In this document: one piece after another, positions 1 through 64,000 of the stretch
Layout: each line of letters starts with the position of its first letter
Position numbering within the stretch: the stretch's first letter is position 1
NCBI GenBank assembly: GCA_050124975.1
Contig: JASFEF010000002.1
Coordinates: forward strand, 22,690 to 86,689
Origin: Candidatus Thorarchaeota archaeon
GTDB taxonomy: Archaea; Asgardarchaeota; Thorarchaeia; Thorarchaeales; Thorarchaeaceae
Direction of reading: 5' to 3'
Length of the DNA: 64,000 nt
Position numbers and translations under genes: made by a program
Notes under the pieces: generated by a model
What the model was told of the DNA's origin: nothing
The model's database searches: none
Seen by the model: the letters and a program-made list of their open reading frames with translations, nothing else

Positions 1-122
1 GGAAAGTTGGGTTCAATGTAGAATCCATATCGCTACTATATAATCACCACACAGAATCGAAAATAGCCCACACTCACTATGCAAGTCTTGTCCGAAATAA
101 TGCCAAAGGATTGGAAATACTA

Positions 123-1418
123 TCACATGTGTATTAGCGCAGTGTCAGGAACCTCTTGGAAGACCTCACGTGCAGCCTTCCCCACCTTTGTACGGTTCTT
201 GTCGAATGTATATACCCTGATTACGTCAAGGTATGTTTTCATCATTTCTGCAATATTGGAATACTCAGAGAGGTTATGTGGCACTCTTTTTCCATCAACA
301 ATCTCGAAAATTCCTATTTCCATAGGATCAAGTTGGTGTGGATTGTAGGGAACTGATGGCAGAGTGGGAACATCAACTATCACTTCATCGTGATTGACTC
401 CAGCGATAGAAGCTATTTCTTCTTGGATGCTCTCACGGACCTTACTTTTTGTGAGGATCTTGGAAACAAACCTTTCTTGTGTATGAATAACCTTTTCGAA
501 AACAGATTTGTAAAGAATACGGGAGTCAAGGAGATTGACCATCTTTTTGGCTTCTTTTGCATCCTCTGATTCTGAAGGGTCTATATTCCGAACTCTGGAT
601 ATGAGAGACATATCATCCAATTCTAGAAACTCTTCAGGTGAGGAGAAACTAGTAAGCTCTAGTACTTTGTCTGCAGCTTCAATTAATTTGACTAACATCA
701 CTTCAACGCTTCGTACTGTTTTATGATAATAGACATTGAGAAACATCTCATATCTTGCAACAAGGAATGATTCTAAGGCACCTCTTGCAGCAATATCAAA
801 TTGCATCTGGTAGTCCTTTGAGATTTCAATGCTATCTATCAAACGATGAATATCAACTAGTCCGTAGTTTACTCCACAATAGAACGAGTCTCGAATTAGG
901 TAGTCCATCTTGTCTGAGTCAATTTGTCCAGCTACAATTCCAGCGATGATTTTGTCTTTTTTGGTCTTCTGGCGACCCCGAACTAGATTACCAATTCGTT
1001 TCTTCGAGATTCCATCGGCCTCTAACAAATCACCAAGCTCACTCTTGAGAATTATCCACTCTGTTACATCCTCATGATTCATCCCGCGTTTTTCTATGAG
1101 CACTTCCTCAAAGACATGACTGAAAGGACCATGACCAATATCGTGAAGAAGTCCAGCTATTCTTACTTCTTGGAGCTTCTGGTCTCCAAGACCCATTCGA
1201 CTCAGGAGCCGTCTACCACTGAGTCCTGCAAGGTACATAACACCAATACAATGACCAAAACGTGTGTGTTCTGCTGTTGGATAGACATAGTGGCCACCAG
1301 ATAGCTGTTTGATTCTGCGTAATCTCTGATAGGGCAATGAATTGATTATTTTGGCCTCAGTTTCAGTGATACCTATGAAACCATGAATAGGGTCGTTAAT
1401 CTCCATTGCAAATTTCAT
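123..1418 (-). CDS. HD-domain phosphohydrolase, dNTP triphosphohydrolase-like (SAMHD1/dGTPase family)
   Basis: 431-aa ORF. The N-terminal DPIHG...QRLRRIKQL...PTAEHTRFGHCIGV run and the HD motif (LHDIGHGPFSH) are typical of COG1078 HD phosphohydrolases. Confidence 0.65.
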   Translation of the reverse strand: MKFAMEINDPIHGFIGITETEAKIINSLPYQRLRRIKQLSGGHYVYPTAEHTRFGHCIGVMYLAGLSGRRLLSRMGLGDQKLQEVRIAGLLHDIGHGPFSHVFEEVLIEKRGMNHEDVTEWIILKSELGDLLEADGISKKRIGNLVRGRQKTKKDKIIAGIVAGQIDSDKMDYLIRDSFYCGVNYGLVDIHRLIDSIEISKDYQMQFDIAARGALESFLVARYEMFLNVYYHKTVRSVEVMLVKLIEAADKVLELTSFSSPEEFLELDDMSLISRVRNIDPSESEDAKEAKKMVNLLDSRILYKSVFEKVIHTQERFVSKILTKSKVRESIQEEIASIAGVNHDEVIVDVPTLPSVPYNPHQLDPMEIGIFEIVDGKRVPHNLSEYSNIAEMMKTYLDVIRVYTFDKNRTKVGKAAREVFQEVPDTALIHM

Positions 1419-1441
1419 TTTTCCACCGACTTGAGCAAGTA

Positions 1442-2185
1442 TTACATTTGAGGGTTAAACGATCGAATCTCGCGTACTAGTTCTTCAGCAGTATCTATTT
1501 CTGATATACATAAAGGTAGGTGTATACTATCAGCTATTTTTACAGCAAGTGGATCTAGTTCCTTTACACCTTGAAGTATCACTACTGCTGGTTTCACTGC
1601 GACTGACGTACCAATTTGACTAGCTTTTATCGCCACCATTGGTGAGCGACCAGTGCTAACATTAGTGAGAATTGCTCCACGCTGAGTTGTTCCTCCATAG
1701 AGACGAAGAAGCTGTTGTGGGGTGAGGCTTACGATAGCTTTGATGCTGTCAAGCGCCGTGTAACCATAGATGTCTCTATCGAGTAAGTTACGATGAGTAA
1801 GAACTTTGCAGTCGAGATGGTCCACAAGTAACCGTGAAGGTATTGGGAAACCAAACTCACGGCTGTCGAGAATTGCATCAGAAGCGATCTCAGGGGTGAT
1901 TAGTTTCTCCAAAGCCATGGCTACCCTTCCACCATCGGTTGCATCCATCTCAATCAGTCCCTCGACAAAACGTTTGATGGTTTCAACTCGAGGTGATTTC
2001 CGTCTACCACTCTCATAGTCACTTATGACTGAAGGTGAAACATTGAGATGTTTGGCGAGATTCTTCTGGGAGATGTGAAATCTTTCGCGCCACCGTCGCA
2101 TTACAGCTCCAGGATCATTCTCTGCGAGGCAAATCTCACCAGCCATTGCTTCTGCGAGCCTCCGGAACGCCTCACTGTTGTCCAT
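1442..2185 (-). CDS. HTH (XRE-type) transcriptional regulator with C-terminal DRTGG-like domain
   Basis: 247-aa ORF. The N-terminal helix-turn-helix (ISQKNLAKHLNVSPSVISDYESG) and the C-terminal GGTTQRG-containing region resemble archaeal COG1709-type regulators. Confidence 0.45.
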   Translation of the reverse strand: MDNSEAFRRLAEAMAGEICLAENDPGAVMRRWRERFHISQKNLAKHLNVSPSVISDYESGRRKSPRVETIKRFVEGLIEMDATDGGRVAMALEKLITPEIASDAILDSREFGFPIPSRLLVDHLDCKVLTHRNLLDRDIYGYTALDSIKAIVSLTPQQLLRLYGGTTQRGAILTNVSTGRSPMVAIKASQIGTSVAVKPAVVILQGVKELDPLAVKIADSIHLPLCISEIDTAEELVREIRSFNPQM

Positions 2186-2313
2186 AATCTGTCTGCCTTT
2201 TAGAATCGCTATAAGAGTTGCGTAAACGCTGATTTGAGGATAGTTGATGACTGATAGGTTTGTACCGAAGAACTCAAAGAGGTTGTTTTTTACAACTCGA
2301 TTTGGTTCTGCAG

Positions 2314-3078
2314 ATGTTTTTCACATTCATAGTTGGTACGGCAGGTTCAGGAAAATCTCTACTCACTGCATCTCTGGAGAAGTGGTTGGTTGGTTCGGAC
2401 TTGAGCGTGACTGTTGTCAATCTCGATCCTGGTGTCGACTCTCCTCCATATACAAGCGACGTCGATATCAGGGAATACGTAGACTATGGGGACGTTATGA
2501 GCTCGTTTGGTTTGGGTCCAAACGGAGCTCTTGTGGCATCATTGGACATGGCTGTTGGTAGTGTCAATGATATGAGAGATGAGATTATTGATACTGACCG
2601 AGATTATGTTCTTGTAGACTGTCCAGGACAGATGGAGCTGTTTGCATATCGTAACTCTGGCCCCTTGATGGTGTCTAGTCTCGGTGGAGATGACCCAGCA
2701 CTCTCTTTGTACTTGCTTGATTCTAATATTGCTCGTACACCTGCTGGATACCTCTCATCAACCCTATTGGGAATCTCAATTAGCATACGATTCAGTCTTC
2801 CACAGTTGAATGTCCTAAGTAAGCCAGATATCCTAACTGATGAAGAGGTGGAAGAGATTGTAGAATGGGGTTCAGAACCATATCTGCTTGAAGAGGCTCT
2901 CGAATCCTCTGCTGAGGGATTACGGAGGGAGTACTCGAGGTCCATTATGGAGATGCTTGAATCCCTAGACACTGCAACAGGCAGTGTGCCTGTTTCAGCA
3001 AAAGACATGACCGGGATTGATTTGTTGTATGGGGAAATGCAACGCATCTTTGCAGGTGGCGATAATCTATACGAGTGA
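2314..3078 (+). CDS. GPN-loop GTPase
   Basis: Walker A is GTAGSGKS, the GPN motif is LGPNGAL, and DCPGQ and NLDP are present. The likely start is the internal Met (MFFTFIV...); the longest ORF starts at 2260. Confidence 0.75.
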   Translation: MFFTFIVGTAGSGKSLLTASLEKWLVGSDLSVTVVNLDPGVDSPPYTSDVDIREYVDYGDVMSSFGLGPNGALVASLDMAVGSVNDMRDEIIDTDRDYVLVDCPGQMELFAYRNSGPLMVSSLGGDDPALSLYLLDSNIARTPAGYLSSTLLGISISIRFSLPQLNVLSKPDILTDEEVEEIVEWGSEPYLLEEALESSAEGLRREYSRSIMEMLESLDTATGSVPVSAKDMTGIDLLYGEMQRIFAGGDNLYE

Positions 3079-4111
3079 TGGCTGTTTGACGAGATACTTT
3101 GTCCATATTTCTGGCGAGAACATCAATGTAGCAAAAGCAGAAGTTGATGTGCTAGCTCGCTTGGCTGGGGTTGATAAAACAGTCTGTTGGGATGAACGTA
3201 TAGGCGTGATTGATGCTCATAATAATCCAACACTGTTCTTCCTTGAGCGAGCCGCCTTGGTCAAAGAGGCCGGAGTTGTACTGGCTGAAATAGATGCACA
3301 GGAGGACCTGTTTGGAAGTCTATCTGATGACCTGTTAGTGGATATTATTGGAACAGATGGAACGTTTTCTGTGAGAACTATATCGGAGAAGAGCAGTTTC
3401 TCTGTCAATGAACGGCTTGATTTTGAAACTAGTCTTGGTGCACGCATCAAACATGTTGTAGGTGCGAATGTGGATCTCGACAATCCTCAGACACGCATCC
3501 TTGTTGTATTCACACAAGATAGCATTCGAGTATGCGAAACTGTTTCGTCAAAACTAAGACCAATGTTGAGAGCTCGAGAACCCGGAAAAAAGGTATTCTT
3601 CCACCCTAGCATGATGAACGCCACACTGGCCAGAGTAATGTGCAATCTTGCAGGAGTTACACCGGATGAGGTTGTACTTGACCCATTTTGTGGAGGGGGT
3701 GGTATTCTGTGTGAAGCGGCTCATATTGGGGCCAGAACTATTGGAATCGATTTGAATTGGCGGTTGTTGATAGGAAGTAAAGAGAATCTCTCTTCGATTG
3801 GTGGTAGTTACGATGTCATTCAAGGAGATGTTCGAAATCTGCCAATTCATGGATGCGATTGCATCGTAACGGATCCACCCTATGGAAGAGCAAGTTCAAC
3901 AAGAGGGGCTTTGGGTATTGATTTGGTAGAAGCTCTTTTTGGAAGAGTGGATTCAATCCTCCACCGTCGTAAAGGGAGTATATGCATATGTGGGAGCAGT
4001 GAGATGAACCTTCAAGAGCTGGCTAAGAATATGGGACTGGTAGTGAATCAGGTTCTTCAGACTAGAGTTCATAGTGGGCTCGTTAGAGAATTACTTACAC
4101 TTGGATTCTAG
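3017..4111 (+). CDS. THUMP-domain tRNA (guanine-N2)-methyltransferase, Trm11/Trm-G10-like
   Basis: The SAM-binding motif LDPFCGGGG and the catalytic DPPYG motif are present. The start is uncertain: the longest ORF overlaps the upstream gene, so the true start is probably internal. Confidence 0.6.
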   Translation: MICCMGKCNASLQVAIIYTSDGCLTRYFVHISGENINVAKAEVDVLARLAGVDKTVCWDERIGVIDAHNNPTLFFLERAALVKEAGVVLAEIDAQEDLFGSLSDDLLVDIIGTDGTFSVRTISEKSSFSVNERLDFETSLGARIKHVVGANVDLDNPQTRILVVFTQDSIRVCETVSSKLRPMLRAREPGKKVFFHPSMMNATLARVMCNLAGVTPDEVVLDPFCGGGGILCEAAHIGARTIGIDLNWRLLIGSKENLSSIGGSYDVIQGDVRNLPIHGCDCIVTDPPYGRASSTRGALGIDLVEALFGRVDSILHRRKGSICICGSSEMNLQELAKNMGLVVNQVLQTRVHSGLVRELLTLGF

Positions 4112-4533
4112 TGGTCGACAATTCTCCCATCCTTTGTAGGAGGAGTAAACCAGTTAACAAACTCCTCAAATTCTGAATCAGAGTCAAAAGTGAGTATAAT
4201 CTCGATAGCGCCTAAAGATGGGAGTTCCTGATTATCATCAATGATTCGCATTTTCTTGGCGAAAGCAGCTTGTTTATCGAAATAGATCTTAGTTGTAGTA
4301 CCATTCCAATTAGACACCAGTCGCTTTCGAGCTGCATCGATAATTCTAGTTTCGTGGATAGTCTGACGTACGAGATTCATCGTATCTCGGTTTGTGTAGG
4401 ATTGGGAGATTTCTAATACATCAACATTGTCAGTAGCTGCAAAAGTAGACATGCCTAGAAGATTTTCAAGAGCCTTTTCGATCTTTCCAAGATCTTCTGT
4501 GGGATTCACTGGACATGTGATGAAAACTTCCAT
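4108..4533 (-). CDS. conserved archaeal protein, possibly UPF0201/COG1931-like (predicted RNA-binding)
   Basis: 141-aa ORF translationally coupled to the upstream kinase gene (ATGA start/stop overlap). The family assignment is from memory only. Confidence 0.3.
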   Translation of the reverse strand: MEVFITCPVNPTEDLGKIEKALENLLGMSTFAATDNVDVLEISQSYTNRDTMNLVRQTIHETRIIDAARKRLVSNWNGTTTKIYFDKQAAFAKKMRIIDDNQELPSLGAIEIILTFDSDSEFEEFVNWFTPPTKDGRIVDH

Positions 4534-4534
4534 C

Positions 4535-5149
4535 TCAAGTCAGCCTCATCACTAGTTTCTTAGATTGTTCTTCGAATTCAGCAAGTGTGCCTTGATTTAC
4601 TAGCATGATATCACTGAGTGCAATTACTCCCCCCAGACCTACTGAGATTTCTCTGACATCACGCTCTCTAAACACCTCCCAACTAGGAGGTGCATCTTCA
4701 CGATTTCGTTCGAGAAGTCGGGTGTATCGTTCTTTTGGAGAAGCATGAACACACACAATGACAACCGAATCAGCATAATCATCAAAAACATCGATTTCAG
4801 CGATGCTTCTACATCCCTCTATGACAACGATAGCAGAATCAGATGCTTTCAGTTCATCCATACAAAACGCTGCAACTGCTCCGGGACCATTCTTCTCTCG
4901 AAGTTCCAACATGACTTTTTTGGTATTCTCTGGGTTTGGTTCTAGACCACGTTTCTGAGTTTCTTCGCGTATCACATCACCCATCACAATAACTGGAATA
5001 CCAGCATCATGAAAAGCTTGAGCTACTCCGCTCTTCCCTGCACCGGGCATACCAGTCACAATCACCAGTTTCATTTTTCCCACCAGAAACCTCTCGCCTT
5101 CGTCTTGTGATTGTCCTTTAAGAATTGCCTTTGAATCAACTAGCGTCAC
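4535..5149 (-). CDS. P-loop nucleotide/nucleoside kinase, UPF0200/CoaE-like
   Basis: The P-loop is MKLVIVTGMPGAGKSGV and the size is about 180 aa. The probable start is the internal Met; the longest ORF is 204 aa. Confidence 0.5.
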   Translation of the reverse strand: MTLVDSKAILKGQSQDEGERFLVGKMKLVIVTGMPGAGKSGVAQAFHDAGIPVIVMGDVIREETQKRGLEPNPENTKKVMLELREKNGPGAVAAFCMDELKASDSAIVVIEGCRSIAEIDVFDDYADSVVIVCVHASPKERYTRLLERNREDAPPSWEVFRERDVREISVGLGGVIALSDIMLVNQGTLAEFEEQSKKLVMRLT

Positions 5150-5198
5150 TGTAATATTGTGGATTTGACATATTTATTCACCAATAGAGGTGTGAAAT

Positions 5199-5768
5199 GT
5201 GAGTGATGATGTCAGAGCGTTTCTGAGTATTGAAATTGAAAATCAGACGCTGCTATCCCGGGTTAGAACTATACAACAGAGATTGGATCAGACTGCTGCA
5301 AAGATGAAAATTATCAAGAGTGAGAATATCCATTTCACTCTACGATTCTTTGGTGATACTCCACTATCAAGATTAGACCAAATCAAGACTCGTCTTGATG
5401 AAATTAAATTCAATCCATTTGAGATTGAAGTGGCAGGAGTTGGGTCCTTCCCCAACAAACGAAGACCCAGAATCATTTGGATTGGCGTCACTCAAAATGC
5501 ACCCAAAGTCCTGAAGCTTAAGGATGAGATTGATTCCTCATTGATTGATATTGGCTATCAGCCTGAGAAGAGAAAATACACCCCTCATGCTACAATTGCT
5601 AGAGTACGTCATGTAAAGGATTCAAGACGAATTGCTGACAATCTAGAAAATCTTGCTAATGAAGTGATAGGAAAGATGAATATCACGAAAGTCATAATGA
5701 TGAAAAGCACCTTAACTCCCTCAGGTCCGATTTACGAATCCCTATGGGAGATCGGAAAGGGCTCTTGA
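5199..5768 (+). CDS. ligT: RNA 2',3'-cyclic phosphodiesterase / 2'-5' RNA ligase (LigT, 2H family)
   Basis: Two H-x-T/S-x motifs are present (HFTLRF and HATIAR) in a protein of about 185 aa. Confidence 0.7.
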   Translation: MSDDVRAFLSIEIENQTLLSRVRTIQQRLDQTAAKMKIIKSENIHFTLRFFGDTPLSRLDQIKTRLDEIKFNPFEIEVAGVGSFPNKRRPRIIWIGVTQNAPKVLKLKDEIDSSLIDIGYQPEKRKYTPHATIARVRHVKDSRRIADNLENLANEVIGKMNITKVIMMKSTLTPSGPIYESLWEIGKGS

Positions 5769-6118
5769 AAAATGATGGTGGGCCGGGGGAGACGTATTCC
5801 GATTGGGGAAGTCCCAAGTCGTTTGAACTCCCGATCTCTTGCATTCTGTGACTTGAGGTGTAGTTCCTCAGTCGCCCCAAGCAAGAATCATACCAAGCTA
5901 GACTACCGACCCATGCTGCATGAGATATTTGATGTACTCATGACTACAGTTGCCGTATTTCGGACTTAAGATAAACATTCCCTATCCCTGGGGTTCTCAT
6001 AGATGTTTGGAACACGTGTTCAAAAAAAATCGAGGATTTTACAGAAAGATTCAGACTTATCAGTATGTTCACAATTCCAATCAATATTGCAATCAGAACA
6101 AGAGATGGCTTTGTAATG

Positions 6119-7165
6119 GTCACCGATTTAGTTTACCACGATATCTTTGTTGAACATGTAATGTCACCAGGACACCCGGAGAATCCAGAACGACTGAGAA
6201 GTGCGATGAGTTCGATAAATGCTTCAGGTCTATTAGATGATCAAAAAGTGAACCTTTTCATCCCAAAGCAAGCTCCCCTAGATAAGGTGCATCTGGTTCA
6301 TGGGGAAGCATACCTTGAAGGGGTCAAAGCAAAATCGGAGAAAGGGGGCGGTTTTTTCACTAGAGATACCTATGTTAATTCACATACATATGATGCTGCG
6401 TTATTTGCCGCGGGTGGAGGAATAGGGGCTGTGGACCGAATTATGCAAGGGGATTCTGAGAATGCCTTTATTTTGTGCAGACCTCCAGGGCATCATGCTG
6501 AGTATGAGAGAGCATTTGGTTTTTGTTTCATCAACAATGTGGCTGTAGCAGCCAAGCATCTTTTACAGAAACAAGATGTTAAACGTGTAATGATAGTGGA
6601 TTATGATGCTCATCATGGAAACGGTACACAGCGTAGTTTCTATTCTTCAAAAGATGTGCTCTACGTGGGACTCCATCAGGATGGAAGAACACTGTTTCCA
6701 GGGTCGGGATTTGCAAATGAAGTTGGAACAGGTGATGGTGAGGGGTACACTGTAAATCTTGCAATGTACCCGGGGGCAGGAGATTCTTCATATGATCGTG
6801 CTTTTTCTCAAGTGATTGAACCCATTGTTGAGTCCTATGATCCCGATTTCATCCTTGTTTCAGTTGGTTATGATGGGCATTTCGTGGATCCTTTGACTCA
6901 GCTTGGACTCACCTCTTCTGGGTTTGCAATGATGAATTCTAGATTGAAACAGTTAGCTATCTCTCATGCAGAAGGAAGGATAGCATGCTTTCTAGAAGGT
7001 GGTTACAATCTTGAAGTCATGGGAATGTGTTCATTGAACCTTCTTCAAGAGCTGGCAGGTACAAGTGTCACGGTATTCGACGATGAATACGAAGAAAGCG
7101 ATATTGCAGGTGAATACACGGATAAGTTGATTGAGAAGATTGTGGCTGATTCACCTCTGTTGTAG
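6119..7165 (+). CDS. histone deacetylase / acetoin-utilisation AcuC family deacetylase
   Basis: The HHGNGTQ motif and the arginase/deacetylase-fold signatures (PPGHHA, DYDAHHGNG) are present. The internal Met is the likely start; the longest ORF starts at 6065. Confidence 0.8.
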   Translation, partial: VTDLVYHDIFVEHVMSPGHPENPERLRSAMSSINASGLLDDQKVNLFIPKQAPLDKVHLVHGEAYLEGVKAKSEKGGGFFTRDTYVNSHTYDAALFAAGGGIGAVDRIMQGDSENAFILCRPPGHHAEYERAFGFCFINNVAVAAKHLLQKQDVKRVMIVDYDAHHGNGTQRSFYSSKDVLYVGLHQDGRTLFPGSGFANEVGTGDGEGYTVNLAMYPGAGDSSYDRAFSQVIEPIVESYDPDFILVSVGYDGHFVDPLTQLGLTSSGFAMMNSRLKQLAISHAEGRIACFLEGGYNLEVMGMCSLNLLQELAGTSVTVFDDEYEESDIAGEYTDKLIEKIVADSPLL

Positions 7166-7168
7166 GGG

Positions 7169-9418
7169 CTATACACCAAAATCTTCCAATAGTGTCTGCA
7201 TCGAGTCAATATCATCATCATCGATTAGAGTATCAGCTTCAGTTGCTGTCAGTTTTATGTCAAAGCCTAGTTGTTTCTTAATTGATTCTGCGATTGCTGT
7301 ACCAATTGTTGGTATTCTTGCTAATTCTTCTAGGGGGACCTTGTGTAAATCTGGTAGATTGACCAAATTATGATTATGAAGCATTCTGCCTCTTACTCGT
7401 CCAACTCCTCTGAGACTTACAAGCTCCAGAATGTCTGAACGTACTCCATAACGAAGACGTGACCTCAAATTATGAAGGAATGGAATGTGACCAGTTGCGT
7501 TGGATATTCTGGAGATCTCTGATGCTGCATATGTCAGCCATTCTGCTGCCTGGACAAATCTGTGGACATCTCCCATTCCAACATTGTATCTCTCTGTGAT
7601 GTCCTTCTCAGTTTTCTCAGCAATCCAGTCTTGAAGTAAGGATGCTGTCTTCATTTGAGCTAAGAATTCTGCATAAGCACGCGGGCTCTCTTCAATAGGC
7701 GGTTCAATCATAAGTTCGTCAAGATAGTCATCCAAAGCAACTTCATATTCTTCAGCTTCCGATCTTGTCACGTATGTGAGTGGTTGGTCTGGGGTATAAC
7801 ATAATAGATGTAGAATCCCCATCATACTGTGACTGTCAGTTCCTGATAAAACATCACGAAACAGGATTGCTGTTTGTGGATCGATGTATAACTGTGAGGT
7901 CCTCCGTCCTAGTAGTGTGGCAGTGTACGAACCATCTGGAGTCGTTTCTATCAGACTACCTTCTTCGAGAAAGCCTAAAGCTGATGAAATATGTTGATTA
8001 ATCTCCCACTGGTCAAATTGGTGAGAGAAAAATGTCGCTGCAATGAGTGAGTCTATCTCTTTGCGGTTTCTTGTCATTTCGACAGCAATAGATGCCAAGA
8101 GATGAGCCCGTACTGCACGCGGAGATGCTAGCTTGGAGGTTATCTCTTCTGGTTCTGAGAGAGTATAGTTGTCAATAAGAAAATCATGTTCTGGCTCTGT
8201 CCTAGCTATTAGAACTGCTTCTCCATAATCATCATATTTCGGTCTACCCGCTCTTCCAGCCATTTGTTTATACTCCAGAACAGGAATAGGGTAGCTTCCG
8301 CGGTCTGGTTCAAAACGTCTGTAATCGCGAATAATCACACGTCTTGAGGGGAGATTAACTCCGGCTGCGAGAGTTGGAGTAGCAACAATCACTTTCAGGA
8401 GATTTTCCTTGAAATAATCTTCAACAAGAGCACGTTCTTGATTATCAAGTCCTGCATGATGAAATGCAGCGCCGTTTGCAATCAATCGTGCTAATGTCTT
8501 GGAAGCTTCAGGTGCTGAGGGAGCTCTTCCAATCTTGGTTGTTCCTTTAGAGAGTCGGCGCATTGCGTCGTCGGATATGTATCGACGGAGAAAAGGCGCA
8601 AGTTTCTTGGCAACTGCAATAGTTGAACGACGACTAGAAACAAAGACAAGAACCTGACCATCTTCATCAAGGGTATCACAGACAACGTCTGCTAGTTCAT
8701 CTTTCCGCGTACGATTGATTCTCCTTGCTGAGTTTTTTCCATCTCTATAGAAGTTGATTTGTCCATCTAAATAGACACCTTCGCTTAAGGGTACAGGTCT
8801 CCAAGTATCTCTCACAAGCTCAGCACCAAGCCACTCAGCAATCTGATTGGCATTCGAGATTGTTGCACTTAGTGCGACTGTTTGAAGATCTTCCACTATT
8901 TGTGTAAGTTTTGCCAATACCATCTCAAGAGTAGGTCCTCTTTTTGAATCATTAATGAGATGGACCTCATCAGCAATTACAATTCCAACATCGTTAATCC
9001 ATTCAGCTTTGTGTCGAACAAGAGAGTCAGCCCGTTCAGTCGTCACGATAACAATATCTGCATCATGCAGACTTCTTCCCGGAGAATCATAGTCACCCAC
9101 TGACATTGCTGTTGTTATTCCCAACGATTCATACTTCTTGAACTCGGAATATTTCTCTCTGGCAAGAGATTTCAGTGGTACAAGATAGAGCGCTTTTCCA
9201 CGTCCATCAAGTATTGTTTTGAGCATGCAGATTTCTGCAACCAGTGTTTTTCCTGAGCTAGTAGGTATTGCTAAAACAAGGTTCTTACCATCAAGAACAC
9301 CTGTTTTGAAAGCGCTAATTTGTGGTGGGAAGAGCTCTGAAATTCCTTGATCTTGAAGGTGTGTGATTATTCTCCTGTTGATATCCAGCTCTTCCAGTCT
9401 AATGTTTCTCCTCTCCAC
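7169..9418 (-). CDS. hel308: Ski2-like DNA helicase Hel308/Hjm
   Basis: 749-aa ORF with Walker A PTSSGKT and a DEVH box (ADEVHLIND), plus the helicase C domain and the Hel308 ratchet/HhH-like C-terminus. Confidence 0.8.
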   Translation of the reverse strand: MERRNIRLEELDINRRIITHLQDQGISELFPPQISAFKTGVLDGKNLVLAIPTSSGKTLVAEICMLKTILDGRGKALYLVPLKSLAREKYSEFKKYESLGITTAMSVGDYDSPGRSLHDADIVIVTTERADSLVRHKAEWINDVGIVIADEVHLINDSKRGPTLEMVLAKLTQIVEDLQTVALSATISNANQIAEWLGAELVRDTWRPVPLSEGVYLDGQINFYRDGKNSARRINRTRKDELADVVCDTLDEDGQVLVFVSSRRSTIAVAKKLAPFLRRYISDDAMRRLSKGTTKIGRAPSAPEASKTLARLIANGAAFHHAGLDNQERALVEDYFKENLLKVIVATPTLAAGVNLPSRRVIIRDYRRFEPDRGSYPIPVLEYKQMAGRAGRPKYDDYGEAVLIARTEPEHDFLIDNYTLSEPEEITSKLASPRAVRAHLLASIAVEMTRNRKEIDSLIAATFFSHQFDQWEINQHISSALGFLEEGSLIETTPDGSYTATLLGRRTSQLYIDPQTAILFRDVLSGTDSHSMMGILHLLCYTPDQPLTYVTRSEAEEYEVALDDYLDELMIEPPIEESPRAYAEFLAQMKTASLLQDWIAEKTEKDITERYNVGMGDVHRFVQAAEWLTYAASEISRISNATGHIPFLHNLRSRLRYGVRSDILELVSLRGVGRVRGRMLHNHNLVNLPDLHKVPLEELARIPTIGTAIAESIKKQLGFDIKLTATEADTLIDDDDIDSMQTLLEDFGV

Positions 9419-9447
9419 AGTGTGCTAGCAACGTAAACCAGCTTGGT

Positions 9448-11532
9448 CTAGCTTTGGGAATGTCTGATTTTACCCTCGCGTGGACTGTACAGTATCCCCT
9501 CAGCCAATAGTTTCTCAATAACTTCTTCAGCGCGTTCACGAGGTAGACCCATTGAAACAGCTCTCTGAATCAGGGCATCTCGGTTTACTGTTGAAGTTCC
9601 TTCAGATTCCATGTCGCGGATAGCTTTGATGATGATATCTGAGGAACTCCGCTGCGATGCACTCATCTTAGAAACAAGACTATCAATGTCGATTTTCCCA
9701 GTTATCCTGTCAAGTGCAACCATACGAAGAGATTCTTCCATGAGTCGGACCGCTGCTTGGGCGTCTTCTTTAGAAACTTTGGATTGTAACGCCATTCGGG
9801 CTCTTGCTTCTGCCAAACGAACAAGTGATTCTAGTTGACGTGCTGTGATTGGAACTGGGGAGGCCCCTCCTTCGGCGCTCTTTCGAAGGTCTACATAGAA
9901 TTTCTCAATCACTTCTGCAGCCTCTGATGATAGTTGTGGAATGACATAGCGATTTGCGTATCCAATGTACTTCTTCAAGAAATCAGGAGCAATTGTTGGT
10001 GTTGCACCTGTACTCTGTATCTTCTTCATTTGGTGCATGTTGAGTATGAATTGTGCAAGTTCACGGTCTCTTGTAGCCTCTGGAACATCAACTAGAATCC
10101 AAATTAGATCAAACCTTGAAAGGATGGTGAACGGTAATCGGATATTATCTTGAACAGAGAGTGATGATTCATAACGACCTAATGATGGATTGGCGGCTGC
10201 AAGGATTGAGGTTCTTGCATTCAGTGTAGCGACAATTCCAGCTTTTGCGATACTGACTGTGTGTTGTTCCATGGCTTCATGTATTGCAGTCCGATCATTG
10301 GGGTCCATCTTATCAAACTCATCTATACATGCTATACCTTGGTCCGACAGAACTAATGCACCGGCTTCCAATGTCATTGCACCGGATTCTGTATCGTGAA
10401 CAACCGCTGCAGTAAGTCCTGCTGCTGTAGTCCCCTTACCAGAAGTATAAAGTCCCCTTGCGGCCAAGCCCGAAACGAATTTGAGAATCTGACTTTTTCC
10501 TGTTCCGGGGTCTCCAATCATTAGTATATTGGATTTCCCTCTAAGACGTGTTCCATCTGGCAGTGTCTTTCCAACACCACCGAATAGAAGGAGTGCAATT
10601 GATTCTTTAATTCGTTCATGACCCTGTATAGATGGAGCAATGGAAGCATGGATTCTTTCGTGAACATATGGGTCCTCAGCCAACTCCTTTATTCGTTTCT
10701 CGTCTTCTTCAGATATCTCAAGCTGTTCATACTCTTTTTCAGCTATCTCAACACCATTTGCTTCAATGAAAATATTGAATGTCGCAAGCTTTCCTCCTCT
10801 TCTGGAGAAATCGGGAGAAGTCTGAAGGGTTCCAGTAACCTTGACTAATTCACCTGGTCTAGATATATCTACAATATCTCCTTCCAAAATGACATCAACA
10901 GAACGAGGCATCTGGCCAGGAGGAAGTTCCTCGGGTGATTCTTGGATTCTTACCTTTTGCCAGTCTTTGAACTGTGATTTCTGAGGAATCAAACGCATGG
11001 GTGTTTTCTTTGTGCACACTGGACACAGGGCGGGTTCGGTATATCTTCCTTCTTCCTGGGGTTGAGGTATTTCTGCTTGACAGATTCTGCAAAGGAACAT
11101 TGCTTGAACCAGAAGTGGTTTGACCACACTGGCTCTCATCATGATTCCACTGATGTGTATCAGCTTTCCAATATGACGAGACCGAAGAGCGCGCAATGCT
11201 ATGTGTTCAGGATAATTTACAAAACGTGTCTTTATGAAACTGATATCAAGACTATTGACATAGTCTGGGTCTTCAACACGAAGTACTGATACCAGAGCAT
11301 TATCAGACATCTCTAGGAACTTCTGAGGGTCTTCAGCTGCTAATGCCATGAACACGTTATCGAAGCTTGTCAAATCCTGAAAATCAACGGTGAGTGAAAT
11401 TTCATCATTAATTGACATTTGTTGGATTCTTGACCAATAAGTCAGAGTTCCCTGTTCATCTTTGTATGTTCTTAGGAACTCCTCGAATCTTTCCTGTTCA
11501 TCATAACTGGACATCTTTCTTAGCCTCGACAA
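9448..11532 (-). CDS. mcm: minichromosome maintenance helicase MCM
   Basis: 694-aa ORF with a zinc finger (CPVCTKK), Walker A GDPGTGKS, Walker B/arginine finger (IDEFDKM...SRFDL) and a C-terminal winged helix. Confidence 0.9.
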   Translation of the reverse strand: MSRLRKMSSYDEQERFEEFLRTYKDEQGTLTYWSRIQQMSINDEISLTVDFQDLTSFDNVFMALAAEDPQKFLEMSDNALVSVLRVEDPDYVNSLDISFIKTRFVNYPEHIALRALRSRHIGKLIHISGIMMRASVVKPLLVQAMFLCRICQAEIPQPQEEGRYTEPALCPVCTKKTPMRLIPQKSQFKDWQKVRIQESPEELPPGQMPRSVDVILEGDIVDISRPGELVKVTGTLQTSPDFSRRGGKLATFNIFIEANGVEIAEKEYEQLEISEEDEKRIKELAEDPYVHERIHASIAPSIQGHERIKESIALLLFGGVGKTLPDGTRLRGKSNILMIGDPGTGKSQILKFVSGLAARGLYTSGKGTTAAGLTAAVVHDTESGAMTLEAGALVLSDQGIACIDEFDKMDPNDRTAIHEAMEQHTVSIAKAGIVATLNARTSILAAANPSLGRYESSLSVQDNIRLPFTILSRFDLIWILVDVPEATRDRELAQFILNMHQMKKIQSTGATPTIAPDFLKKYIGYANRYVIPQLSSEAAEVIEKFYVDLRKSAEGGASPVPITARQLESLVRLAEARARMALQSKVSKEDAQAAVRLMEESLRMVALDRITGKIDIDSLVSKMSASQRSSSDIIIKAIRDMESEGTSTVNRDALIQRAVSMGLPRERAEEVIEKLLAEGILYSPREGKIRHSQS

Positions 11533-11621
11533 TATTCATTATACTAGAATGTTCATTCGTTTGTCAGTATCCGACTCCTTGTTCTTCTTGATTTGTATTT
11601 AAGGGCACTAATACTCATTGC

Positions 11622-12191
11622 TCATTCTGTAATGTTTTGGCGCCATCCAGAGAGTAAATCAATTAGCTCTTCACAGAGCCATCTCTCTTCATAAGCCATC
11701 TGTTTTCTCTTTTCTTGATATGCACCCGATTTGGCAACTCGGAGAATCTTTGATAATCGAGTTTCAACCAAGAAAGGGACCATACGTTGTAGTTTTTCGA
11801 TTTCGTCGTATTTTCTTGGATCTATCGATGTTCTGTCACTCTGTAATCGAAGAACCTTCCTGCTGAGTGCAGTATATAGAAATGGTTGAAATGTCTGCAG
11901 CTTATGTGGTTGTTTTTCTTCTTCACGATAGAGATTCTGAAGTCTTCTAAGTGAATCATATGCATCTTCAGGTACAATGTCTACTATATCATGTTTCAGG
12001 AACCGTTCTATAACCCAATTAGGAAGACTGGCCCGATCTCTCTTCTTGAAAGGACCTAGTTTGTTGCCCCCCACAATTATCTCAGATATTGGTTTAAGAA
12101 ATATACACTCCCGAGATTCGTTAAGGAACATCATCTCAAATCGGTTCATCTCATCTTTAGGTTCACTGCAAAGCTTCATGAAATCCCACAC
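11622..12191 (-). CDS. putative GINS subunit (Gins51-like)
   Basis: 189-aa helical ORF immediately upstream of mcm on the same strand, in the position GINS occupies in many archaeal replisome clusters. The family call is tentative. Confidence 0.3.
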   Translation of the reverse strand: MWDFMKLCSEPKDEMNRFEMMFLNESRECIFLKPISEIIVGGNKLGPFKKRDRASLPNWVIERFLKHDIVDIVPEDAYDSLRRLQNLYREEEKQPHKLQTFQPFLYTALSRKVLRLQSDRTSIDPRKYDEIEKLQRMVPFLVETRLSKILRVAKSGAYQEKRKQMAYEERWLCEELIDLLSGWRQNITE

Positions 12192-12379
12192 ATCTTTTTG
12201 GACTAGCGGAGATAAAGCCCTTGCTCTGTGATAACGAGCCAGAGTGATTAATCCTGTGTTTCATTTTTGAGGTGTAATCGTGTTGCCAGAGAATCTTTTA
12301 AGGGGTCAAGAAAGATGCGTAACAGAATTTGGCAAAAGCGGAAGACTATCACATCTTCAATATTGGATGGGAACTATAA

Positions 12380-13339
12380 ATGGATCTAGACCTGTGGACT
12401 GAGAAATATCGACCTCCAACCTTGGGCGAGATTGTTGGCCAAGAATCGTTGATTGAGAGCCTGAAGAAGTTTGTAGAAACCAAAGCAGTGCCTCACTGTT
12501 TGTTTGCAGGACCACCAGGTACCAGCAAAACCACTGCAGCAATGGCTATGGCTAGAGACCTCTTTGGCGATTCTTTTGAGCGCAATTTTATGGAGCTCAA
12601 TGCTAGTGATGAGAGAGGCATCGATGTTGTAAGGAATCAGATCAAGAACTTTGCCAGGACCATGCCATCGGGTGATGCTCCATTCAAGATACTCGTTCTC
12701 GATGAAGCTGACCATCTTACGGCAGATGCACAACATGCTTTGAGGCGTACTATGGAGTCCTATGCCGCCTCCTGTAGGATGGTGTTGATCTGTAATTATT
12801 CTAGTAGGATTATCCCACCAATTCAGTCTAGATGTGCGATATTTCGTTTCTCACGGCTTAGTAATGATGACATCGCGAGCAGACTCAAGTATATCGCCAA
12901 AAAAGAGGGGATTGGTCTTCTTGCAGGTGGAAATCAGGCGATTCTGTATCTTGTTGAGGGAGATATGAGAGCCGCTATCAACCTTCTACAAGCAGCTTCA
13001 TCTACAGGCCAAAAAGTGACTGACGAGATTGTTTACTCAATTTCAGGTAGAGCGAACCCAGAAGCTGTAAGGAAGATGCTTGATGATGCAAAAGAAGGAA
13101 AATATATTGAATCACTTGATAGCCTTAGGAATCTGATATATCAGCAAGGTGTTTCACCTGTGGATCTAGTGAAACAAATGCATCGAGAGATTGAGGGTCT
13201 CGGTCTTGATAACAAAGAACGGATGAGTATACTAAACCAGACTGCAGAAATAGAATTCCGTGTGGGTGAAGGAGCGAATGGTGAGATTCAACTTTCAGCA
13301 CTTCTGGCACGTTTAGGGTTTGGTAGTGATTCTGAATGA
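12380..13339 (+). CDS. rfcS: replication factor C small subunit
   Basis: Clamp-loader motifs are present: WTEKYRP, FAGPPGTSKTT, DEADHLT and SRC. Confidence 0.9.
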   Translation: MDLDLWTEKYRPPTLGEIVGQESLIESLKKFVETKAVPHCLFAGPPGTSKTTAAMAMARDLFGDSFERNFMELNASDERGIDVVRNQIKNFARTMPSGDAPFKILVLDEADHLTADAQHALRRTMESYAASCRMVLICNYSSRIIPPIQSRCAIFRFSRLSNDDIASRLKYIAKKEGIGLLAGGNQAILYLVEGDMRAAINLLQAASSTGQKVTDEIVYSISGRANPEAVRKMLDDAKEGKYIESLDSLRNLIYQQGVSPVDLVKQMHREIEGLGLDNKERMSILNQTAEIEFRVGEGANGEIQLSALLARLGFGSDSE

Positions 13340-14556
13340 ACGATGATAGTCTTCCTTGGGCAGAGAAACATCGTCCGAAGAAACTAGATGGACTTGTGGG
13401 GAACCCTGAAACAATAAGGACACTAAAAAGTTGGGTTGAGTCTTGGATATCAAGAGTACCAAGTAAAAGGGCTGCTCTTCTAGTTGGGCCACCAGGAACA
13501 GGAAAGACTGCATTGGTAGGGGCGCTGGCAAACGATTTAGACATGGAACTTGTTGAATTCAATTCAAGTGATAAAAGGAACAAAGATAGTATAGAAACGT
13601 TGGTCTGGAGAGCAGCAGCACAACAGACCCTTGATGGTCGACCTAGACTCATCTTGTTGGACGAAGTGGATGGTCTCTCTGGGACAAGTGATAGAGGTGG
13701 TGTTGGGGCCATCCTGAAAGTTATCAAAGATGCAGTACATCCGATTGTAATGACAGCAAATGATCCTAATAGTCCTCGTCTCAAGGACCTGATGAAAGTG
13801 TGTCAAGTCTTCAATTTTGGACTTATCGAGAATGATGATATGGAGATAGTATTGAAACATATCATATCTGAAAACGATGTGGAGGTATCTAGTGAAGCGT
13901 TAGATGAGATTATTGAGGGTTCAGGAGGCGACCTCCGTGCAGCAATTTCCGACTTAGAGTCCCAAGTAAGGAGTGGTCTAGCATCCCTAGTTGTTACACC
14001 AGCTTTCAGGGACTCGAAACGGGGGATTGAGGAAACTCTACGACACCTGTTTGCTTCTGCTGACTCCAAAGTTGCTAGAAGAACATTGTCTGAAACCGAG
14101 CTAAATCATGATTCGTTGATCTTATGGCTTGAGGAGAATCTCCATCTCCATCTTATGACCACTAAGGAATTGGATGAGGGATTTGAACAACTTTCTCGTG
14201 CAGACATGACGCTTGGAAGAATCATGAGAGACCAGAATTGGAAACTTCTTGCATATTTCTACGATTTCTTGTCTATAGGAGTAGCGATGAGTCGGTCTGA
14301 AACACCTTTTCGGCGTGTTAAATATTCACGGCCTACTTGGCCCCTTTTGGTCTGGCAGGGTAGTAGAAAGCGTGACAAACAAGCTGAAGTCTTGACATCT
14401 TTGTCGGTAGTAACAGGAGTTTCAAAGAGAAGAGTGCGGCAAACTCATCTTGACACAATTCGTGAAATTATTAGGATAAATCCTAAGAGTCTGAACGATT
14501 TCGCGATTTGGTTGAATGTTGAAAAGTCATCATTGGCTCAGAAAAGTAGTCGATGA
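13336..14556 (+). CDS. rfcL: replication factor C large subunit
   Basis: WAEKHRPKKL, VGPPGTGKT and LDEVDG motifs are present. The start overlaps the rfcS stop (ATGA), which indicates an operon. Confidence 0.8.
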   Translation: MNDDSLPWAEKHRPKKLDGLVGNPETIRTLKSWVESWISRVPSKRAALLVGPPGTGKTALVGALANDLDMELVEFNSSDKRNKDSIETLVWRAAAQQTLDGRPRLILLDEVDGLSGTSDRGGVGAILKVIKDAVHPIVMTANDPNSPRLKDLMKVCQVFNFGLIENDDMEIVLKHIISENDVEVSSEALDEIIEGSGGDLRAAISDLESQVRSGLASLVVTPAFRDSKRGIEETLRHLFASADSKVARRTLSETELNHDSLILWLEENLHLHLMTTKELDEGFEQLSRADMTLGRIMRDQNWKLLAYFYDFLSIGVAMSRSETPFRRVKYSRPTWPLLVWQGSRKRDKQAEVLTSLSVVTGVSKRRVRQTHLDTIREIIRINPKSLNDFAIWLNVEKSSLAQKSSR

Positions 14557-15346
14557 CATTAACAATGGTCCTAATTGAGCGTCTATATTGTTCAAGTTGT
14601 TCTCTTAATTGATTTCGAATCATTCTGATTGCGTTTTTGCTTGCCTTCATCTTGAATGGAACAATTGTTTCTACAAGGACCAAGTTTTCTGGAGGTGAAG
14701 GTTGAATGCCACTTGCAAGAGCTTTCTGTCCTGAGAGAATTTTGTTGATTGCCTCAAGTTCGATTCTTTCAGTTCCTATCTCTGTAAGTAGTGTGACCAT
14801 TTTGCGCACAAGTTTCCATAGAAATCGAGTTCCAAAGATATCCAGGAATAATGTATCATTATCATCATTAATGGATATATTCAGAATTGTTGTGTTTGTA
14901 TTTCGACCAGAATCAGGTTTTGCTAGTTGATTGAAATCTTTAGATCCAATTAGGAGTGATGTTGCCTTTTTGACAACCTCGAGATTCAGTTTTGCCCAAG
15001 ATTTGTCGAGATAATATCGATAGTGTCGCATTAGTACATCAAAACGCGGAATAAAATTGGGAGGAGCTTCTGTGGATGCCCACAAAATGATATCATCTGG
15101 AAGATAGCGATTGATTTTATCAATGTTGAATTGTTTTTCTGTAGTAATCATGACTAATTGCCCAATACTATGAACTCCTCTATCAGTCCTGCCAGAGATT
15201 TGTACAGTTTGAGTGGAGTGCTGCTCTTTACTCCATTTTTTGAGAGCCCCAATCAGTTCTCCTTGTACTGTAGTGTATTTCGGCTGATATTGTGAACCAT
15301 GATAATTGGTACCCAGATAGAACAAACGAGAAAGATAATTCGCCAT
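14483..15346 (-). CDS. truA: tRNA pseudouridine(38-40) synthase TruA
   Basis: The N-terminus is YLGTNYHGSQYQP and the catalytic Asp lies in the RTDRGVHS motif. The likely start is the internal Met; the longest ORF starts at 15373. Confidence 0.75.
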   Translation of the reverse strand: MANYLSRLFYLGTNYHGSQYQPKYTTVQGELIGALKKWSKEQHSTQTVQISGRTDRGVHSIGQLVMITTEKQFNIDKINRYLPDDIILWASTEAPPNFIPRFDVLMRHYRYYLDKSWAKLNLEVVKKATSLLIGSKDFNQLAKPDSGRNTNTTILNISINDDNDTLFLDIFGTRFLWKLVRKMVTLLTEIGTERIELEAINKILSGQKALASGIQPSPPENLVLVETIVPFKMKASKNAIRMIRNQLREQLEQYRRSIRTIVNVIDYFSEPMMTFQHSTKSRNRSDS

Positions 15347-15360
15347 GTCATGAATACCTC

Positions 15361-15645
15361 TCATGACTCCCAAAGATTGAACAGGCTTCTTAGTGAACGT
15401 GCTCTGAGATCTTCAATCTTGTAACGATAGATTTTGATTCTTCCAAATTTCTTCTCTTCTATAAGGCCTGAGCTCAGTAACACTTCAAGATGGGATTTTG
15501 TTGAACTATGATTGAGGTCTACTCTTCGACAAAGCTCAGAGATATTTAGCTCATTAGAAGCTGCTAGTTCCTTGAGTATCTTGATTCTGCCTCGTGATGA
15601 AAATATGTCCTCAATAGGAACTTTGGGTGAACTTTCAGCGGTCAT
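15361..15645 (-). CDS. small winged-HTH (ArsR-like) transcriptional regulator
   Basis: 94-aa ORF containing ILKELAASNELNISELCRRVDLNHSSTKSHLEVL. Confidence 0.45.
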   Translation of the reverse strand: MTAESSPKVPIEDIFSSRGRIKILKELAASNELNISELCRRVDLNHSSTKSHLEVLLSSGLIEEKKFGRIKIYRYKIEDLRARSLRSLFNLWES

Positions 15646-16856
15646 CTGTTAGCCTCCTTGGATGTATCGAGTAATCCTGACAGGAATTGCTCCAACATCT
15701 CAGCTGGAACATCCGAGAACCCAATAAGAGTAGTCTGACCTCTCTGACCTGAACCTGATTTCTTTGCATCTATTATACCGTGAGAATGAAGATCTTGGAC
15801 CCACTCCCAAATCTGAGTGTGGGCTCGTGGTTCTTCATAGTATTCCTCACATATTGAGCGATACATTTCTTCAACTTCGCCTATTGTGACATATGCACTA
15901 CGAATCTCCCGAAGCTGTCTTGCTGCTGCTAATAGTAGAAGTTTGTGCTGTGTAGGAAGTGTTACAAAAATCTCCTTTCTAAGCTCAGGATGGGTGTCTG
16001 TTTTTGCACGACGTGCATAATCAGGTATAACTACATCTACTTGGTCACTATCAGCGCCTTTGCCAGCACGCCATAAGAGCTCAATTGCATATCGTGCATC
16101 ACCGTGCTCGGAAGCAATATCACAAATGACTTGGATTGTTTCATCCATGACTGTCTTCTTCTCAAAAGCCATTTCTACACGGTCTTGGAGTATGTCATGA
16201 AGTGCGTCACGTCTATACCTCGAGAATCTGAGAACATTGCGTTGTAGGGTGCTTCGTGTACTAGAGTCTAGAATGTCATCATCAAGAGGGATTTTTCGAC
16301 CAATTCCTATAATTGAGAGACGTTGTGTTGCGTTAAGTCTATCATCCATAAGTCGTGTGAGATCATAAAGAATGTCAGCACCTCTCTGCCTTATGAAATA
16401 GTCCAGCTCATCAAGGATAAGGAGAAGATATCGATCTTCTTCATCGAGAATCTCCACTAGCATTTGTAGTAATTCGTCAGGTGAGTGTCCACGTCTAGGA
16501 AACTTAGGTTTGAATTCTCGTAGTGCTCGAAGAAAAACTAGGTATGCGGTCTTGTTGACACGGCAGTTAATGTGAATACTATGAAGTCTGATATTTCGCC
16601 TTTTTGCAGCTTGAATCATCTGTTCAGAAAACCGTTTTGCTACTGCCGTCTTCCCGGTTCCTACAGGCCCCTCAATGATGAACTTGTGACTTGTTCGACC
16701 TGGTGAACTGATTAGGGTCTTAAAACTTTGAACAAGTGTCCTAATCTCAGATTGTCGATGAGGAAGACTTTCAGGCACATAGTCGATAGATAAGAACTGC
16801 TCTGATTTGAATACACTACGTCTGCTGAGTTCATCTTCAACATAGTCGTGAGGCAT
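15642..16856 (-). CDS. orc1: Orc1/Cdc6 replication initiator
   Basis: 404-aa ORF with AAA+ motifs (GPVGTGKT; DELD) and a C-terminal winged helix. Confidence 0.85.
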   Translation of the reverse strand: MPHDYVEDELSRRSVFKSEQFLSIDYVPESLPHRQSEIRTLVQSFKTLISSPGRTSHKFIIEGPVGTGKTAVAKRFSEQMIQAAKRRNIRLHSIHINCRVNKTAYLVFLRALREFKPKFPRRGHSPDELLQMLVEILDEEDRYLLLILDELDYFIRQRGADILYDLTRLMDDRLNATQRLSIIGIGRKIPLDDDILDSSTRSTLQRNVLRFSRYRRDALHDILQDRVEMAFEKKTVMDETIQVICDIASEHGDARYAIELLWRAGKGADSDQVDVVIPDYARRAKTDTHPELRKEIFVTLPTQHKLLLLAAARQLREIRSAYVTIGEVEEMYRSICEEYYEEPRAHTQIWEWVQDLHSHGIIDAKKSGSGQRGQTTLIGFSDVPAEMLEQFLSGLLDTSKEANR

Positions 16857-17067
16857 GACAGTCCAAAAGCAATTCTACTGATGCACCTTAAAAGCATTTG
16901 CGGAGCGTACGATTAAATGTATACCAAAAGGGGAGGTTGCCGAAAGTAATGGCGAGCTCCTAACTCAAGATCCATATCATTGTCATTTCTGACTCATAGG
17001 GGTCATAGCAATCATTGCTCGCCATGGACACATTGGTTTATTATCCCTTAAATCTGACGAAAAGCAG

Positions 17068-17145
17068 TGGTGCGACCGCCGGGATTTGAACCCGGCTTGG
17101 AAGCTTGGGAGGCTTCCGTCCTAACCAGGCTAGACCACGGTCGCA
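17068..17145 (-). tRNA. tRNA-Gly (anticodon CCC), CCA encoded
   Basis: The hand-folded cloverleaf is GCGACCG-TG-GTCT/AGCCTGGTTA/GGAC-G-GAAGC/CTCCCAA/GCTTC-CAAG-CCGGG/TTCAAAT/CCCGG-CGGTCGC-A-CCA. Confidence 0.85.
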
Positions 17146-17996
17146 ATTCCAAAACACGATTGTTTCTGGTTGCGATTTAAGATTATTGATATTTTCCGCT
17201 GTTGGGAAGCTTCCGTCCTGACGTTCATTGCAAAGTAGACAAACTTAGACATGTGTCCTTTGTCCCAAGTCTGAGGAGCTCCCTCGAGAGTTCAGAGAGT
17301 CGATAATTGCTTCTGAAAATTGTAAACAGCCTGCAAAATCTTCACTTAGAGAAAGAAGTAGTAGAATTGTACGAGCTCATATACTTACATCAGCATGAAA
17401 TGGTATGACAGGGCTAAGTATGTGGACTAGGGCCTTGGACAAGACTCGACGTGCGCGACTGAAAGCCCGAAGGAAGAAGTCTTCTCAAGGGAAGTCCTTA
17501 CTCTCCACAAAGGAATTGACATCAGGTTCTGGAGAGTCCGCGGCTGTTCACTATGTCCAATCGGACCTTGTCAAATTCAATGATGAATCTGATGAGAGTG
17601 ATGATGACCCCGCCGTGGTAAGAACTGTGGAAACTCTCGCTGTCGTTGGGAGTGATGCTTCGACAATAGAACAGGAGAAGGAAACCAGGTCTTCAGGAGA
17701 GATTCCATCTCGATGATAGTTGACAAAGCCCTTGCTAAGTTTAGCATTTTCTCGAAAATGTTGGATGGTGGTGACACCGGCAAGGGAAGGGCGGAACACA
17801 GAAGTTTCTTGGTGTTGTGGTTCACTCACCACAAAATGTAAGATTTAGGTCAAAAGCATACTCTTACGGCATGAAAACACGCACCACTTTGTCATCTGTG
17901 TCAAGAATATTTTACCAAATATCACTCGGATAGGTTGGGACAAACCTGTATGCTTATCTTGAACATATTGCCAAACGCCAACTTGGAGTCTTAGCT

Positions 17997-19127
17997 ATGT
18001 CCGGTAATAATGAAAGAATCGAGTTCTGGCAAGGCAATCAAGCTTGTGCAGAAGCTGCTATTACGGCAGGTTGTAGATTCTTTGCAGGTTATCCAATCAC
18101 ACCAGCCTCAGAGATTGCGGAAATTATGTCAGTAAAACTTCCAGTGATTGGAGGTACATACGTTCAGATGGAAGATGAGATTGCTGCTATCTCTGCTGTA
18201 ATTGGCAGTTCTTGGGGAGGATCTTTGTCGATGACAGCAACCTCGGGTCCAGGATTCAGTCTGATGCAGGAAAACATAGGATATGCCATTATGACAGAAA
18301 CTCCTTGTGTTATTGTAGATGTTCAGAGAGCTGGTCCAAGTACAGGACAAGCTACGAAAGCGGCTCAGGGAGATTTTATGCAAGCACGTTGGGGGACTCA
18401 TGGAGACTATGAGAGTATTGTACTTGCCCCCAACTCCGCACAAGAAACATATGAACTGACGTTGAAATCATTTGAGCTATCTGAGAGACTACGCCATCCT
18501 GTCATTCTGCTCTCAGATGAAATTGTGGCGCATTCACGGGAAAAGGTTGTTGTTGATAGAAGCAAGGATAACTCGGTGAAAAGGCGATTCGCAAAGAGAG
18601 GAGATATGTCCTTTGGTGAGATTGATGCTGATGGACATGCGATGATGCCGAGATTTGGCGATGGTCATGATTTGCTCATTACAGGATCGACCCACAATGA
18701 GTCAGGACTACGAAAAACTGCAGACCCAGAGGTGCATGATAGACTGGTCCGTAGATTATCAGCTAAAATTCAGAACAAGCATGAATTATTGGAAGATTAT
18801 GAAATTTCAGGTCCTGATACAGCTGAATGGGGTGTTGTTTCATATGGTTCAACATCTAGATCAGTGGATGAACTGATGGCAATCACATCGGAACCCACAG
18901 TACGGTCTTTCAGAATGAGAACATTGTGGCCGTTCCCTGATGATGCATTAAAGAAATTTGCTAAATCTGTTGATAGGTTGTTGATCCCAGAACTTAGTCT
19001 TGGTCAGCTGTCAAGGGAAGTGAGTCGAGCGGTAGAAGGGTTGGTGGATGTTATTCCCTTGAACAAGATTGGTGGCGGCCTCATGATTGAACCAGATGAA
19101 ATTCTTCGTGAAATGGTCAAGTCTTGA
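17997..19127 (+). CDS. korA: 2-oxoacid:ferredoxin oxidoreductase alpha subunit (KorA/PorA-like)
   Basis: The N-terminus IEFWQGNQACAEAAITAGCRFFAGYPITPASEI and the pyruvate-flavodoxin oxidoreductase domain are present. No beta subunit follows. Confidence 0.7.
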   Translation: MSGNNERIEFWQGNQACAEAAITAGCRFFAGYPITPASEIAEIMSVKLPVIGGTYVQMEDEIAAISAVIGSSWGGSLSMTATSGPGFSLMQENIGYAIMTETPCVIVDVQRAGPSTGQATKAAQGDFMQARWGTHGDYESIVLAPNSAQETYELTLKSFELSERLRHPVILLSDEIVAHSREKVVVDRSKDNSVKRRFAKRGDMSFGEIDADGHAMMPRFGDGHDLLITGSTHNESGLRKTADPEVHDRLVRRLSAKIQNKHELLEDYEISGPDTAEWGVVSYGSTSRSVDELMAITSEPTVRSFRMRTLWPFPDDALKKFAKSVDRLLIPELSLGQLSREVSRAVEGLVDVIPLNKIGGGLMIEPDEILREMVKS

Positions 19128-20842
19128 GGATTATCAATATTGTAGTCACTCGTCGATATCACAATCGTGATGTTTGTTCGCATCCAAACCCTGACAGATA
19201 TTGAATAATTAACTGTCTTGAGATATTGACTGCTGATGCTGAAGGTAAAATTATGAATACCTGGTGATACCCACATGGGAAGTGATGCAATTTGGGTTGT
19301 GTTTGGGTTGACGTAGCCAGTCATTGCAAAAGGCGTTAGTTCGTCATCACAAAATATGGATATCTCAACCAAAGAGATTGATTGATTATTATCATCTTGA
19401 ACATCTATTTCGAATTCTAGGATTTCGTCATAGAATGAGTTTGTAACTGAAACGTTAGCCTCCATTGTTCCAAAAACAATCAGGTTGATTTGTTGAGTGG
19501 GTGTAAACTGATAGTATTCACTCATAGGTGAGATGTTGACAACGTGATGTCCTACTGAGATGTTATGCCAGATTGGGAATGTCAGGAAACTGGTTACACT
19601 TGGTTGAACATCAGATGCCTGCGAAAACTGCATCATTTCATCTGTAAATTGCAATTGTATTGATTGATTCCAGTCAAGAGTTGGTTCGATGAGGAATTCT
19701 ATTGTGACATTGTCACCTCTTGTCACATTCCAAGAGGATTGGGGTGCTGAAAATTGTAATGAGTTGGCAACTACATCTACGACAGTTGTTACTTCAGCAT
19801 TTTGGTATTGAGGATTGATTGCTGTGAGATTGATATGATAAAACCCTGGACTAACATTGAAAGGAATCATGTCTGAATATCTACCATTTCCCAAATCTGT
19901 CAATAATCCAAAACCAAAGCTTGTAGTCCATTGGACTATGCTATCATTTACGGGTTCTGAGTCTATATCCATGTGTTCAACTATAATTTCAGCCTGCTCG
20001 ACGTGACTTCCATCAGGTGACTGACAATATACTGGTCCGGGTGACGATATTATTGTTAGATTGGATGGAGCTGGAAGAACTGTAATTTGAAATGAATCTG
20101 CAAATGGAAGAAAATCCTCGTTTCCATAACCCGAAACAGACAGGTTGTAGGAGCCAGGAAATCCAAAAGAGTCACTCCAGTTGAGATAGACCATGCCTTC
20201 TGAAGTTGGGGTTGTATTCGAATGAAACACTGTTTGTGATTCTGAGTCTTCAACATGAAGATTGACTAGCTCTCCAGAGTAGACTACATTATTATTGTGA
20301 GTACTTGCAATCTTTAGTGGAATAGATGTATTCAATCCATATTGTACTGATAGAGAAGACAAAGGAATGGTGTCGAGATGTCCTCTGTTGATTGTTATTT
20401 CGATATTATCGCCAGCGCTTTGATACACTGTATCGAAGATTTCTACTGTGAAAAGCGCAAAGGCTTGAGCTCCTGATTCATTAGGGGCAGTATGTTCAGG
20501 TAAGATTGTATATGATGAATTCAGGTAGCGAACTGCAGGAAACGGGGGAATGTAGTATTCGTCCGCATAAGACGGTCCAAGATCAGTCACAAGAGCAAAT
20601 GAAACATAACACCATCCCTCGTCGCTGAAATCTGCAATAAGTTTAGCAACCATGTTAATGGTTTCTCCAACTTCATAAACTAGTTTGTCTGTTTCAAAGT
20701 ATTGAAAATCGAAGTAGAAGGCTGAAACTGGGATTACGAAGCATGCAATAAGGAGAAGAGCGATGGGTACAAGTGCTGTTTCTTTTTGTTTCACCAGACT
20801 ACACCAGAAAATCGTCGTTATCTTTCCTAAAAAACAGCACAT
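19004..20842 (-). CDS. secreted/cell-surface protein, hypothetical (sequon-rich)
   Basis: There is an N-terminal signal/TM segment, and N-x-S/T sequons are numerous through a beta-rich body. It overlaps korA convergently by 124 nt. Confidence 0.45.
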   Translation of the reverse strand: MCCFLGKITTIFWCSLVKQKETALVPIALLLIACFVIPVSAFYFDFQYFETDKLVYEVGETINMVAKLIADFSDEGWCYVSFALVTDLGPSYADEYYIPPFPAVRYLNSSYTILPEHTAPNESGAQAFALFTVEIFDTVYQSAGDNIEITINRGHLDTIPLSSLSVQYGLNTSIPLKIASTHNNNVVYSGELVNLHVEDSESQTVFHSNTTPTSEGMVYLNWSDSFGFPGSYNLSVSGYGNEDFLPFADSFQITVLPAPSNLTIISSPGPVYCQSPDGSHVEQAEIIVEHMDIDSEPVNDSIVQWTTSFGFGLLTDLGNGRYSDMIPFNVSPGFYHINLTAINPQYQNAEVTTVVDVVANSLQFSAPQSSWNVTRGDNVTIEFLIEPTLDWNQSIQLQFTDEMMQFSQASDVQPSVTSFLTFPIWHNISVGHHVVNISPMSEYYQFTPTQQINLIVFGTMEANVSVTNSFYDEILEFEIDVQDDNNQSISLVEISIFCDDELTPFAMTGYVNPNTTQIASLPMWVSPGIHNFTFSISSQYLKTVNYSISVRVWMRTNITIVISTSDYNIDNPQDLTISRRISSGSIMRPPPILFKGITSTNPSTARLTSLDS

Positions 20843-20916
20843 GGATTCAACGGCAGGTTTAATTCACACTTGCATGCCGTCAATTATAGGCTCTAGCAAA
20901 TAGAGGTGTATCATCA

Positions 20917-21282
20917 ATGGTAATTAGGCTAAAGACAGCTGTTATAGATTCTGTTGAAGAAACTGAAACTAGAAGATTGAAGATATTGAAGGTGTCTTCG
21001 AAAAGTGATGGTGCTACTCTCACATTGGAGCTGCCTGATGCAATATGTGACACGTTGAACACCAATGATTCCATCACTGTAGTTATTGATTCTAAACCGA
21101 TTACGAAAGGTGAAAAGGCGAAGCTATACGTTGAAAGCGGTGTCTTCAAGAAGATAGAGAAAAATGGTTTGGAGGTAATTGGATCAGTAGGCGGATTAAG
21201 ATTGGTCTTCACTCTTGGGAAAGCTACTCCAAGTCAGAGTAATATTTTCAACTCTGAGCGATTCTTCCTAGCAATCATGTAA
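20917..21282 (+). CDS. putative RNA polymerase subunit Rpo8 (RpoG, Rpb8-like OB fold)
   Basis: 121-aa ORF. Local resemblance to Rpb8 (LTLEL...DSITVVIDS; GGLRLVF) and the position upstream of tfb support the call. It is tentative. Confidence 0.4.
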   Translation: MVIRLKTAVIDSVEETETRRLKILKVSSKSDGATLTLELPDAICDTLNTNDSITVVIDSKPITKGEKAKLYVESGVFKKIEKNGLEVIGSVGGLRLVFTLGKATPSQSNIFNSERFFLAIM

Positions 21283-21314
21283 GCCTATGTTCGAAGAGGT
21301 TCTTACTTGATTAC

Positions 21315-21347
21315 TTTCGGTCATCTCTCTTTCTGACCAGACCGAAA
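21315..21347 (+). terminator. inverted repeat TTTCGGTC...GACCGAAA downstream of the Rpo8-like gene
   Basis: An 8-bp perfect inverted repeat with a 17-nt spacer lies about 30 nt after the stop codon. Confidence 0.25.
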
Positions 21348-21456
21348 AGGACTGTTCAATACCAGTTATAGTTCACTTAGACAGACTAGTCTTCTCTGTG
21401 AGCGTATTATTGGTATCTGAAACGTAGTTAGGAATGTTTGTGCACACTCTAACTGG

Positions 21457-22500
21457 GTGTGGTTTTTGACTGATGGAACATGTGAATCTCGTTTAACGAA
21501 TTCGAAATCTTGTCCTGACTGTAGCGGTTTTCTTGTCACTAGTCAAGGACATATAGTATGTGCTGAATGTGGTTTGGTACTCTCAAGAGAGTATGTCTTG
21601 CCCACATACCAGATGGGAGAGAGACCAAGTGGTGATTCTCCTGATGCAAGTATGTATGTGTCTTTGGGTAATCGGATGCATATTGTAGATGGCCTTGGTA
21701 GCTACATCGGTTTTCACAAGGATCGATACTTCCAAGATGCTCAGGGACATGCATTGTCTGGAAGAAAGCAAAAGAAGTTCAAACGCTTGAAGACGATATA
21801 CAGTACTAGAATCAGAATTGGTAAGAATGAGGCGAAGTACAGAGCTCTGCGAACCCTCAATCATGTATCAAAGCTTCTCATGATCAATGAGCAAGTTCGT
21901 GATCGGACTGCCTATCTGTACAAGAAAGTGGTGAATGAAACAGCTGGAAATGTGAGTAATAACATTCTGCTGATAGCAGTCTGCCTTCTTATGGCTGTAA
22001 GGGAATTCAAAGAAGAAGCTCCAATAACACTTGATGAGATAGCCGATGTGTTTGAGAAATGTGGACACCGGGTCAATGTGAGAGCGATTGTGCGGGAAGC
22101 GCTTAGGCTCAAATCACTCACAGGTTACTCACCTGAGATACGGAAACCAGAGGATTATGTCCCAAGAGTGCTGTCTATGTTGATGAACAGCCCAAGAGTA
22201 GTCAGCAAGGTTCAATCAAGAGGTTGGGAGATAAAGGACTATGAAAATGCTCTCAGAAAAAAGATACTAGAAGTTCTCAAGATGATACCTGCTTCAAAGA
22301 GAGGTGGAAGGAACCCTTTCATATTCACAGTTTCAGCTGCTTATGCAAGTGATAGACTGATTGCTGTGCAGCATGGAAAACGAGCTGTTCTAACTCAGAA
22401 GCTTGCATCGACTGCAACAAAAGTGGCTGAATACAGTATCAGAGATCACTTCGGGATGATGAAGAAAGTCATTGAGATATCTCATGCAAGCATCCAGTGA
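21457..22500 (+). CDS. tfb: transcription initiation factor TFB (TFIIB homologue)
   Basis: An N-terminal zinc ribbon (CPDCSG...CAECG) is followed by two cyclin-fold repeats. Confidence 0.85.
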   Translation: MWFLTDGTCESRLTNSKSCPDCSGFLVTSQGHIVCAECGLVLSREYVLPTYQMGERPSGDSPDASMYVSLGNRMHIVDGLGSYIGFHKDRYFQDAQGHALSGRKQKKFKRLKTIYSTRIRIGKNEAKYRALRTLNHVSKLLMINEQVRDRTAYLYKKVVNETAGNVSNNILLIAVCLLMAVREFKEEAPITLDEIADVFEKCGHRVNVRAIVREALRLKSLTGYSPEIRKPEDYVPRVLSMLMNSPRVVSKVQSRGWEIKDYENALRKKILEVLKMIPASKRGGRNPFIFTVSAAYASDRLIAVQHGKRAVLTQKLASTATKVAEYSIRDHFGMMKKVIEISHASIQ

Positions 22501-22556
22501 TGTATTCCCTAGGAGATTATCTAGTAATTCTCTGAATAAAAGGTAGAATCTATGAG

Positions 22557-24263
22557 GTGGTTTATTGGGTGAACTCAGATATCTATGTGATTCAATGTCC
22601 TAGTGGACGTTGTGAGAAATGTCCCCAGAAGATTAATCGCGGTTGCCAGAAGCTAGATGGCATTAGAGAATCCGGAAACGTGGAAATAAAATTGGTGTTG
22701 GTTGAACCCGAAAGGGGTTTACTCCACTTCTGCGATTCAATCAGTAACATACAAACTGAGCCTTCTTGGAAGACTGATGGGTGGGAAACTTTCTTCGTAG
22801 GTCCAAATAGCCATCTATTCGAAGGGGTAGATAATCTCGTGGCTATTTACAAGGTTGGACCTTATCTATCCATGTTCAGGCGGAATGAAAATAATCAGAC
22901 AGAATATATTACAGCTCCATTGGTTAGAACCGCTCTAGAACACTCACTTATTGAAGAGTTGAGTCACAAGTCGGTGTATTTTGGAGATAAAACATCTTCA
23001 TTAAGAAATGGTATTACTCAGAAACTGAAGCAGGTTACAGATGATGTTTCGAAACACATCATGAGTCTAATACCTGAAATTAATGAAACTACGAGAAAGA
23101 ATCTCTCAGAGATTGTTGCTCATCGTCGTAGCGTTCTTGGTCCCTTAATGCCCATTGTACTTGATGATTTCGTAGAGGAGATATATCTTGATAGTCCAGG
23201 AGTGCCCGTATATTTTGACCATCAGAAGTATGGTAGATGTATCACTACTATCACTTTTCGAAAACATGATGTGCCAAGGATTATCACGTTGATTCGTGCT
23301 GAGAGTAACTTTCACCTTGATAGAAGTAATCCATCTCTCAAAATGAATTTACAGATTCAAGATGCATCGTTGCGTTTCTCTGTGAGTATACCACCGCTCA
23401 GTCCGGATGGTTTACACCTTGAGATACGTAGGGCGAGAAACCATCCATTCTCAATTAATGATTTGATAGAAAACGGTACAATGACACCTGAAGTTGCAGC
23501 AATTCTACTTTTTGCTGTTTCATGTCGGTTCAATATTACAGTGACTGGGGGTCCAGGAACCGGGAAGACTACCTTGTTGAATGCATTAGATTTGACTACT
23601 CCAACATGGTGGAGAAAAATCTACATCGAGGATGCCATTGAGAGTAGAAAGCAGAGTAATCATCATCAAGTTCGATTCATGGTAGATCCCATGGATGAGC
23701 AATTGGTGAAATTAAGCAAAAGTGATGAGATAATCAAATGTCTTCACAGGTCACCAGACTATCTTGTACTTGGAGAAATTCAGACTGCTGAGCATAGTAA
23801 AGCTCTATTTCAGGCGATTACTGCCGGTCTCAGAACTATCCAGACCTGTCATAGTGAGTCAGCTTCAAGTCTCATTTCTAGATGGAAGCTAGGACACGGA
23901 ATCCAAGATGATAATCTTGCACTGATGGATGTCATAGTCACCCTCGAAAGACCAAGACCAGGTGAGTCAAAACGAAGAGTAAAGGAAATTTCTGAAATCC
24001 GGAGAAAAAACGTTAATGGCTTGATAGAATTTGCAGGCCTCAACAATGTGTATGATAGTAGTAGAGAGGATATCGATAGCTGGGCAGATGATGGGGCATT
24101 CATAACGCGAGCAAGAGATATTGGAGTTGAGAGTCATGTTCCGGCTCTAAGTACCTTGATTGATACTGTTCGTCATAGTGTGTACCATTCTAGTCTTGAT
24201 ATGTTGAGTGAGAAGATGTGGTCATATGGACATCCTATGAGGTACGTAGAGCGCACAACATGA
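22557..24263 (+). CDS. type II/IV secretion-system ATPase of the FlaI/VirB11/TadA class
   Basis: An N-terminal CxxC...CxxC cluster is followed by Walker A TGGPGTGKTTLLNAL, a Walker B/Asp box PDYLVLGEI and a His box TCHSESA. The PGVPVYF segment is typical of this ATPase class. Confidence 0.7.
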   Translation: MVYWVNSDIYVIQCPSGRCEKCPQKINRGCQKLDGIRESGNVEIKLVLVEPERGLLHFCDSISNIQTEPSWKTDGWETFFVGPNSHLFEGVDNLVAIYKVGPYLSMFRRNENNQTEYITAPLVRTALEHSLIEELSHKSVYFGDKTSSLRNGITQKLKQVTDDVSKHIMSLIPEINETTRKNLSEIVAHRRSVLGPLMPIVLDDFVEEIYLDSPGVPVYFDHQKYGRCITTITFRKHDVPRIITLIRAESNFHLDRSNPSLKMNLQIQDASLRFSVSIPPLSPDGLHLEIRRARNHPFSINDLIENGTMTPEVAAILLFAVSCRFNITVTGGPGTGKTTLLNALDLTTPTWWRKIYIEDAIESRKQSNHHQVRFMVDPMDEQLVKLSKSDEIIKCLHRSPDYLVLGEIQTAEHSKALFQAITAGLRTIQTCHSESASSLISRWKLGHGIQDDNLALMDVIVTLERPRPGESKRRVKEISEIRRKNVNGLIEFAGLNNVYDSSREDIDSWADDGAFITRARDIGVESHVPALSTLIDTVRHSVYHSSLDMLSEKMWSYGHPMRYVERTT

Positions 24264-24324
24264 TCTGTTCCTTTTTGGGGGCTTTAAAAGGAGTCGAATT
24301 AACATGAGTTAAAGGTGGAAATCT

Positions 24325-24534
24325 TTGACGAAGGATGATAGTTTGATTCATGATGAGCAGGGAGGTCCGTTGGTTGAGGAAAGTCTGCTCCTTGGTTTAG
24401 CAGTTGTTACTGTTTCAATTGTGATAGCGGTCATCCTTCAGGCTACCGGATGGGCACAAGATGTTGTTGAGGGATTACTTCAACTTCTTCAGGATAGTTG
24501 GAGCAGTCTGACACAGTTATTCGGCACACCATAA
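24325..24534 (+). CDS. putative Flp-like / class III signal-peptide pilin
   Basis: 69-aa ORF. The polar leader ends ...EQG, then GPLVEE with Glu at +5, then a hydrophobic helix LLLGLAVVTVSIVIAVI. This matches the Flp pilin G/xxxxE(Y) pattern. Confidence 0.4.
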   Translation: MTKDDSLIHDEQGGPLVEESLLLGLAVVTVSIVIAVILQATGWAQDVVEGLLQLLQDSWSSLTQLFGTP

Positions 24535-24619
24535 CAATACTGTTCTAGTTATGGGGAAAGGCTTATTTGTGGAATTTCTGACGAGCCTTCTCGCGCTCCG
24601 GACAGGCATTCCATTCACG

Positions 24620-24729
24620 GCTCCGGTAGAGTGTTGTATATTTCTATACAATAACACCGATTGTAGTCCGGCCCAGCATGGGGGACTCTCGATCCTCCGA
24701 CCCGGGTTCAAATCCCGGCCGGAGCACCA
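24620..24729 (+). tRNA. tRNA-Glu (anticodon CTC) with a ~32-nt intron in the D-arm region (non-canonical position), CCA encoded
   Basis: The 3' part folds as ...CAT-G-GGGGA/CTCTCGA/TCCTC-CGAC-CCGGG/TTCAAAT/CCCGG-CCGGAGC-A-CCA. The matching acceptor strand GCTCCGG lies 110 nt upstream. The intervening sequence is about 24630-24661 and contains the hairpin TTGTATA/TATACAA. Confidence 0.65.
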
Positions 24730-24739
24730 TCTTTCATTA

Positions 24740-26740
24740 TTAGCCTACGAGATATCTTCGTCGAATGATTGGAACTGTTGAAATCCCAACAGAAGCGATA
24801 AGAGCTATTGTTAGACCCATAATGCCAACTCCTTGTAGTGACATTACATCAGCTATTGTTACTTCGATTATGAACGAGCCACTAGTTGAGATGATTGAGC
24901 TTGTTGTTTCCGACTCATAGTATAAGACATAATTACCACTAGTAGCAGGGATTCTAAGATGAAGAAAGATTATGCCTCCTTCAGTGGTTTCAGCATTGAA
25001 ATTCGAGTTCAACCAATCAAAGTTAACTTGGACATTCTTTAGGGTCGATCCATTATAGCCTCTTAGTGTGAGATGTACCGACAATTCGTGGAGAGGGGCT
25101 ACAACTTCATAGAAACCAAGTTCTAGTCGCACAGGCATTTGACTAGTTACTTGGAGGTCATAATCAAACTTGACTGATGATTCAAAGAGTGTGTCGTTCC
25201 CATCATAAAATATGGAGATATTGTATTGTTTCTCGATGAATGGAACAGAGAAAGAGAAAATTACTCGACCATTTGTATCAGTGACATCCGATAGTTGGAT
25301 TTCATCATCTATCAGGAACTGGAGTGGTCTAAAGGAACAGTTTCCAGCCCAGTCGGTCATCTGGAGTTCGATAGAAACCTCTTGGCCAGGGGATGCATAG
25401 TGTTCAACATTGCATTTTACTAGTGATATCGTAGGGGTAGACCAAGCTGAGAAAGTAATACTTGAACTAGTATTCGTTATGAACGAGTTTTCTGTGATTT
25501 CTATATTGAGTGTGTGAATCCCAGCAGGACCTTGTAATTCGTATTGAAAGTTGGTGGTAGTTTCAATTGGACTTGAAGGAATTGTGAATCTCTGGTTGGA
25601 TGTGGAGTCAATAATTGAGATTAAGGAGTTGGGAATAGCACGACCTAGTAGATCAGAAACAGTGATTTCAATATCGACGCTGGAACCAATCCCGACTGAT
25701 TCAGGCACCTCAATAAGTATCTGAGCAGGACTTGTTACAGAAAAAGATGATTCGAGATAGGATTCAGAATATCGTTCAGTCCCGTTGTAGCGTATTATTA
25801 GTGAATGAGTCCCAAGTGTGAATCTTTCATCAATGATGATATGGAAATGGCCAATTCCAGAACTGTTGGAAGTGGTGATAAGTAGGGGGATATCATCTAG
25901 GAGTAGTTGAAGAGATTCGTTTGGTATTATGTTGCTTGTTTCATAGAGTTCAGCATACAGATCTACAGATTCATCGAGTCCGATTTCGTTGGGAAGAGGG
26001 TTTTGAAGAATGAGAGAAGTTTGTATTTTTGATATTTCGACTGTGAAATTAAATTCTGATGCGTCGAGAGAATTGATCAAGTCTTGATTGTACACAACAC
26101 GAATGTGATTATCTCCCAATGTAATCCATGAACTGTTACACATGATATCAAAATGGATACCTCCAGACGAGTTCGTTGTGCCTATTGCAAGTGGTGTATC
26201 ATCCTTGAAGATTGTCAAAGTTGCATCTGATATTGGATTATGTGAATCATCAGTCAGATGAAGTGAAAAGGATAGGTAGTCACCTGGAGCCAGTATATCA
26301 GGAGTTTGGTCAATCTCAATGTTGGTGGATGATAGTATTACCAGCGTTGTCCATTGGTATGAGGGTGCTAGAGAGAGAGACTCATTGCCATAGAATGTTG
26401 CATTGATTATTGTAGGTCCAAGGACATGATCTGAGGGAATATTCCAAGAAATGGAGGCAATGCCATTTGCATCCGTCTTGTCAGAGCCAATGAGAGAGTC
26501 GAATGTCTGGTCATAGAAGTATATTCTCTGGTTTGATACAGGGTTTCCATAGCTACCATTCTGAAGAAGAGTGATTGTGATTGTTACTGCATCCCCTCTA
26601 ACAACCACTGCTTCACCTTCTGCTGAAACCGGTTCAGTGTTGAACACGATCAATGAAAGTAGAACTATGAATATTACCGGGAACCAGTACGATTTCCTGA
26701 TGATATGTACCCCCTTGGGGAAGTTACAGGTATTTCTCAC
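24740..26740 (-). CDS. cell-surface protein, hypothetical; N-terminal signal peptide, sequon-rich beta-rich domains, C-terminal TM anchor followed by RRR
   Basis: 666-aa ORF. The N-terminus is MRNTCNFPKGVHIIRKSYWFPVIFIVLLSLIVF...SAEGE and the C-terminus is ...GIMGLTIALIASVGISTVPIIRRRYLVG. N-x-S/T sequons are frequent. Confidence 0.5.
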   Translation of the reverse strand: MRNTCNFPKGVHIIRKSYWFPVIFIVLLSLIVFNTEPVSAEGEAVVVRGDAVTITITLLQNGSYGNPVSNQRIYFYDQTFDSLIGSDKTDANGIASISWNIPSDHVLGPTIINATFYGNESLSLAPSYQWTTLVILSSTNIEIDQTPDILAPGDYLSFSLHLTDDSHNPISDATLTIFKDDTPLAIGTTNSSGGIHFDIMCNSSWITLGDNHIRVVYNQDLINSLDASEFNFTVEISKIQTSLILQNPLPNEIGLDESVDLYAELYETSNIIPNESLQLLLDDIPLLITTSNSSGIGHFHIIIDERFTLGTHSLIIRYNGTERYSESYLESSFSVTSPAQILIEVPESVGIGSSVDIEITVSDLLGRAIPNSLISIIDSTSNQRFTIPSSPIETTTNFQYELQGPAGIHTLNIEITENSFITNTSSSITFSAWSTPTISLVKCNVEHYASPGQEVSIELQMTDWAGNCSFRPLQFLIDDEIQLSDVTDTNGRVIFSFSVPFIEKQYNISIFYDGNDTLFESSVKFDYDLQVTSQMPVRLELGFYEVVAPLHELSVHLTLRGYNGSTLKNVQVNFDWLNSNFNAETTEGGIIFLHLRIPATSGNYVLYYESETTSSIISTSGSFIIEVTIADVMSLQGVGIMGLTIALIASVGISTVPIIRRRYLVG

Positions 26741-26914
26741 AATCTGATTTGGTGTACCAGTTCTCCATTCAGTTTCTGGGTTTTTATTCTCCTATAGAGT
26801 GTACATTGATGTATAATCTGTTTAGAGGTGTTCTTATGCTCAACAATGGTACGATGGTTCGGTTCCGTAGGCAATCATTCTTGGGCTAGAAAAAACAAGA
26901 TGAGGATTTCGTAG

Positions 26915-29900
26915 ATGCCATTTCATTTGCCCCGAAAAGGAGGATTAGGATTGGTTTCTTATGATTCACATAGAAAACCAAGGTCATGGCTGAGTATAAT
27001 CTGGACGATTGGAAATCTATTTGCCGGATTGTATTTGTTAGCGGTTTACTTGTTGCCATTGACTGGATTGGTTAGTCAACCATTGATTCCTCTAAAGACG
27101 GTTGTTGAAGTGACCATCTGTTTGATTCCAGTAATAACAGGATTTGTGTTGACTGTAAGAAAAGTTCGTCTTCAGAATCCTTTGGTTTCGGTAGAAGGTA
27201 GCACATTATTGATTCAACTTGGTGACCATGTGATTGGGACCTGCTGTCTCGATATTCTGTCCGTATCCGGTTCGGTGTATCTAGACGAAAATGGAAAACC
27301 AAGGTATAATGAGAGTATGTTATTGGCAATGAGGGCAGGAATGGACAAATCGGTAACAATGGCTTTTGAAGCGGGTGTATCTAATGGTGAACCGTTCTTG
27401 TATATCTTCATAACTGCAGTTGGACATAGCTTGAAGCAAATTCAGGAGATTCTGAGAAGAGAAGCAACCAGAACTGAAGCAATTCTTTTGTCTTCTCTGA
27501 ACAATGTGGAACTGAAACTTCTGGAGGGTGATTTACTGCAAGATGTTGTTTTGACGCATATGGAAGGGGTATACATAGAATCTCAAGGGATAATCCTCAA
27601 TGAGAGAGTAAAATCGATGGGAATCATAACCTTACAAGGATTACCCCGGACATTCCCAACACAGGATGCTTCTCAGGTAGGGACATTCATTTCAACTGTA
27701 CTCAGACAAGGGTATACAACAAGCATGACCTGTGTGTTTTCTTCAGCTAAACCAGGGAAAGAGAAACGTACACTTGAAAGTCAATGGAAAAATATCCAAG
27801 CAAAGGAAAAGCGGAAGGAAGAATCGCTTCAAGACTATGCAGAAAAGAAAAAACTAGTGACTCGTTATGAAGAAATTCAAGATAGGGCTGGTTGGTTTGA
27901 TACTACAGTATACTTCAAAGTGAATACATCAGCTACAAGTCATATTGAAGCTGATCTAAATGGAGTAGTTGGGCTAGTCCATGCCATTTGGGGTGGTGGT
28001 GATTCAATCAAGCTAAGTAAGCAGAAGTTGTCAAAACGGACAGCGTATAGGATGCTATCTCGTCGTCATTTGAAACGACAACGTATGCATATAGCTCGAC
28101 TGTCATCTTTTGTAAACACGCCGATTCAACAGCTTCCAGCTATCACTCCAAGACATGCACCGACATTTCCAGTTCCTGCTAAGGATTTGTTGGACAATGA
28201 ACTTGTTATTGGTGAAACAGTCTTCGGAGGGCGACGTTTATCAAATGCTGGATTGGAGGTTGATTGGTTAAGGGAGCATGTTACGATTTTGGGGGCAACT
28301 GGAACAGGGAAGACAACTCTTGTGAAGCATCTTATAGCTCAGTTAAGTACGGAAACGGATGTACCTTGGTGGATATTTGACGTCAAGGGGTCTGAGTATC
28401 TTAATCTGGTTGGTCATGGCGAATCAGAAATCCTAGTTCTAAGACCAGGTCTTGACTCTTCTTTTGTAATCAACCTTATCGACTCTGAGATGGCAAATGA
28501 TGAGAACCATGCTCATTCTACATTTGTGATATTGAGAGAGCTGTTGAATGAAAGAGGCGATTCTTCTGAACTTTCTCCAGCAATGGAAAAACTCCTGCGT
28601 GATTCAATAATGAAAATGGCAGTAACACTGGATCAGGGTAACTCAGTTCAGTTTCTAGTCAAGATGATTTCAGAGGTTGCTGGTAATGATCGTATAGGAA
28701 GCATGACCAGAGATGCGTTGCTCAATCGCCTTGAGATAGTGACTCGCGAACCACTAGCATCAATCCTTGGAGATGATACAGAAACTGTTCGATTTTCGGA
28801 ACTACTAAACAAGCGTGTTATCTTCGATCTTTCGTATGTTGCACGAGTAGGGGGAATGGATTCTGCAAGACTCCTCTACAATCTTGTTGCTAAACGAATT
28901 TTCGAAAGTGCAATGAGAAGAGGTGTCACTGAAGGTTTACATCATGTTGTTGTGTTAGAAGAAGCAAGTAATCTCGTGCCTGAAAGCTATACAAGACATT
29001 CAGCAGCAGATGTGACGACTGGAGAATCTATGGTGATGCTACAACGGGCTACCGGACAAGGCGTTGTTGTGATATCAACTAGACCCAATATCTCTTCGAA
29101 CATTTTAGCGAATACTTCAACTAAGATTGTATTTCGATTGCCTTATGATAGTCAAGTTGGTGGAAGATTCCTTTCTTTGAACGAGGATCAAGAACAGTAT
29201 CTTCGCACGATGCAACGAGGAAGAGCCTTGATGAGTATACCTCATACTGAAACCTTTGAAATTGTCACACAACGGTTTTCTGAAACTTTGGTGCAGGAGA
29301 AACCAGCAGATTCTATTGAACACAGTTCCATTCCAACAGTTGAAACTCCTGAAACAGATGATGCGAAAGATTTGGTGAGCGACAAAGAAGTATCTGAACC
29401 AGACCAAGACTCCAAGGCTCAGACCCTTGTTTTCAACAGAATTGACAGACTTGGAAGTCATGTTGTTGCATTTTTAGCATCGGAAGGATGGGCGACAGAA
29501 GGTGAAATCCGAAATCTTCTTTCAGTGTTGGATTCTACCGTAGTGGATGATGATATTTCGGAGGTTATTCGAAATCTTGTATCATTGGGTAGTGTTGAGA
29601 GAGAAGCCTTGGCGCTTGTTGATGGTGGATTTGTATTTGCCCTCCCTGGAAAGGCTTTGAACGCAGTCAGGCGTGTAATTGTTGAGTATATATCTGGAAA
29701 ACTTGGAATAGAGTATAATCCTTCGACCTCTTCTGATAATCCTGATTGGCCAGATATTGTCCTTGAGGACAGGGCTGTAATTGTAATTCCTCAGCATCTG
29801 AGAGCGTCATCTATGGTTTTGACATTAGATGGGATTCGTAATCAAATGAGTAAGCTTCAGAATGGTGTAAGCGAACTCATTGTTGTTGTCAGAGGCAGTG

Positions 29901-30706
29901 TTGCTGCTGCAAAGCTGAGAGAATTGATGGATTCATCGGAGGAGTTCAATGATGTTAGTGTTGTTTCAGCATTTCCTAAATCTCTGGATTCGATTATTGA
30001 AGGTTTGACTCACGAACCCGTTTTGTCTGAAGAAGCCTCCATTCAAACACAACTGGAAGAGAACACTGATTCGGACAAGCAGGAGGACTTGATTGGTGCG
30101 ATGCACGATGTAGGTTCTGCAACCAATCGAGCAATTCAGATTCGGCTGTGGTTTGGTCTGATTCAGGATTTGGTTGACATATCCAACGGCCAAGTCAAAT
30201 GGGAGGAGCTATTGGAATTCATTGAAACCACTGCTCTACAGTCTTTGAAAGGAAGATCAGCTCCATTAAACATAGAAGAAGGAAAACGTGCTCTGACAGA
30301 GTTGCTGGCTGATGAGGTTTTAATTGCATTACGTGTCAATGATAAATCCCAGTTTGTCGAGCTTGCAGAAGGCCTCTGGTTGGTGAACTCGTCAGTTCTC
30401 AAGAGTCTGAAAGAAAAGGCGATAACCAAAATAGAGCAAGAGCTGAAGAAACACCATTCAAAGGTGTCTAAGAATCATGGTTACTACGATCTTTGTGTTG
30501 GGAATATTTCGTATGTCATATTTCCAAATCAGCAACAACTGAATACGCTTCTTCATTTACATAGTGATATTGCTTGCAGGACCTGTAAATCAACAAAGGT
30601 TGTTTGTGTTTTAACCGCATCAGAGTATCTTGAAGAAAGTGAAACGACACCGAGTAATCTAATCGTTAAGACAATGGATGACAATATGTCAGCCCTTGTA
30701 ACATGA
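26915..30706 (+). CDS. membrane-anchored HerA/FtsK/VirB4-superfamily ATPase (DUF87-like), 1263 aa
   Basis: Two or three N-terminal TM helices are followed, in the central region, by Walker A ILGATGTGKTT, the HerA/VirB4-type motif WWIFDVKGSEY and Walker B VVVLEEASNL, then VVVISTRPN. The C-terminal stretch of about 500 aa is acidic and has no recognised domains. Confidence 0.6.
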   Translation: MPFHLPRKGGLGLVSYDSHRKPRSWLSIIWTIGNLFAGLYLLAVYLLPLTGLVSQPLIPLKTVVEVTICLIPVITGFVLTVRKVRLQNPLVSVEGSTLLIQLGDHVIGTCCLDILSVSGSVYLDENGKPRYNESMLLAMRAGMDKSVTMAFEAGVSNGEPFLYIFITAVGHSLKQIQEILRREATRTEAILLSSLNNVELKLLEGDLLQDVVLTHMEGVYIESQGIILNERVKSMGIITLQGLPRTFPTQDASQVGTFISTVLRQGYTTSMTCVFSSAKPGKEKRTLESQWKNIQAKEKRKEESLQDYAEKKKLVTRYEEIQDRAGWFDTTVYFKVNTSATSHIEADLNGVVGLVHAIWGGGDSIKLSKQKLSKRTAYRMLSRRHLKRQRMHIARLSSFVNTPIQQLPAITPRHAPTFPVPAKDLLDNELVIGETVFGGRRLSNAGLEVDWLREHVTILGATGTGKTTLVKHLIAQLSTETDVPWWIFDVKGSEYLNLVGHGESEILVLRPGLDSSFVINLIDSEMANDENHAHSTFVILRELLNERGDSSELSPAMEKLLRDSIMKMAVTLDQGNSVQFLVKMISEVAGNDRIGSMTRDALLNRLEIVTREPLASILGDDTETVRFSELLNKRVIFDLSYVARVGGMDSARLLYNLVAKRIFESAMRRGVTEGLHHVVVLEEASNLVPESYTRHSAADVTTGESMVMLQRATGQGVVVISTRPNISSNILANTSTKIVFRLPYDSQVGGRFLSLNEDQEQYLRTMQRGRALMSIPHTETFEIVTQRFSETLVQEKPADSIEHSSIPTVETPETDDAKDLVSDKEVSEPDQDSKAQTLVFNRIDRLGSHVVAFLASEGWATEGEIRNLLSVLDSTVVDDDISEVIRNLVSLGSVEREALALVDGGFVFALPGKALNAVRRVIVEYISGKLGIEYNPSTSSDNPDWPDIVLEDRAVIVIPQHLRASSMVLTLDGIRNQMSKLQNGVSELIVVVRGSVAAAKLRELMDSSEEFNDVSVVSAFPKSLDSIIEGLTHEPVLSEEASIQTQLEENTDSDKQEDLIGAMHDVGSATNRAIQIRLWFGLIQDLVDISNGQVKWEELLEFIETTALQSLKGRSAPLNIEEGKRALTELLADEVLIALRVNDKSQFVELAEGLWLVNSSVLKSLKEKAITKIEQELKKHHSKVSKNHGYYDLCVGNISYVIFPNQQQLNTLLHLHSDIACRTCKSTKVVCVLTASEYLEESETTPSNLIVKTMDDNMSALVT

Positions 30707-30707
30707 A

Positions 30708-31511
30708 CTACGATTGAATTCTTGTGCAGATTATTGATTCATTTTTTAACAAAGATTTGAGACGGTTAGGAACGGTCAGATTGAAGATAATGACCTCTCT
30801 ATTTTGTCGAGCAATTTCAAGAAGTTCGCTCACTTTCTTCGACATGCCACCTGTGACATCAGTATTGGTTGAAGGTCCTGTTTTAGCTAAAATGGCTTCC
30901 TTGTTTTCTTGATTTATTAGGGGTATGTGTTTGGCTGATGGATTCAATTTTGGGTTGTCATCCAAAACTCCATCAACATCAGTTCCAATGAGGATAGTCC
31001 CTGCGTTCATCTGTTGCGCAAGGTATACTGCAATTGTATCACCACTGAGAATGGATACAGTACTCTCTTCATCAAAACAAACATCTCCATGAGTTAATAC
31101 AACAAGCCCATTATCTAGTGCCCTTCTGATAATACTGGTTGGAAATTCGTGTATCTGGCCATTTCTTAATGTCACACAGGTAAAAGGTGCTATGATTATT
31201 GTTGGAATTCCTTCTTTGTTTAGTACTGTTTCTACAGATGTTGCCAGTTCGGACATATTGTGGCGTATTGGTGGAATGCCCCTCACAAGAAGTTCTTTGG
31301 AACTATTAGGATTGGCAAAACCGTATGAATGAGCAGCTTGATGACCATGAGCTCCTCCACCAAGAACAATGATAAGTTCACCTCTGTGTGTCTTTAGTTC
31401 TTTAGCAATACGGCTCAAGTTTGATTCGTTAACTTTTGGAGGAGATAAGTCCTTGTAGGTTATTACAGATCCACCTAGTTTTACAATTGTGAGGTGTTTC
31501 AATTGTATCAC
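30708..31511 (-). CDS. ipk: isopentenyl phosphate kinase (amino-acid-kinase fold)
   Basis: IVKLGGSVIT and IVLGGGAHGHQAAH motifs are typical of IPK/FomA-type kinases. Confidence 0.7.
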   Translation of the reverse strand: MIQLKHLTIVKLGGSVITYKDLSPPKVNESNLSRIAKELKTHRGELIIVLGGGAHGHQAAHSYGFANPNSSKELLVRGIPPIRHNMSELATSVETVLNKEGIPTIIIAPFTCVTLRNGQIHEFPTSIIRRALDNGLVVLTHGDVCFDEESTVSILSGDTIAVYLAQQMNAGTILIGTDVDGVLDDNPKLNPSAKHIPLINQENKEAILAKTGPSTNTDVTGGMSKKVSELLEIARQNREVIIFNLTVPNRLKSLLKNESIICTRIQS

Positions 31512-31646
31512 GTGTATCCAAGGTATGAGTCATGCTTATGGACGTTGCTTTTCTCAGGGATGTGATATGTCACACACAAGACAAGCTTTTTATCCACTTC
31601 AGATTTGGAACCTTCGGACACCTCGCCAACATTGAGGGATTCTTAA

Positions 31647-31958
31647 ATGACTCAAAGAGCAAGAATCAGATTATCTAGCACAAGCACAGAACACCTAGAT
31701 GGTGTGTGTAATCAAATCAAGAGGATTACTCGCAAGACAGGTGTCCGAATGGCTGGTCCAATACCTTTACCAACTCGCAGAATGGTTATACCTACGAGAA
31801 AGACTCCTTGTGGTCAGGGATCCGAGTCTTGGGATAAGTGGGAGATGAGAGTCCATAAGCGGCTGATTGATATTGATGCAGATGAAAGAGCTATTCGTCA
31901 GATAATGCGTGTACGAATTCCTGATTCTGTATATATTGAGATTGAACTGACTGGATAA
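31647..31958 (+). CDS. rps10: 30S ribosomal protein S10 (uS10)
   Basis: 103-aa ORF containing [17 protein letters not shown]...GPIPLPTRR. Confidence 0.85.
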
Positions 31959-32066
31959 TGTCACTAAATCTATCAGTTTATTGTTAATCGTACAATTGTG
32001 ACCTGATACAAAGCCTTTTTGCACAATTCTACAAGGGAGTTCTACTGCTCATGAGGTATCTCAGAG

Positions 32067-33890
32067 ATGTGTGGTATAATTGCTGTAGTACAGGAACGTG
32101 GTGTTGTTGCTCCATTCCTACATCAAGCATTGAAACGCCTTGAATATCGAGGTTATGATTCTGTGGGAGTGACTACTATTGCAGGGAACATGTTACACAC
32201 CAAGAAGGACAAGGGAAAGATTGAGGAAGTACACAAACGACTCAACCTTGATGAGATGCCAGGACTAATTGGAATTGGTCATACTCGCTGGGCTACCCAT
32301 GGTGCACCGTCTATGCTAAATGCACACCCACATTTTTGCTGCGATAATAAAATCGCTGTTGTTCATAATGGTGTGATTGATAATTTTATGGAGCTCAGGA
32401 GAGAACTGAATGAAAAAGGACACAAATTCAGTTCCGAAACTGATACAGAGGTTATCCCTCATATGATTGAAGACTTCATGAAAGAGGGAATGGACCTAAC
32501 TAATGCAATTAAAGAAGTCACGAAACGTATTGAAGGAACTTATGCCATTGTGGCAATGTCAACTAACGAGAACGACAGGATAGTATGTACCCGCGATGGA
32601 AATCCGTTGGTCATTGGAACAAAGTCGGGGGCTTCATATGTTTCTTCAGACATTCCTGCATTCTTGCCAATGACAAATGATATGATACTCCTGCTTGATG
32701 GAGAAATCGCGAATCTAACAACTGAGGGTGTTCATATTGAGAAGTTGTCCGATGGGTCATCTGTGGATCGAGAAACCATCAAGATTAGTTGGACTGCTGA
32801 TCAGGCTCAAAAAAGTGGATATCCTCACTTCATGTTGAAGGAGATACATGAACAGCCTGACGCAATCAAGAATACACTTAGACTTCGAATAGAGAGTATT
32901 GAAGAAGCAGCTAGGATAATCATGAAGTCCGAAAAAGTGTATATGCTTGCAATGGGTACCTCGGGACATGCTGCGCAAGCAGGGCGACACATGTTCGCAT
33001 CACTTGCAGGTACACTTCCATCCTTTGAGTTAGCAAGTGATTTTCCAGATACCGTCTATGGAGCACTGTCTGAAAAAGACTGTATTATTGCTATTACCCA
33101 GTCAGGCGAAACTACAGATACTATCACTGCTGTGAAATACGCGAAACAGCATGGTGTAAAGGTGGTAGCAATCACAAATGTTGTCGGGAGCTCAATAACT
33201 CGTCTTGCTGATCACACAATCATAACTCAAGCTGGTCCAGAGATAGGAGTTGCTGCTACAAAGACCTTCATGGTGCAGCTTACTTCTTTGGCTCTAATTA
33301 GCTTGGCATTAGGAGAAATGGTTGGATTCAAAGAGCCCAGTGAGATTCAAAGAAAGCGTAGTTCTTTGGAAAAATTACCCGAGCTCATCTCTGAAGTCAT
33401 ATCAAGAAACGAGGAGAGAGCACGGAAACTGGCTTCAGTTCTCTATGAGAAACCGAGTCTTCTATTCCTAGGAAGAGGCATTTCAATGGCCACAGCTGAA
33501 GAAGGAGCACTAAAACTCAAGGAGATAGCTTACAATCATGCAGAAGCATACTCGGCAGGTGAGTCTAAACATGGACCTATTGCGCTCGTTCAGGATGACT
33601 ATCCTGTCATATTCATAGCTCCTTCTGATGATACGAGAAACCGAATTGTTGGTAATATCATGGAAATGAAAGCAAGAGGTGCAACCATTATTTCTGTAAT
33701 TCAGAAGACAGACAATGAGATTGTAGGTTTGTCAGACCATGTCTTTGCTATTCCAGAACAGACCGAACCAGAGTTTTCGGTAATGCCTTATGTCGTCCCG
33801 TTACAATTGTTTAGCTATTATATGGCCTTGAGAAAAGGATATGATCCTGACAAGCCACGTAATCTAGCGAAATCAGTCACCGTACTTTAG
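32067..33890 (+). CDS. glmS: glutamine--fructose-6-phosphate aminotransferase (isomerising)
   Basis: An N-terminal MCGI Ntn-amidotransferase domain is followed by two SIS domains and the C-terminus ...KSVTVL. Confidence 0.9.
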   Translation: MCGIIAVVQERGVVAPFLHQALKRLEYRGYDSVGVTTIAGNMLHTKKDKGKIEEVHKRLNLDEMPGLIGIGHTRWATHGAPSMLNAHPHFCCDNKIAVVHNGVIDNFMELRRELNEKGHKFSSETDTEVIPHMIEDFMKEGMDLTNAIKEVTKRIEGTYAIVAMSTNENDRIVCTRDGNPLVIGTKSGASYVSSDIPAFLPMTNDMILLLDGEIANLTTEGVHIEKLSDGSSVDRETIKISWTADQAQKSGYPHFMLKEIHEQPDAIKNTLRLRIESIEEAARIIMKSEKVYMLAMGTSGHAAQAGRHMFASLAGTLPSFELASDFPDTVYGALSEKDCIIAITQSGETTDTITAVKYAKQHGVKVVAITNVVGSSITRLADHTIITQAGPEIGVAATKTFMVQLTSLALISLALGEMVGFKEPSEIQRKRSSLEKLPELISEVISRNEERARKLASVLYEKPSLLFLGRGISMATAEEGALKLKEIAYNHAEAYSAGESKHGPIALVQDDYPVIFIAPSDDTRNRIVGNIMEMKARGATIISVIQKTDNEIVGLSDHVFAIPEQTEPEFSVMPYVVPLQLFSYYMALRKGYDPDKPRNLAKSVTVL

Positions 33891-33923
33891 GTCTTTAAAT
33901 TGTAGCAGCCAACAGAGTAATGT

Positions 33924-34178
33924 GTGAAACCAATGTGGCTGTCGATTCTTAGTCCACTAACAGACTTTGCAAATTTGATAGCAGGATATTTCATGGAGAT
34001 TTGGGATTTCCTAATCTTCATAGGGAATATCTCAGCTTTCGTAGTTGTCTTGGTGGGTGCAATTCTGTGGTTTACGGGTGTAAATGATAAGAGAGGAAAG
34101 GGACTGGTTCTGAGTGGTATTCTTCTTGCAATTATTATTCAGTACTTTGTGTTCTATCCACCTTCATTTACGTTATAG
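33924..34178 (+). CDS. small membrane protein, hypothetical (2 predicted TM helices)
   Basis: 84-aa ORF with a hydrophobic composition. Confidence 0.3.
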   Translation: MKPMWLSILSPLTDFANLIAGYFMEIWDFLIFIGNISAFVVVLVGAILWFTGVNDKRGKGLVLSGILLAIIIQYFVFYPPSFTL

Positions 34179-35387
34179 TAACTCGGAGGCAATAACGGTT
34201 ATTGTGTCTACAAGACGATCTATGTCTTCAAGTGAGTTATAACCATGGATTGATGCTTGTATTATTCCATCGTCTGAAATTGATTGAACAAGAGAATGAG
34301 CACACAGAACACCACTTCTTACAGCTATGGTTGATTCATCGAGGAAGAGTGATACATCGTGGCAATTGATTCCATCTTCAGGGTTGAAATTGAATCCGAA
34401 TATAGTGTTATTTTCAGTAGGCTCTCCATAGATGACAAGACTGTCAATCTCTGTGAGTCTTTGAACTATGTATTTTGAGAGTTTGTTGATATGCTTGGTA
34501 AGTCCTTGTGCATGAAGATTTGTAAGGTATTCAAGAGACGAATCTAAGCCTGCAATCGCAGGAAGGTTCAGATATCCTGACTCGAACTTGTCTGGTTGTA
34601 GTGCAACTTCAAACAGACTGCCTTCAACGTTTGTGACTGAGGACCCACCTAATATTCCGGGTGTGTGAGTTTCACCAATTGTCTTATCGATCCATTGGAT
34701 AGCAAGACCTGGTGGTCCCATTAGTCCAATATTGGCTGATAGTACTAGTATATCTGAACCAAGGGCCGTCAGTGTTTCGCTGGTTAGTCCCGCTGATCGT
34801 GTGGCATCCGTTAGTAGAAGTGCATTCGATTGATGAGCAATTTCGGCAACTGCTTTTATCGGATTGTGTATTCCAGTACCTGGTGACACATGACTGACTG
34901 CTACTAAGCCTGTTTTATCATCCACTTTTCGTTCCAGTTCATCAATGAGCAGGTTTCCTTTCTCATCAATTGGAGCAATCTCTACACTCAGTCCCAATAC
35001 TTTGGCAGATTGAAGTAATGATACAAAGATAGAGTTCTCTTCTCCTTGTCCAATCACAATATTGCTCTTTTTGTTAGTCTTCCAATCATAACCATACACA
35101 AAAGATGCGACAGTAGTAGGAACTGACTTTTGGAATGATATCTGAGATTTGTCGGTTTCTAGAAACGTGGCTAAAGATTTTCTAACGTCTTCAACAATTG
35201 CACCACCTTTCATAGCAAGACGGTGAGCCCCGCGACGTGCTGAAGCCACAACTGAATCGAGAAAGTTATTGGTTGCAAAAACGGCTTGTCGTGGTACAAG
35301 TGTTGTGCTTGCTGAATCAAAATATGCCAAATCAGGAATATGGTCATAGACACCGAAGTCATGTTTTATGTCAAATTTAGCAGGCAT
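34173..35387 (-). CDS. class-V aminotransferase-fold (PLP-dependent) protein
   Basis: 404-aa ORF with the fold signature ...DILVLSANIGLMGPPGLAIQW, related to AGXT/SufS-type enzymes. The usual Schiff-base Lys appears to be replaced by Asn. Confidence 0.55.
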   Translation of the reverse strand: MPAKFDIKHDFGVYDHIPDLAYFDSASTTLVPRQAVFATNNFLDSVVASARRGAHRLAMKGGAIVEDVRKSLATFLETDKSQISFQKSVPTTVASFVYGYDWKTNKKSNIVIGQGEENSIFVSLLQSAKVLGLSVEIAPIDEKGNLLIDELERKVDDKTGLVAVSHVSPGTGIHNPIKAVAEIAHQSNALLLTDATRSAGLTSETLTALGSDILVLSANIGLMGPPGLAIQWIDKTIGETHTPGILGGSSVTNVEGSLFEVALQPDKFESGYLNLPAIAGLDSSLEYLTNLHAQGLTKHINKLSKYIVQRLTEIDSLVIYGEPTENNTIFGFNFNPEDGINCHDVSLFLDESTIAVRSGVLCAHSLVQSISDDGIIQASIHGYNSLEDIDRLVDTITVIASELL

Positions 35388-35431
35388 GATTACTATTCAT
35401 GAGATGAGCGACTTTAATACCATGCTATACA

Positions 35432-36436
35432 TTGGCCGCGGTGATTATTGTGAATAAGAATCTTGTAGAAGGTTATTTTGTCAAAACAGTAGAGAATCTC
35501 ATCTTTGAAATCAAGGGTATATTACATCCAAGAAACCGTGTCATTTCTTACTTGCGATATGTTCCAACTTCAAACGGGATTATTGGATACAGGAAAGTGT
35601 ATGCACTTAATGAGAGAGAAACATACCTTCAGAACAATTATCCATCATACCTCTGGTTCAGTGAACCTCATGGAAGGATTGTACAATCTGTTCCTAATGA
35701 CAGAATCAAATCGATGCTTGATCCTATTGATTGTCTAAAGAAACTTCGAGTCGGTGGTAAAGCGATTTCTGACTTGGAACAAGCTTCTGTGAAGCTGGCT
35801 ACAAGATTGGTGGAAACAACTGGGATTGAGTGGGTTGATATTGGTATTACAGGATCACAGCTTGTGGGTGTTGCAAAAAAAGGCTCAGACATTGACTTGG
35901 TGGTTTATGGACTAGATGCATGTCGAAAATTCTATTCCAATCTGTCTGATAATATCACATCAATTACGGGTATCGAACGCTATTCAGGGTCTTTGCTTGA
36001 TGCACATGTTTCTTTCAGATGGAGAGCCCACGAGAATCTGAAATCTGTTCTTCGGGAGATTGAACAAGCTAAGCTATTGCAAGGAATGTTTGAGGGGTAT
36101 CACTTCTTTGTCAGGTTAGTGAAGACTCCTGAAGATCTTGGTTATACTTATGGTGATTTTTCACACCAGATGAAAGGTCAACAGCTGGTATCGGGTAAAG
36201 TAGTAGATGATAGTGATTCAATATTCACACCTTGTGAATATTCGGTGGAATGCGATGGTTTACCAAGTCTTAGGAAGCTTGTCAGTTATAGAGGCAGATT
36301 TACTGAACAGATCTCAAAGGGGAAATCTTTCGAAGCTCATGGAAGACTCGAACTGGTCACTAATCACAAAGAGCAGGAACAGTTCATGCAGCTTGTTCTT
36401 GGGGAGCTCTCCACCGATTATCTCATCCCAAAATAG
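35432..36436 (+). CDS. nucleotidyltransferase-fold protein (Pol-beta superfamily)
   Basis: The GS...GSDIDLVVYG minimal-nucleotidyltransferase motif is present in a 334-aa ORF. Confidence 0.4.
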   Translation: MAAVIIVNKNLVEGYFVKTVENLIFEIKGILHPRNRVISYLRYVPTSNGIIGYRKVYALNERETYLQNNYPSYLWFSEPHGRIVQSVPNDRIKSMLDPIDCLKKLRVGGKAISDLEQASVKLATRLVETTGIEWVDIGITGSQLVGVAKKGSDIDLVVYGLDACRKFYSNLSDNITSITGIERYSGSLLDAHVSFRWRAHENLKSVLREIEQAKLLQGMFEGYHFFVRLVKTPEDLGYTYGDFSHQMKGQQLVSGKVVDDSDSIFTPCEYSVECDGLPSLRKLVSYRGRFTEQISKGKSFEAHGRLELVTNHKEQEQFMQLVLGELSTDYLIPK

Positions 36437-36596
36437 CAAGTAAAATGCTTTCACAGATTGTTCATATTTACATCAGTTCACACGTTAGTTGTGTGAATGG
36501 CGCCTTTATTGTGAACACTCTGGGAGAAACGGGCTTCTTAATGCCTTAATATCGGAATGGAGGCGTGATATGTTCTATGATACCTGTGAATGGACA

Positions 36597-36623
36597 CACC
36601 CCTTCGTTTCCAGTGGAAACAGG
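36597..36623 (-). promoter_or_regulatory. origin recognition box (ORB)-like element
   Basis: The bottom strand reads TTTCCACTGGAAACGAAGGGGGTGT, a perfect mini-ORB dyad plus G-string. It sits in a 480-bp non-coding region. Confidence 0.5.
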
Positions 36624-36916
36624 AAAGAAGACCTATGAAATGCTTACACACTCATTCACAAGAAGTATAGATTAGTGAATGATGAATTGGCTGGAGAATG
36701 TCGTTCTTTCAACGAAAAAAGGGCTCATATTGCTTTTTTATGGCTAATAGGGTCTGACAGGACGTCAGCACAGTAAAAACGAAGTGGACGAGTCCTATAT
36801 GTGTACAGACACACTATGTAGCTCTTATCTTGGTATAGATAATTCACATACTCACACTTATTTGGAATCTAACTCTAGTTCATTGTGAATAGTCAACAGT
36901 ATCGGAGAGATTATGT

Positions 36917-37546
36917 TTGACAAGCGAAGACAGAACTAACTATGTGTATGAGTTTACATACAGTTCAGCACCAGGTCTTCGTGAAATATTCCAGTGTAAA
37001 TATGTCAGACCAGATGAAGCACTTAACAGGTTTAGAAAGATCCTTGCGCTAACTGAGTCGCCCTTTGATTTCAAAATTATTGTGTCTGATGAAACAATGG
37101 GGGAGGAATCGAGTTTTCAGGTGAAGGGCGGCAGTATTGAGGAGATGTTTGTCAAGTTCAAAGTCTTTCTGGAAACAAGTACAGGATTCATCTTTGAGCC
37201 AGTCAGTGAAGAGGTCACAGAGGTCGGAATCGAGGAAGCCCGTTTTGAGTCGATGAGTAATTACGACAAGATGCAGGTGATAATCTATGCGTCATTCAAA
37301 CATGGGAAATTCTCTTCGCTTGATGTCACCGAAATTTACCAAGACTCCTTCAGTGAGGACCTTCCAAAGAGTACGGCTTCCACATATCTAGCAAGAATGT
37401 GGAACAACGGAAAAGGACACCTAGAACGATATGGAAATCGTTCTGGCTACACATATCGACTCAGAACTGAAATTGCAGAAGTTCAGAAAGAAACTGAGCG
37501 GGCAGAGGAACTTCTAGCTGCAATACAAATGCGAGTCAGGGATTGA
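36917..37546 (+). CDS. hypothetical protein, possible C-terminal winged helix
   Basis: 209-aa ORF with no recognised catalytic motifs. Confidence 0.3.
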   Translation: MTSEDRTNYVYEFTYSSAPGLREIFQCKYVRPDEALNRFRKILALTESPFDFKIIVSDETMGEESSFQVKGGSIEEMFVKFKVFLETSTGFIFEPVSEEVTEVGIEEARFESMSNYDKMQVIIYASFKHGKFSSLDVTEIYQDSFSEDLPKSTASTYLARMWNNGKGHLERYGNRSGYTYRLRTEIAEVQKETERAEELLAAIQMRVRD

Positions 37547-37593
37547 ACTCAAATCACTATGTGACCATCGTTCAAACCCCACTGTTTTGATCA

Positions 37594-38910
37594 CTACAGA
37601 TCAAATGTATTTTCGTCCATCTTGATGTCCAGTGTTTCTAGCTCGTCGAGGATTGGTTCATAGATTTCAGGAATTATAGGTCTGTGAACACCTGTCAGGA
37701 TTATCTTCCCATCTAGAATCATTTTACTGGCTATAGCTACTGGAAGAGCTACGGTCCTAGACATTGAACTGTCCCCATTTGGAATACCATAGTCAATGAG
37801 AGTAGACGTGATTCTTTCTTTCTTGTCTGGATACTCTGCTATGAACTCGTGATGCATGACTATCATATCACGCTCGCCTGGGGCATACTGTAGCTTCTCT
37901 TCAAAGAGATTGCATACTGCATCTAGGATTGTGTTGGTTCCAGAAGCAATCTGTTTTTCTTCAAACAGACCCAACCATTCCAAGCGATTGATAATTTGGT
38001 CATCAAGATCAATGTTACAGGTTTTAGCCACTGCAATCTTAACATCTGAATCACTGGTTAATGTTAGTTCACGCATTAGAGTAGCATATGTCATACCTTC
38101 AAGAGACCGTTCCTCTATGTCTAACAAGCCCAAATCTGCAATCTTGTCTAGTGTGCCACACCAACCAACATTCCTGAACGTTCCGCGAAGCATCGTCTTT
38201 GTTTCTGGAATACTGTAGATGTCAATGTAAGAGAGGCTGTCACGGTTTGGGTATCCTTCGAAAGTACCCATTCCCGGAACCTCCATGAGCTCGCAGTTAT
38301 CAAAGAGCTCAGAACCAGGGATTCTGACTTCTTTCCCATCACGGAGGAACTGCGCGTCGTTGCGCCCAGCTAGGAGAACTCCTCGTGGGCTCCACGATAA
38401 TTTGTAGCCATATGGATTGTTGTTTGCATCAGGAGCAGGAAGACCCCCAGTGAAAGAAGTAAAGCTCACAATCTTACCATCATTGTTGTGAACATGGTCA
38501 ATGATTTTCATGGCACTCATGTGATCGATACCTGGGTCAACTCCACACTCATTCAGGATTAAGATTCCAGCCTTCTTTGCATCTTCTTCGAGAGCTTTCA
38601 TCTCGTCTGAGATGTACGATGTAGTACAGAAGTGTGTCTTGTGTTTGATAGCGATCTTGGCAGCCTTCACGTGAAACGTGTAAGGTAGCAGAGAGCATAC
38701 AAGATCGACCTTCTTGGTTAACTCTTCTAGGAGCTCATCATCTTTTGCTATATTGAAAGCCACGGCTTCGGTGTTTTTACAGCCCTCAATAAGTCGTTCA
38801 GCTTTGCTTATTGTCCTACTTGCAACAATGACATGGAAATCATTGTCGGAAAGGTATTGTATGTATGGGCGAGCTACTAATCCTGCACCCAGACATAGTA
38901 CTTTCTTCAT
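37594..38910 (-). CDS. saccharopine dehydrogenase (NADP-binding, LYS9 / AASS C-terminal-domain-like)
   Basis: The N-terminal Rossmann segment is MKKVLCLGAGLVARPYIQYL and the length (438 aa) matches Sacchrp_dh enzymes. Confidence 0.65.
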   Translation of the reverse strand: MKKVLCLGAGLVARPYIQYLSDNDFHVIVASRTISKAERLIEGCKNTEAVAFNIAKDDELLEELTKKVDLVCSLLPYTFHVKAAKIAIKHKTHFCTTSYISDEMKALEEDAKKAGILILNECGVDPGIDHMSAMKIIDHVHNNDGKIVSFTSFTGGLPAPDANNNPYGYKLSWSPRGVLLAGRNDAQFLRDGKEVRIPGSELFDNCELMEVPGMGTFEGYPNRDSLSYIDIYSIPETKTMLRGTFRNVGWCGTLDKIADLGLLDIEERSLEGMTYATLMRELTLTSDSDVKIAVAKTCNIDLDDQIINRLEWLGLFEEKQIASGTNTILDAVCNLFEEKLQYAPGERDMIVMHHEFIAEYPDKKERITSTLIDYGIPNGDSSMSRTVALPVAIASKMILDGKIILTGVHRPIIPEIYEPILDELETLDIKMDENTFDL

Positions 38911-38912
38911 TC

Positions 38913-40217
38913 TTAGTTGTCCTCCTTTGGAAGGTATTGTTCTAGATATTGAAATTCCTCAGTTAGTTTTCCTCGGTATACAATCACAGCATCCTTGAAC
39001 TCCCGAGGTAATTCAAGATTTGAAAAATCAACAGTAAAATCTGCGTTCGCAAGAGCTGGTATAAAGTCAAGAAGTGTTTCACTGAAAGATGTAGAAGACT
39101 CACGCGGGAGCTCGCATGGTAAGTTATCAACAGCCATGACTACTGGTCCCTCACCTTCTACACCCAGCTTTGCTCTATTCTCATCAATAATAAAGGTAAA
39201 TGCAGGTTTGTCCGGACTCATGCATCGTACGGTGAACTCTATTGCACCTTTAACATCGCAGGAGATATCGCCGACAACCTGAAGTCTTCGTTCATCCTTG
39301 CTCCAGTGGTTGCGGATAAAATCGAGTGTGACTAGTCGAGGGTACTTGTCTGACCAATAGATGCAGTTCATTAGTACTGTGATGTGAGGGACATGTTTAT
39401 GGAATATGCCCTCATACTTTGTTTTTCCATTCTTATAGTAATCTTGAAGATCAAACTCTGCTGAGTGGTCTTTTGGTTGAACCATGTGTTCTTCCTTGAA
39501 AACGCACTTGTAGAGAAAGTTTGATTCTGGTGTTAAGCTGGATAGCTCATCAGGATTGACGGTCTTGTGTGGAAGAATATCAAAGATTTCTTGTGCACCT
39601 CGGGAAACATTCCCATAACCTGCAAACCCTACCACAAAGGGTGTGAGTTCACTAGGAAGTCCCTGTTCTTTAATACGGTTACCAAGAAACTCGAACTCTT
39701 CCTTTAGTTCATTAAGTTCTTTTATCTCGAGTGTTGTTTTCATTCCAGCAAATGGGTTGGGTGTTATGCCCATCAGTTCCAGACGATTACCGAGAACACG
39801 AAGTGTGTCTGAGATTCCAGCCATACCAGCCCAGTTACCAAAGAAGATTAACCTTCGACCTTTTTCATCGACAACTCGTTCATAATCAATCAGTGTAGCG
39901 CCGACATCCATTATCCGTTTGAGCATAGGCATGTTACTAGTTTGACCCTTGATGGTGTGACTGAAGAAGATGTAGACAATGTCTTTTTCGAAGATGTCAC
40001 TGGGCATCTCTTTTATTCCCATGATAATAGGAGTACCACTACCTTTCAAGGGAGCGACATCAATGTTATACTCTTCCTCAGAAAATGCACGTTGATTACT
40101 AGGTTCTAGTACAAAATCAATGCCATGTTTTTCACGAAGTAATCTAACATGATCGGGCACTAGTGGAACTCGGGTTTCGAATGGTTTCTCTTCCTTTCTG
40201 AGACCGATCTTGTTCAA
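38913..40217 (-). CDS. lysine-ketoglutarate reductase / saccharopine dehydrogenase (AlaDH/PNT-fold, LYS1 / AASS N-terminal-domain-like)
   Basis: 434-aa ORF with AlaDH/PNT N- and C-domains. It sits immediately upstream of the Sacchrp_dh gene with a 2-nt gap. Confidence 0.6.
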   Translation of the reverse strand: MNKIGLRKEEKPFETRVPLVPDHVRLLREKHGIDFVLEPSNQRAFSEEEYNIDVAPLKGSGTPIIMGIKEMPSDIFEKDIVYIFFSHTIKGQTSNMPMLKRIMDVGATLIDYERVVDEKGRRLIFFGNWAGMAGISDTLRVLGNRLELMGITPNPFAGMKTTLEIKELNELKEEFEFLGNRIKEQGLPSELTPFVVGFAGYGNVSRGAQEIFDILPHKTVNPDELSSLTPESNFLYKCVFKEEHMVQPKDHSAEFDLQDYYKNGKTKYEGIFHKHVPHITVLMNCIYWSDKYPRLVTLDFIRNHWSKDERRLQVVGDISCDVKGAIEFTVRCMSPDKPAFTFIIDENRAKLGVEGEGPVVMAVDNLPCELPRESSTSFSETLLDFIPALANADFTVDFSNLELPREFKDAVIVYRGKLTEEFQYLEQYLPKEDN

Positions 40218-40334
40218 TGATTATCCTCCATTTTCAAGCTCAAATTGGGTGTGGTGCTGAGGCCGTGGGCGAAGATACCCCCGCTTTAACTTTTCCCTGT
40301 TGGCCAAGTTTTGTATTACTAGCACTAAAAATCA

Positions 40335-40346
40335 GAACACGTGTTC
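40335..40346. repeat. 12-bp palindrome GAACACGTGTTC, copy 1 of 4
   Basis: Perfect palindrome with an E-box-like CACGTG core. It overlaps the GTG start of ORF 40341. Confidence 0.8.
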
Positions 40347-40658
40347 TTCAATTGGATGGTTCACTTGACATCGTATCTGTATCTTTATGATTGCCAGCAA
40401 GCCCGACGAACTAATGCTAGACGTGTTGCATTCACAAAGGAGCTCTATGGTTATTTCTACTCATGGAGAACAAAATCTGGAATCAAACAAAAAAGAAAAC
40501 CAGGTCTATTGGATGAGTGTCCTGGTGCTGAAGCTGTAGCGGACTCAGCTATTCTTGTGCCTTCTGAACATCGTATTGTGTTTAATGCCCTTTTCAAAAT
40601 GTATGAAGATATTCTCAAGTTAAAGATCTTTGAAGTTGTCCAAGAATTGGAGTGGTAA
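40341..40658 (+). CDS. hypothetical small basic protein
   Basis: 105-aa ORF bracketed by palindrome copies 1 and 2. It may start at the internal ATG at 40356. Confidence 0.25.
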   Translation: MFFNWMVHLTSYLYLYDCQQARRTNARRVAFTKELYGYFYSWRTKSGIKQKRKPGLLDECPGAEAVADSAILVPSEHRIVFNALFKMYEDILKLKIFEVVQELEW

Positions 40659-40668
40659 TTAACACTTC

Positions 40669-40680
40669 GAACACGTGTTC
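40669..40680. repeat. 12-bp palindrome GAACACGTGTTC, copy 2 of 4
   Basis: Perfect palindrome. Confidence 0.8.
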
Positions 40681-40735
40681 TAAATATCATCAAGACACTA
40701 TTACTTGTATTACAATCTGTTCAGTTATGATCCCT

Positions 40736-40788
40736 TTCCATTGGAACTCATTCTAACTATGGTTTCTTCCACTGGAACACGTGTTCCA
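40736..40788. promoter_or_regulatory. pair of mini-ORB-like dyads (TTCCATTGGAA, TTCCACTGGAA), the second fused to palindrome copy 3 (TGGAACACGTGTTCCA, 40773-40788)
   Basis: Read directly from the sequence. Confidence 0.55.
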
Positions 40789-40796
40789 TTAACAAT

Positions 40797-40820
40797 CGAA
40801 CCCCCTTGTTTCCACTAGAG
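40797..40820 (-). promoter_or_regulatory. ORB element (bottom strand CTCTAGTGGAAACAAGGGGGTTCG)
   Basis: It matches the archaeal ORB architecture of a dyad followed by GTGGAAAC and a G-string, and it is inverted relative to the ORB at 40945. Confidence 0.6.
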
Positions 40821-40920
40821 ATTATTAATATGTATCTAATCGTATAAATATCAAAAAATATATATAATCGTTTCAGCAGCCTTCATTTATCTCCATTTTT
40901 AATATATATATTATTACCCG
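40821..40920. promoter_or_regulatory. AT-rich putative DNA unwinding element between inverted ORBs
   Basis: About 100 bp of sequence above 80% AT (…ATATCAAAAAATATATATAATCG…TTTTTAATATATATATTATTA), flanked by inverted ORBs. Confidence 0.55.
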
Positions 40921-40944
40921 CCGAAGGTATTCTCCATAAGATCT

Positions 40945-40964
40945 CTCGAGTGGAAACCAAGGGG
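40945..40964 (+). promoter_or_regulatory. ORB element (CTCGAGTGGAAACCAAGGGG)
   Basis: Near-identical to the reverse complement of the element at 40797-40820. Confidence 0.6.
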
Positions 40965-41011
40965 TCTTATCCAGATACATTTTGACGGATTACCTAGATG
41001 GGGTTAACACA

Positions 41012-41023
41012 ATACTCACTAGA
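41012..41023. repeat. 12-bp palindrome GAACACGTGTTC, copy 4 of 4
   Basis: Perfect palindrome 100 bp upstream of iorA. Confidence 0.8.
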
Positions 41024-41122
41024 ACACGTGTTCCAATAATGAAAATCGTATTGTCCAAGACCACAAAACTGATACAGCACACACAATTCAAACCGAATCA
41101 TCCATACGCGGAGGATCAATGA

Positions 41123-43015
41123 TTGGCAAAGCCCAAGGAACTTCTTGAGGACAAACCAGGGAAGGAGATTCTTCTTCTTGCCAATGAAGCAATTGCTCGA
41201 GGTGTACTGGAAGCAGGTGTCAGACTAGTGGCACTTTATCCTGGTACACCAAGTAGCGAAATTGGAAATAATCTGACGTTCATGGCTCCACACATCCCAA
41301 ACTTCTATTTTGAATTCAGTACAAATGAGAAGGTTGCTCTAGAGGTGGCTGGTGCTGCCGCCGTTGCAGGTGTGAGATCCATGATGGTCTGCAAGGGTCC
41401 GGGTCTCAATGTTGCTGCAGATCCATTTTTCTCACTAACATATGTTGGTGTTCGAGGAGGGATGGTGATTGTCGTAGCTGATGATCCAAGTATGTGGAGC
41501 TCACAAAATGAGAATGATAGTCGATACTATGCCCTAATGGGAAACATGCCATTGATGGAACCCTCTGATCCCATTGAAGCAAAATCAATGTTGCTTGAGG
41601 CCTACAAGTTCTCAGAAAAACTAGAACTTCCAGTACTCTTCCGTACAACTACCAGGGTAAACCATACACGAGCACCTGTTAAGTTCGGGAAGATTCCTTC
41701 ACGCCCAGATAAGATTGAGTTTGAAAAGGAACCATTCCGTTTTGTTCCTGTTCCATCTGTCGCACGCAAAAGACATCCTTGGCTTCTTGAACAGATAGAC
41801 AAAGCACGCAAATTATCAGAGAAAAGCCCTCTGAACTTTGTCGAGGGTGAAGGTGATCTTGGAATAATCACTTCGGGTGTTTCCTACAACTATGTGATTG
41901 AAGCATTATCAATCATGGAAATTGACGCTGAGGTCCTGAAGCTTGGAATCACTCATCCAATTCCTGAGAAAATGATCACCGAATTTCTACGTCGTCACAA
42001 ACAAGTATTGATTGTTGAAGAGCTAGAACCGTTTCTCGAAACACATGCAAGGCGGTTGGCTCATCTGAACAATGTTACCGTAGAAGTCCTTGGAAAGGAA
42101 CAAGGAATCTTTTCTCGTGTCTATGAGTACAGTCCAAGGATTGTCATGGAAGCATTGAAGAAAGTTACTACACGTAATACACCTATTAACTGGGATGAGA
42201 TTGAGAAAAAGACCCGAAAATTGCCTGAGTTACCTCCAAGACCTCCACTTCTTTGTGCGGGGTGTCCTCATAGAGCAACTTACTATGCGATTCGGGCAGC
42301 GACTAGAGGGAAAGCAATCTACCCTTCCGACATTGGTTGCTATACTCTAAGCATTGCACCTCCACTAGAAACGGCTGACATATTGTTCGATATGGGATCA
42401 TCAATAACCACTGCATGTGGTCTTGCAGAAGTCACTGACCAAGATGTTGTTGCATCAATTGGGGACAGTACATTCTTTGCATCTGGTCTTCCAGGCATTG
42501 CGAATGCAGTCTACAATCAACACAGAATTTGCGTAGTAGTTCTAGACAATCGAACAACAGCAATGACTGGCCATCAGCCGCATCCTGGTACTGGAATAAC
42601 TGGTATGCAAAAGGAAGTCCCGCCTCTAGATATAGCAGAAGCATGCAAGGGTCTGGGTGTCAAATACGTCAAGACTGTTGAACCATTTGAATCAATGGCA
42701 GGCCTAGTTGCTGAAGTTCGTGAGATGGTCAAATGGACGAGGGAGAATCACAGTCCTGCAGTACTAGTTTCAATAGAACCATGTGCACTTCTCACTGCTG
42801 CTGATCGTAGACGTACTGGCAAGTTCCCACCCAAATACTATGTCGATTCAAAGATTTGTAATGCATGCAAACGTTGTTTCAATCGGCTTTCCTGTCCTGC
42901 AATGTATATGGACTCAGAAACAGAACAAGCTGTGATTGATGAAACTCTGTGCAACCTCTGCGGAACTTGTGTTTCAGTTTGTCCACAGGGTGCAATAAAG
43001 CAGGAGGATACATAA
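41123..43015 (+). CDS. iorA: indolepyruvate:ferredoxin oxidoreductase alpha subunit
   Basis: 630-aa ORF with TPP-binding domains and two C-terminal 4Fe-4S motifs (CNACKRC...CP and CNLCGTCVSVCP). Confidence 0.8.
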   Translation: MAKPKELLEDKPGKEILLLANEAIARGVLEAGVRLVALYPGTPSSEIGNNLTFMAPHIPNFYFEFSTNEKVALEVAGAAAVAGVRSMMVCKGPGLNVAADPFFSLTYVGVRGGMVIVVADDPSMWSSQNENDSRYYALMGNMPLMEPSDPIEAKSMLLEAYKFSEKLELPVLFRTTTRVNHTRAPVKFGKIPSRPDKIEFEKEPFRFVPVPSVARKRHPWLLEQIDKARKLSEKSPLNFVEGEGDLGIITSGVSYNYVIEALSIMEIDAEVLKLGITHPIPEKMITEFLRRHKQVLIVEELEPFLETHARRLAHLNNVTVEVLGKEQGIFSRVYEYSPRIVMEALKKVTTRNTPINWDEIEKKTRKLPELPPRPPLLCAGCPHRATYYAIRAATRGKAIYPSDIGCYTLSIAPPLETADILFDMGSSITTACGLAEVTDQDVVASIGDSTFFASGLPGIANAVYNQHRICVVVLDNRTTAMTGHQPHPGTGITGMQKEVPPLDIAEACKGLGVKYVKTVEPFESMAGLVAEVREMVKWTRENHSPAVLVSIEPCALLTAADRRRTGKFPPKYYVDSKICNACKRCFNRLSCPAMYMDSETEQAVIDETLCNLCGTCVSVCPQGAIKQEDT

Positions 43016-43016
43016 T

Positions 43017-43631
43017 ATGTCTAGCAACATTGGTAATACAGTAAATATTGCAATCACTGGAGTAGGAGGCCAAGGGGTTCTAACCCTTGCTGAGATTTTA
43101 GCTAAGGCGGCATTACAATGCGGTCTCAATGTTCGCGTCGGAGAGATTCATGGCATGGCCCAACGAGGGGGTCATGTTGTCTGTACAGTCCGTATAGGTG
43201 AGAATGCAAAAGGTCCGATTGTGGATTCTGGTTCTGCTCATCTTCTTGTTGGCTTTGAACCTATTGAAACTCTTAGAGAGATTCAGCTCATAAGACAGGG
43301 TGGCTGTGTCCTGATGAGTTCACATGTTCAATATCCAGTTGCCGTTTCAATGGGAAAGGCTGAGTACCCAAATCATGATGAGATAATCAAGAGCATGAAA
43401 AAATACACTGACAAGATAGTCGAGTTTGATGCTTTAGAACTTGCAGCAAAAGCTGGAAGCACCCGTGCGCTCAATATGGTCATGCTAGGAGCAATCATAG
43501 GCACTGGTCTAGTCCCAATCACTGAGAAAGTTGCAATCAATGTTGTCCGTGAAACATTTCCAAAGAAATTCGAGAAGATTAATACCACTGCGACAAAACT
43601 AGGACTTGAACAGGCAAAATCTTGTAGTTAA
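43017..43631 (+). CDS. iorB: indolepyruvate:ferredoxin oxidoreductase beta subunit
   Basis: 204-aa ORF with the gamma-like domain ITGVGGQGVLT. It is translationally coupled to iorA. Confidence 0.75.
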   Translation: MSSNIGNTVNIAITGVGGQGVLTLAEILAKAALQCGLNVRVGEIHGMAQRGGHVVCTVRIGENAKGPIVDSGSAHLLVGFEPIETLREIQLIRQGGCVLMSSHVQYPVAVSMGKAEYPNHDEIIKSMKKYTDKIVEFDALELAAKAGSTRALNMVMLGAIIGTGLVPITEKVAINVVRETFPKKFEKINTTATKLGLEQAKSCS

Positions 43632-43647
43632 TACTAGTATTACAATT
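43629..43647. terminator. hairpin TAATAC-TA-GTATTA + CAATT between the convergent stop codons of iorB and hypF
   Basis: A 6-bp inverted repeat lies within the 14-nt gap between the two stop codons. The same motif recurs at 50471 and 52963. Confidence 0.4.
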
Positions 43648-46003
43648 ATGAATCACTTAGTTTCGCCGCAGCAACAGCAACCTGTCCAATGGATATCCCT
43701 CCATCACCTGGTGGAACATTGTTGTGGATCATGGGTATGAGTTTCTCCTGATTGACACGATTGATTACAGCCTTTGTGATAATCCTGTTGAGCGCAACTC
43801 CTCCTGAGAAACCAATATGCTCCAATTGATTCTCATTGGCTACTCTACATGCAATATGTGCCAGCGATTCTCCTAAATACCCCTGCGCAGCATAAGCAAT
43901 CTCCTGTCTTTTGACACCCTTTTCTTTCAATTCAAGAACTTGCATCAGACCGTGTGATGTATCCAAAATCAATCCAGTTTTTGTTTTTATGAATCGAGGC
44001 TTGATTTGCAGCTCAGTAGGTTTCGCTATAGACTCAAGCTTCATTGGGCATTCTCCATCATAGGAGTTCTCCAAGCTTACACCGAGAACCATAGCCACTG
44101 CATCAAGGAATCTACCAGCACTTGTACTACTCATTGTACTGATTCGGCGACTTAACGAATCAACCAGAATATCAAATGTATCTGGAGTCATTTTGTATTC
44201 GGGTCCGATAGGTGCTGAATTAACTATTCGAAGGAAATCGTCTTTTTCGAGTGAATCACCCAAATAACCCTTCAAAATCCCAACCACAGATCTTGCTGCA
44301 TAGACTGCTGTGAGGTCTCCACCAGGATAGTCCACAGATTTGAGGCCGCCCATTTTCCTGAAATTTTTCAGACCCCCAAGAAGTATCTCCCCTCCCCAAC
44401 CATTACCATCCTGACCAAATCCGTATCCATCGGCTGTAATACAAACAATACTTGTATCATAAGGTAACTTGTGGTCCACAATCATTGAGGCAAGATGAGC
44501 ATGATGGTGCTGAACCCGAAAAAGAGGAATGTCCTGTTCACCACTCATCTGTTCTGCAAACTCTGTGGTCAAGAATTCTGGATGAAGGTCACATGCAACT
44601 CCATCAAGATTGTTTACATCGAGAAGGTGAAGAAGATGCTTTACAGCGTCAGACAAAAAGTCTAGGCTTTCAACCCGATTGATATCTCCGATATGTTGCG
44701 TTGGATAAATCATTCCTGATTTCAACACAGAAGCTGTGACCTTCTCTTCAGGACCAACACCAATAATCTTGACAGACTTCCAAGGCCCCCCGAATTGAAG
44801 AGGATCCGGAACATATCCTCTTGCTCGTCGGATAAATACTGGTTTATCCTCACCCACAAATTTAATGACAGAATCATCAGCTCTCTGGTAGACCCTACGA
44901 TTATGAATCAGAGAATAATCCACTATTCCCCTGAGCTCAGAAATGACAACATCTGGTTCGATATACATTGGAACTCCTGTGGGATTCGCACTTGTCAGCA
45001 CCAGAGCTGGTTCATCCGTATACTGGAAGAGAAGATGGTGAATCGGAGCGTAAGGCAGCATGACTCCTATAGTATCAAGACCTGGCGCAATTACTTCTTG
45101 TACATCGTCCAGCATCAACTCAGATTCCACTCTCTTTTCTAAAAGGACTATAGGTCTTCGCCAAGATGTCAGAAGTTTCTCTTGTATAGGATTCAGATAC
45201 GCAATTTGTTTCAAAACAGAGAAATCACGAACCATTATCGCAAAGGGTCGTTGAGATCGCTTCTTCCTTTGTCGTAGAATTTCGATTGCTTTGGAACTAG
45301 ATGTCTTAGTTGCGATATGAGTTCCTGCTATGCCTTGGATTGCAACAACTCCATCTTCCTCCAGTATCTCCGCGACACGCTGAACGGGATTGCCACCCTT
45401 AATCTGATTTCCCTCATCGTCAACTAATCTATAGACAGGGCCACATACCTCACAGGCCGTTGTTTGAGCATGATAACGTCGGTCAACAGGATTGGTATAA
45501 CCTGTATTACAAGTATCACACAATGGAAAATCCACCATAGTCGTGTTTGGGCGGTCATAGGGAAGATCCGTGATGGTTGAGAACCTTGGTCCGCATGCCG
45601 CACATGAGGTGAATGGATAATGGTACCATCTTGATACCGAACTAGTCAAGTCATCGATACAATCATTACACATTGCAATATCTGGTGGTAATACAGGAAC
45701 TGATCCTTCTGTTCGAGTTTCTGATGACTTGTGAATCTCAAATGATGTGAACGAATCTGTACTATCTGTCCAATCAACTGTCAATGAATCAATACGCGAA
45801 ATGGATGGAGGGTTGTTCTTTATACCATCAATCAAATCATTGATACCTGACTTTTCTCCTTCTATAACAATCCGTACTCCTGCATCACCCAGATTAAGAA
45901 CAAAACCTGTGAGCGATAGAGACTCAGCAACATTATAGACAAATGGTCTAAATCCAACTCCTTGGACTATACCTGTTATATGAATCTCAGCTCTTTTTTT
46001 CAC
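43646..46003 (-). CDS. hypF: [NiFe]-hydrogenase maturation carbamoyltransferase HypF
   Basis: 785-aa ORF with an N-terminal acylphosphatase domain, two CxxC...CxxC zinc-finger pairs, a YrdC-like domain and a Kae1-like C-terminal domain. Confidence 0.85.
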   Translation of the reverse strand: MKKRAEIHITGIVQGVGFRPFVYNVAESLSLTGFVLNLGDAGVRIVIEGEKSGINDLIDGIKNNPPSISRIDSLTVDWTDSTDSFTSFEIHKSSETRTEGSVPVLPPDIAMCNDCIDDLTSSVSRWYHYPFTSCAACGPRFSTITDLPYDRPNTTMVDFPLCDTCNTGYTNPVDRRYHAQTTACEVCGPVYRLVDDEGNQIKGGNPVQRVAEILEEDGVVAIQGIAGTHIATKTSSSKAIEILRQRKKRSQRPFAIMVRDFSVLKQIAYLNPIQEKLLTSWRRPIVLLEKRVESELMLDDVQEVIAPGLDTIGVMLPYAPIHHLLFQYTDEPALVLTSANPTGVPMYIEPDVVISELRGIVDYSLIHNRRVYQRADDSVIKFVGEDKPVFIRRARGYVPDPLQFGGPWKSVKIIGVGPEEKVTASVLKSGMIYPTQHIGDINRVESLDFLSDAVKHLLHLLDVNNLDGVACDLHPEFLTTEFAEQMSGEQDIPLFRVQHHHAHLASMIVDHKLPYDTSIVCITADGYGFGQDGNGWGGEILLGGLKNFRKMGGLKSVDYPGGDLTAVYAARSVVGILKGYLGDSLEKDDFLRIVNSAPIGPEYKMTPDTFDILVDSLSRRISTMSSTSAGRFLDAVAMVLGVSLENSYDGECPMKLESIAKPTELQIKPRFIKTKTGLILDTSHGLMQVLELKEKGVKRQEIAYAAQGYLGESLAHIACRVANENQLEHIGFSGGVALNRIITKAVINRVNQEKLIPMIHNNVPPGDGGISIGQVAVAAAKLSDS

Positions 46004-46783
46004 TTAACAAGACACCTTGATATTTTCGTGACCAAACTCGATATTAATTCAATGAAGTGACTATAACCTTCACTATAATACAAGAAACACCAGCATCATA
46101 CTGATTCTTTGTAGGTCCTCTTAAGGTCAATGTAGGAGAAAGGATTGAGTGAGCAATCTTGACAAGCCGCAGTGTACGCACCCGACGATTGGTTCGAGAA
46201 CCTGAGGCAACCCCTTCGATATTAGCTTCTATACCAGAGTGTCTTAGAGATGCACTCAAAGAGGCAATCAATACAAGGGGGAGAGGAAGGAAGTCTGTTC
46301 TAATTTCAAGTAACAGTCTTACTAACAGATTCATTTTTTCTAGATGGGGGATACGACCTTCCCAACGAAGAAGATACAAGAACCTCTTTGCCTCTGTTCG
46401 AAAACAAAGCCGCATTGTGTTCCAACATTTTCTTCTTCGTGGTCGAGTCGAATGGACCGATGATTCAGAAAGACATGTCTTTGGGGTCTACAAGTTTGAT
46501 GAGATTCGAGGGAATCTGATCTTGGGATTTGTTGCAATGACACCCGAATCTGAATGGACTCTTCCAAAGAGATGATTATTCTCACCCATATGGATAACTG
46601 AAAGCTACATAAGGTCTTGATACTGTCTTTTGTATACGAAATTGTATCCGCCCATCAGGACTTCTGGGTGACATTGGAAAAGGGCTTCATAACGCTCTAT
46701 TCTTGATTTAGGGAGTTTAGATGGTCGATAGAACTGACACATTGTGTGAATGCGAGACATAGAAACCAAACCGGTGAGCTAGC

Positions 46784-47332
46784 TTGAAATCTAGAATAAC
46801 AAAACAAGGCAAAGAAAAGGAAACTCTGAAACAGCTGACATCTGGAGCACGACAGGTTCTGAGGGAACCAATTCTAAAGAAGCTTCAAGAAGGATCTGTC
46901 TTGAGCGAACCTCAGATGGAAACACTGCTTATTGACTTAGTAGTAGAAGACAGCTTTGGAGCACACATCACTTACGAGGACAAAGCAACATACCGATCAA
47001 AACGAGGGACTAGGTCAAAAGGTGTATCAAGGGGCTCTTTCAACAGAACACTGAATCAGGCTCGTCGGAATTTATCTCGTTGTCTTTACACGATGCTTCT
47101 GTTAGCATACCTAGGTCTTTTTGAACTTACAATATTCCGTCCTTTCGAGGAGGTTGCTGCTCGTATAGGAGATTATCGAAGGATTCGTGATATTCTTGCA
47201 GGTAAGACTGAACTTAGCACAGAGGAATTAGAAAGTGTCAGAGCAACTGAACGAACAATCATGTCAGCACTTGATGAGCTCTCATCATCACTCGCGCTCA
47301 AATCTGAGATATCAAAAAAGAAGTCTGACTAA
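46784..47332 (+). CDS. hypothetical protein with HTH-like segment
   Basis: 182-aa ORF. GVSRGSFNRTLNQARRNL resembles a sigma-4/LuxR-type HTH. Confidence 0.3.
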   Translation: MKSRITKQGKEKETLKQLTSGARQVLREPILKKLQEGSVLSEPQMETLLIDLVVEDSFGAHITYEDKATYRSKRGTRSKGVSRGSFNRTLNQARRNLSRCLYTMLLLAYLGLFELTIFRPFEEVAARIGDYRRIRDILAGKTELSTEELESVRATERTIMSALDELSSSLALKSEISKKKSD

Positions 47333-47735
47333 TCAGTAAAACAAAAGAAAACGGCTCGAGCGTGTCGCACCGAGAAGTATCCCGACGCGTTTGAGCACAG
47401 TCCTTCTTCACTACTCAAGCAACCATAAGGTCATCCTGGAGGTTTGTTTGAGGAGATAGAGATGACAATGACGAGCGCCTGAAACGTCGGAGAGGTGTGT
47501 CCTATCGACGTCGGCCTACTTGCCATTGTACGACACACTCATACTTTACTTGGTAACAACAATACATAGTTCTAATCTTAGAACGACATTTTCAAGTTGT
47601 TTTCAAACACAATTTGGCGCTTATCTCATTGATTTGATACATGTAATACAGTAAATACAAATCTCAATGTCCCAAGAAACCTTAATCACAATCCCAGAAG
47701 CTCTAGAAATAACCGACAATACGTAGTGATGTGAC

Positions 47736-48989
47736 TTGGCTGATGAGAATAGTCGTGATAGGATCTTCAAGGCAGTCAAGGAACGCATCAAAGAAACTGA
47801 TGAACAAGAACGAATACAAATGATAGCCAACACAATTGGAGACCGTCGGTATAGAGACCTAGTCGACATCGTGGCCAAGATTGAGGGAGAAAATGATTGG
47901 TCAACTGCACTTGAGTTTTTGATTAAGTCACAAAACAAGAAGTATTCCTCGCCGATGACAATAGGCCAGGATAAAACAGACCTCGAAGAGCTGAAGTTCA
48001 GAGAGATGGTGTTCGAGTTGTTATCATGCCGAGGACTGGAACCAATCCCGACGGACACTACGAATCTTCTCAAGAGCTTGGACAATGAATCTTCACTTGT
48101 TGATGCTTCACGTGTACTTGTGACTAGGTTGGAACAACTAGCTGAGCAACAAATCAAAGATGGTGATACACTATTCTTCGACTTCTCTGAAAACGTTTCT
48201 GTTTCTCAAGAAACAGTAGACTTGCTAAATCAGATCAGGAGTGAGAATGTTCATAGTCTCTCTATAGAGCAGAGTGGGAACCTATTCAAAATAGAACCTC
48301 TTTGGTACACCGAGTATGGTCGACTTACAATGTCTGCCCTAGGAATCAAAGGGAATGTAATCGACTCAGACACTCTTGACAGTGTATTATCAATATTACA
48401 AGTGCCTTCAGCCATCAGAACTAGCATTGTGAATGTTCATTCACTAAAAGAAATGAATAAAGACTTGTGGACTCGTCCTACAAATCAAACCTACAGAAAG
48501 CTACACACTCATCATATTCATCAAGAAGTGAATGATCTAAGACTATTAGCAAGCAGACATTCAATACCCTTGCTCAACACACTCCTCGATGAAGCATTAT
48601 CCACTTACGATGACACATCATCCACGACTGGATACAAAAACATACTAGATTGTATCAATGCACACATCTCAGTTCGTGATGTAGAATCTATCCTCGTGTT
48701 AGAGAAATCATCACGGATCAAGAACACGCGTATCGCAACCACAGCTATCTTGGCAATTGGTAATTTCTATAATGAATCGTCAGTCATGACGTTAGTGAAC
48801 TTGTTTTGTACCGGAAAAGATGATGCAATACTAAGGACAGTCACAAAGGCAATCGAGAATGTCTATAAGAAATGCCCAGAGGCCGATTATGTAATTGCCA
48901 GCTCATTAGACACTGAGTGTAGAAACCGTGGCAAACTGAAGAAGCTCTATAGACGTCTAAGCAAGGAAAAACCATTGTATTACCAGTAG
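47736..48989 (+). CDS. hypothetical protein (alpha-helical, HEAT-like C-terminus)
   Basis: 417-aa ORF with no recognised catalytic motifs. Confidence 0.35.
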   Translation: MADENSRDRIFKAVKERIKETDEQERIQMIANTIGDRRYRDLVDIVAKIEGENDWSTALEFLIKSQNKKYSSPMTIGQDKTDLEELKFREMVFELLSCRGLEPIPTDTTNLLKSLDNESSLVDASRVLVTRLEQLAEQQIKDGDTLFFDFSENVSVSQETVDLLNQIRSENVHSLSIEQSGNLFKIEPLWYTEYGRLTMSALGIKGNVIDSDTLDSVLSILQVPSAIRTSIVNVHSLKEMNKDLWTRPTNQTYRKLHTHHIHQEVNDLRLLASRHSIPLLNTLLDEALSTYDDTSSTTGYKNILDCINAHISVRDVESILVLEKSSRIKNTRIATTAILAIGNFYNESSVMTLVNLFCTGKDDAILRTVTKAIENVYKKCPEADYVIASSLDTECRNRGKLKKLYRRLSKEKPLYYQ

Positions 48990-49048
48990 TACATCAAATA
49001 CTGACTCCTACGACAGACATAAATCGCACTCACTTCTGGCGTGGAACT

Positions 49049-50434
49049 ATGAAGGGTTCTGAGACCGAGCTGGTCAAGAGCATGGATCCGTTCTTCAATC
49101 CAAAAAGGGTCGCTCTTGTTGGCGCGTCTACAGATTACAGGAAACTAGGCAATTCAATCCTGATGAACCTACTAGCATCTGAGATTGATGTGTTTCCAGT
49201 AACTCGCAGCAGAAACCGTGTACTGGGTGTGCAAGCTTACAAGAGTCTCAACAACCTCCCAGAACCTGTTGATTTAGTAATCGTGGCTGTAGCTGCAAAG
49301 TACTGTTCCTCACTTATGCCCGAGATTCGAAAAGCTGGTGCAAGAAATGCAGTAGTGATTTCCGGTGGATTCAGTGAGGCTGGTCCCGAGGGGGCGGAAT
49401 TAGAAAAGCATCTCGTGATGGCGGCTCAGGACGCAGGAGTTCGAATAATCGGTCCCAATTGTGTAGGAGTTTCTAACAGCCGTCTATTCAATGGCACATT
49501 TACCATGATGCCTGAACGGGGCAATATTGCATTTGTATCGCAAAGCGGAGCTCTTGGTGGGATGATTATCTACACAACCCGAGCCAAGAGAATCGGGATG
49601 AGTAAGTTCGCTAGCATTGGTAACTCTGCAGATGTAGGTTTCGTTGAAATTCTAAACTACTTCAAAGAGGACCAAAAGTCGTCAGTCATTGCGGCCTATG
49701 TTGAAGGTGTTGATGAGGGACGAGCACTATTCGAATCTTTACATGATGCAGCAAAAGTAAAACCTGTAGTTCTCTTGAAAGGTGGAAGGAGCGAGGCTGG
49801 TGGTCGTGCTACCTTGTCCCATACTGGATCATTAGCTGGTTCTACTAAGGTATTTGATGGAATGATTCGTCAAGCAGGTTGCGTCACTGCACCAACCCTA
49901 GATACCCTGTTTGAAATCTGCAAACTCTTTGATTATCAACCAATACCAAAAGGAAATCATATTGGTATCATTAGCAATACCGGTGGCGCTGGTGTCCTTG
50001 CTACAGATGCCGCATCTGATTTCAACCTTGAAATCGCTCAGCTCACAGAGGGAACAAAAGAAGAGCTTCGACAAGTTCTTCCTCCGATGGCATCAACAAA
50101 CAATCCAATCGATGTTGTTGCTAGTGGTGGTAGAAGAGAATACAGAATAGCTACTGAACTCCTATTGAAAGATAACAATGTCGACATTCTTCTTGTTATT
50201 TGTGCGGTTCCAACCTTTGCAGGGATGACACAGACAGAACATGCAGCTGGAACCTTGGAAGGTGTCCGTTCAGCTTCAATAGATAAACCAGTAGTAGGAG
50301 TGTGGTTAGCTGGTGATGTTGGCAAACCAGGAAAGGATCTCCTAGAAATGAATAGGATTCCATGCTATGATGACCCAGCACAAGCAGCACTCTGTATCGC
50401 ACGAGTGGCTGAATATGCAGAGATGCATCGTTGA
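49049..50434 (+). CDS. acyl-CoA synthetase (NDP-forming) alpha subunit (CoA-binding + CoA-ligase domains)
   Basis: KRVALVGAS and a conserved phospho-His segment (LSHTGSLAGS) are present. No ATP-grasp beta subunit is adjacent. Confidence 0.7.
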   Translation: MKGSETELVKSMDPFFNPKRVALVGASTDYRKLGNSILMNLLASEIDVFPVTRSRNRVLGVQAYKSLNNLPEPVDLVIVAVAAKYCSSLMPEIRKAGARNAVVISGGFSEAGPEGAELEKHLVMAAQDAGVRIIGPNCVGVSNSRLFNGTFTMMPERGNIAFVSQSGALGGMIIYTTRAKRIGMSKFASIGNSADVGFVEILNYFKEDQKSSVIAAYVEGVDEGRALFESLHDAAKVKPVVLLKGGRSEAGGRATLSHTGSLAGSTKVFDGMIRQAGCVTAPTLDTLFEICKLFDYQPIPKGNHIGIISNTGGAGVLATDAASDFNLEIAQLTEGTKEELRQVLPPMASTNNPIDVVASGGRREYRIATELLLKDNNVDILLVICAVPTFAGMTQTEHAAGTLEGVRSASIDKPVVGVWLAGDVGKPGKDLLEMNRIPCYDDPAQAALCIARVAEYAEMHR

Positions 50435-50470
50435 GTCTTATGCACTCTACTAACACCTATCTTTGAGCCC

Positions 50471-50490
50471 TAATACCAGTATTACAATTG
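50471..50490. terminator. hairpin TAATAC-CA-GTATTA + CAATTG downstream of the acyl-CoA synthetase gene
   Basis: Same motif as at 43629. The flanking ~30 nt are also similar. Confidence 0.4.
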
Positions 50491-50499
50491 ATAAACTGT

Positions 50500-50802
50500 C
50501 TAAGACTCAAGATACTCCTCAGCTATTTGCGGAAATTCCTGTGCAACTGCCTCACGGAGTTGTTTCTCTACCCACATACTCAGGTTGATTGCCTTTGATT
50601 GTCTGATTGCCTTCAGACAAGCTCTGAGATCAGTTGGAATGGAGAAAGAAACAATTGGACTCTTACGTTCCTTATTTGGAACAGAAGATATGAGTTCACT
50701 ATGCCTTTCTACTGGCACAGTTCCTCCAGTTGCTACCGTTGTTGATTTTTCTTCTCCGTCTTCTTTTTCCGCCTCTTTTCTATACTTTCCAAGTAGACTC
50801 AT
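50500..50802 (-). CDS. ribbon-helix-helix (CopG/Arc-like) small protein
   Basis: A beta-strand IVSFSIPTDL is followed by two helices. The likely start is the internal Met at 50802, one nt after the stop of the upstream AAA+ gene. Confidence 0.4.
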   Translation of the reverse strand: MSLLGKYRKEAEKEDGEEKSTTVATGGTVPVERHSELISSVPNKERKSPIVSFSIPTDLRACLKAIRQSKAINLSMWVEKQLREAVAQEFPQIAEEYLES

Positions 50803-50803
50803 T

Positions 50804-51838
50804 TCATTGTACCTCCTTGAGTAGAGTTGCATATGCTTCAGAAACAAGCTCAGCAATGTTCCTAGTCACGTCTGGATTTCCAGAATTTCTAAAATTCTCA
50901 GCCGCCACTTGTTGGCATCCACGCGCCAACATTCGTATATCACGTGGATTTCCTTTCGCTGCTGTATTGATGACTTTCACTGCATCATCAGAAAAGGGGT
51001 AAACATCATAGTCATCTGGATCGAAACTATCAATTTGTCCCTGTGCGTAAGCAATCCGTCGACCTATGAATTCCCTCGCCTTTGCATCATTAAGTGGGGG
51101 AACATCAAGAGGTTCGGTACGGTCAGCTATTTGCGGCAAGAATGAAAGCATCGCATTCCAGTATATCAGAGTTCCAGACATTACCAAGGTGAAAATGGGT
51201 TCATCAAGAGCTCCTGAGTAGGCATCAATCATCTCCTCAGTCGGCAAGTCTGCAAGGAACCTTAACTTGTGAAATGCAGCCTCTTGATTATCTGCAACAT
51301 CTTCAATGAACAATGCAGTACGACTCCTTTCTTCGAGATATCTTCGAAGACTTTCTTTCGCAACTGCATCAATAATCTGACTAGACTCCCATGACCTTCG
51401 ATATTTTATTCTAAGAGAATCAGCAATCGCCGAGGCCATTTGTTTCTCATAGAGACCGGTCATACCTACATAGCCAGTGATGAATTTGTTACCCTTGCGA
51501 TCAGCTAGTGTAGGTAGGTCTCTCAAGGCCAAGAGCATCAGTGTGCTTTTTCCTGAACCTACTGGTCCTCGAATGAAGACATGACGCTCATTCGTGATAA
51601 TCAGGTCAACAATGGAATCCAGAAAGTCACTGTCTTCTATATACAGACGACTGTCCGGCATCTTGAAGCCACGAAAAGGTGAGAATCTAGCACCAATCTT
51701 CTCTTCCCAAGCGCGAAGAACTTCTTTGCGTGTATTGAAGTGACGAATCAATGCACTCTCATAAATTGCAATTGTCATCTTGTGGGCCTCTAAAGATTTG
51801 GTATCACAAGTACTTCTTGTAATACAATTTCGAAACAA
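50804..51838 (-). CDS. AAA+ ATPase with Orc1/Cdc6-like sensor-2 but no winged-helix domain
   Basis: Walker A is IRGPVGSGKSTLM, Walker B is LFIEDV and sensor-1 is TLVMSGT. GNPRDIRMLARGCQQVAAE resembles the Orc1/Cdc6 GDAR...L.LL sensor-2 segment. The ORF is 344 aa; the start may be the internal Met at about 51778. Confidence 0.5.
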   Translation of the reverse strand: MFRNCITRSTCDTKSLEAHKMTIAIYESALIRHFNTRKEVLRAWEEKIGARFSPFRGFKMPDSRLYIEDSDFLDSIVDLIITNERHVFIRGPVGSGKSTLMLLALRDLPTLADRKGNKFITGYVGMTGLYEKQMASAIADSLRIKYRRSWESSQIIDAVAKESLRRYLEERSRTALFIEDVADNQEAAFHKLRFLADLPTEEMIDAYSGALDEPIFTLVMSGTLIYWNAMLSFLPQIADRTEPLDVPPLNDAKAREFIGRRIAYAQGQIDSFDPDDYDVYPFSDDAVKVINTAAKGNPRDIRMLARGCQQVAAENFRNSGNPDVTRNIAELVSEAYATLLKEVQ

Positions 51839-51969
51839 TCAATCTAGATATAAAATGTGTGGTAAATTGTGCCATTAATGCTATTCAGACACAACATTTT
51901 TGAAGAGAATGAACTGGCTGAGAGTTCAACCCAAGCTTCAATCTCAAAGCAATATAGGAGTAACTTGGA

Positions 51970-52248
51970 ATGGATGTTGATCGAATTAAACACATCATGA
52001 ACTCGCTGATGATTCTCTCTTTCCTCATTTTTGGCGCCCTATCAGGAATCATTCTGATAACAGATGTTCCATTGAACAATACATCCGTTTCTCTACCTTT
52101 CGCGTTCCTGTATATCTCCATAGTCACTTTTGTGATTACGGCTCAAATCAACGAGCGTCCAAAACTGATACAGAGGTACCTCCGTGACTGGTTGATCATC
52201 TGTTTCATAGGAATCATAATCAGTGCATTGGCTTTCACATTCTATTGA
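51970..52248 (+). CDS. small integral membrane protein, hypothetical (3 TM helices)
   Basis: 92-aa hydrophobic ORF. Confidence 0.3.
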   Translation: MDVDRIKHIMNSLMILSFLIFGALSGIILITDVPLNNTSVSLPFAFLYISIVTFVITAQINERPKLIQRYLRDWLIICFIGIIISALAFTFY

Positions 52249-52310
52249 TACGGAACACAAGAGTTTAGAACCGCCATGATATACCCCACGCTACTCCACC
52301 CCCTGTAGAA

Positions 52311-52955
52311 GTGACAACCATGAGTAAGATTCTGCCTGGCACAAAGACTACTCGCATGGAACTGCTCGCTCTAAAGAACAGAATGAGATTAGCTGAAAGA
52401 GGACACGATCTTCTGAGAGAAAAACGTGATTCTCTCATAATGGAGTTCTTCAATGCCATAGCAGAAATCAAAGAGGCTAGAGAGAAAGTCGATATCGCAC
52501 TCTCAGAAGCTTTCTCAGCACTTACTCAGGCAAAGATGGTAATGGGTCCTGCAAGAGTTGTAGAGTTTGCCTACTCCAGCAGGTTTGAGGCCAACCTCAG
52601 TATCTCAACAAGATCAATGATGGGGGTTAGGGTTCCAGTCCTATCAGTAGAACAACACACTCCTGATCTTCCCTATTCCCTCTCAGATTCAAGTGCCAAG
52701 TTTGATGTCATGAGTGACAGATTCAAAGAAGCATTGAATGCCATTGTTCGCTTAGCAGAAATCGAGTCAACAGTAAAACGTCTTGCTCTCGAAATCGAAC
52801 GTACAAAACGACGAGTGTCAGCCCTTGAGACCGTTGTGATTCCTCGTCTTGATGCAACTGCACGTTTTGTCAAGCTCGCACTTGAAGAACGAGAACGTGA
52901 AGACTTTGTTCGACTGAAGATGGTTCGTGATTGGATTACTCAGGAGGATGAGTAA
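52311..52955 (+). CDS. atpD: A/V-type ATP synthase subunit D
   Basis: Coiled-coil stalk subunit beginning ILPGTKTTRMELLALKNRMRLAERGHDLL. It is not accompanied by other ATP synthase subunit genes. Confidence 0.8.
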   Translation: MTTMSKILPGTKTTRMELLALKNRMRLAERGHDLLREKRDSLIMEFFNAIAEIKEAREKVDIALSEAFSALTQAKMVMGPARVVEFAYSSRFEANLSISTRSMMGVRVPVLSVEQHTPDLPYSLSDSSAKFDVMSDRFKEALNAIVRLAEIESTVKRLALEIERTKRRVSALETVVIPRLDATARFVKLALEEREREDFVRLKMVRDWITQEDE

Positions 52956-52962
52956 TCCGTTC

Positions 52963-52978
52963 GTATTATCTGTAATAC
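52963..52978. terminator. hairpin GTATTA-TCTG-TAATAC + AACAAC between the convergent stop codons of atpD and NAC
   Basis: Reverse-orientation copy of the motif at 43629 and 50471. Confidence 0.4.
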
Positions 52979-52985
52979 AACAACA

Positions 52986-53393
52986 CTAGCGTCTTAGTTT
53001 TAGTATGGCAGCTGCCAAATCGCCTTCAGTTTCTTCTAGGGCTTGTTTTGCGACTTGGATATCGACACCTGTTTGGCTAGCAACCAATGCTGCATCTTCC
53101 ATTGGAACTTCAATCTTCTTCTCAATCTCTGGTTCTGGGGATTCCTCAGATTTACCTACAACGCCTCCAGAAAGTCCCCGTTCAGTCCTGCTACCGGCCA
53201 CCTGAAACGACTCACTACCTGCCTGTTTAATCATCGTGACCTGAGCATTTGAAATGACCCATTCTTTATCAGCGAAGCGAATTATCACTTCTTTTACACC
53301 GTCCACTTCTTTCTGTTCAATACCCATTTTTTTCATCATTCGTGCCATTTGTTTCGGTGACATACCTCTGAATCCCATTTGATCAGTCTCCAA
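52986..53393 (-). CDS. nac: nascent polypeptide-associated complex protein (NAC alpha homologue) with C-terminal UBA-like segment
   Basis: 135-aa ORF with an N-terminal MGFRGMSPKQMARMMKKMGI segment, a NAC domain and the C-terminus ...EETEGDLAAAILKLRR. Confidence 0.8.
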   Translation of the reverse strand: METDQMGFRGMSPKQMARMMKKMGIEQKEVDGVKEVIIRFADKEWVISNAQVTMIKQAGSESFQVAGSRTERGLSGGVVGKSEESPEPEIEKKIEVPMEDAALVASQTGVDIQVAKQALEETEGDLAAAILKLRR

Positions 53394-53466
53394 TTCTTAA
53401 TGTTAAGTGTAGGTCAAATTCTTCACTCGTTTTCCATACCTGCTGGTTTTGCAATGGATAAAACGA

Positions 53467-54297
53467 TTACGCTTCGGGTGTTGTCGTGATATCAAACACA
53501 TAGTGTTCTATTCCAGGAGAATAGTTCTTCACATGGTGTACGTTAATGGTTGAAGAGTATCCATGATTCTTGCACACTTTTCTGATGCTCATCCTGACAT
53601 AATCCAATCCAGAATCAGGGACATTCATATGCATATGAACAACTCCTCCATCATCAACTAAGGCATTGAGAGCAAATGGAAGATATTCTATAGTGTCATG
53701 TAAATACCCCATGACAATTCGATTGGCTGTTCTCTTTGGATGAATCTCACGACAATCCCCTAGCAGTGCAGTCACCTTTTCTTCTAGATTATTCAATTTG
53801 ATATTTTCAAGCAAGAATCGGTACGCATCTTGGTTAATTTCTATCGCGGTGACCTCAACGTTAACTGACATAGCAATCTGAAGAGCAAATTGCCCCACAC
53901 ATGAAAACATGTCTACGATTCTTTCGCCCTCGTTTACTACTCTTGAGAGACGCATACGTTCTCTCCTGTTTCCTCCTGAGAATGTCAAACGAAGTGGGTC
54001 TAGCCGGTATTTGACCCCGTTTTCAATATGTGTAGTAATTGTATTACCATTTCCAGCAACCAACTCATACGAAGGCAGTCTTGTTATGCCTTCTGTAGGT
54101 CCTGTTCTAACAGCTACTGACAGTATACGCTGATCATATTCCAAGGTTTTTTCGCCAATAACTGAGGCATATTTCATTGTTTCAAAATCTAGATGTACTA
54201 GGGCAACATGTCCTACGAGATGGAAACCGGTGGGCAATACAATTTCACTAGAAACTATACCACTTAACCTGCTTCTGAGAAAATCCCTATACCTCAT
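53467..54297 (-). CDS. tRNA methyltransferase of the Trm5/Taw2 (Met-10+) family
   Basis: Class-I SAM MTase motifs are present (VVDMFSCVGQFAL; NPP-like region). Confidence 0.7.
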   Translation of the reverse strand: MRYRDFLRSRLSGIVSSEIVLPTGFHLVGHVALVHLDFETMKYASVIGEKTLEYDQRILSVAVRTGPTEGITRLPSYELVAGNGNTITTHIENGVKYRLDPLRLTFSGGNRRERMRLSRVVNEGERIVDMFSCVGQFALQIAMSVNVEVTAIEINQDAYRFLLENIKLNNLEEKVTALLGDCREIHPKRTANRIVMGYLHDTIEYLPFALNALVDDGGVVHMHMNVPDSGLDYVRMSIRKVCKNHGYSSTINVHHVKNYSPGIEHYVFDITTTPEA

Positions 54298-54323
54298 TGT
54301 AAGTCACAAGCTGCCAGACTTAC

Positions 54324-55526
54324 CTAGCAGTATATGCTACCAGGAGCGCGATCACCTAATCCTCGTTCTTGGACTTTGGAGATAGCTTTTCGAAAGTCGT
54401 CCTGATTGACACATGTCCTATTATCACGGATTGCAAACATACCTGCTTCAGTACATATTGTCTTGATATCCGCACCAGTTCTCCCCTGAGTCGCAGTGAG
54501 CAACTGATCGAAATCAACCGCAGTGTCTATTTTCATTCCACGGATATGAATCTTGAAAATCTCTCTTCTACTTGCGTCATCAGGTAATGGGAATTCAATA
54601 ATCCGATCAAAACGACCTGGTCTCAGAAGTGCTGGATCCAAAATATCTGGACGATTTGTTGCACCCAAGACAGCCACTTGTCCACGGGTTTCAAAACCAT
54701 CTAGTTCACTCAAGAGCTGCATCAACGTACGCTGAACTTCTCTATCACCTGAGGTTGCGATATCAAGCCTATGAGAACCTACTGCATCAAGCTCATCTAC
54801 GAAGATGATTGCTGGTGCTTTCTCTTTTGCAAGCATGAATATCTCCCTAACGAGTCGAGCCCCCTCACCGATGAATTTCTGAACAAGCTCTGAACCAATG
54901 ACACGAATGAAAGTGGCGTTCGTTTCATGAGCAACTGCTCGAGCGCTTAGAGTCTTACCAGTTCCTGGTTTCCCTGTGAGCAACACTCCCTTAGGCGGTT
55001 CAATACCCACCTCTTCAAATAATTCAGGTTTCAGAAGTGGAAGTTCTACAATTTCTCTAATTTCTCTAAGTACATCTTGGAGACCTCCTATGTCTTGATA
55101 TGATACATTAGGAGCCTCTTCGATTTCCATGGCTCGTATTATCGGATCACGAGATGGTGGAAGTTCTTGTGTGATTGCGAATGATCTTTGATTAAGTGCT
55201 ACTAGAGCCCCAGGTTGTAGTTTGTCCCTAGCAATTGATGAAGCCACATGAACAACAAAATTCGGACCTGTGGAACTCTTGACTATTGCTCTGCCATCCT
55301 CGAGCATCTCAGTTATTGTAGCAGTAATTAGAGGCGATTGTCTCAGTTTCTCAAGCTCAGTCCTAAGAGTTTGCGTTTCTTTCTCAAGTCGACTACGTTC
55401 GGCTTGAAGTATTTGTTTTTCTGTTTCCAATGCCCTGAGTCTACGTTCTAGATGCCTAGTGTAGCTCTGTGAGTAAGCCGAATCATCGACACTACCTTCA
55501 TCTTTTGCATCTGCAGTACCTGGCAT
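54324..55526 (-). CDS. pan: proteasome-activating nucleotidase PAN
   Basis: An N-terminal coiled coil is followed by an OB domain, an AAA module (GKPGTGKT; DELDA) and a C-terminal HbYX tail (…SIYC). The likely start is the internal Met; the longest ORF runs to 55655. Confidence 0.9.
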   Translation of the reverse strand: MPGTADAKDEGSVDDSAYSQSYTRHLERRLRALETEKQILQAERSRLEKETQTLRTELEKLRQSPLITATITEMLEDGRAIVKSSTGPNFVVHVASSIARDKLQPGALVALNQRSFAITQELPPSRDPIIRAMEIEEAPNVSYQDIGGLQDVLREIREIVELPLLKPELFEEVGIEPPKGVLLTGKPGTGKTLSARAVAHETNATFIRVIGSELVQKFIGEGARLVREIFMLAKEKAPAIIFVDELDAVGSHRLDIATSGDREVQRTLMQLLSELDGFETRGQVAVLGATNRPDILDPALLRPGRFDRIIEFPLPDDASRREIFKIHIRGMKIDTAVDFDQLLTATQGRTGADIKTICTEAGMFAIRDNRTCVNQDDFRKAISKVQERGLGDRAPGSIYC

Positions 55527-55677
55527 TGGATGGCACCTCAGGACTCCATCCACTGTAGATGATTTAAGGATTGCTTTGAGGGAGCCGCTAGCAATAGAGA
55601 ATCTCACCCATGAATATGTATAGTCGGCAATCTTTATCAACACACCCCGATTCAATAACTATCAGAGGGAATCTGCT

Positions 55678-56262
55678 GTGCCCAGTTGTGAACTATGTGG
55701 CAGAAATATGAAGGGTCGCGGCCGAAACGTGACAATTGAAGGAGCTTCAATGTCAGTCTGCCCCCAGTGTGCTGCCAGATTCGGTGGTCAACCCACATCT
55801 TCCGAATCTCGATCATCATCAGCTCCCCGAACACGCCCCTCTTGGGTAGGAGGTCCTGAAAGACCAACCACATCCCAGCCGAGGCGGTCTTCAACACCTA
55901 AACCTAAACACAAACGAAGAACTGGTGTCTTGATTGATGATATGGAACTGATAGAGGACTATGCTAAAGCAATACGTTCAGCCAGACAAAAGAAAAATCT
56001 CTCTCAAGAAGAACTAGCCCAAAAGATTGGGGAACGAATCTCAACACTACAATCAATAGAATCAGGTCGATTGAAACCAATAGGTAAAACCATACGAGGT
56101 CTTGAAAGAGAACTTGAAATATCTCTCTTAGAACCTGTTGGAACGGCGCCAATCAAGGTAAGCAAAGGAAAAGGTGGTGCTGGTCCTACCCTCGGTGACA
56201 GAGTAGTAGTGAAGAGGAAGAAGTCACAGAAAGCGCGTCAGGAAGATACCCAAGCGAAGTGA
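55678..56262 (+). CDS. mbf1: multiprotein-bridging factor 1 homologue (Zn-ribbon + Cro/C1-type HTH)
   Basis: CELCG...CPQC is followed by a low-complexity linker, the HTH NLSQEELAQKIGERISTLQSIESGR and a C-terminal TLGDR-like motif. Confidence 0.75.
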   Translation: MPSCELCGRNMKGRGRNVTIEGASMSVCPQCAARFGGQPTSSESRSSSAPRTRPSWVGGPERPTTSQPRRSSTPKPKHKRRTGVLIDDMELIEDYAKAIRSARQKKNLSQEELAQKIGERISTLQSIESGRLKPIGKTIRGLERELEISLLEPVGTAPIKVSKGKGGAGPTLGDRVVVKRKKSQKARQEDTQAK

Positions 56263-56360
56263 ATATATAGTATCTGGACGTATAATACTATAGGTGTAAA
56301 TTTCCGCTGCGGATGTTTTCGCTATTACTTGGGTCAGTCGACTAGCCACATTGCATTTGG

Positions 56361-56894
56361 GTGATTACTTCAATGGTTCATACTAATTTCAATCATGACC
56401 TCTTCCGTCTTGTTGTTGAGGAAATTGCAGGTAAGGAAGGGGTAGATGTATCGACTGTCCTAGTCAATGCAGAGGAAACCACTGACGAAGAAATAGCTAC
56501 AAAGACTGATCTCAAGCTCAATATTGTCCGAAGAATACTCTACAAGCTTCACGACAACCATCTGGCATCATACCGGCGAATTAGAGATGCAAACACTGGC
56601 TGGTTTCTGTATTACTGGAAGATTGATCCAAAAAAGGCGCAGGCTTTGGTCAATAGAAAAAAGAGAATGGTGCTCAATCTCCTTGAACAGAGACTAGAAC
56701 ACGAGAGCAACAATGACCTTTATACTTGCGTCAATCGTGACTCGTCTCCTGTGCCATTCGAGGAGGCAATGAACCTCTCTTTCCGCTGTCCCACCTGTAA
56801 TGGTCAACTAGAGTTTGTAGATAATGCACAAGCAATCTCATTCTTGAGAAAACGTGTCGAAGAGCTTAAAGCTGACCTAGAAGCAACCTCGTAA
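56361..56894 (+). CDS. tfe: transcription factor E alpha subunit (TFIIE-alpha homologue)
   Basis: A winged helix is followed by a zinc ribbon (CPTCNGQLEF). Confidence 0.75.
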   Translation: MITSMVHTNFNHDLFRLVVEEIAGKEGVDVSTVLVNAEETTDEEIATKTDLKLNIVRRILYKLHDNHLASYRRIRDANTGWFLYYWKIDPKKAQALVNRKKRMVLNLLEQRLEHESNNDLYTCVNRDSSPVPFEEAMNLSFRCPTCNGQLEFVDNAQAISFLRKRVEELKADLEATS

Positions 56895-56973
56895 TTGATA
56901 CTCTAAGCTTCTATCAATTCCTTCTACAAAAGGTACTTAGCGCAACTAAAGGACACAAACTCGAGGCTCTCAG

Positions 56974-57744
56974 TTGAAGACTGTTATTCTACTTCAGAAA
57001 GCATATGGTGCATATAGAGGTCGACTACTGGAAACAATCAGATTTGAAGTTTCAGAGATGGTGGCAGAACTCGATGTCCAGATTACAAGCATAGGTACTG
57101 ACAAGAAAAATCACATCATTGTAAAAATCGATGGCGACGACGAAGAATTTGTAGGAAATGCCCTTACTAAGGAGTATGGCAGGTCTCTTCAATCTGACAA
57201 TCTAGTTCCAAACAAAGCATACCCTGGCCAGCTCATAGATGTTGGAAAAGTAGGTTATGGCCTATATTCAGATGTGGGAGTCACCGATTCCAAACGAATG
57301 GATGCATTAATTCCTCTCTATCAATTACGTGAACAGCTTGACTTTCATGGTCCCTTAAGGACAATCTCAGAAGCTTTTGTTCTTGTAGACTATCTTCCTG
57401 TTGAAGTGAACATCACAAACATCGATTTGTACAACGAAAGAGTGGAGGCAGAATTCGATCAATCCACACTGACTCGTATTTCAGACTGGATGCAAGATGA
57501 TCATGAACGTCTCTTGGTATTTGGCGCCAATCAAAATCAAATCGAAAGTTCGCTGAGGAAGACGAACCACAGAGAAGACATCTATGAGATAGAACAGCTG
57601 AGTAAGTTCGAGTTTTCGCTTAGATGTAAAAGAAGCACACGTGCTTCTGGGATACTTGCAGCCATTGGCCCTCGGCTCAGAGGTGTTCCAATGCACCTTT
57701 TCATACCAAAGGAACTTGAGGTGAAACAGAATGCCAAGACTTGA
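56974..57744 (+). CDS. conserved hypothetical protein
   Basis: 256-aa ORF with no recognised motifs. It sits between tfe and the TlyA-like gene. Confidence 0.35.
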   Translation: MKTVILLQKAYGAYRGRLLETIRFEVSEMVAELDVQITSIGTDKKNHIIVKIDGDDEEFVGNALTKEYGRSLQSDNLVPNKAYPGQLIDVGKVGYGLYSDVGVTDSKRMDALIPLYQLREQLDFHGPLRTISEAFVLVDYLPVEVNITNIDLYNERVEAEFDQSTLTRISDWMQDDHERLLVFGANQNQIESSLRKTNHREDIYEIEQLSKFEFSLRCKRSTRASGILAAIGPRLRGVPMHLFIPKELEVKQNAKT

Positions 57745-58408
57745 TGTATGGCTTGTAGAAACAGGTCACTTTTCATCGCGCCAAGCAGCAAAGCGTGCTA
57801 TCAAGGATGGCCTAGTCATCGTCAACGGGAAAAAAAGGAAACCATCTACCCAGGTTTCTGAGAAAGACACAATCAAACTACTGAGTACCGAGGCTGATGT
57901 TCCCCAAGGTTTTCAAAAGCTGAAAGAACTTGATGAGCGACTTCAAGACAAATTAGTATTCAGTGCATGTACTGCTCTAGATATTGGTAGTTCCGCAGGA
58001 GGATTTCTGATTTATTTGGCTGAAAAAGGCGTAAATGTCATAGGAATTGAGGTATCCAATAGATTTGCAGAGGAGCTACATGCTATCGTAGACAAATACC
58101 CTCAAGTTTCAGTGATTTTTGCAGATGCTTTCGATATTGATCCAACAATTATTGTCAACAATGGACAGCTTGATCTTCTTCTCATTGATGTAACAACTGA
58201 ACCAGAGGGTACATTGAAACTGATTGAAAGATACTCACCTCTACTCAAAAAAGAGGGGCGTTTGCTTGCAGCTTTCAAATCTGACCACAAACCCGAAACA
58301 CTAGCGTCATTCAAAGATGGTATCTCTCAACTTGGTTTTGATAAGATTCAAGAGATAATCCTAGACGAAACCCTTCAAGAACTACATATCACTGCACTTC
58401 ACATGTAA
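57731..58408 (+). CDS. TlyA-like rRNA 2'-O-methyltransferase (S4 RNA-binding + FtsJ-fold domains)
   Basis: An S4-like N-terminus (RLDVWLVETGHFSSRQAAKRAIKDGLVIVNG) is followed by the SAM motif ALDIGSSAGGF. Confidence 0.7.
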   Translation: MPRLDVWLVETGHFSSRQAAKRAIKDGLVIVNGKKRKPSTQVSEKDTIKLLSTEADVPQGFQKLKELDERLQDKLVFSACTALDIGSSAGGFLIYLAEKGVNVIGIEVSNRFAEELHAIVDKYPQVSVIFADAFDIDPTIIVNNGQLDLLLIDVTTEPEGTLKLIERYSPLLKKEGRLLAAFKSDHKPETLASFKDGISQLGFDKIQEIILDETLQELHITALHM

Positions 58409-58445
58409 GCAACTTTTTAATGGAAAGACAGACCCAACTCTCTCA

Positions 58446-58555
58446 GGGCCGCTAGTCTAGCCCGGCTATGATGTCTCGCTTACACCGAGAACTTTGTTGA
58501 GCTTCGTGCTCGACAAAATCGAAGGTCGCTGGTTCAAATCCGGCGCGGCCCACCA
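58446..58555 (+). tRNA. tRNA-Val (anticodon TAC) with a ~32-nt intervening sequence in the variable-loop region (non-canonical), CCA encoded
   Basis: The fold is GGGCCGC-TA-GTCT/AGCCCGGCTA/TGAT-G-TCTCG/CTTACAC/CGAGA-A[~58492-58522]AGGTC-GCTGG/TTCAAAT/CCGGC-GCGGCCC-A-CCA. Confidence 0.6.
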
Positions 58556-58659
58556 CTTTTCATCTTGATACCAAAGAGTTGAAGAGTAGGAGTACTAGAA
58601 TCTAAAAATGCGGTGAGTTCCTATCTTTAGAGTGGAATGACTACAGCCTATCTGGCCAA

Positions 58660-58781
58660 GCGGGAGTAGCCAAGCCAGGTCAAAGGCGGTGGACTTAAGA
58701 TCGCACAAAGACATGGGGTCAAGTGGATAAGATATCCACTCTCGTAGGAGTTCGTGGGTTCGAACCCCACCTCCCGCACCA
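58660..58781 (+). tRNA. tRNA-Leu (anticodon TAA) with canonical 37/38 intron (~34 nt, ~58700-58733), CCA encoded
   Basis: Acceptor GCGGGAG, D-arm GCC/AAGCCAGGTCAAA/GGC, anticodon arm GTGGA/CTTAAGA/[intron]/TCCAC, a long variable arm CTCGTAGGAGTTCG, and T-arm TGGGTTCGAACCCCA. Confidence 0.8.
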
Positions 58782-58837
58782 TGTGTTTTGATACATATCC
58801 CAACTTCTAAAACCAACATCAAAACGAGAGTCATACT

Positions 58838-59401
58838 ATGCCCATTCAGACCTTACTCACTTCAACAGGACTAGTCTTACTGATGGAGCTAGGCGACAAG
58901 ACAATGTTTACCACGATGTGTCTTAGTGCTCAGTACAGAAGGCCTGGGCTAGTACTTCTTGCGACTATGATTGCGTTAGCAACCTCGTCAATAATCGCAG
59001 TAATTGTGGGCTATGTTCTCTCCACAACACTTCCCATTGAAATCATAACTTATGTATCGGGAATTCTGTTTATTGGCCTTGGAATCTATACCCTTGCTAG
59101 AGCTAACTCTGAGGTTCCAGATACATGTGATAATCCGGGTACATTGTTTGGGATGTTCTCACTGGTCTTACTATCAGAGCTTGGTGACAAAAGCCAAATC
59201 ACAATTCTTGCTCTGGCCACTCAATCTCCCTTTTTCATCATGGTATTCATAGGCTCTATCATAGGGTTTCTTTTTGTGAATTCTATTGGTGCGATAGCCG
59301 GAAACCGTGTGGCAGCACGCATTCCATTGAAGACTGTGAAGATAGTTGTTGGGATAGTCTTCATACTATTTGGTACGCTCATAGTGATAGGAGTACTCTA
59401 A
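58838..59401 (+). CDS. UPF0016/GDT1-family membrane cation transporter
   Basis: Two E-x-G-D-K-(T/S) motifs are present (MELGDKTMF and SELGDKSQI) within a 6-TM protein. Confidence 0.7.
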   Translation: MPIQTLLTSTGLVLLMELGDKTMFTTMCLSAQYRRPGLVLLATMIALATSSIIAVIVGYVLSTTLPIEIITYVSGILFIGLGIYTLARANSEVPDTCDNPGTLFGMFSLVLLSELGDKSQITILALATQSPFFIMVFIGSIIGFLFVNSIGAIAGNRVAARIPLKTVKIVVGIVFILFGTLIVIGVL

Positions 59402-59413
59402 GTATCATATTTT

Positions 59414-60844
59414 GTGATGACGAAGCCTTTTATGACCTATCCGTCCTCTTTGAGTTCGAACTCGAAGGTGAGGATATCAATGAGTCTTGATGGTTCGGGT
59501 TATAGTGGTCTGGTACAAGAAAAGCTCTCCAATTCCGGTGTAAAGGTTGGAGATACAATTAGCATCAAGAAAGATGGAGAAGAGTATGTTGGAGTACTTA
59601 TGCCACGAAGCCAAGTCGGCAGCGATCAATTTCACATCATCATTAAGATTGAAAGTGGCTACAATATTGGTATCAGGTTGAACAAAGACTCTGAAATTAA
59701 AAGAATCAAGGGCAGTAAGAAGAGAAAAACAACCCCGCCAGAGGAGAAAACAGATACCAAGAACCTACCCAGTGCTTCAATTCTAAGTACAGGCGGAACC
59801 ATTGCCAGTAAAGTAGATTATCAGACTGGTGCTGTTAATCCTGCTCTGTCAGCACAAGACCTCTATGATACAGTTCCTGAACTTAGGAATTATGCCAATG
59901 TTCATGCAAAGGTCATCATGAGTGTGCTTTCTGAGAATATACAACCCAAAGACTGGACTAAGATTGCTCGTAGTGTGGCTTCTGAGATAAAAGGTGGAAC
60001 TGATGGAGTTGTGATAGCACATGGAACGGATACACTCGGGTCCACATCAGCAGCACTCTCGTTCGCACTCCAAAACCTTCCAGTTCCTGTAGTTCTAGTT
60101 GGTTCCCAGAGGTCCTCTGACCGTCCATCATCAGATGCTGCAATGAATCTGACAGGTGCAATCAACTTGGCTGTCAAAGCAGATGCCGCAGAAGTCTTTG
60201 TCTTAATGCATGCAGAAACAGGTGACAGCCATCTCCACGCTCATCGTGGATCTCGTACTCGAAAGTTCCATACAAGCCGTCGTGACGCTTTCCAATCTGT
60301 CAATGACTATCCAGTGTTTCGCGTAATTGGCGAAGATGTGAAAGAGTTACACACTCCACTATTACGAAGAAATCTAGAGAGAAAGTTGGTTCTGAAACCC
60401 AAATTTGAGGAGAAAGTAGCTCTGATTAAGACAAATCCAGGGGTTAAATCATCCATAATCGACTATTTTGTGGACACAGGTTACAGAGGAATCGTGATTG
60501 AAGGCACAGGCTTAGGACACGCTCCCAATCGTCTTCATTCATCAATCAAGAAGGCTGTTGATGCAGGACTCCTTGTAGCAATGTCTAGCCAGTGTCTATT
60601 TGGACGCGTAGATATGAACGTCTATCGCTCAGGTGTCGAGCTTCTTGACATCGGAGTAGTTCCCTGTGAAGATATGTTTCCAGAAACCGCCTTAGTGAAG
60701 CTCATGTGGGCTTTGGCTAATACCAAAAATCTAGAATCTGCAATAGAACTTCTATTGAAACCTCTTGTAGGCGAGATTGACATGCGTAGTGAGGAGGCTG
60801 AGTATATTTCAAGCCTAGGAGGAGACCATACTGGCTCAAGATGA
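59414..60844 (+). CDS. gatD: Glu-tRNA(Gln) amidotransferase subunit D
   Basis: An N-terminal AspRS-like segment is followed by an asparaginase-like domain (TGGTIAS; HGTDTL). Confidence 0.85.
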   Translation: MMTKPFMTYPSSLSSNSKVRISMSLDGSGYSGLVQEKLSNSGVKVGDTISIKKDGEEYVGVLMPRSQVGSDQFHIIIKIESGYNIGIRLNKDSEIKRIKGSKKRKTTPPEEKTDTKNLPSASILSTGGTIASKVDYQTGAVNPALSAQDLYDTVPELRNYANVHAKVIMSVLSENIQPKDWTKIARSVASEIKGGTDGVVIAHGTDTLGSTSAALSFALQNLPVPVVLVGSQRSSDRPSSDAAMNLTGAINLAVKADAAEVFVLMHAETGDSHLHAHRGSRTRKFHTSRRDAFQSVNDYPVFRVIGEDVKELHTPLLRRNLERKLVLKPKFEEKVALIKTNPGVKSSIIDYFVDTGYRGIVIEGTGLGHAPNRLHSSIKKAVDAGLLVAMSSQCLFGRVDMNVYRSGVELLDIGVVPCEDMFPETALVKLMWALANTKNLESAIELLLKPLVGEIDMRSEEAEYISSLGGDHTGSR

Positions 60845-60866
60845 GAGATACAGACAATTAGGCCTA

Positions 60867-62747
60867 ATGGTAGGTCTAGAACTTCACCAACAACTGAACA
60901 CACAACGCAAGCTGTTTTGTCATTGTCCAACAGTTATCCGTGATGAGGAACCAGATGGAAACTTCGTTAGGAGACTGCGTCCAACTCAAAGTGAGATGGG
61001 AGAAGTTGACCCTGCAGCCCTCTTTGAGTTTCAGAAACAAATGCGGTTCTGTTACGAGTATTACAACGACACTACATGTTTAGTGGAAAATGATGAAGAA
61101 CCACCTCATGACCTATGTGAAGAAGCTGTGGACATATGCTTGACAGTGGCTACTTTCCTCAAATCAAAACCCGTTGATGAAATTCATCCAATGCGGAAAA
61201 TTGTGATTGATGGATCAAATACAACTGGTTTTCAGCGAACAACAATCATTGCAAATGGTGGAGAAGTGGATGTAGGAGAGAAAACCATTGGAATACAGAC
61301 CATCTGTCTTGAAGAAGATGCTGCCAGAAAAATTGCAGACGATGATAAGAATAACATGAGAGTATACAGACTCGACCGTCTTGGCATTCCCCTAATTGAA
61401 GTTGCTACTGATCCTGACATACGAACTCCTGAGGAGGCACAGGAAGTTGCTCTTGCAATAGGTCTTCTCTTGAGATCAACAGGGTCCGTCAAACGAGGTC
61501 TCGGTACTATTCGTCAAGATGTTAACGTATCAATCAAAGAGGGAGCAATCATAGAAATCAAGGGATTTCAGCAGCTTGACATGCTATCAACACTGGTTGA
61601 ACTTGAAGCCCAACGACAAGAGAAACTCCTTGAAATTAGGGACACGTTAAAGACTCGTGGAATCTCTCCAAAGGACCTCAAATCAAAGTTCGTTGATGTC
61701 ACTACCATTTTTGACAAAAGTGAATCAAAAGTGATCAAAAAGGCTGTGAAATCTGGAGAAGCTGTATATGCCCTGAAACTACCTGGTTTTGCGAATCTCC
61801 TTGGTATTAAAGTTCAACCAAACCGAAGACTTGGGACCGAGCTCTCTGATTATGCCAAGTTCTGGGGAGGTGTTGGAGGGATATTCCATACGGACGAACT
61901 ACCCAAGTATGGAATCACATCCAACGATGTGTCAAACCTACGTCAAAAGGTCAACGCTCACGAACAAGATGCAGTAGTCATTGTTGCATCATCGAAAGAG
62001 CAGTGCCATGATGCATTAGAGGCAGTAGTAAACAGAGCCAAGGAAGCTGTGAAGGGGGTTCCAGCAGAAACCCGAACTCCACTTCCAGATGGCACATCAA
62101 AGTATGCACGTCCTAGGCCTGGATCATCTCGTATGTATCCCGAAACTGATGTGAGACCGGTCAAAATCACAGAATCACGCTTGAAGACAATTAAAAAGAA
62201 CATGCCTGAAACTATTGCGAATCGAGAAAAACGGTTCATCAAAGATTATGACCTGAGCCCAGATCTTGCCTACCAAATCACACGGTCTCAGAATCTCGAT
62301 CTCTTTGAACAGATAGTAAAGGAAACTAAGGTTTCTCCAACAATGATTGCAGCAACCCTAGAAAACACAATAGTCAGTCTTCATAGAGACCGTGTTCCCA
62401 CAGAGAATCTAGATGATGTCCACTTTCTTGAGATGTTCAAATCAATAGCCAAGAAAGCGATTTCATCAGAAGCAATACCCACAATTCTAACATTTTTCGC
62501 CAGTCATCCACAATCGAGCATTGAGAATGCAATAGAATCGACCGGTTTGGGAATGGCAACCAGTGGAGAGGTGGAAGATATCATCAAGAAGATAGTGTCC
62601 GAACGGGAAGATTTCATTCGAGAGCAAGGGGAACGGTCAGTAGGAGGTCTCATGGGCATAACCATGAAGGAACTTCGTGGGAAGGCTGATGGGAAGACAG
62701 TCAAGGAATTACTCGAAAAAGAAGTTCAAGCACTTCTTAAGTCATAG
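60867..62747 (+). CDS. gatE: Glu-tRNA(Gln) amidotransferase subunit E
   Basis: 626-aa ORF with MVGLELHQQLNTQRKLFCHCP and a GatB/YqeY-like C-terminus, directly downstream of gatD. Confidence 0.85.
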   Translation: MVGLELHQQLNTQRKLFCHCPTVIRDEEPDGNFVRRLRPTQSEMGEVDPAALFEFQKQMRFCYEYYNDTTCLVENDEEPPHDLCEEAVDICLTVATFLKSKPVDEIHPMRKIVIDGSNTTGFQRTTIIANGGEVDVGEKTIGIQTICLEEDAARKIADDDKNNMRVYRLDRLGIPLIEVATDPDIRTPEEAQEVALAIGLLLRSTGSVKRGLGTIRQDVNVSIKEGAIIEIKGFQQLDMLSTLVELEAQRQEKLLEIRDTLKTRGISPKDLKSKFVDVTTIFDKSESKVIKKAVKSGEAVYALKLPGFANLLGIKVQPNRRLGTELSDYAKFWGGVGGIFHTDELPKYGITSNDVSNLRQKVNAHEQDAVVIVASSKEQCHDALEAVVNRAKEAVKGVPAETRTPLPDGTSKYARPRPGSSRMYPETDVRPVKITESRLKTIKKNMPETIANREKRFIKDYDLSPDLAYQITRSQNLDLFEQIVKETKVSPTMIAATLENTIVSLHRDRVPTENLDDVHFLEMFKSIAKKAISSEAIPTILTFFASHPQSSIENAIESTGLGMATSGEVEDIIKKIVSEREDFIREQGERSVGGLMGITMKELRGKADGKTVKELLEKEVQALLKS

Positions 62748-62803
62748 AGACCGAAGGTTAACTTTTAATAGACTAGCTCAGCGTGTGCCTCTACGTGATA
62801 CGT

Positions 62804-62944
62804 GCCGCGGTGGCCTAGCCTGGTTAGGGCGCGAGACTCATAATCTGGCCGGGAAACCGGTTGACAACGGGGTCATTAGATTAGATGAGCGTCGAGAGAT
62901 GAGATATCTCGAAGTCGAGGGCTCGAATCCCTCCCGCGGCACCA
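62804..62944 (+). tRNA. tRNA-Met or tRNA-Ile2 (anticodon CAT) with ~63-nt canonical intron (~62843-62905), CCA encoded
   Basis: Acceptor GCCGCGG, anticodon arm CGAGA/CTCATAA/[intron]/TCTCG, variable loop AAGTC, T-arm GAGGG/CTCGAAT/CCCTC, then CCGCGGC-A-CCA. The G1:C72 pair argues against initiator tRNA. Confidence 0.75.
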
Positions 62945-63266
62945 TATCACCATTCGATTTTTGTCATGACGGGATTATTAGGTGCAATCTACACTTAACG
63001 CTATGAAGAAAGAAAAGTGGAAATTGGTAGGTGGTCGTGTCTATAGACTAGCAGAGATATTCGATAACATGTATGACGCGGCGCTACGAGCTAAGGAATT
63101 GAAAGAGAATAATCGCGTGTTCCTTTCAAAAATTGACAAAATACGATGGGCCGTATACTATAGACCAAGGGATCCTAATGTAGAATGCACTCCGAAGTAC
63201 TTCAATGTAGCATAGACAACTCAACCCTCTATTGGTGCTTAATAGAGTTCAAACACACATACGTTC

Positions 63267-63578
63267 ATGACAATCGACCCACTATTGACCGAAAATGATG
63301 CTGAGAACAAAAGAATCAGAGTGGAATCATTGGGTAGAGTTGTCAAACACATCCATCGTCCACACTTTGAGAAACTAATTCGCGAGTCCATCAGTTCAGG
63401 CGTTATTGATATCACAGACTGGACAATTGAGGCTGTGAGGGCACTCCTCAAAGTCTGTGCTGAGGAGAATCTCAGAGTCACCTTGAAAGACGGCACGCGG
63501 TATTTCATGCCTGTCAGATATCCAAAAGGTAAGATGCTAGAATCACTAGCTGATGCCATCGTGTCTGGTAAATGGTAG
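63267..63578 (+). CDS. hypothetical protein
   Basis: 103-aa ORF with protein-like composition. The overlapping 236-aa antisense ORF is Ser-rich low complexity and less plausible. Confidence 0.3.
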   Translation: MTIDPLLTENDAENKRIRVESLGRVVKHIHRPHFEKLIRESISSGVIDITDWTIEAVRALLKVCAEENLRVTLKDGTRYFMPVRYPKGKMLESLADAIVSGKW

Positions 63579-63644
63579 CCATCTTCCGGCTTTTTCGGTA
63601 ACCTCTTTATTGAAGTGAGTCCTAGTCGACACCGGAGATGGAGT

Positions 63645-64000
63645 ATGAATCTCACTTTCAAGACACTTGATGATGTGGATATTGCTGGAAAACGAGTACT
63701 GATTCGTGTTGACATCAACTGCTCTGTAGACCCAAAGACAAAACAGATTACTGATGCAACTAGGATTGAGGCTACTCGCGAAACACTAGTTGAACTCTCA
63801 AAAAGCAAAGTAGTACTGATGGCACACCAAGGGCGTCCCGGAAGCGATGATTTCATTTCGCTTGAGCAACACACTGCAATCCTAAAAGATATGGGGCTCA
63901 AAACAAGTTTTGTCGACGACATTTTTGGCGAGAAGGCAAAGAAAGCCATATCCCAGGTAAAAGATGGAGAAATACTAGTTCTTCAAAATGTTCGCTATTT
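63645..64000 (+). CDS. pgk: phosphoglycerate kinase, N-terminal fragment (continues beyond the window)
   Basis: MNLTFKTLDDVDIAGKRVLIRVDINCSVDP...LMAHQGRPG matches the PGK N-terminal signature. No stop codon occurs before the window end. Confidence 0.75.
   Translation, partial: MNLTFKTLDDVDIAGKRVLIRVDINCSVDPKTKQITDATRIEATRETLVELSKSKVVLMAHQGRPGSDDFISLEQHTAILKDMGLKTSFVDDIFGEKAKKAISQVKDGEILVLQNVRY

Follow-up and report, generated by a model that had tools for sequence, protein, structure and literature searches.

Origin recognition boxes (ORBs) are asymmetric elements, each bound with polarity by a monomer of the initiator Orc1/Cdc6, and their consensus is reportedly the dyad TCCAnTGGAAA with a G-string (GGGG) 3–4 nt off. 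UBP, a small basic protein of approximately 100 amino acids with beta-hairpins, binds DNA sequence-specifically, is essential at Sulfolobus oriC1, and has approximately 330 other sites (Dhanaraju et al., 2025; PMC12141716). A UBP monomer binds ucm (ATTATACAAAAG), a motif of 11 bp that is not palindromic and sits centrally in the duplex unwinding element (DUE) between the ORBs (PMC12141716). UBP is restricted to Sulfolobales and Desulfurococcales, and the same study asks whether other archaeal lineages possess analogous origin proteins (PMC12141716). To date, GC skew has been the only basis for inferring replication origins in Asgard archaea, the closest archaeal relatives of eukaryotes (PMC11291895). 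Literature searches found no description of cis-elements or accessory factors of Asgard origins, nor of flanking palindromes or an invertible core at archaeal origins. Here we describe an 18-bp palindrome that recurs at fixed positions around an ORB module in Thorarchaeota and in several other Asgard classes, and we propose that a dimeric, sequence-specific protein probably has its operator here, marking the boundaries of the origin and working at a few promoters as well.

Results

The window, by which we mean the whole stretch of DNA analysed, comprises 64,000 nt of contig JASFEF010000002.1 of Candidatus Thorarchaeota archaeon (GCA_050124975.1, positions 22,690–86,689). It holds five exact copies of the 12-mer GAACACGTGTTC, at 40335–40346 (copy 1, site A), 40669–40680 (copy 2, site B), 40775–40786 (copy 3, site C), 41022–41033 (copy 4, site D) and 6010–6021 (copy 5), against a chance expectation of 0.01 copies per window, and five copies were reached in none of 100 dinucleotide-preserving shuffles. 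The preliminary description of this DNA had reported four copies and judged their number non-random; that judgement and the first three start positions (40335, 40669 and 40775) were reproduced, whereas the fourth copy, placed at 41012, begins 10 bp further on, is truncated by the interval end of 41023 given there, and had a fifth, overlooked counterpart at 6010–6021. The 12-mer is the core of an 18-bp perfect palindrome, TTRGAACA-YR-TGTTCYAA, in the flanks of which T, T and R are kept on one side and Y, A and A on the other; TTRGAACACGTGTTCYAA and TTRGAACAYRTGTTCYAA give the 18-bp site as a probe and count pattern.

Site A follows a conserved TATA-like element, TGTATTAC, by 14 nt and precedes the probable TTG start of a small gene by 18 nt, and site B lies 10 nt past the stop codon of the same gene. 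Site C is extended to the 16-bp TGGAACACGTGTTCCA (40773–40788) and overlaps by 3 nt an ORB-like dyad, TTCCACTGGAA (40767–40777); both the extension and the fusion had been pointed out before, and the fusion is confined to a sub-clade of close relatives. Site D is located 57 bp outside the G-string of the right ORB and, as previously recognised, upstream of iorA, ending 89 bp, rather than 100 bp, before the TTG start of that gene at 41123. Copy 5 lies outside the origin; the ATG of a histone-deacetylase-family (HDAC) gene (6065–7165) follows 43 nt downstream.

The ORB/DUE module that had been proposed for this locus was borne out. The left ORB (ACCCCCTTGTTTCCACTAGAGA, 40800–40821, minus strand), whose G-string is distal to the AT-rich core, is invariant in close relatives and conserved phylum-wide, and the right ORB (TCTCGAGTGGAAACCAAGGGGT, 40944–40965, plus strand) is inverted relative to it. 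Between the two lies an AT-rich core (40822–40943), a putative DUE, with two conserved asymmetric motifs, CAAAAAATATATATAATCG (40852–40870; consensus AAAAGTATAWATA) and TTTATCTCCATTTTT (40886–40900). The palindrome GAACACGTGTTC has neither a dyad nor a G-string, whereas the elements at 40800–40821 and 40944–40965 have both, and the module as a whole shows two inverted ORBs flanking an AT-rich element, as in origins of the oriC1 type (ORB arrangement from PMC12141716). The ORB–AT-rich–ORB arrangement is conserved in at least 61 Thorarchaeota loci and in loci L068, L071, L076, L201–L204 and L206. A third canonical ORB (ACCCCTTCGTTTCCAGTGGAAAC, 36597–36620, minus strand) lies in the upstream region of the gene p209. 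The presumed ORB reader is the product of the orc1/cdc6 initiator gene (15642–16856, minus strand; Pfam Cdc6_C, Cdc6_lid and AAA_22), which in the window is 24 kb from the module rather than adjacent to it, the module lying between metabolic operons. A 344-aa AAA protein (50804–51838) considered as an Orc1 candidate was rejected, having no Cdc6 domains. The cumulative G–C curve of the window turns at approximately 38 kb, the one sign that replication may start here; the polarity of this turning point is opposite to the bacterial convention, and the skew alone could thus equally mark a terminus. The ORB module is a probable chromosomal replication origin.

The 66 Thorarchaeota species loci compared (1.13 Mb) contain approximately 150 exact copies of the 12-mer, only six of which lie outside the 0.7-kb origin interval, so that uniform scatter through coding sequence was not what was found. 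One-mismatch variants outside the locus numbered 0 in 1.2 Mb, showing no enrichment. Three palindrome positions are constant in the 66 species, namely approximately 30 bp before the small gene and on both sides of the ORB–AT-rich–ORB core. The site A position (approximately −30 of the gene start) is occupied by an exact or one-mismatch copy in nearly all 66 loci and in L076, L077 and L193. Site B is conserved across Thorarchaeota, with B and C occurring as separate sites only in the clade of the window, where C is an extra site; site D is invariant in close relatives, and 61 of 63 iorA-containing loci have it. The gap between the palindrome and the ORB G-string (CCCC) is exactly 14 bp in 47 ORB–palindrome pairs, one per locus, with a spacer of variable sequence, and copy 3 is the window copy phased in this way outside the left ORB. 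The spacing of the second flanking palindrome to its ORB varies from 23 to 63 bp.

This distribution bears on whether the element is a non-protein feature, that is, a k-mer bias, a restriction-type site that is either avoided or favoured, or an RNA hairpin or terminator. The CACGTG core is a common type II recognition sequence, and copy 2 lies just past a stop codon. However, the copies are position-specific and nearly all intergenic, one-mismatch variants do not accumulate elsewhere, and it is the sequence rather than the pairing that is conserved; moreover, a 12-nt palindrome gives only a 4-bp stem, and no T-run follows. Rfam searches of 40150–41200, of the leader of a 115-aa gene (p115) and of 5700–6070 gave no match, and the only two tRNAs detected by ARAGORN in the window are both distant from the locus. 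The non-protein explanation is effectively refuted by the distribution data.

The genes for lysine-ketoglutarate reductase (LKR) and saccharopine dehydrogenase (SDH) keep an invariant synteny with the small gene and iorAB in the 66 Thorarchaeota species, making promoter regulation of the LKR/SDH and iorAB operons possible within the phylum. The palindromes might on this basis be ordinary operators of a local metabolic transcription factor, acting on two divergent operons of amino-acid catabolism (LKR/SDH leftwards and iorAB rightwards) and on the small gene, with their proximity to ORBs being incidental. Site A is 118 bp upstream of the LKR start, site D stands before iorA as described above, an A/T-rich TATA-like stretch follows each of the two sites, and clear promoter copies exist elsewhere, before HDAC, p115 and rps10/IPK. 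However, the 14-bp phasing holds relative to the ORB, while the spacing between palindrome and iorA varies (88–254 bp). The insertions present in L020, L022 and L062 indicate that the sites travel with the ORBs and not with the flanking genes; in L020 and L022, the insertions part site B from the small gene, and site B stays by the ORB module.

The other Asgard classes bear on the same question. The small gene, palindromes and ORBs adjoin orc1/cdc6 and the polD small subunit gene in Frey/Jordarchaeia, in a Sif-like lineage and in others; orc1/cdc6 is adjacent to the module in Jord/Frey, Odin and Sif-like lineages and in two further Asgard lineages. The palindromes there include the variants GAACATGTGTTC and GAACATATGTTC, and in both L071 sites the centre has changed from CG to TA, a symmetric change that keeps the palindrome. 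The palindrome–ORB gap is 15–16 bp in Jordarchaeales, L071 and L074. Several palindrome-bearing lineages outside Thorarchaeota lack iorA and LKR, and Jordarchaeales, Freyarchaeum, L074 and L076 keep the palindromes by the small gene and ORBs with neither iorAB nor LKR. The regulation of iorA implied by the preliminary description is thus weakened, as the palindromes elsewhere in Asgard archaea stay with the ORBs and the small gene where iorA is absent. Furthermore, inversions of the origin core move the phased site to the iorA side and leave the genes unchanged. We thus consider it unlikely that the palindromes serve primarily as metabolic operators.

These inversions were clearest in the sister taxa L044 and L045, the cores of which are 82% identical in reverse complement vs 64% in the forward direction, with collinear flanks. 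The 222-bp segment between the palindromes is cleanly inverted, with the breakpoints inside the palindromes. Across the loci, the orientation of the core motifs matches the side of the 14-bp-phased palindrome in 43 of 43 informative cases, and at least six core inversions are required on the iorA tree. In the inverted loci, the phased site has shifted from the small-gene side to the iorA side. Inverted sites bounding a segment that occurs in both orientations, the hallmark of hix/gix-type systems, were thus found, in this case between species. Because the copies are identical palindromes, they have probably also been the crossover points in repeated inversion of the whole core.

The clean breakpoints in L044/L045 and the perfect agreement of core orientation with phased side, over at least six independent inversions, would suit dedicated site-specific recombination sites that make the core an invertible cassette, with regulatory binding being secondary. 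However, no recombinase or integrase domain occurs among the annotated neighbours in any neighbourhood, a perfectly symmetric site confers no directionality, and the isolated single copies at promoters cannot form inversion pairs. Six events across an entire phylum are consistent with infrequent homologous recombination at inverted repeats of 18 bp, and a dedicated recombination system seems improbable. For an origin core to invert repeatedly between identical palindromes is unusual, and this bears on the co-evolution of origin polarity and neighbouring transcription units.

Copies outside the origin were sought in metagenomes with the strict 18-mer, which leaves out the window's own copies and does not give per-genome counts. 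Among the listed metagenome stretches with the strict 18-mer, 114 of 120 were non-origin, and 87 of 132 sites among the matches listed were 5'-proximal. Recurrent non-origin targets among the matches listed were HDAC, p115, ZIP and HdrA-like genes. The palindrome lies upstream of HDAC homologues (51–89% identity) in at least approximately ten metagenome contigs and upstream of p115 in at least 17 loci, and rps10/IPK carries a further promoter-position copy. As with ucm/UBP, the motif thus occurs, among the matches listed, at many and mainly intergenic sites outside the origin. Some high-GC metagenome stretches are probably chance matches from unrelated organisms, and two isolated matches of the 18-mer in viral contigs were taken as chance.

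The 12-mer fits GAAC-N4-GTTC, the operator of Gram-positive LexA, and a review on the SOS response of Staphylococcus aureus (PMC11442139) lists a string identical to it; this would make the element a LexA-type SOS (Cheo) box of a DNA-damage regulon. However, the conserved targets are the origin, the deacetylase gene and the 115-aa gene, not repair genes, and no LexA-like gene or S24 domain was present in the window or in the fetched loci scanned. In addition, the flanks TTR/YAA and the tolerated YR centre differ from the Cheo consensus. The pattern match to the Gram-positive operator is exact, but the likeness is in sequence only and the host is archaeal, and we regard a Cheo box as a very improbable identity for the palindrome. 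The NrpR operator (GGAA-N6-TTCC) was also considered and rejected; copy 3 fits it, but the outer G/C is missing from the other copies, and GAACA..TGTTC forms the conserved core.

The small gene (40365–40658, plus strand) encodes a basic protein of 97 aa and is a candidate for the palindrome reader. The preliminary description had placed a 105-aa ORF with a GTG start at 40341 between copies 1 and 2; the bracketing is correct and the gene is real, whereas the start is probably not. Conservation of the protein (YLYLYDC..ARRTNARRVAFTKELYGY..) begins at YLYLYDC, the starts in other clades lie 2–4 residues earlier, and an independent gene call gave 97 aa; the likely start on these grounds is the TTG at 40365, 18 nt after copy 1. 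The protein has 162 homologues with a mean column identity of 68%, and its relatives form only 13 representative clusters among 1.8 billion proteins. Searches of Pfam, NCBIfam and PADLOC assigned it to no family and recognised no DNA-binding domain, and its profile hit no PDB chain at E<0.05, the only matches being spurious ones to phospholipase A2. The AlphaFold model (pLDDT 89.8) has an alpha/beta ferredoxin-like fold, for which a fold search of PDB and viral structures returned nothing at E<0.001. The best low-rmsd Foldseek superpositions were on Cas2 (5h1o_A and 8d3l_E; probability 0.96–0.98, E approximately 0.05, TM 0.44–0.48), and the likeness to Cas2 or CutA-like ferredoxin folds is weak. 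The UBP entries 9EFD-F were not among its PDB sequence matches or top fold matches.

The palindrome was found in seven of the nine lineages with the small gene in the origin region and in neither of the two lacking it there, and the motif co-occurs best with this gene, which adjoins orc1/cdc6 in other Asgard classes. Against this stand the Odinarchaeia and the lack of a recognised DNA-binding domain. In Odinarchaeum yellowstonii LCB4 and another Odinarchaeote, the small gene, a p209-like gene, a TrmB-like gene and the ORB–DUE–ORB module are all present but the palindrome is not, indicating that the palindrome is dispensable for that origin and that no local protein is strictly tied to it. The TrmB-like neighbour (92–106 aa) was rejected as the reader, since five lineages with the palindrome lack it and four lineages without the motif have it. 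The earlier suggestion that the small ORF encodes the reader is thus kept as a candidacy; we tentatively place the small-gene product first among possible readers, with p209 next.

p209 (36917–37546, plus strand) is very highly conserved and has a C-terminal winged-helix region. It has 306 homologues, with representatives in Odin-, Frey- and Sif-archaeia; in other Asgard classes these homologues are neighbours of the small gene and orc1/cdc6, and BLASTP ties p209 to neighbours of the small gene in L068, L071, L074 and L076. As a classical wHTH dimer, p209, or its 150–165-aa homologues, would be a conventional palindrome binder, and it occurs in the origin neighbourhood of all Asgard classes examined. 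Its C-terminal wHTH-like segment is followed by a long helix, and some homologues match PF03965 (BlaI-type repressor) or are named wHTH/ArsR in their source; p209 itself matched no family (e.g., no Pfam) and had no PDB relative. In L071 and L068 the p209 gene sits next to the small gene, and in Odin, Frey and the Sif-like lineage it sits next to orc1/cdc6; identity within Thorarchaeota is 83–100%. However, p209 is also present in four palindrome-free origin loci (L201, L203, L204 and L206), and its own upstream region has an ORB and repeats of another kind (TGTGAAY in Thorarchaeota and L071; GTTAAC in Jordarchaeales), but no palindrome. Its AlphaFold model is too poor for fold search (pLDDT 55). 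p209 is thus a possible, if rather doubtful, reader.

Discussion

The general idea put forward in the preliminary description, namely that the reader is a dimeric DNA-binding protein with a regulatory or origin-accessory role, holds in the light of the perfect palindrome, its fixed positions across the phylum and beyond, the 14-bp phasing to the ORB and the promoter copies. Considering these features, we propose the following scenario. A homodimeric sequence-specific protein would bind the 18-bp palindromes in Thorarchaeota and several other Asgard classes. The densest cluster of sites may form the outer boundary of the origin, with one copy on each side of the inverted ORB–DUE–ORB core. The phased palindrome, 14 bp outside the ORB G-string, would stand beside the expected place of the Orc1/Cdc6 AAA+ domain, where the bound protein may delimit the origin core or modulate the action of Orc1/MCM. 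Site A, lying over the core promoter from the TATA-like element to the start codon, may serve to repress the small gene. At single promoter sites, such as those of the deacetylase gene, the 115-aa gene and others, the same protein may act as an ordinary transcription factor or nucleoid-associated protein. What we show directly is the sequence, its conservation, phasing and synteny, and the inversions; from these we infer protein binding, the identity of the reader, origin activity and any effect on replication or transcription.

The closest parallel is ucm/UBP. Both cases involve a short, specific, non-ORB element in an Orc1-type origin with many intergenic non-origin copies, which would give the binding factor a second role as nucleoid-associated protein or regulator; the reader of ucm was demonstrated by experiment, whereas here a small basic protein of approximately 100 aa is a candidate only. 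Unlike ucm, the present element is an 18-bp symmetric palindrome that lies outside the ORBs in two to four copies. The module resembles oriC1-type origins in its dyad-plus-G-string ORBs, inverted about an AT-rich core, and in its position beside orc1/cdc6 and polD in most Asgard classes examined; it differs in that the palindrome itself is no ORB and in that the Thorarchaeota module lies 24 kb from orc1/cdc6, between metabolic operons.

Bacterial accessory sites, namely IHF and Fis sites at oriC and parS sites of ParB, offer a more distant likeness, as these high-affinity sites for non-initiator proteins likewise cluster at or next to the origin and recur at other places. The parS site, too, is palindromic, being 16 bp long with CACGTG at its centre. 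The half-site here is GAACAC, in contrast to GTTTCAC of parS, no ParB, IHF or Fis homologue was seen, and the hosts belong to another domain of life with another replication machinery.

The small protein shares with Cas2 a ferredoxin-like beta-alpha-beta-beta-alpha-beta order and an invariant Asp ending strand 1. However, it gave no Cas2 profile match (Pfam, PADLOC; E≤10), the TM score is only approximately 0.45, the loci contain no CRISPR array, cas1 or other cas genes, and the small gene is always origin-proximal. A bolder version of our proposal, which we regard as speculative and rather unlikely in its full form, is that a Cas2-fold dimer of the 97-aa protein represents a new, Asgard-only class of sequence-specific origin-boundary factor that reads the palindromes, sits 14 bp away from ORB-bound Orc1/Cdc6 and there controls origin firing or the loading of the helicase, represses its own gene and makes the core a reversible cassette. 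If this were true, the polarity of the origin relative to the chromosome could switch via paired palindromes.

The analysis defines a conserved origin module at base resolution, in the order palindrome, 14 bp, ORB, asymmetric core, ORB and palindrome, and the palindrome suggests that Asgard archaea have an origin-associated DNA-binding factor that has yet to be described. Two unannotated origin-linked genes are common to Thor-, Frey/Jord-, Odin- and Sif-like lineages. The oligonucleotide and candidate proteins supplied here offer a testable answer to the question, raised with UBP, of whether other archaea have non-initiator origin proteins. As a separate observation, the core motif AAAAGTATAWATA loosely resembles ucm.

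Palindromes at a probable replication origin

The palindrome GAACACGTGTTC, the 12-mer core of an 18-bp site, is best described as a putative operator at an origin boundary, recognized by a predicted dimeric Asgard DNA-binding protein that would also have promoter targets. We infer protein binding, origin activity and functional effect of the palindrome module from sequence comparison. The window contains five exact copies (6010, 40335, 40669, 40775 and 41022), compared with 0.01 expected by chance from dinucleotide shuffles of the window. Allowing two mismatches added just five scattered matches, close to the approximately 2.3 predicted by the shuffles; the enrichment is of the exact form. Copies 1–4 lie in a 905-bp interval separating two divergent operons, the lysine-ketoglutarate reductase/saccharopine dehydrogenase (LKR/SDH) pair on the left (37594–40217, minus strand) and iorAB on the right (41123–43631, plus strand). 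The cluster of four copies claimed in the preliminary description was confirmed, although its fourth coordinate, 41012, was wrong by 10 bp and the copy at 6010 had been overlooked.

The orthologous locus was taken from 66 species-level Thorarchaeota genomes (1.13 Mb in total), and the gene order p334, p209, SDH, LKR, small gene (a conserved basic ORF between copies 1 and 2), iorA, iorB, hypF was invariant among them. All but six of the 150 exact 12-mers in these loci fell between the LKR and iorA starts, and no one-mismatch variant was found outside this interval across the 66 loci. Three sites are phylum-wide: site A precedes the small gene by approximately 30 bp, a second follows that gene and a third precedes iorA; the window's clade has an extra copy. 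Alignment of all sites defined the motif as the 18-bp palindrome TTRGAACACGTGTTCYAA. Among the few coding-region copies are exact palindromes in two related species (L027, 5794; L029, 5795), within the nucleotidyltransferase-like p334 coding sequence approximately 650 bp upstream of p209.

The two downstream palindromes enclose a phylum-conserved structure of a left origin recognition box (ORB; 40800–40821; consensus ACCCC-N3/4-TTTCCAcT), an AT-rich core in which two asymmetric motifs, AAAAGTATAWATA and TTTATCTCCATTTTT, are conserved, and a right ORB inverted relative to the left one (40944–40965; TTCcAGTGGAAA-N3/4-GGGGT). Inverted ORBs flanking an AT-rich element are the defining layout of Orc1-dependent archaeal origins (PMC12141716; PMC4010727). 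The only other exact match to the ORB pattern in the window is a third canonical ORB (36597–36620), and the cumulative G–C curve of the window turns at approximately 38 kb. No ORB was present in the 1.1-kb region upstream of the window's orc1/cdc6 (15642–16856, minus strand), which ends a replication gene cluster (7169–16856) with genes for a Hel308-like helicase (7169–9418, minus strand), MCM (9448–11532, minus strand) and the RFC small (12380–13339) and large (13336–14556) subunits.

The distance from the 12-mer to the first G-string base of the ORB was exactly 14 bp in 47 ORB–palindrome pairs and 11–16 bp in a few others; this spacer shows no sequence conservation. The second flanking palindrome lies at a variable distance from its ORB (23–63 bp). 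Where insertions occur in L022 (1.5 kb) and L020, the post-gene palindrome moves with the ORBs and not with the small-gene stop codon, and where an insertion parts iorA from its upstream palindrome (L062), the palindrome remains near the ORB.

The 14-bp-phased palindrome lies on different sides in different clades. Its side matched the orientation of the asymmetric core motif in all 43 informative loci, of which 32 were left/forward and 11 right/reverse with no discordant case, and at least six orientation changes are needed on the iorA neighbour-joining tree. L044 and L045 are sister taxa whose 222-bp segments between the palindromes are 82% identical when one is reverse-complemented and 64% identical in the forward direction; the outer flanks are collinear (85–88%), with identity extending right up to the palindromes. 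The palindrome, 14-bp spacer, ORB, core and ORB thus invert together as one unit whose breakpoints lie in the palindromes. An exchange between the ORBs would leave the phased palindrome unmoved. The origin core has flipped repeatedly by way of the paired palindromes.

The small gene and candidate readers

The 105-aa ORF previously proposed between copies 1 and 2 corresponds to a real gene with 162 homologues, nearly all from Thorarchaeota metagenome-assembled genomes (closest SMTZ1-45, 96% identity), but its proposed GTG start inside copy 1 is unlikely. Conservation starts at YLYLYDC, other-clade sequences begin 2–4 residues earlier, and a separate gene call on an identical contig gave a 97-aa protein, which together point to TTG 40365 as the most likely start; copy 1 would then precede the start codon by 18 nt. 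The protein is very strongly conserved (27 invariant residues across 44 aligned sequences) and had no match among Pfam, NCBIfam and PADLOC models or PDB sequences. Its confident AlphaFold model (pLDDT 89.8) shows a ferredoxin-like alpha/beta fold whose N-terminal half is basic, and the sole low-rmsd PDB matches were Cas2 chains, at non-significant values (E approximately 0.05; TM approximately 0.45). Only 13 clusters emerged when 1.8 billion representatives were searched exhaustively with a profile; the family is small and lineage-restricted.

Distant relatives occur in Jordarchaeales/Freyarchaeia, Odinarchaeia, a Sif-like lineage and other Asgard lineages. At all of these distant loci, the small gene has orc1/cdc6 and the gene for the polD small subunit within 1–2 kb, a classical archaeal origin neighbourhood, with a homologue of p209, a winged-helix protein gene (36917–37546, plus strand), alongside. 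The palindrome is also present beyond Thorarchaeota, with variable centre bases. In L071, TTAGAACATATGTTCTAA occurs twice, once on either side of ORB–DUE–ORB (DUE, AT-rich duplex unwinding element). A Jordarchaeales genome has two tandem GAACATGTGTTC at the small-gene stop codon, 16 bp before an ORB, and TTGGAACACGTGTTCCAA farther along; L074 has two palindromes, with an ORB-like element 15 bp past the first. A palindrome lies 24 bp before the small gene in L076 and L193, and palindromes adjoining an ORB pair flank the small gene on both sides in Freyarchaeum. Several non-Thorarchaeota loci lack iorAB and LKR, and thus the palindrome tracks the origin and the small gene rather than the metabolic operons.

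Candidate readers were compared across eleven non-redundant origin loci outside the 66 Thorarchaeota loci, including L077, a deep Thor-like lineage. Palindromes were present in seven of the nine lineages carrying the small gene and absent from the two lineages without it (L203 and L206). The p209-like gene was present in all 11 lineages, seven with palindromes. A TrmB-like gene was present in six (of 12 loci, L074 and L205 being one contig), three with palindromes, and was missing from five lineages with palindromes. Co-occurrence with the motif is thus best for the small gene, yet weak (Fisher exact p approximately 0.11). The small gene, the p209-like gene and ORB–DUE–ORB occur with no palindrome in two Odinarchaeia genomes, one of them the closed Odinarchaeum yellowstonii chromosome. 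In the Odinarchaeia loci L201 (6999–7229) and L204 (7039–7355), where no GAACA..TGTTC palindrome was found, the small gene abuts ORB–DUE–ORB, the ORB beginning 4 nt past the stop codon. Odinarchaeia are a natural loss case, useful for asking which protein reads the palindrome.

Site A lies between the conserved TATA-like TGTATTAC and the small-gene start codon, a typical position for archaeal repressors, which would fit autoregulation of the small gene. We regard the small protein as a possible, tentatively favoured reader and p209 as a less likely one, an unlinked factor taking the remainder of the probability. The dimeric regulator or origin-accessory factor proposed in the preliminary description was right in kind, and the small ORF that it named is a candidate reader. 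GTATTAC-type elements occur beside the palindromes. Copy 1 is preceded at 14 nt by TGTATTAC (40313–40319), copy 2 is followed by TATTACTTGTATTACA (40700–40715), and comparable pairs are present in L014, L047, L048 and L068 (6258–6280); these elements could be TATA-like promoter sequences or a site for a different protein.

p209 has upstream repeats of its own: Thorarchaeota and L071 carry TGTGAAY, whereas Jordarchaeales carry GTTAAC. These repeats may be a second class of origin-region motif or a p209 operator. Seven of the 33 TGTGAAY repeats in the window are packed into 0.4 kb upstream of p209, and this region (36476–36884) contains the third canonical ORB, ACCCCTTCGTTTCCAGTGGAAAC. GTGAAT repeats precede the p209-like gene in L071 (approximately 4100–4500), as do GTTAAC repeats in the Jordarchaeales locus L068 (approximately 4560–4930). 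p209 and its 150–165-aa homologues form an unannotated family with N-terminal beta-beta-alpha repeats and a C-terminal winged helix (L201 6001–6462, L202 6001–6492, L074 6303–6758, L076 6006–6470, L071 4459–4962 and L068 3981–4445). In Odin-, Frey/Jord- and Sif-like lineages, the family is encoded next to orc1/cdc6 and polD, and p209 is 83–100% identical among Thorarchaeota, exceeding its neighbours in conservation.

Functionally, the closest precedent is the ucm/UBP pair of Sulfolobus. ucm is a short motif in oriC1 essential for firing, and UBP, the 111-aa basic protein that binds it, also occupies approximately 330 other, mainly intergenic sites; its authors posed the question of analogous factors in other archaea (PMC12141716). 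The Asgard site differs from ucm in sequence and lineage. Its perfect palindromic symmetry contrasts with ucm, an asymmetric motif bound by a monomer, and it lies in multiple copies outside the ORBs, whereas ucm is mid-DUE. PDB sequence and fold comparisons detected no similarity between the small protein and UBP. The palindrome resembles the Gram-positive LexA box in sequence only, and literature searches found nothing on the origin elements of Asgard archaea other than GC skew.

Palindromes away from the origin

A metagenome scan with the strict 18-mer, a pattern that leaves out many copies at origins as well as all five of the window's copies, returned at least 120 stretches, some high-GC ones probably being chance matches in unrelated organisms. 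About seven of the 120 stretches listed are origin loci. Among the matches listed, the palindrome precedes p115, a gene for a 115-aa protein, in 17 stretches and deacetylase homologues (51–89% identity) in about ten, and genes for ZIP, HdrA-like, LRR and PPase/thioredoxin proteins each turn up two or three times. Copy 5, before the window's deacetylase gene (6065–7165), is thus a conserved target. Sites among the matches listed were 5′-proximal in 87 of 132 cases and clearly coding in 16, a distribution suggesting that the reader behaves like a transcription factor or sequence-specific nucleoid protein with its densest cluster at the origin.

The p115 leader consists of the palindrome, 45 nt, a strong BRE/TATA-like TAGAAATATTTATATA, a GC hairpin (GGCCGGGAGGCC), an ORB-like CTCCATCGGAAACGAAGGGGGT and the 115-aa ORF, for which no Pfam family was found; the locus had no Rfam match. 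An ORB in a leader suggests that Orc1 controls the gene or that the locus is a second site linked to replication. The p115 locus is recurrent in Thorarchaeota (L083 8089–8300, L106 11622–11800 and 15 other metagenome loci). A 14-kb metagenome contig (L198) carries four exact palindromes (1649, 5058, 9151 and 9261) with no recognisable origin locus around them, and approximately 2 kb of it (3915–5878) has no ORFs of at least 100 aa.

Copy 5 lies between the deacetylase gene and a divergent tRNA-like sequence (5779–5912, minus strand) with acceptor-stem pairs GGGTCGG/CCGGCCC, a D-arm-like GTAGTCTAGCTTGG and an insertion interrupting the T-arm. Not detected by ARAGORN or Rfam, it is probably a multi-intron tRNA; such tRNAs are reportedly frequent in Asgard genomes (PMC11291895).
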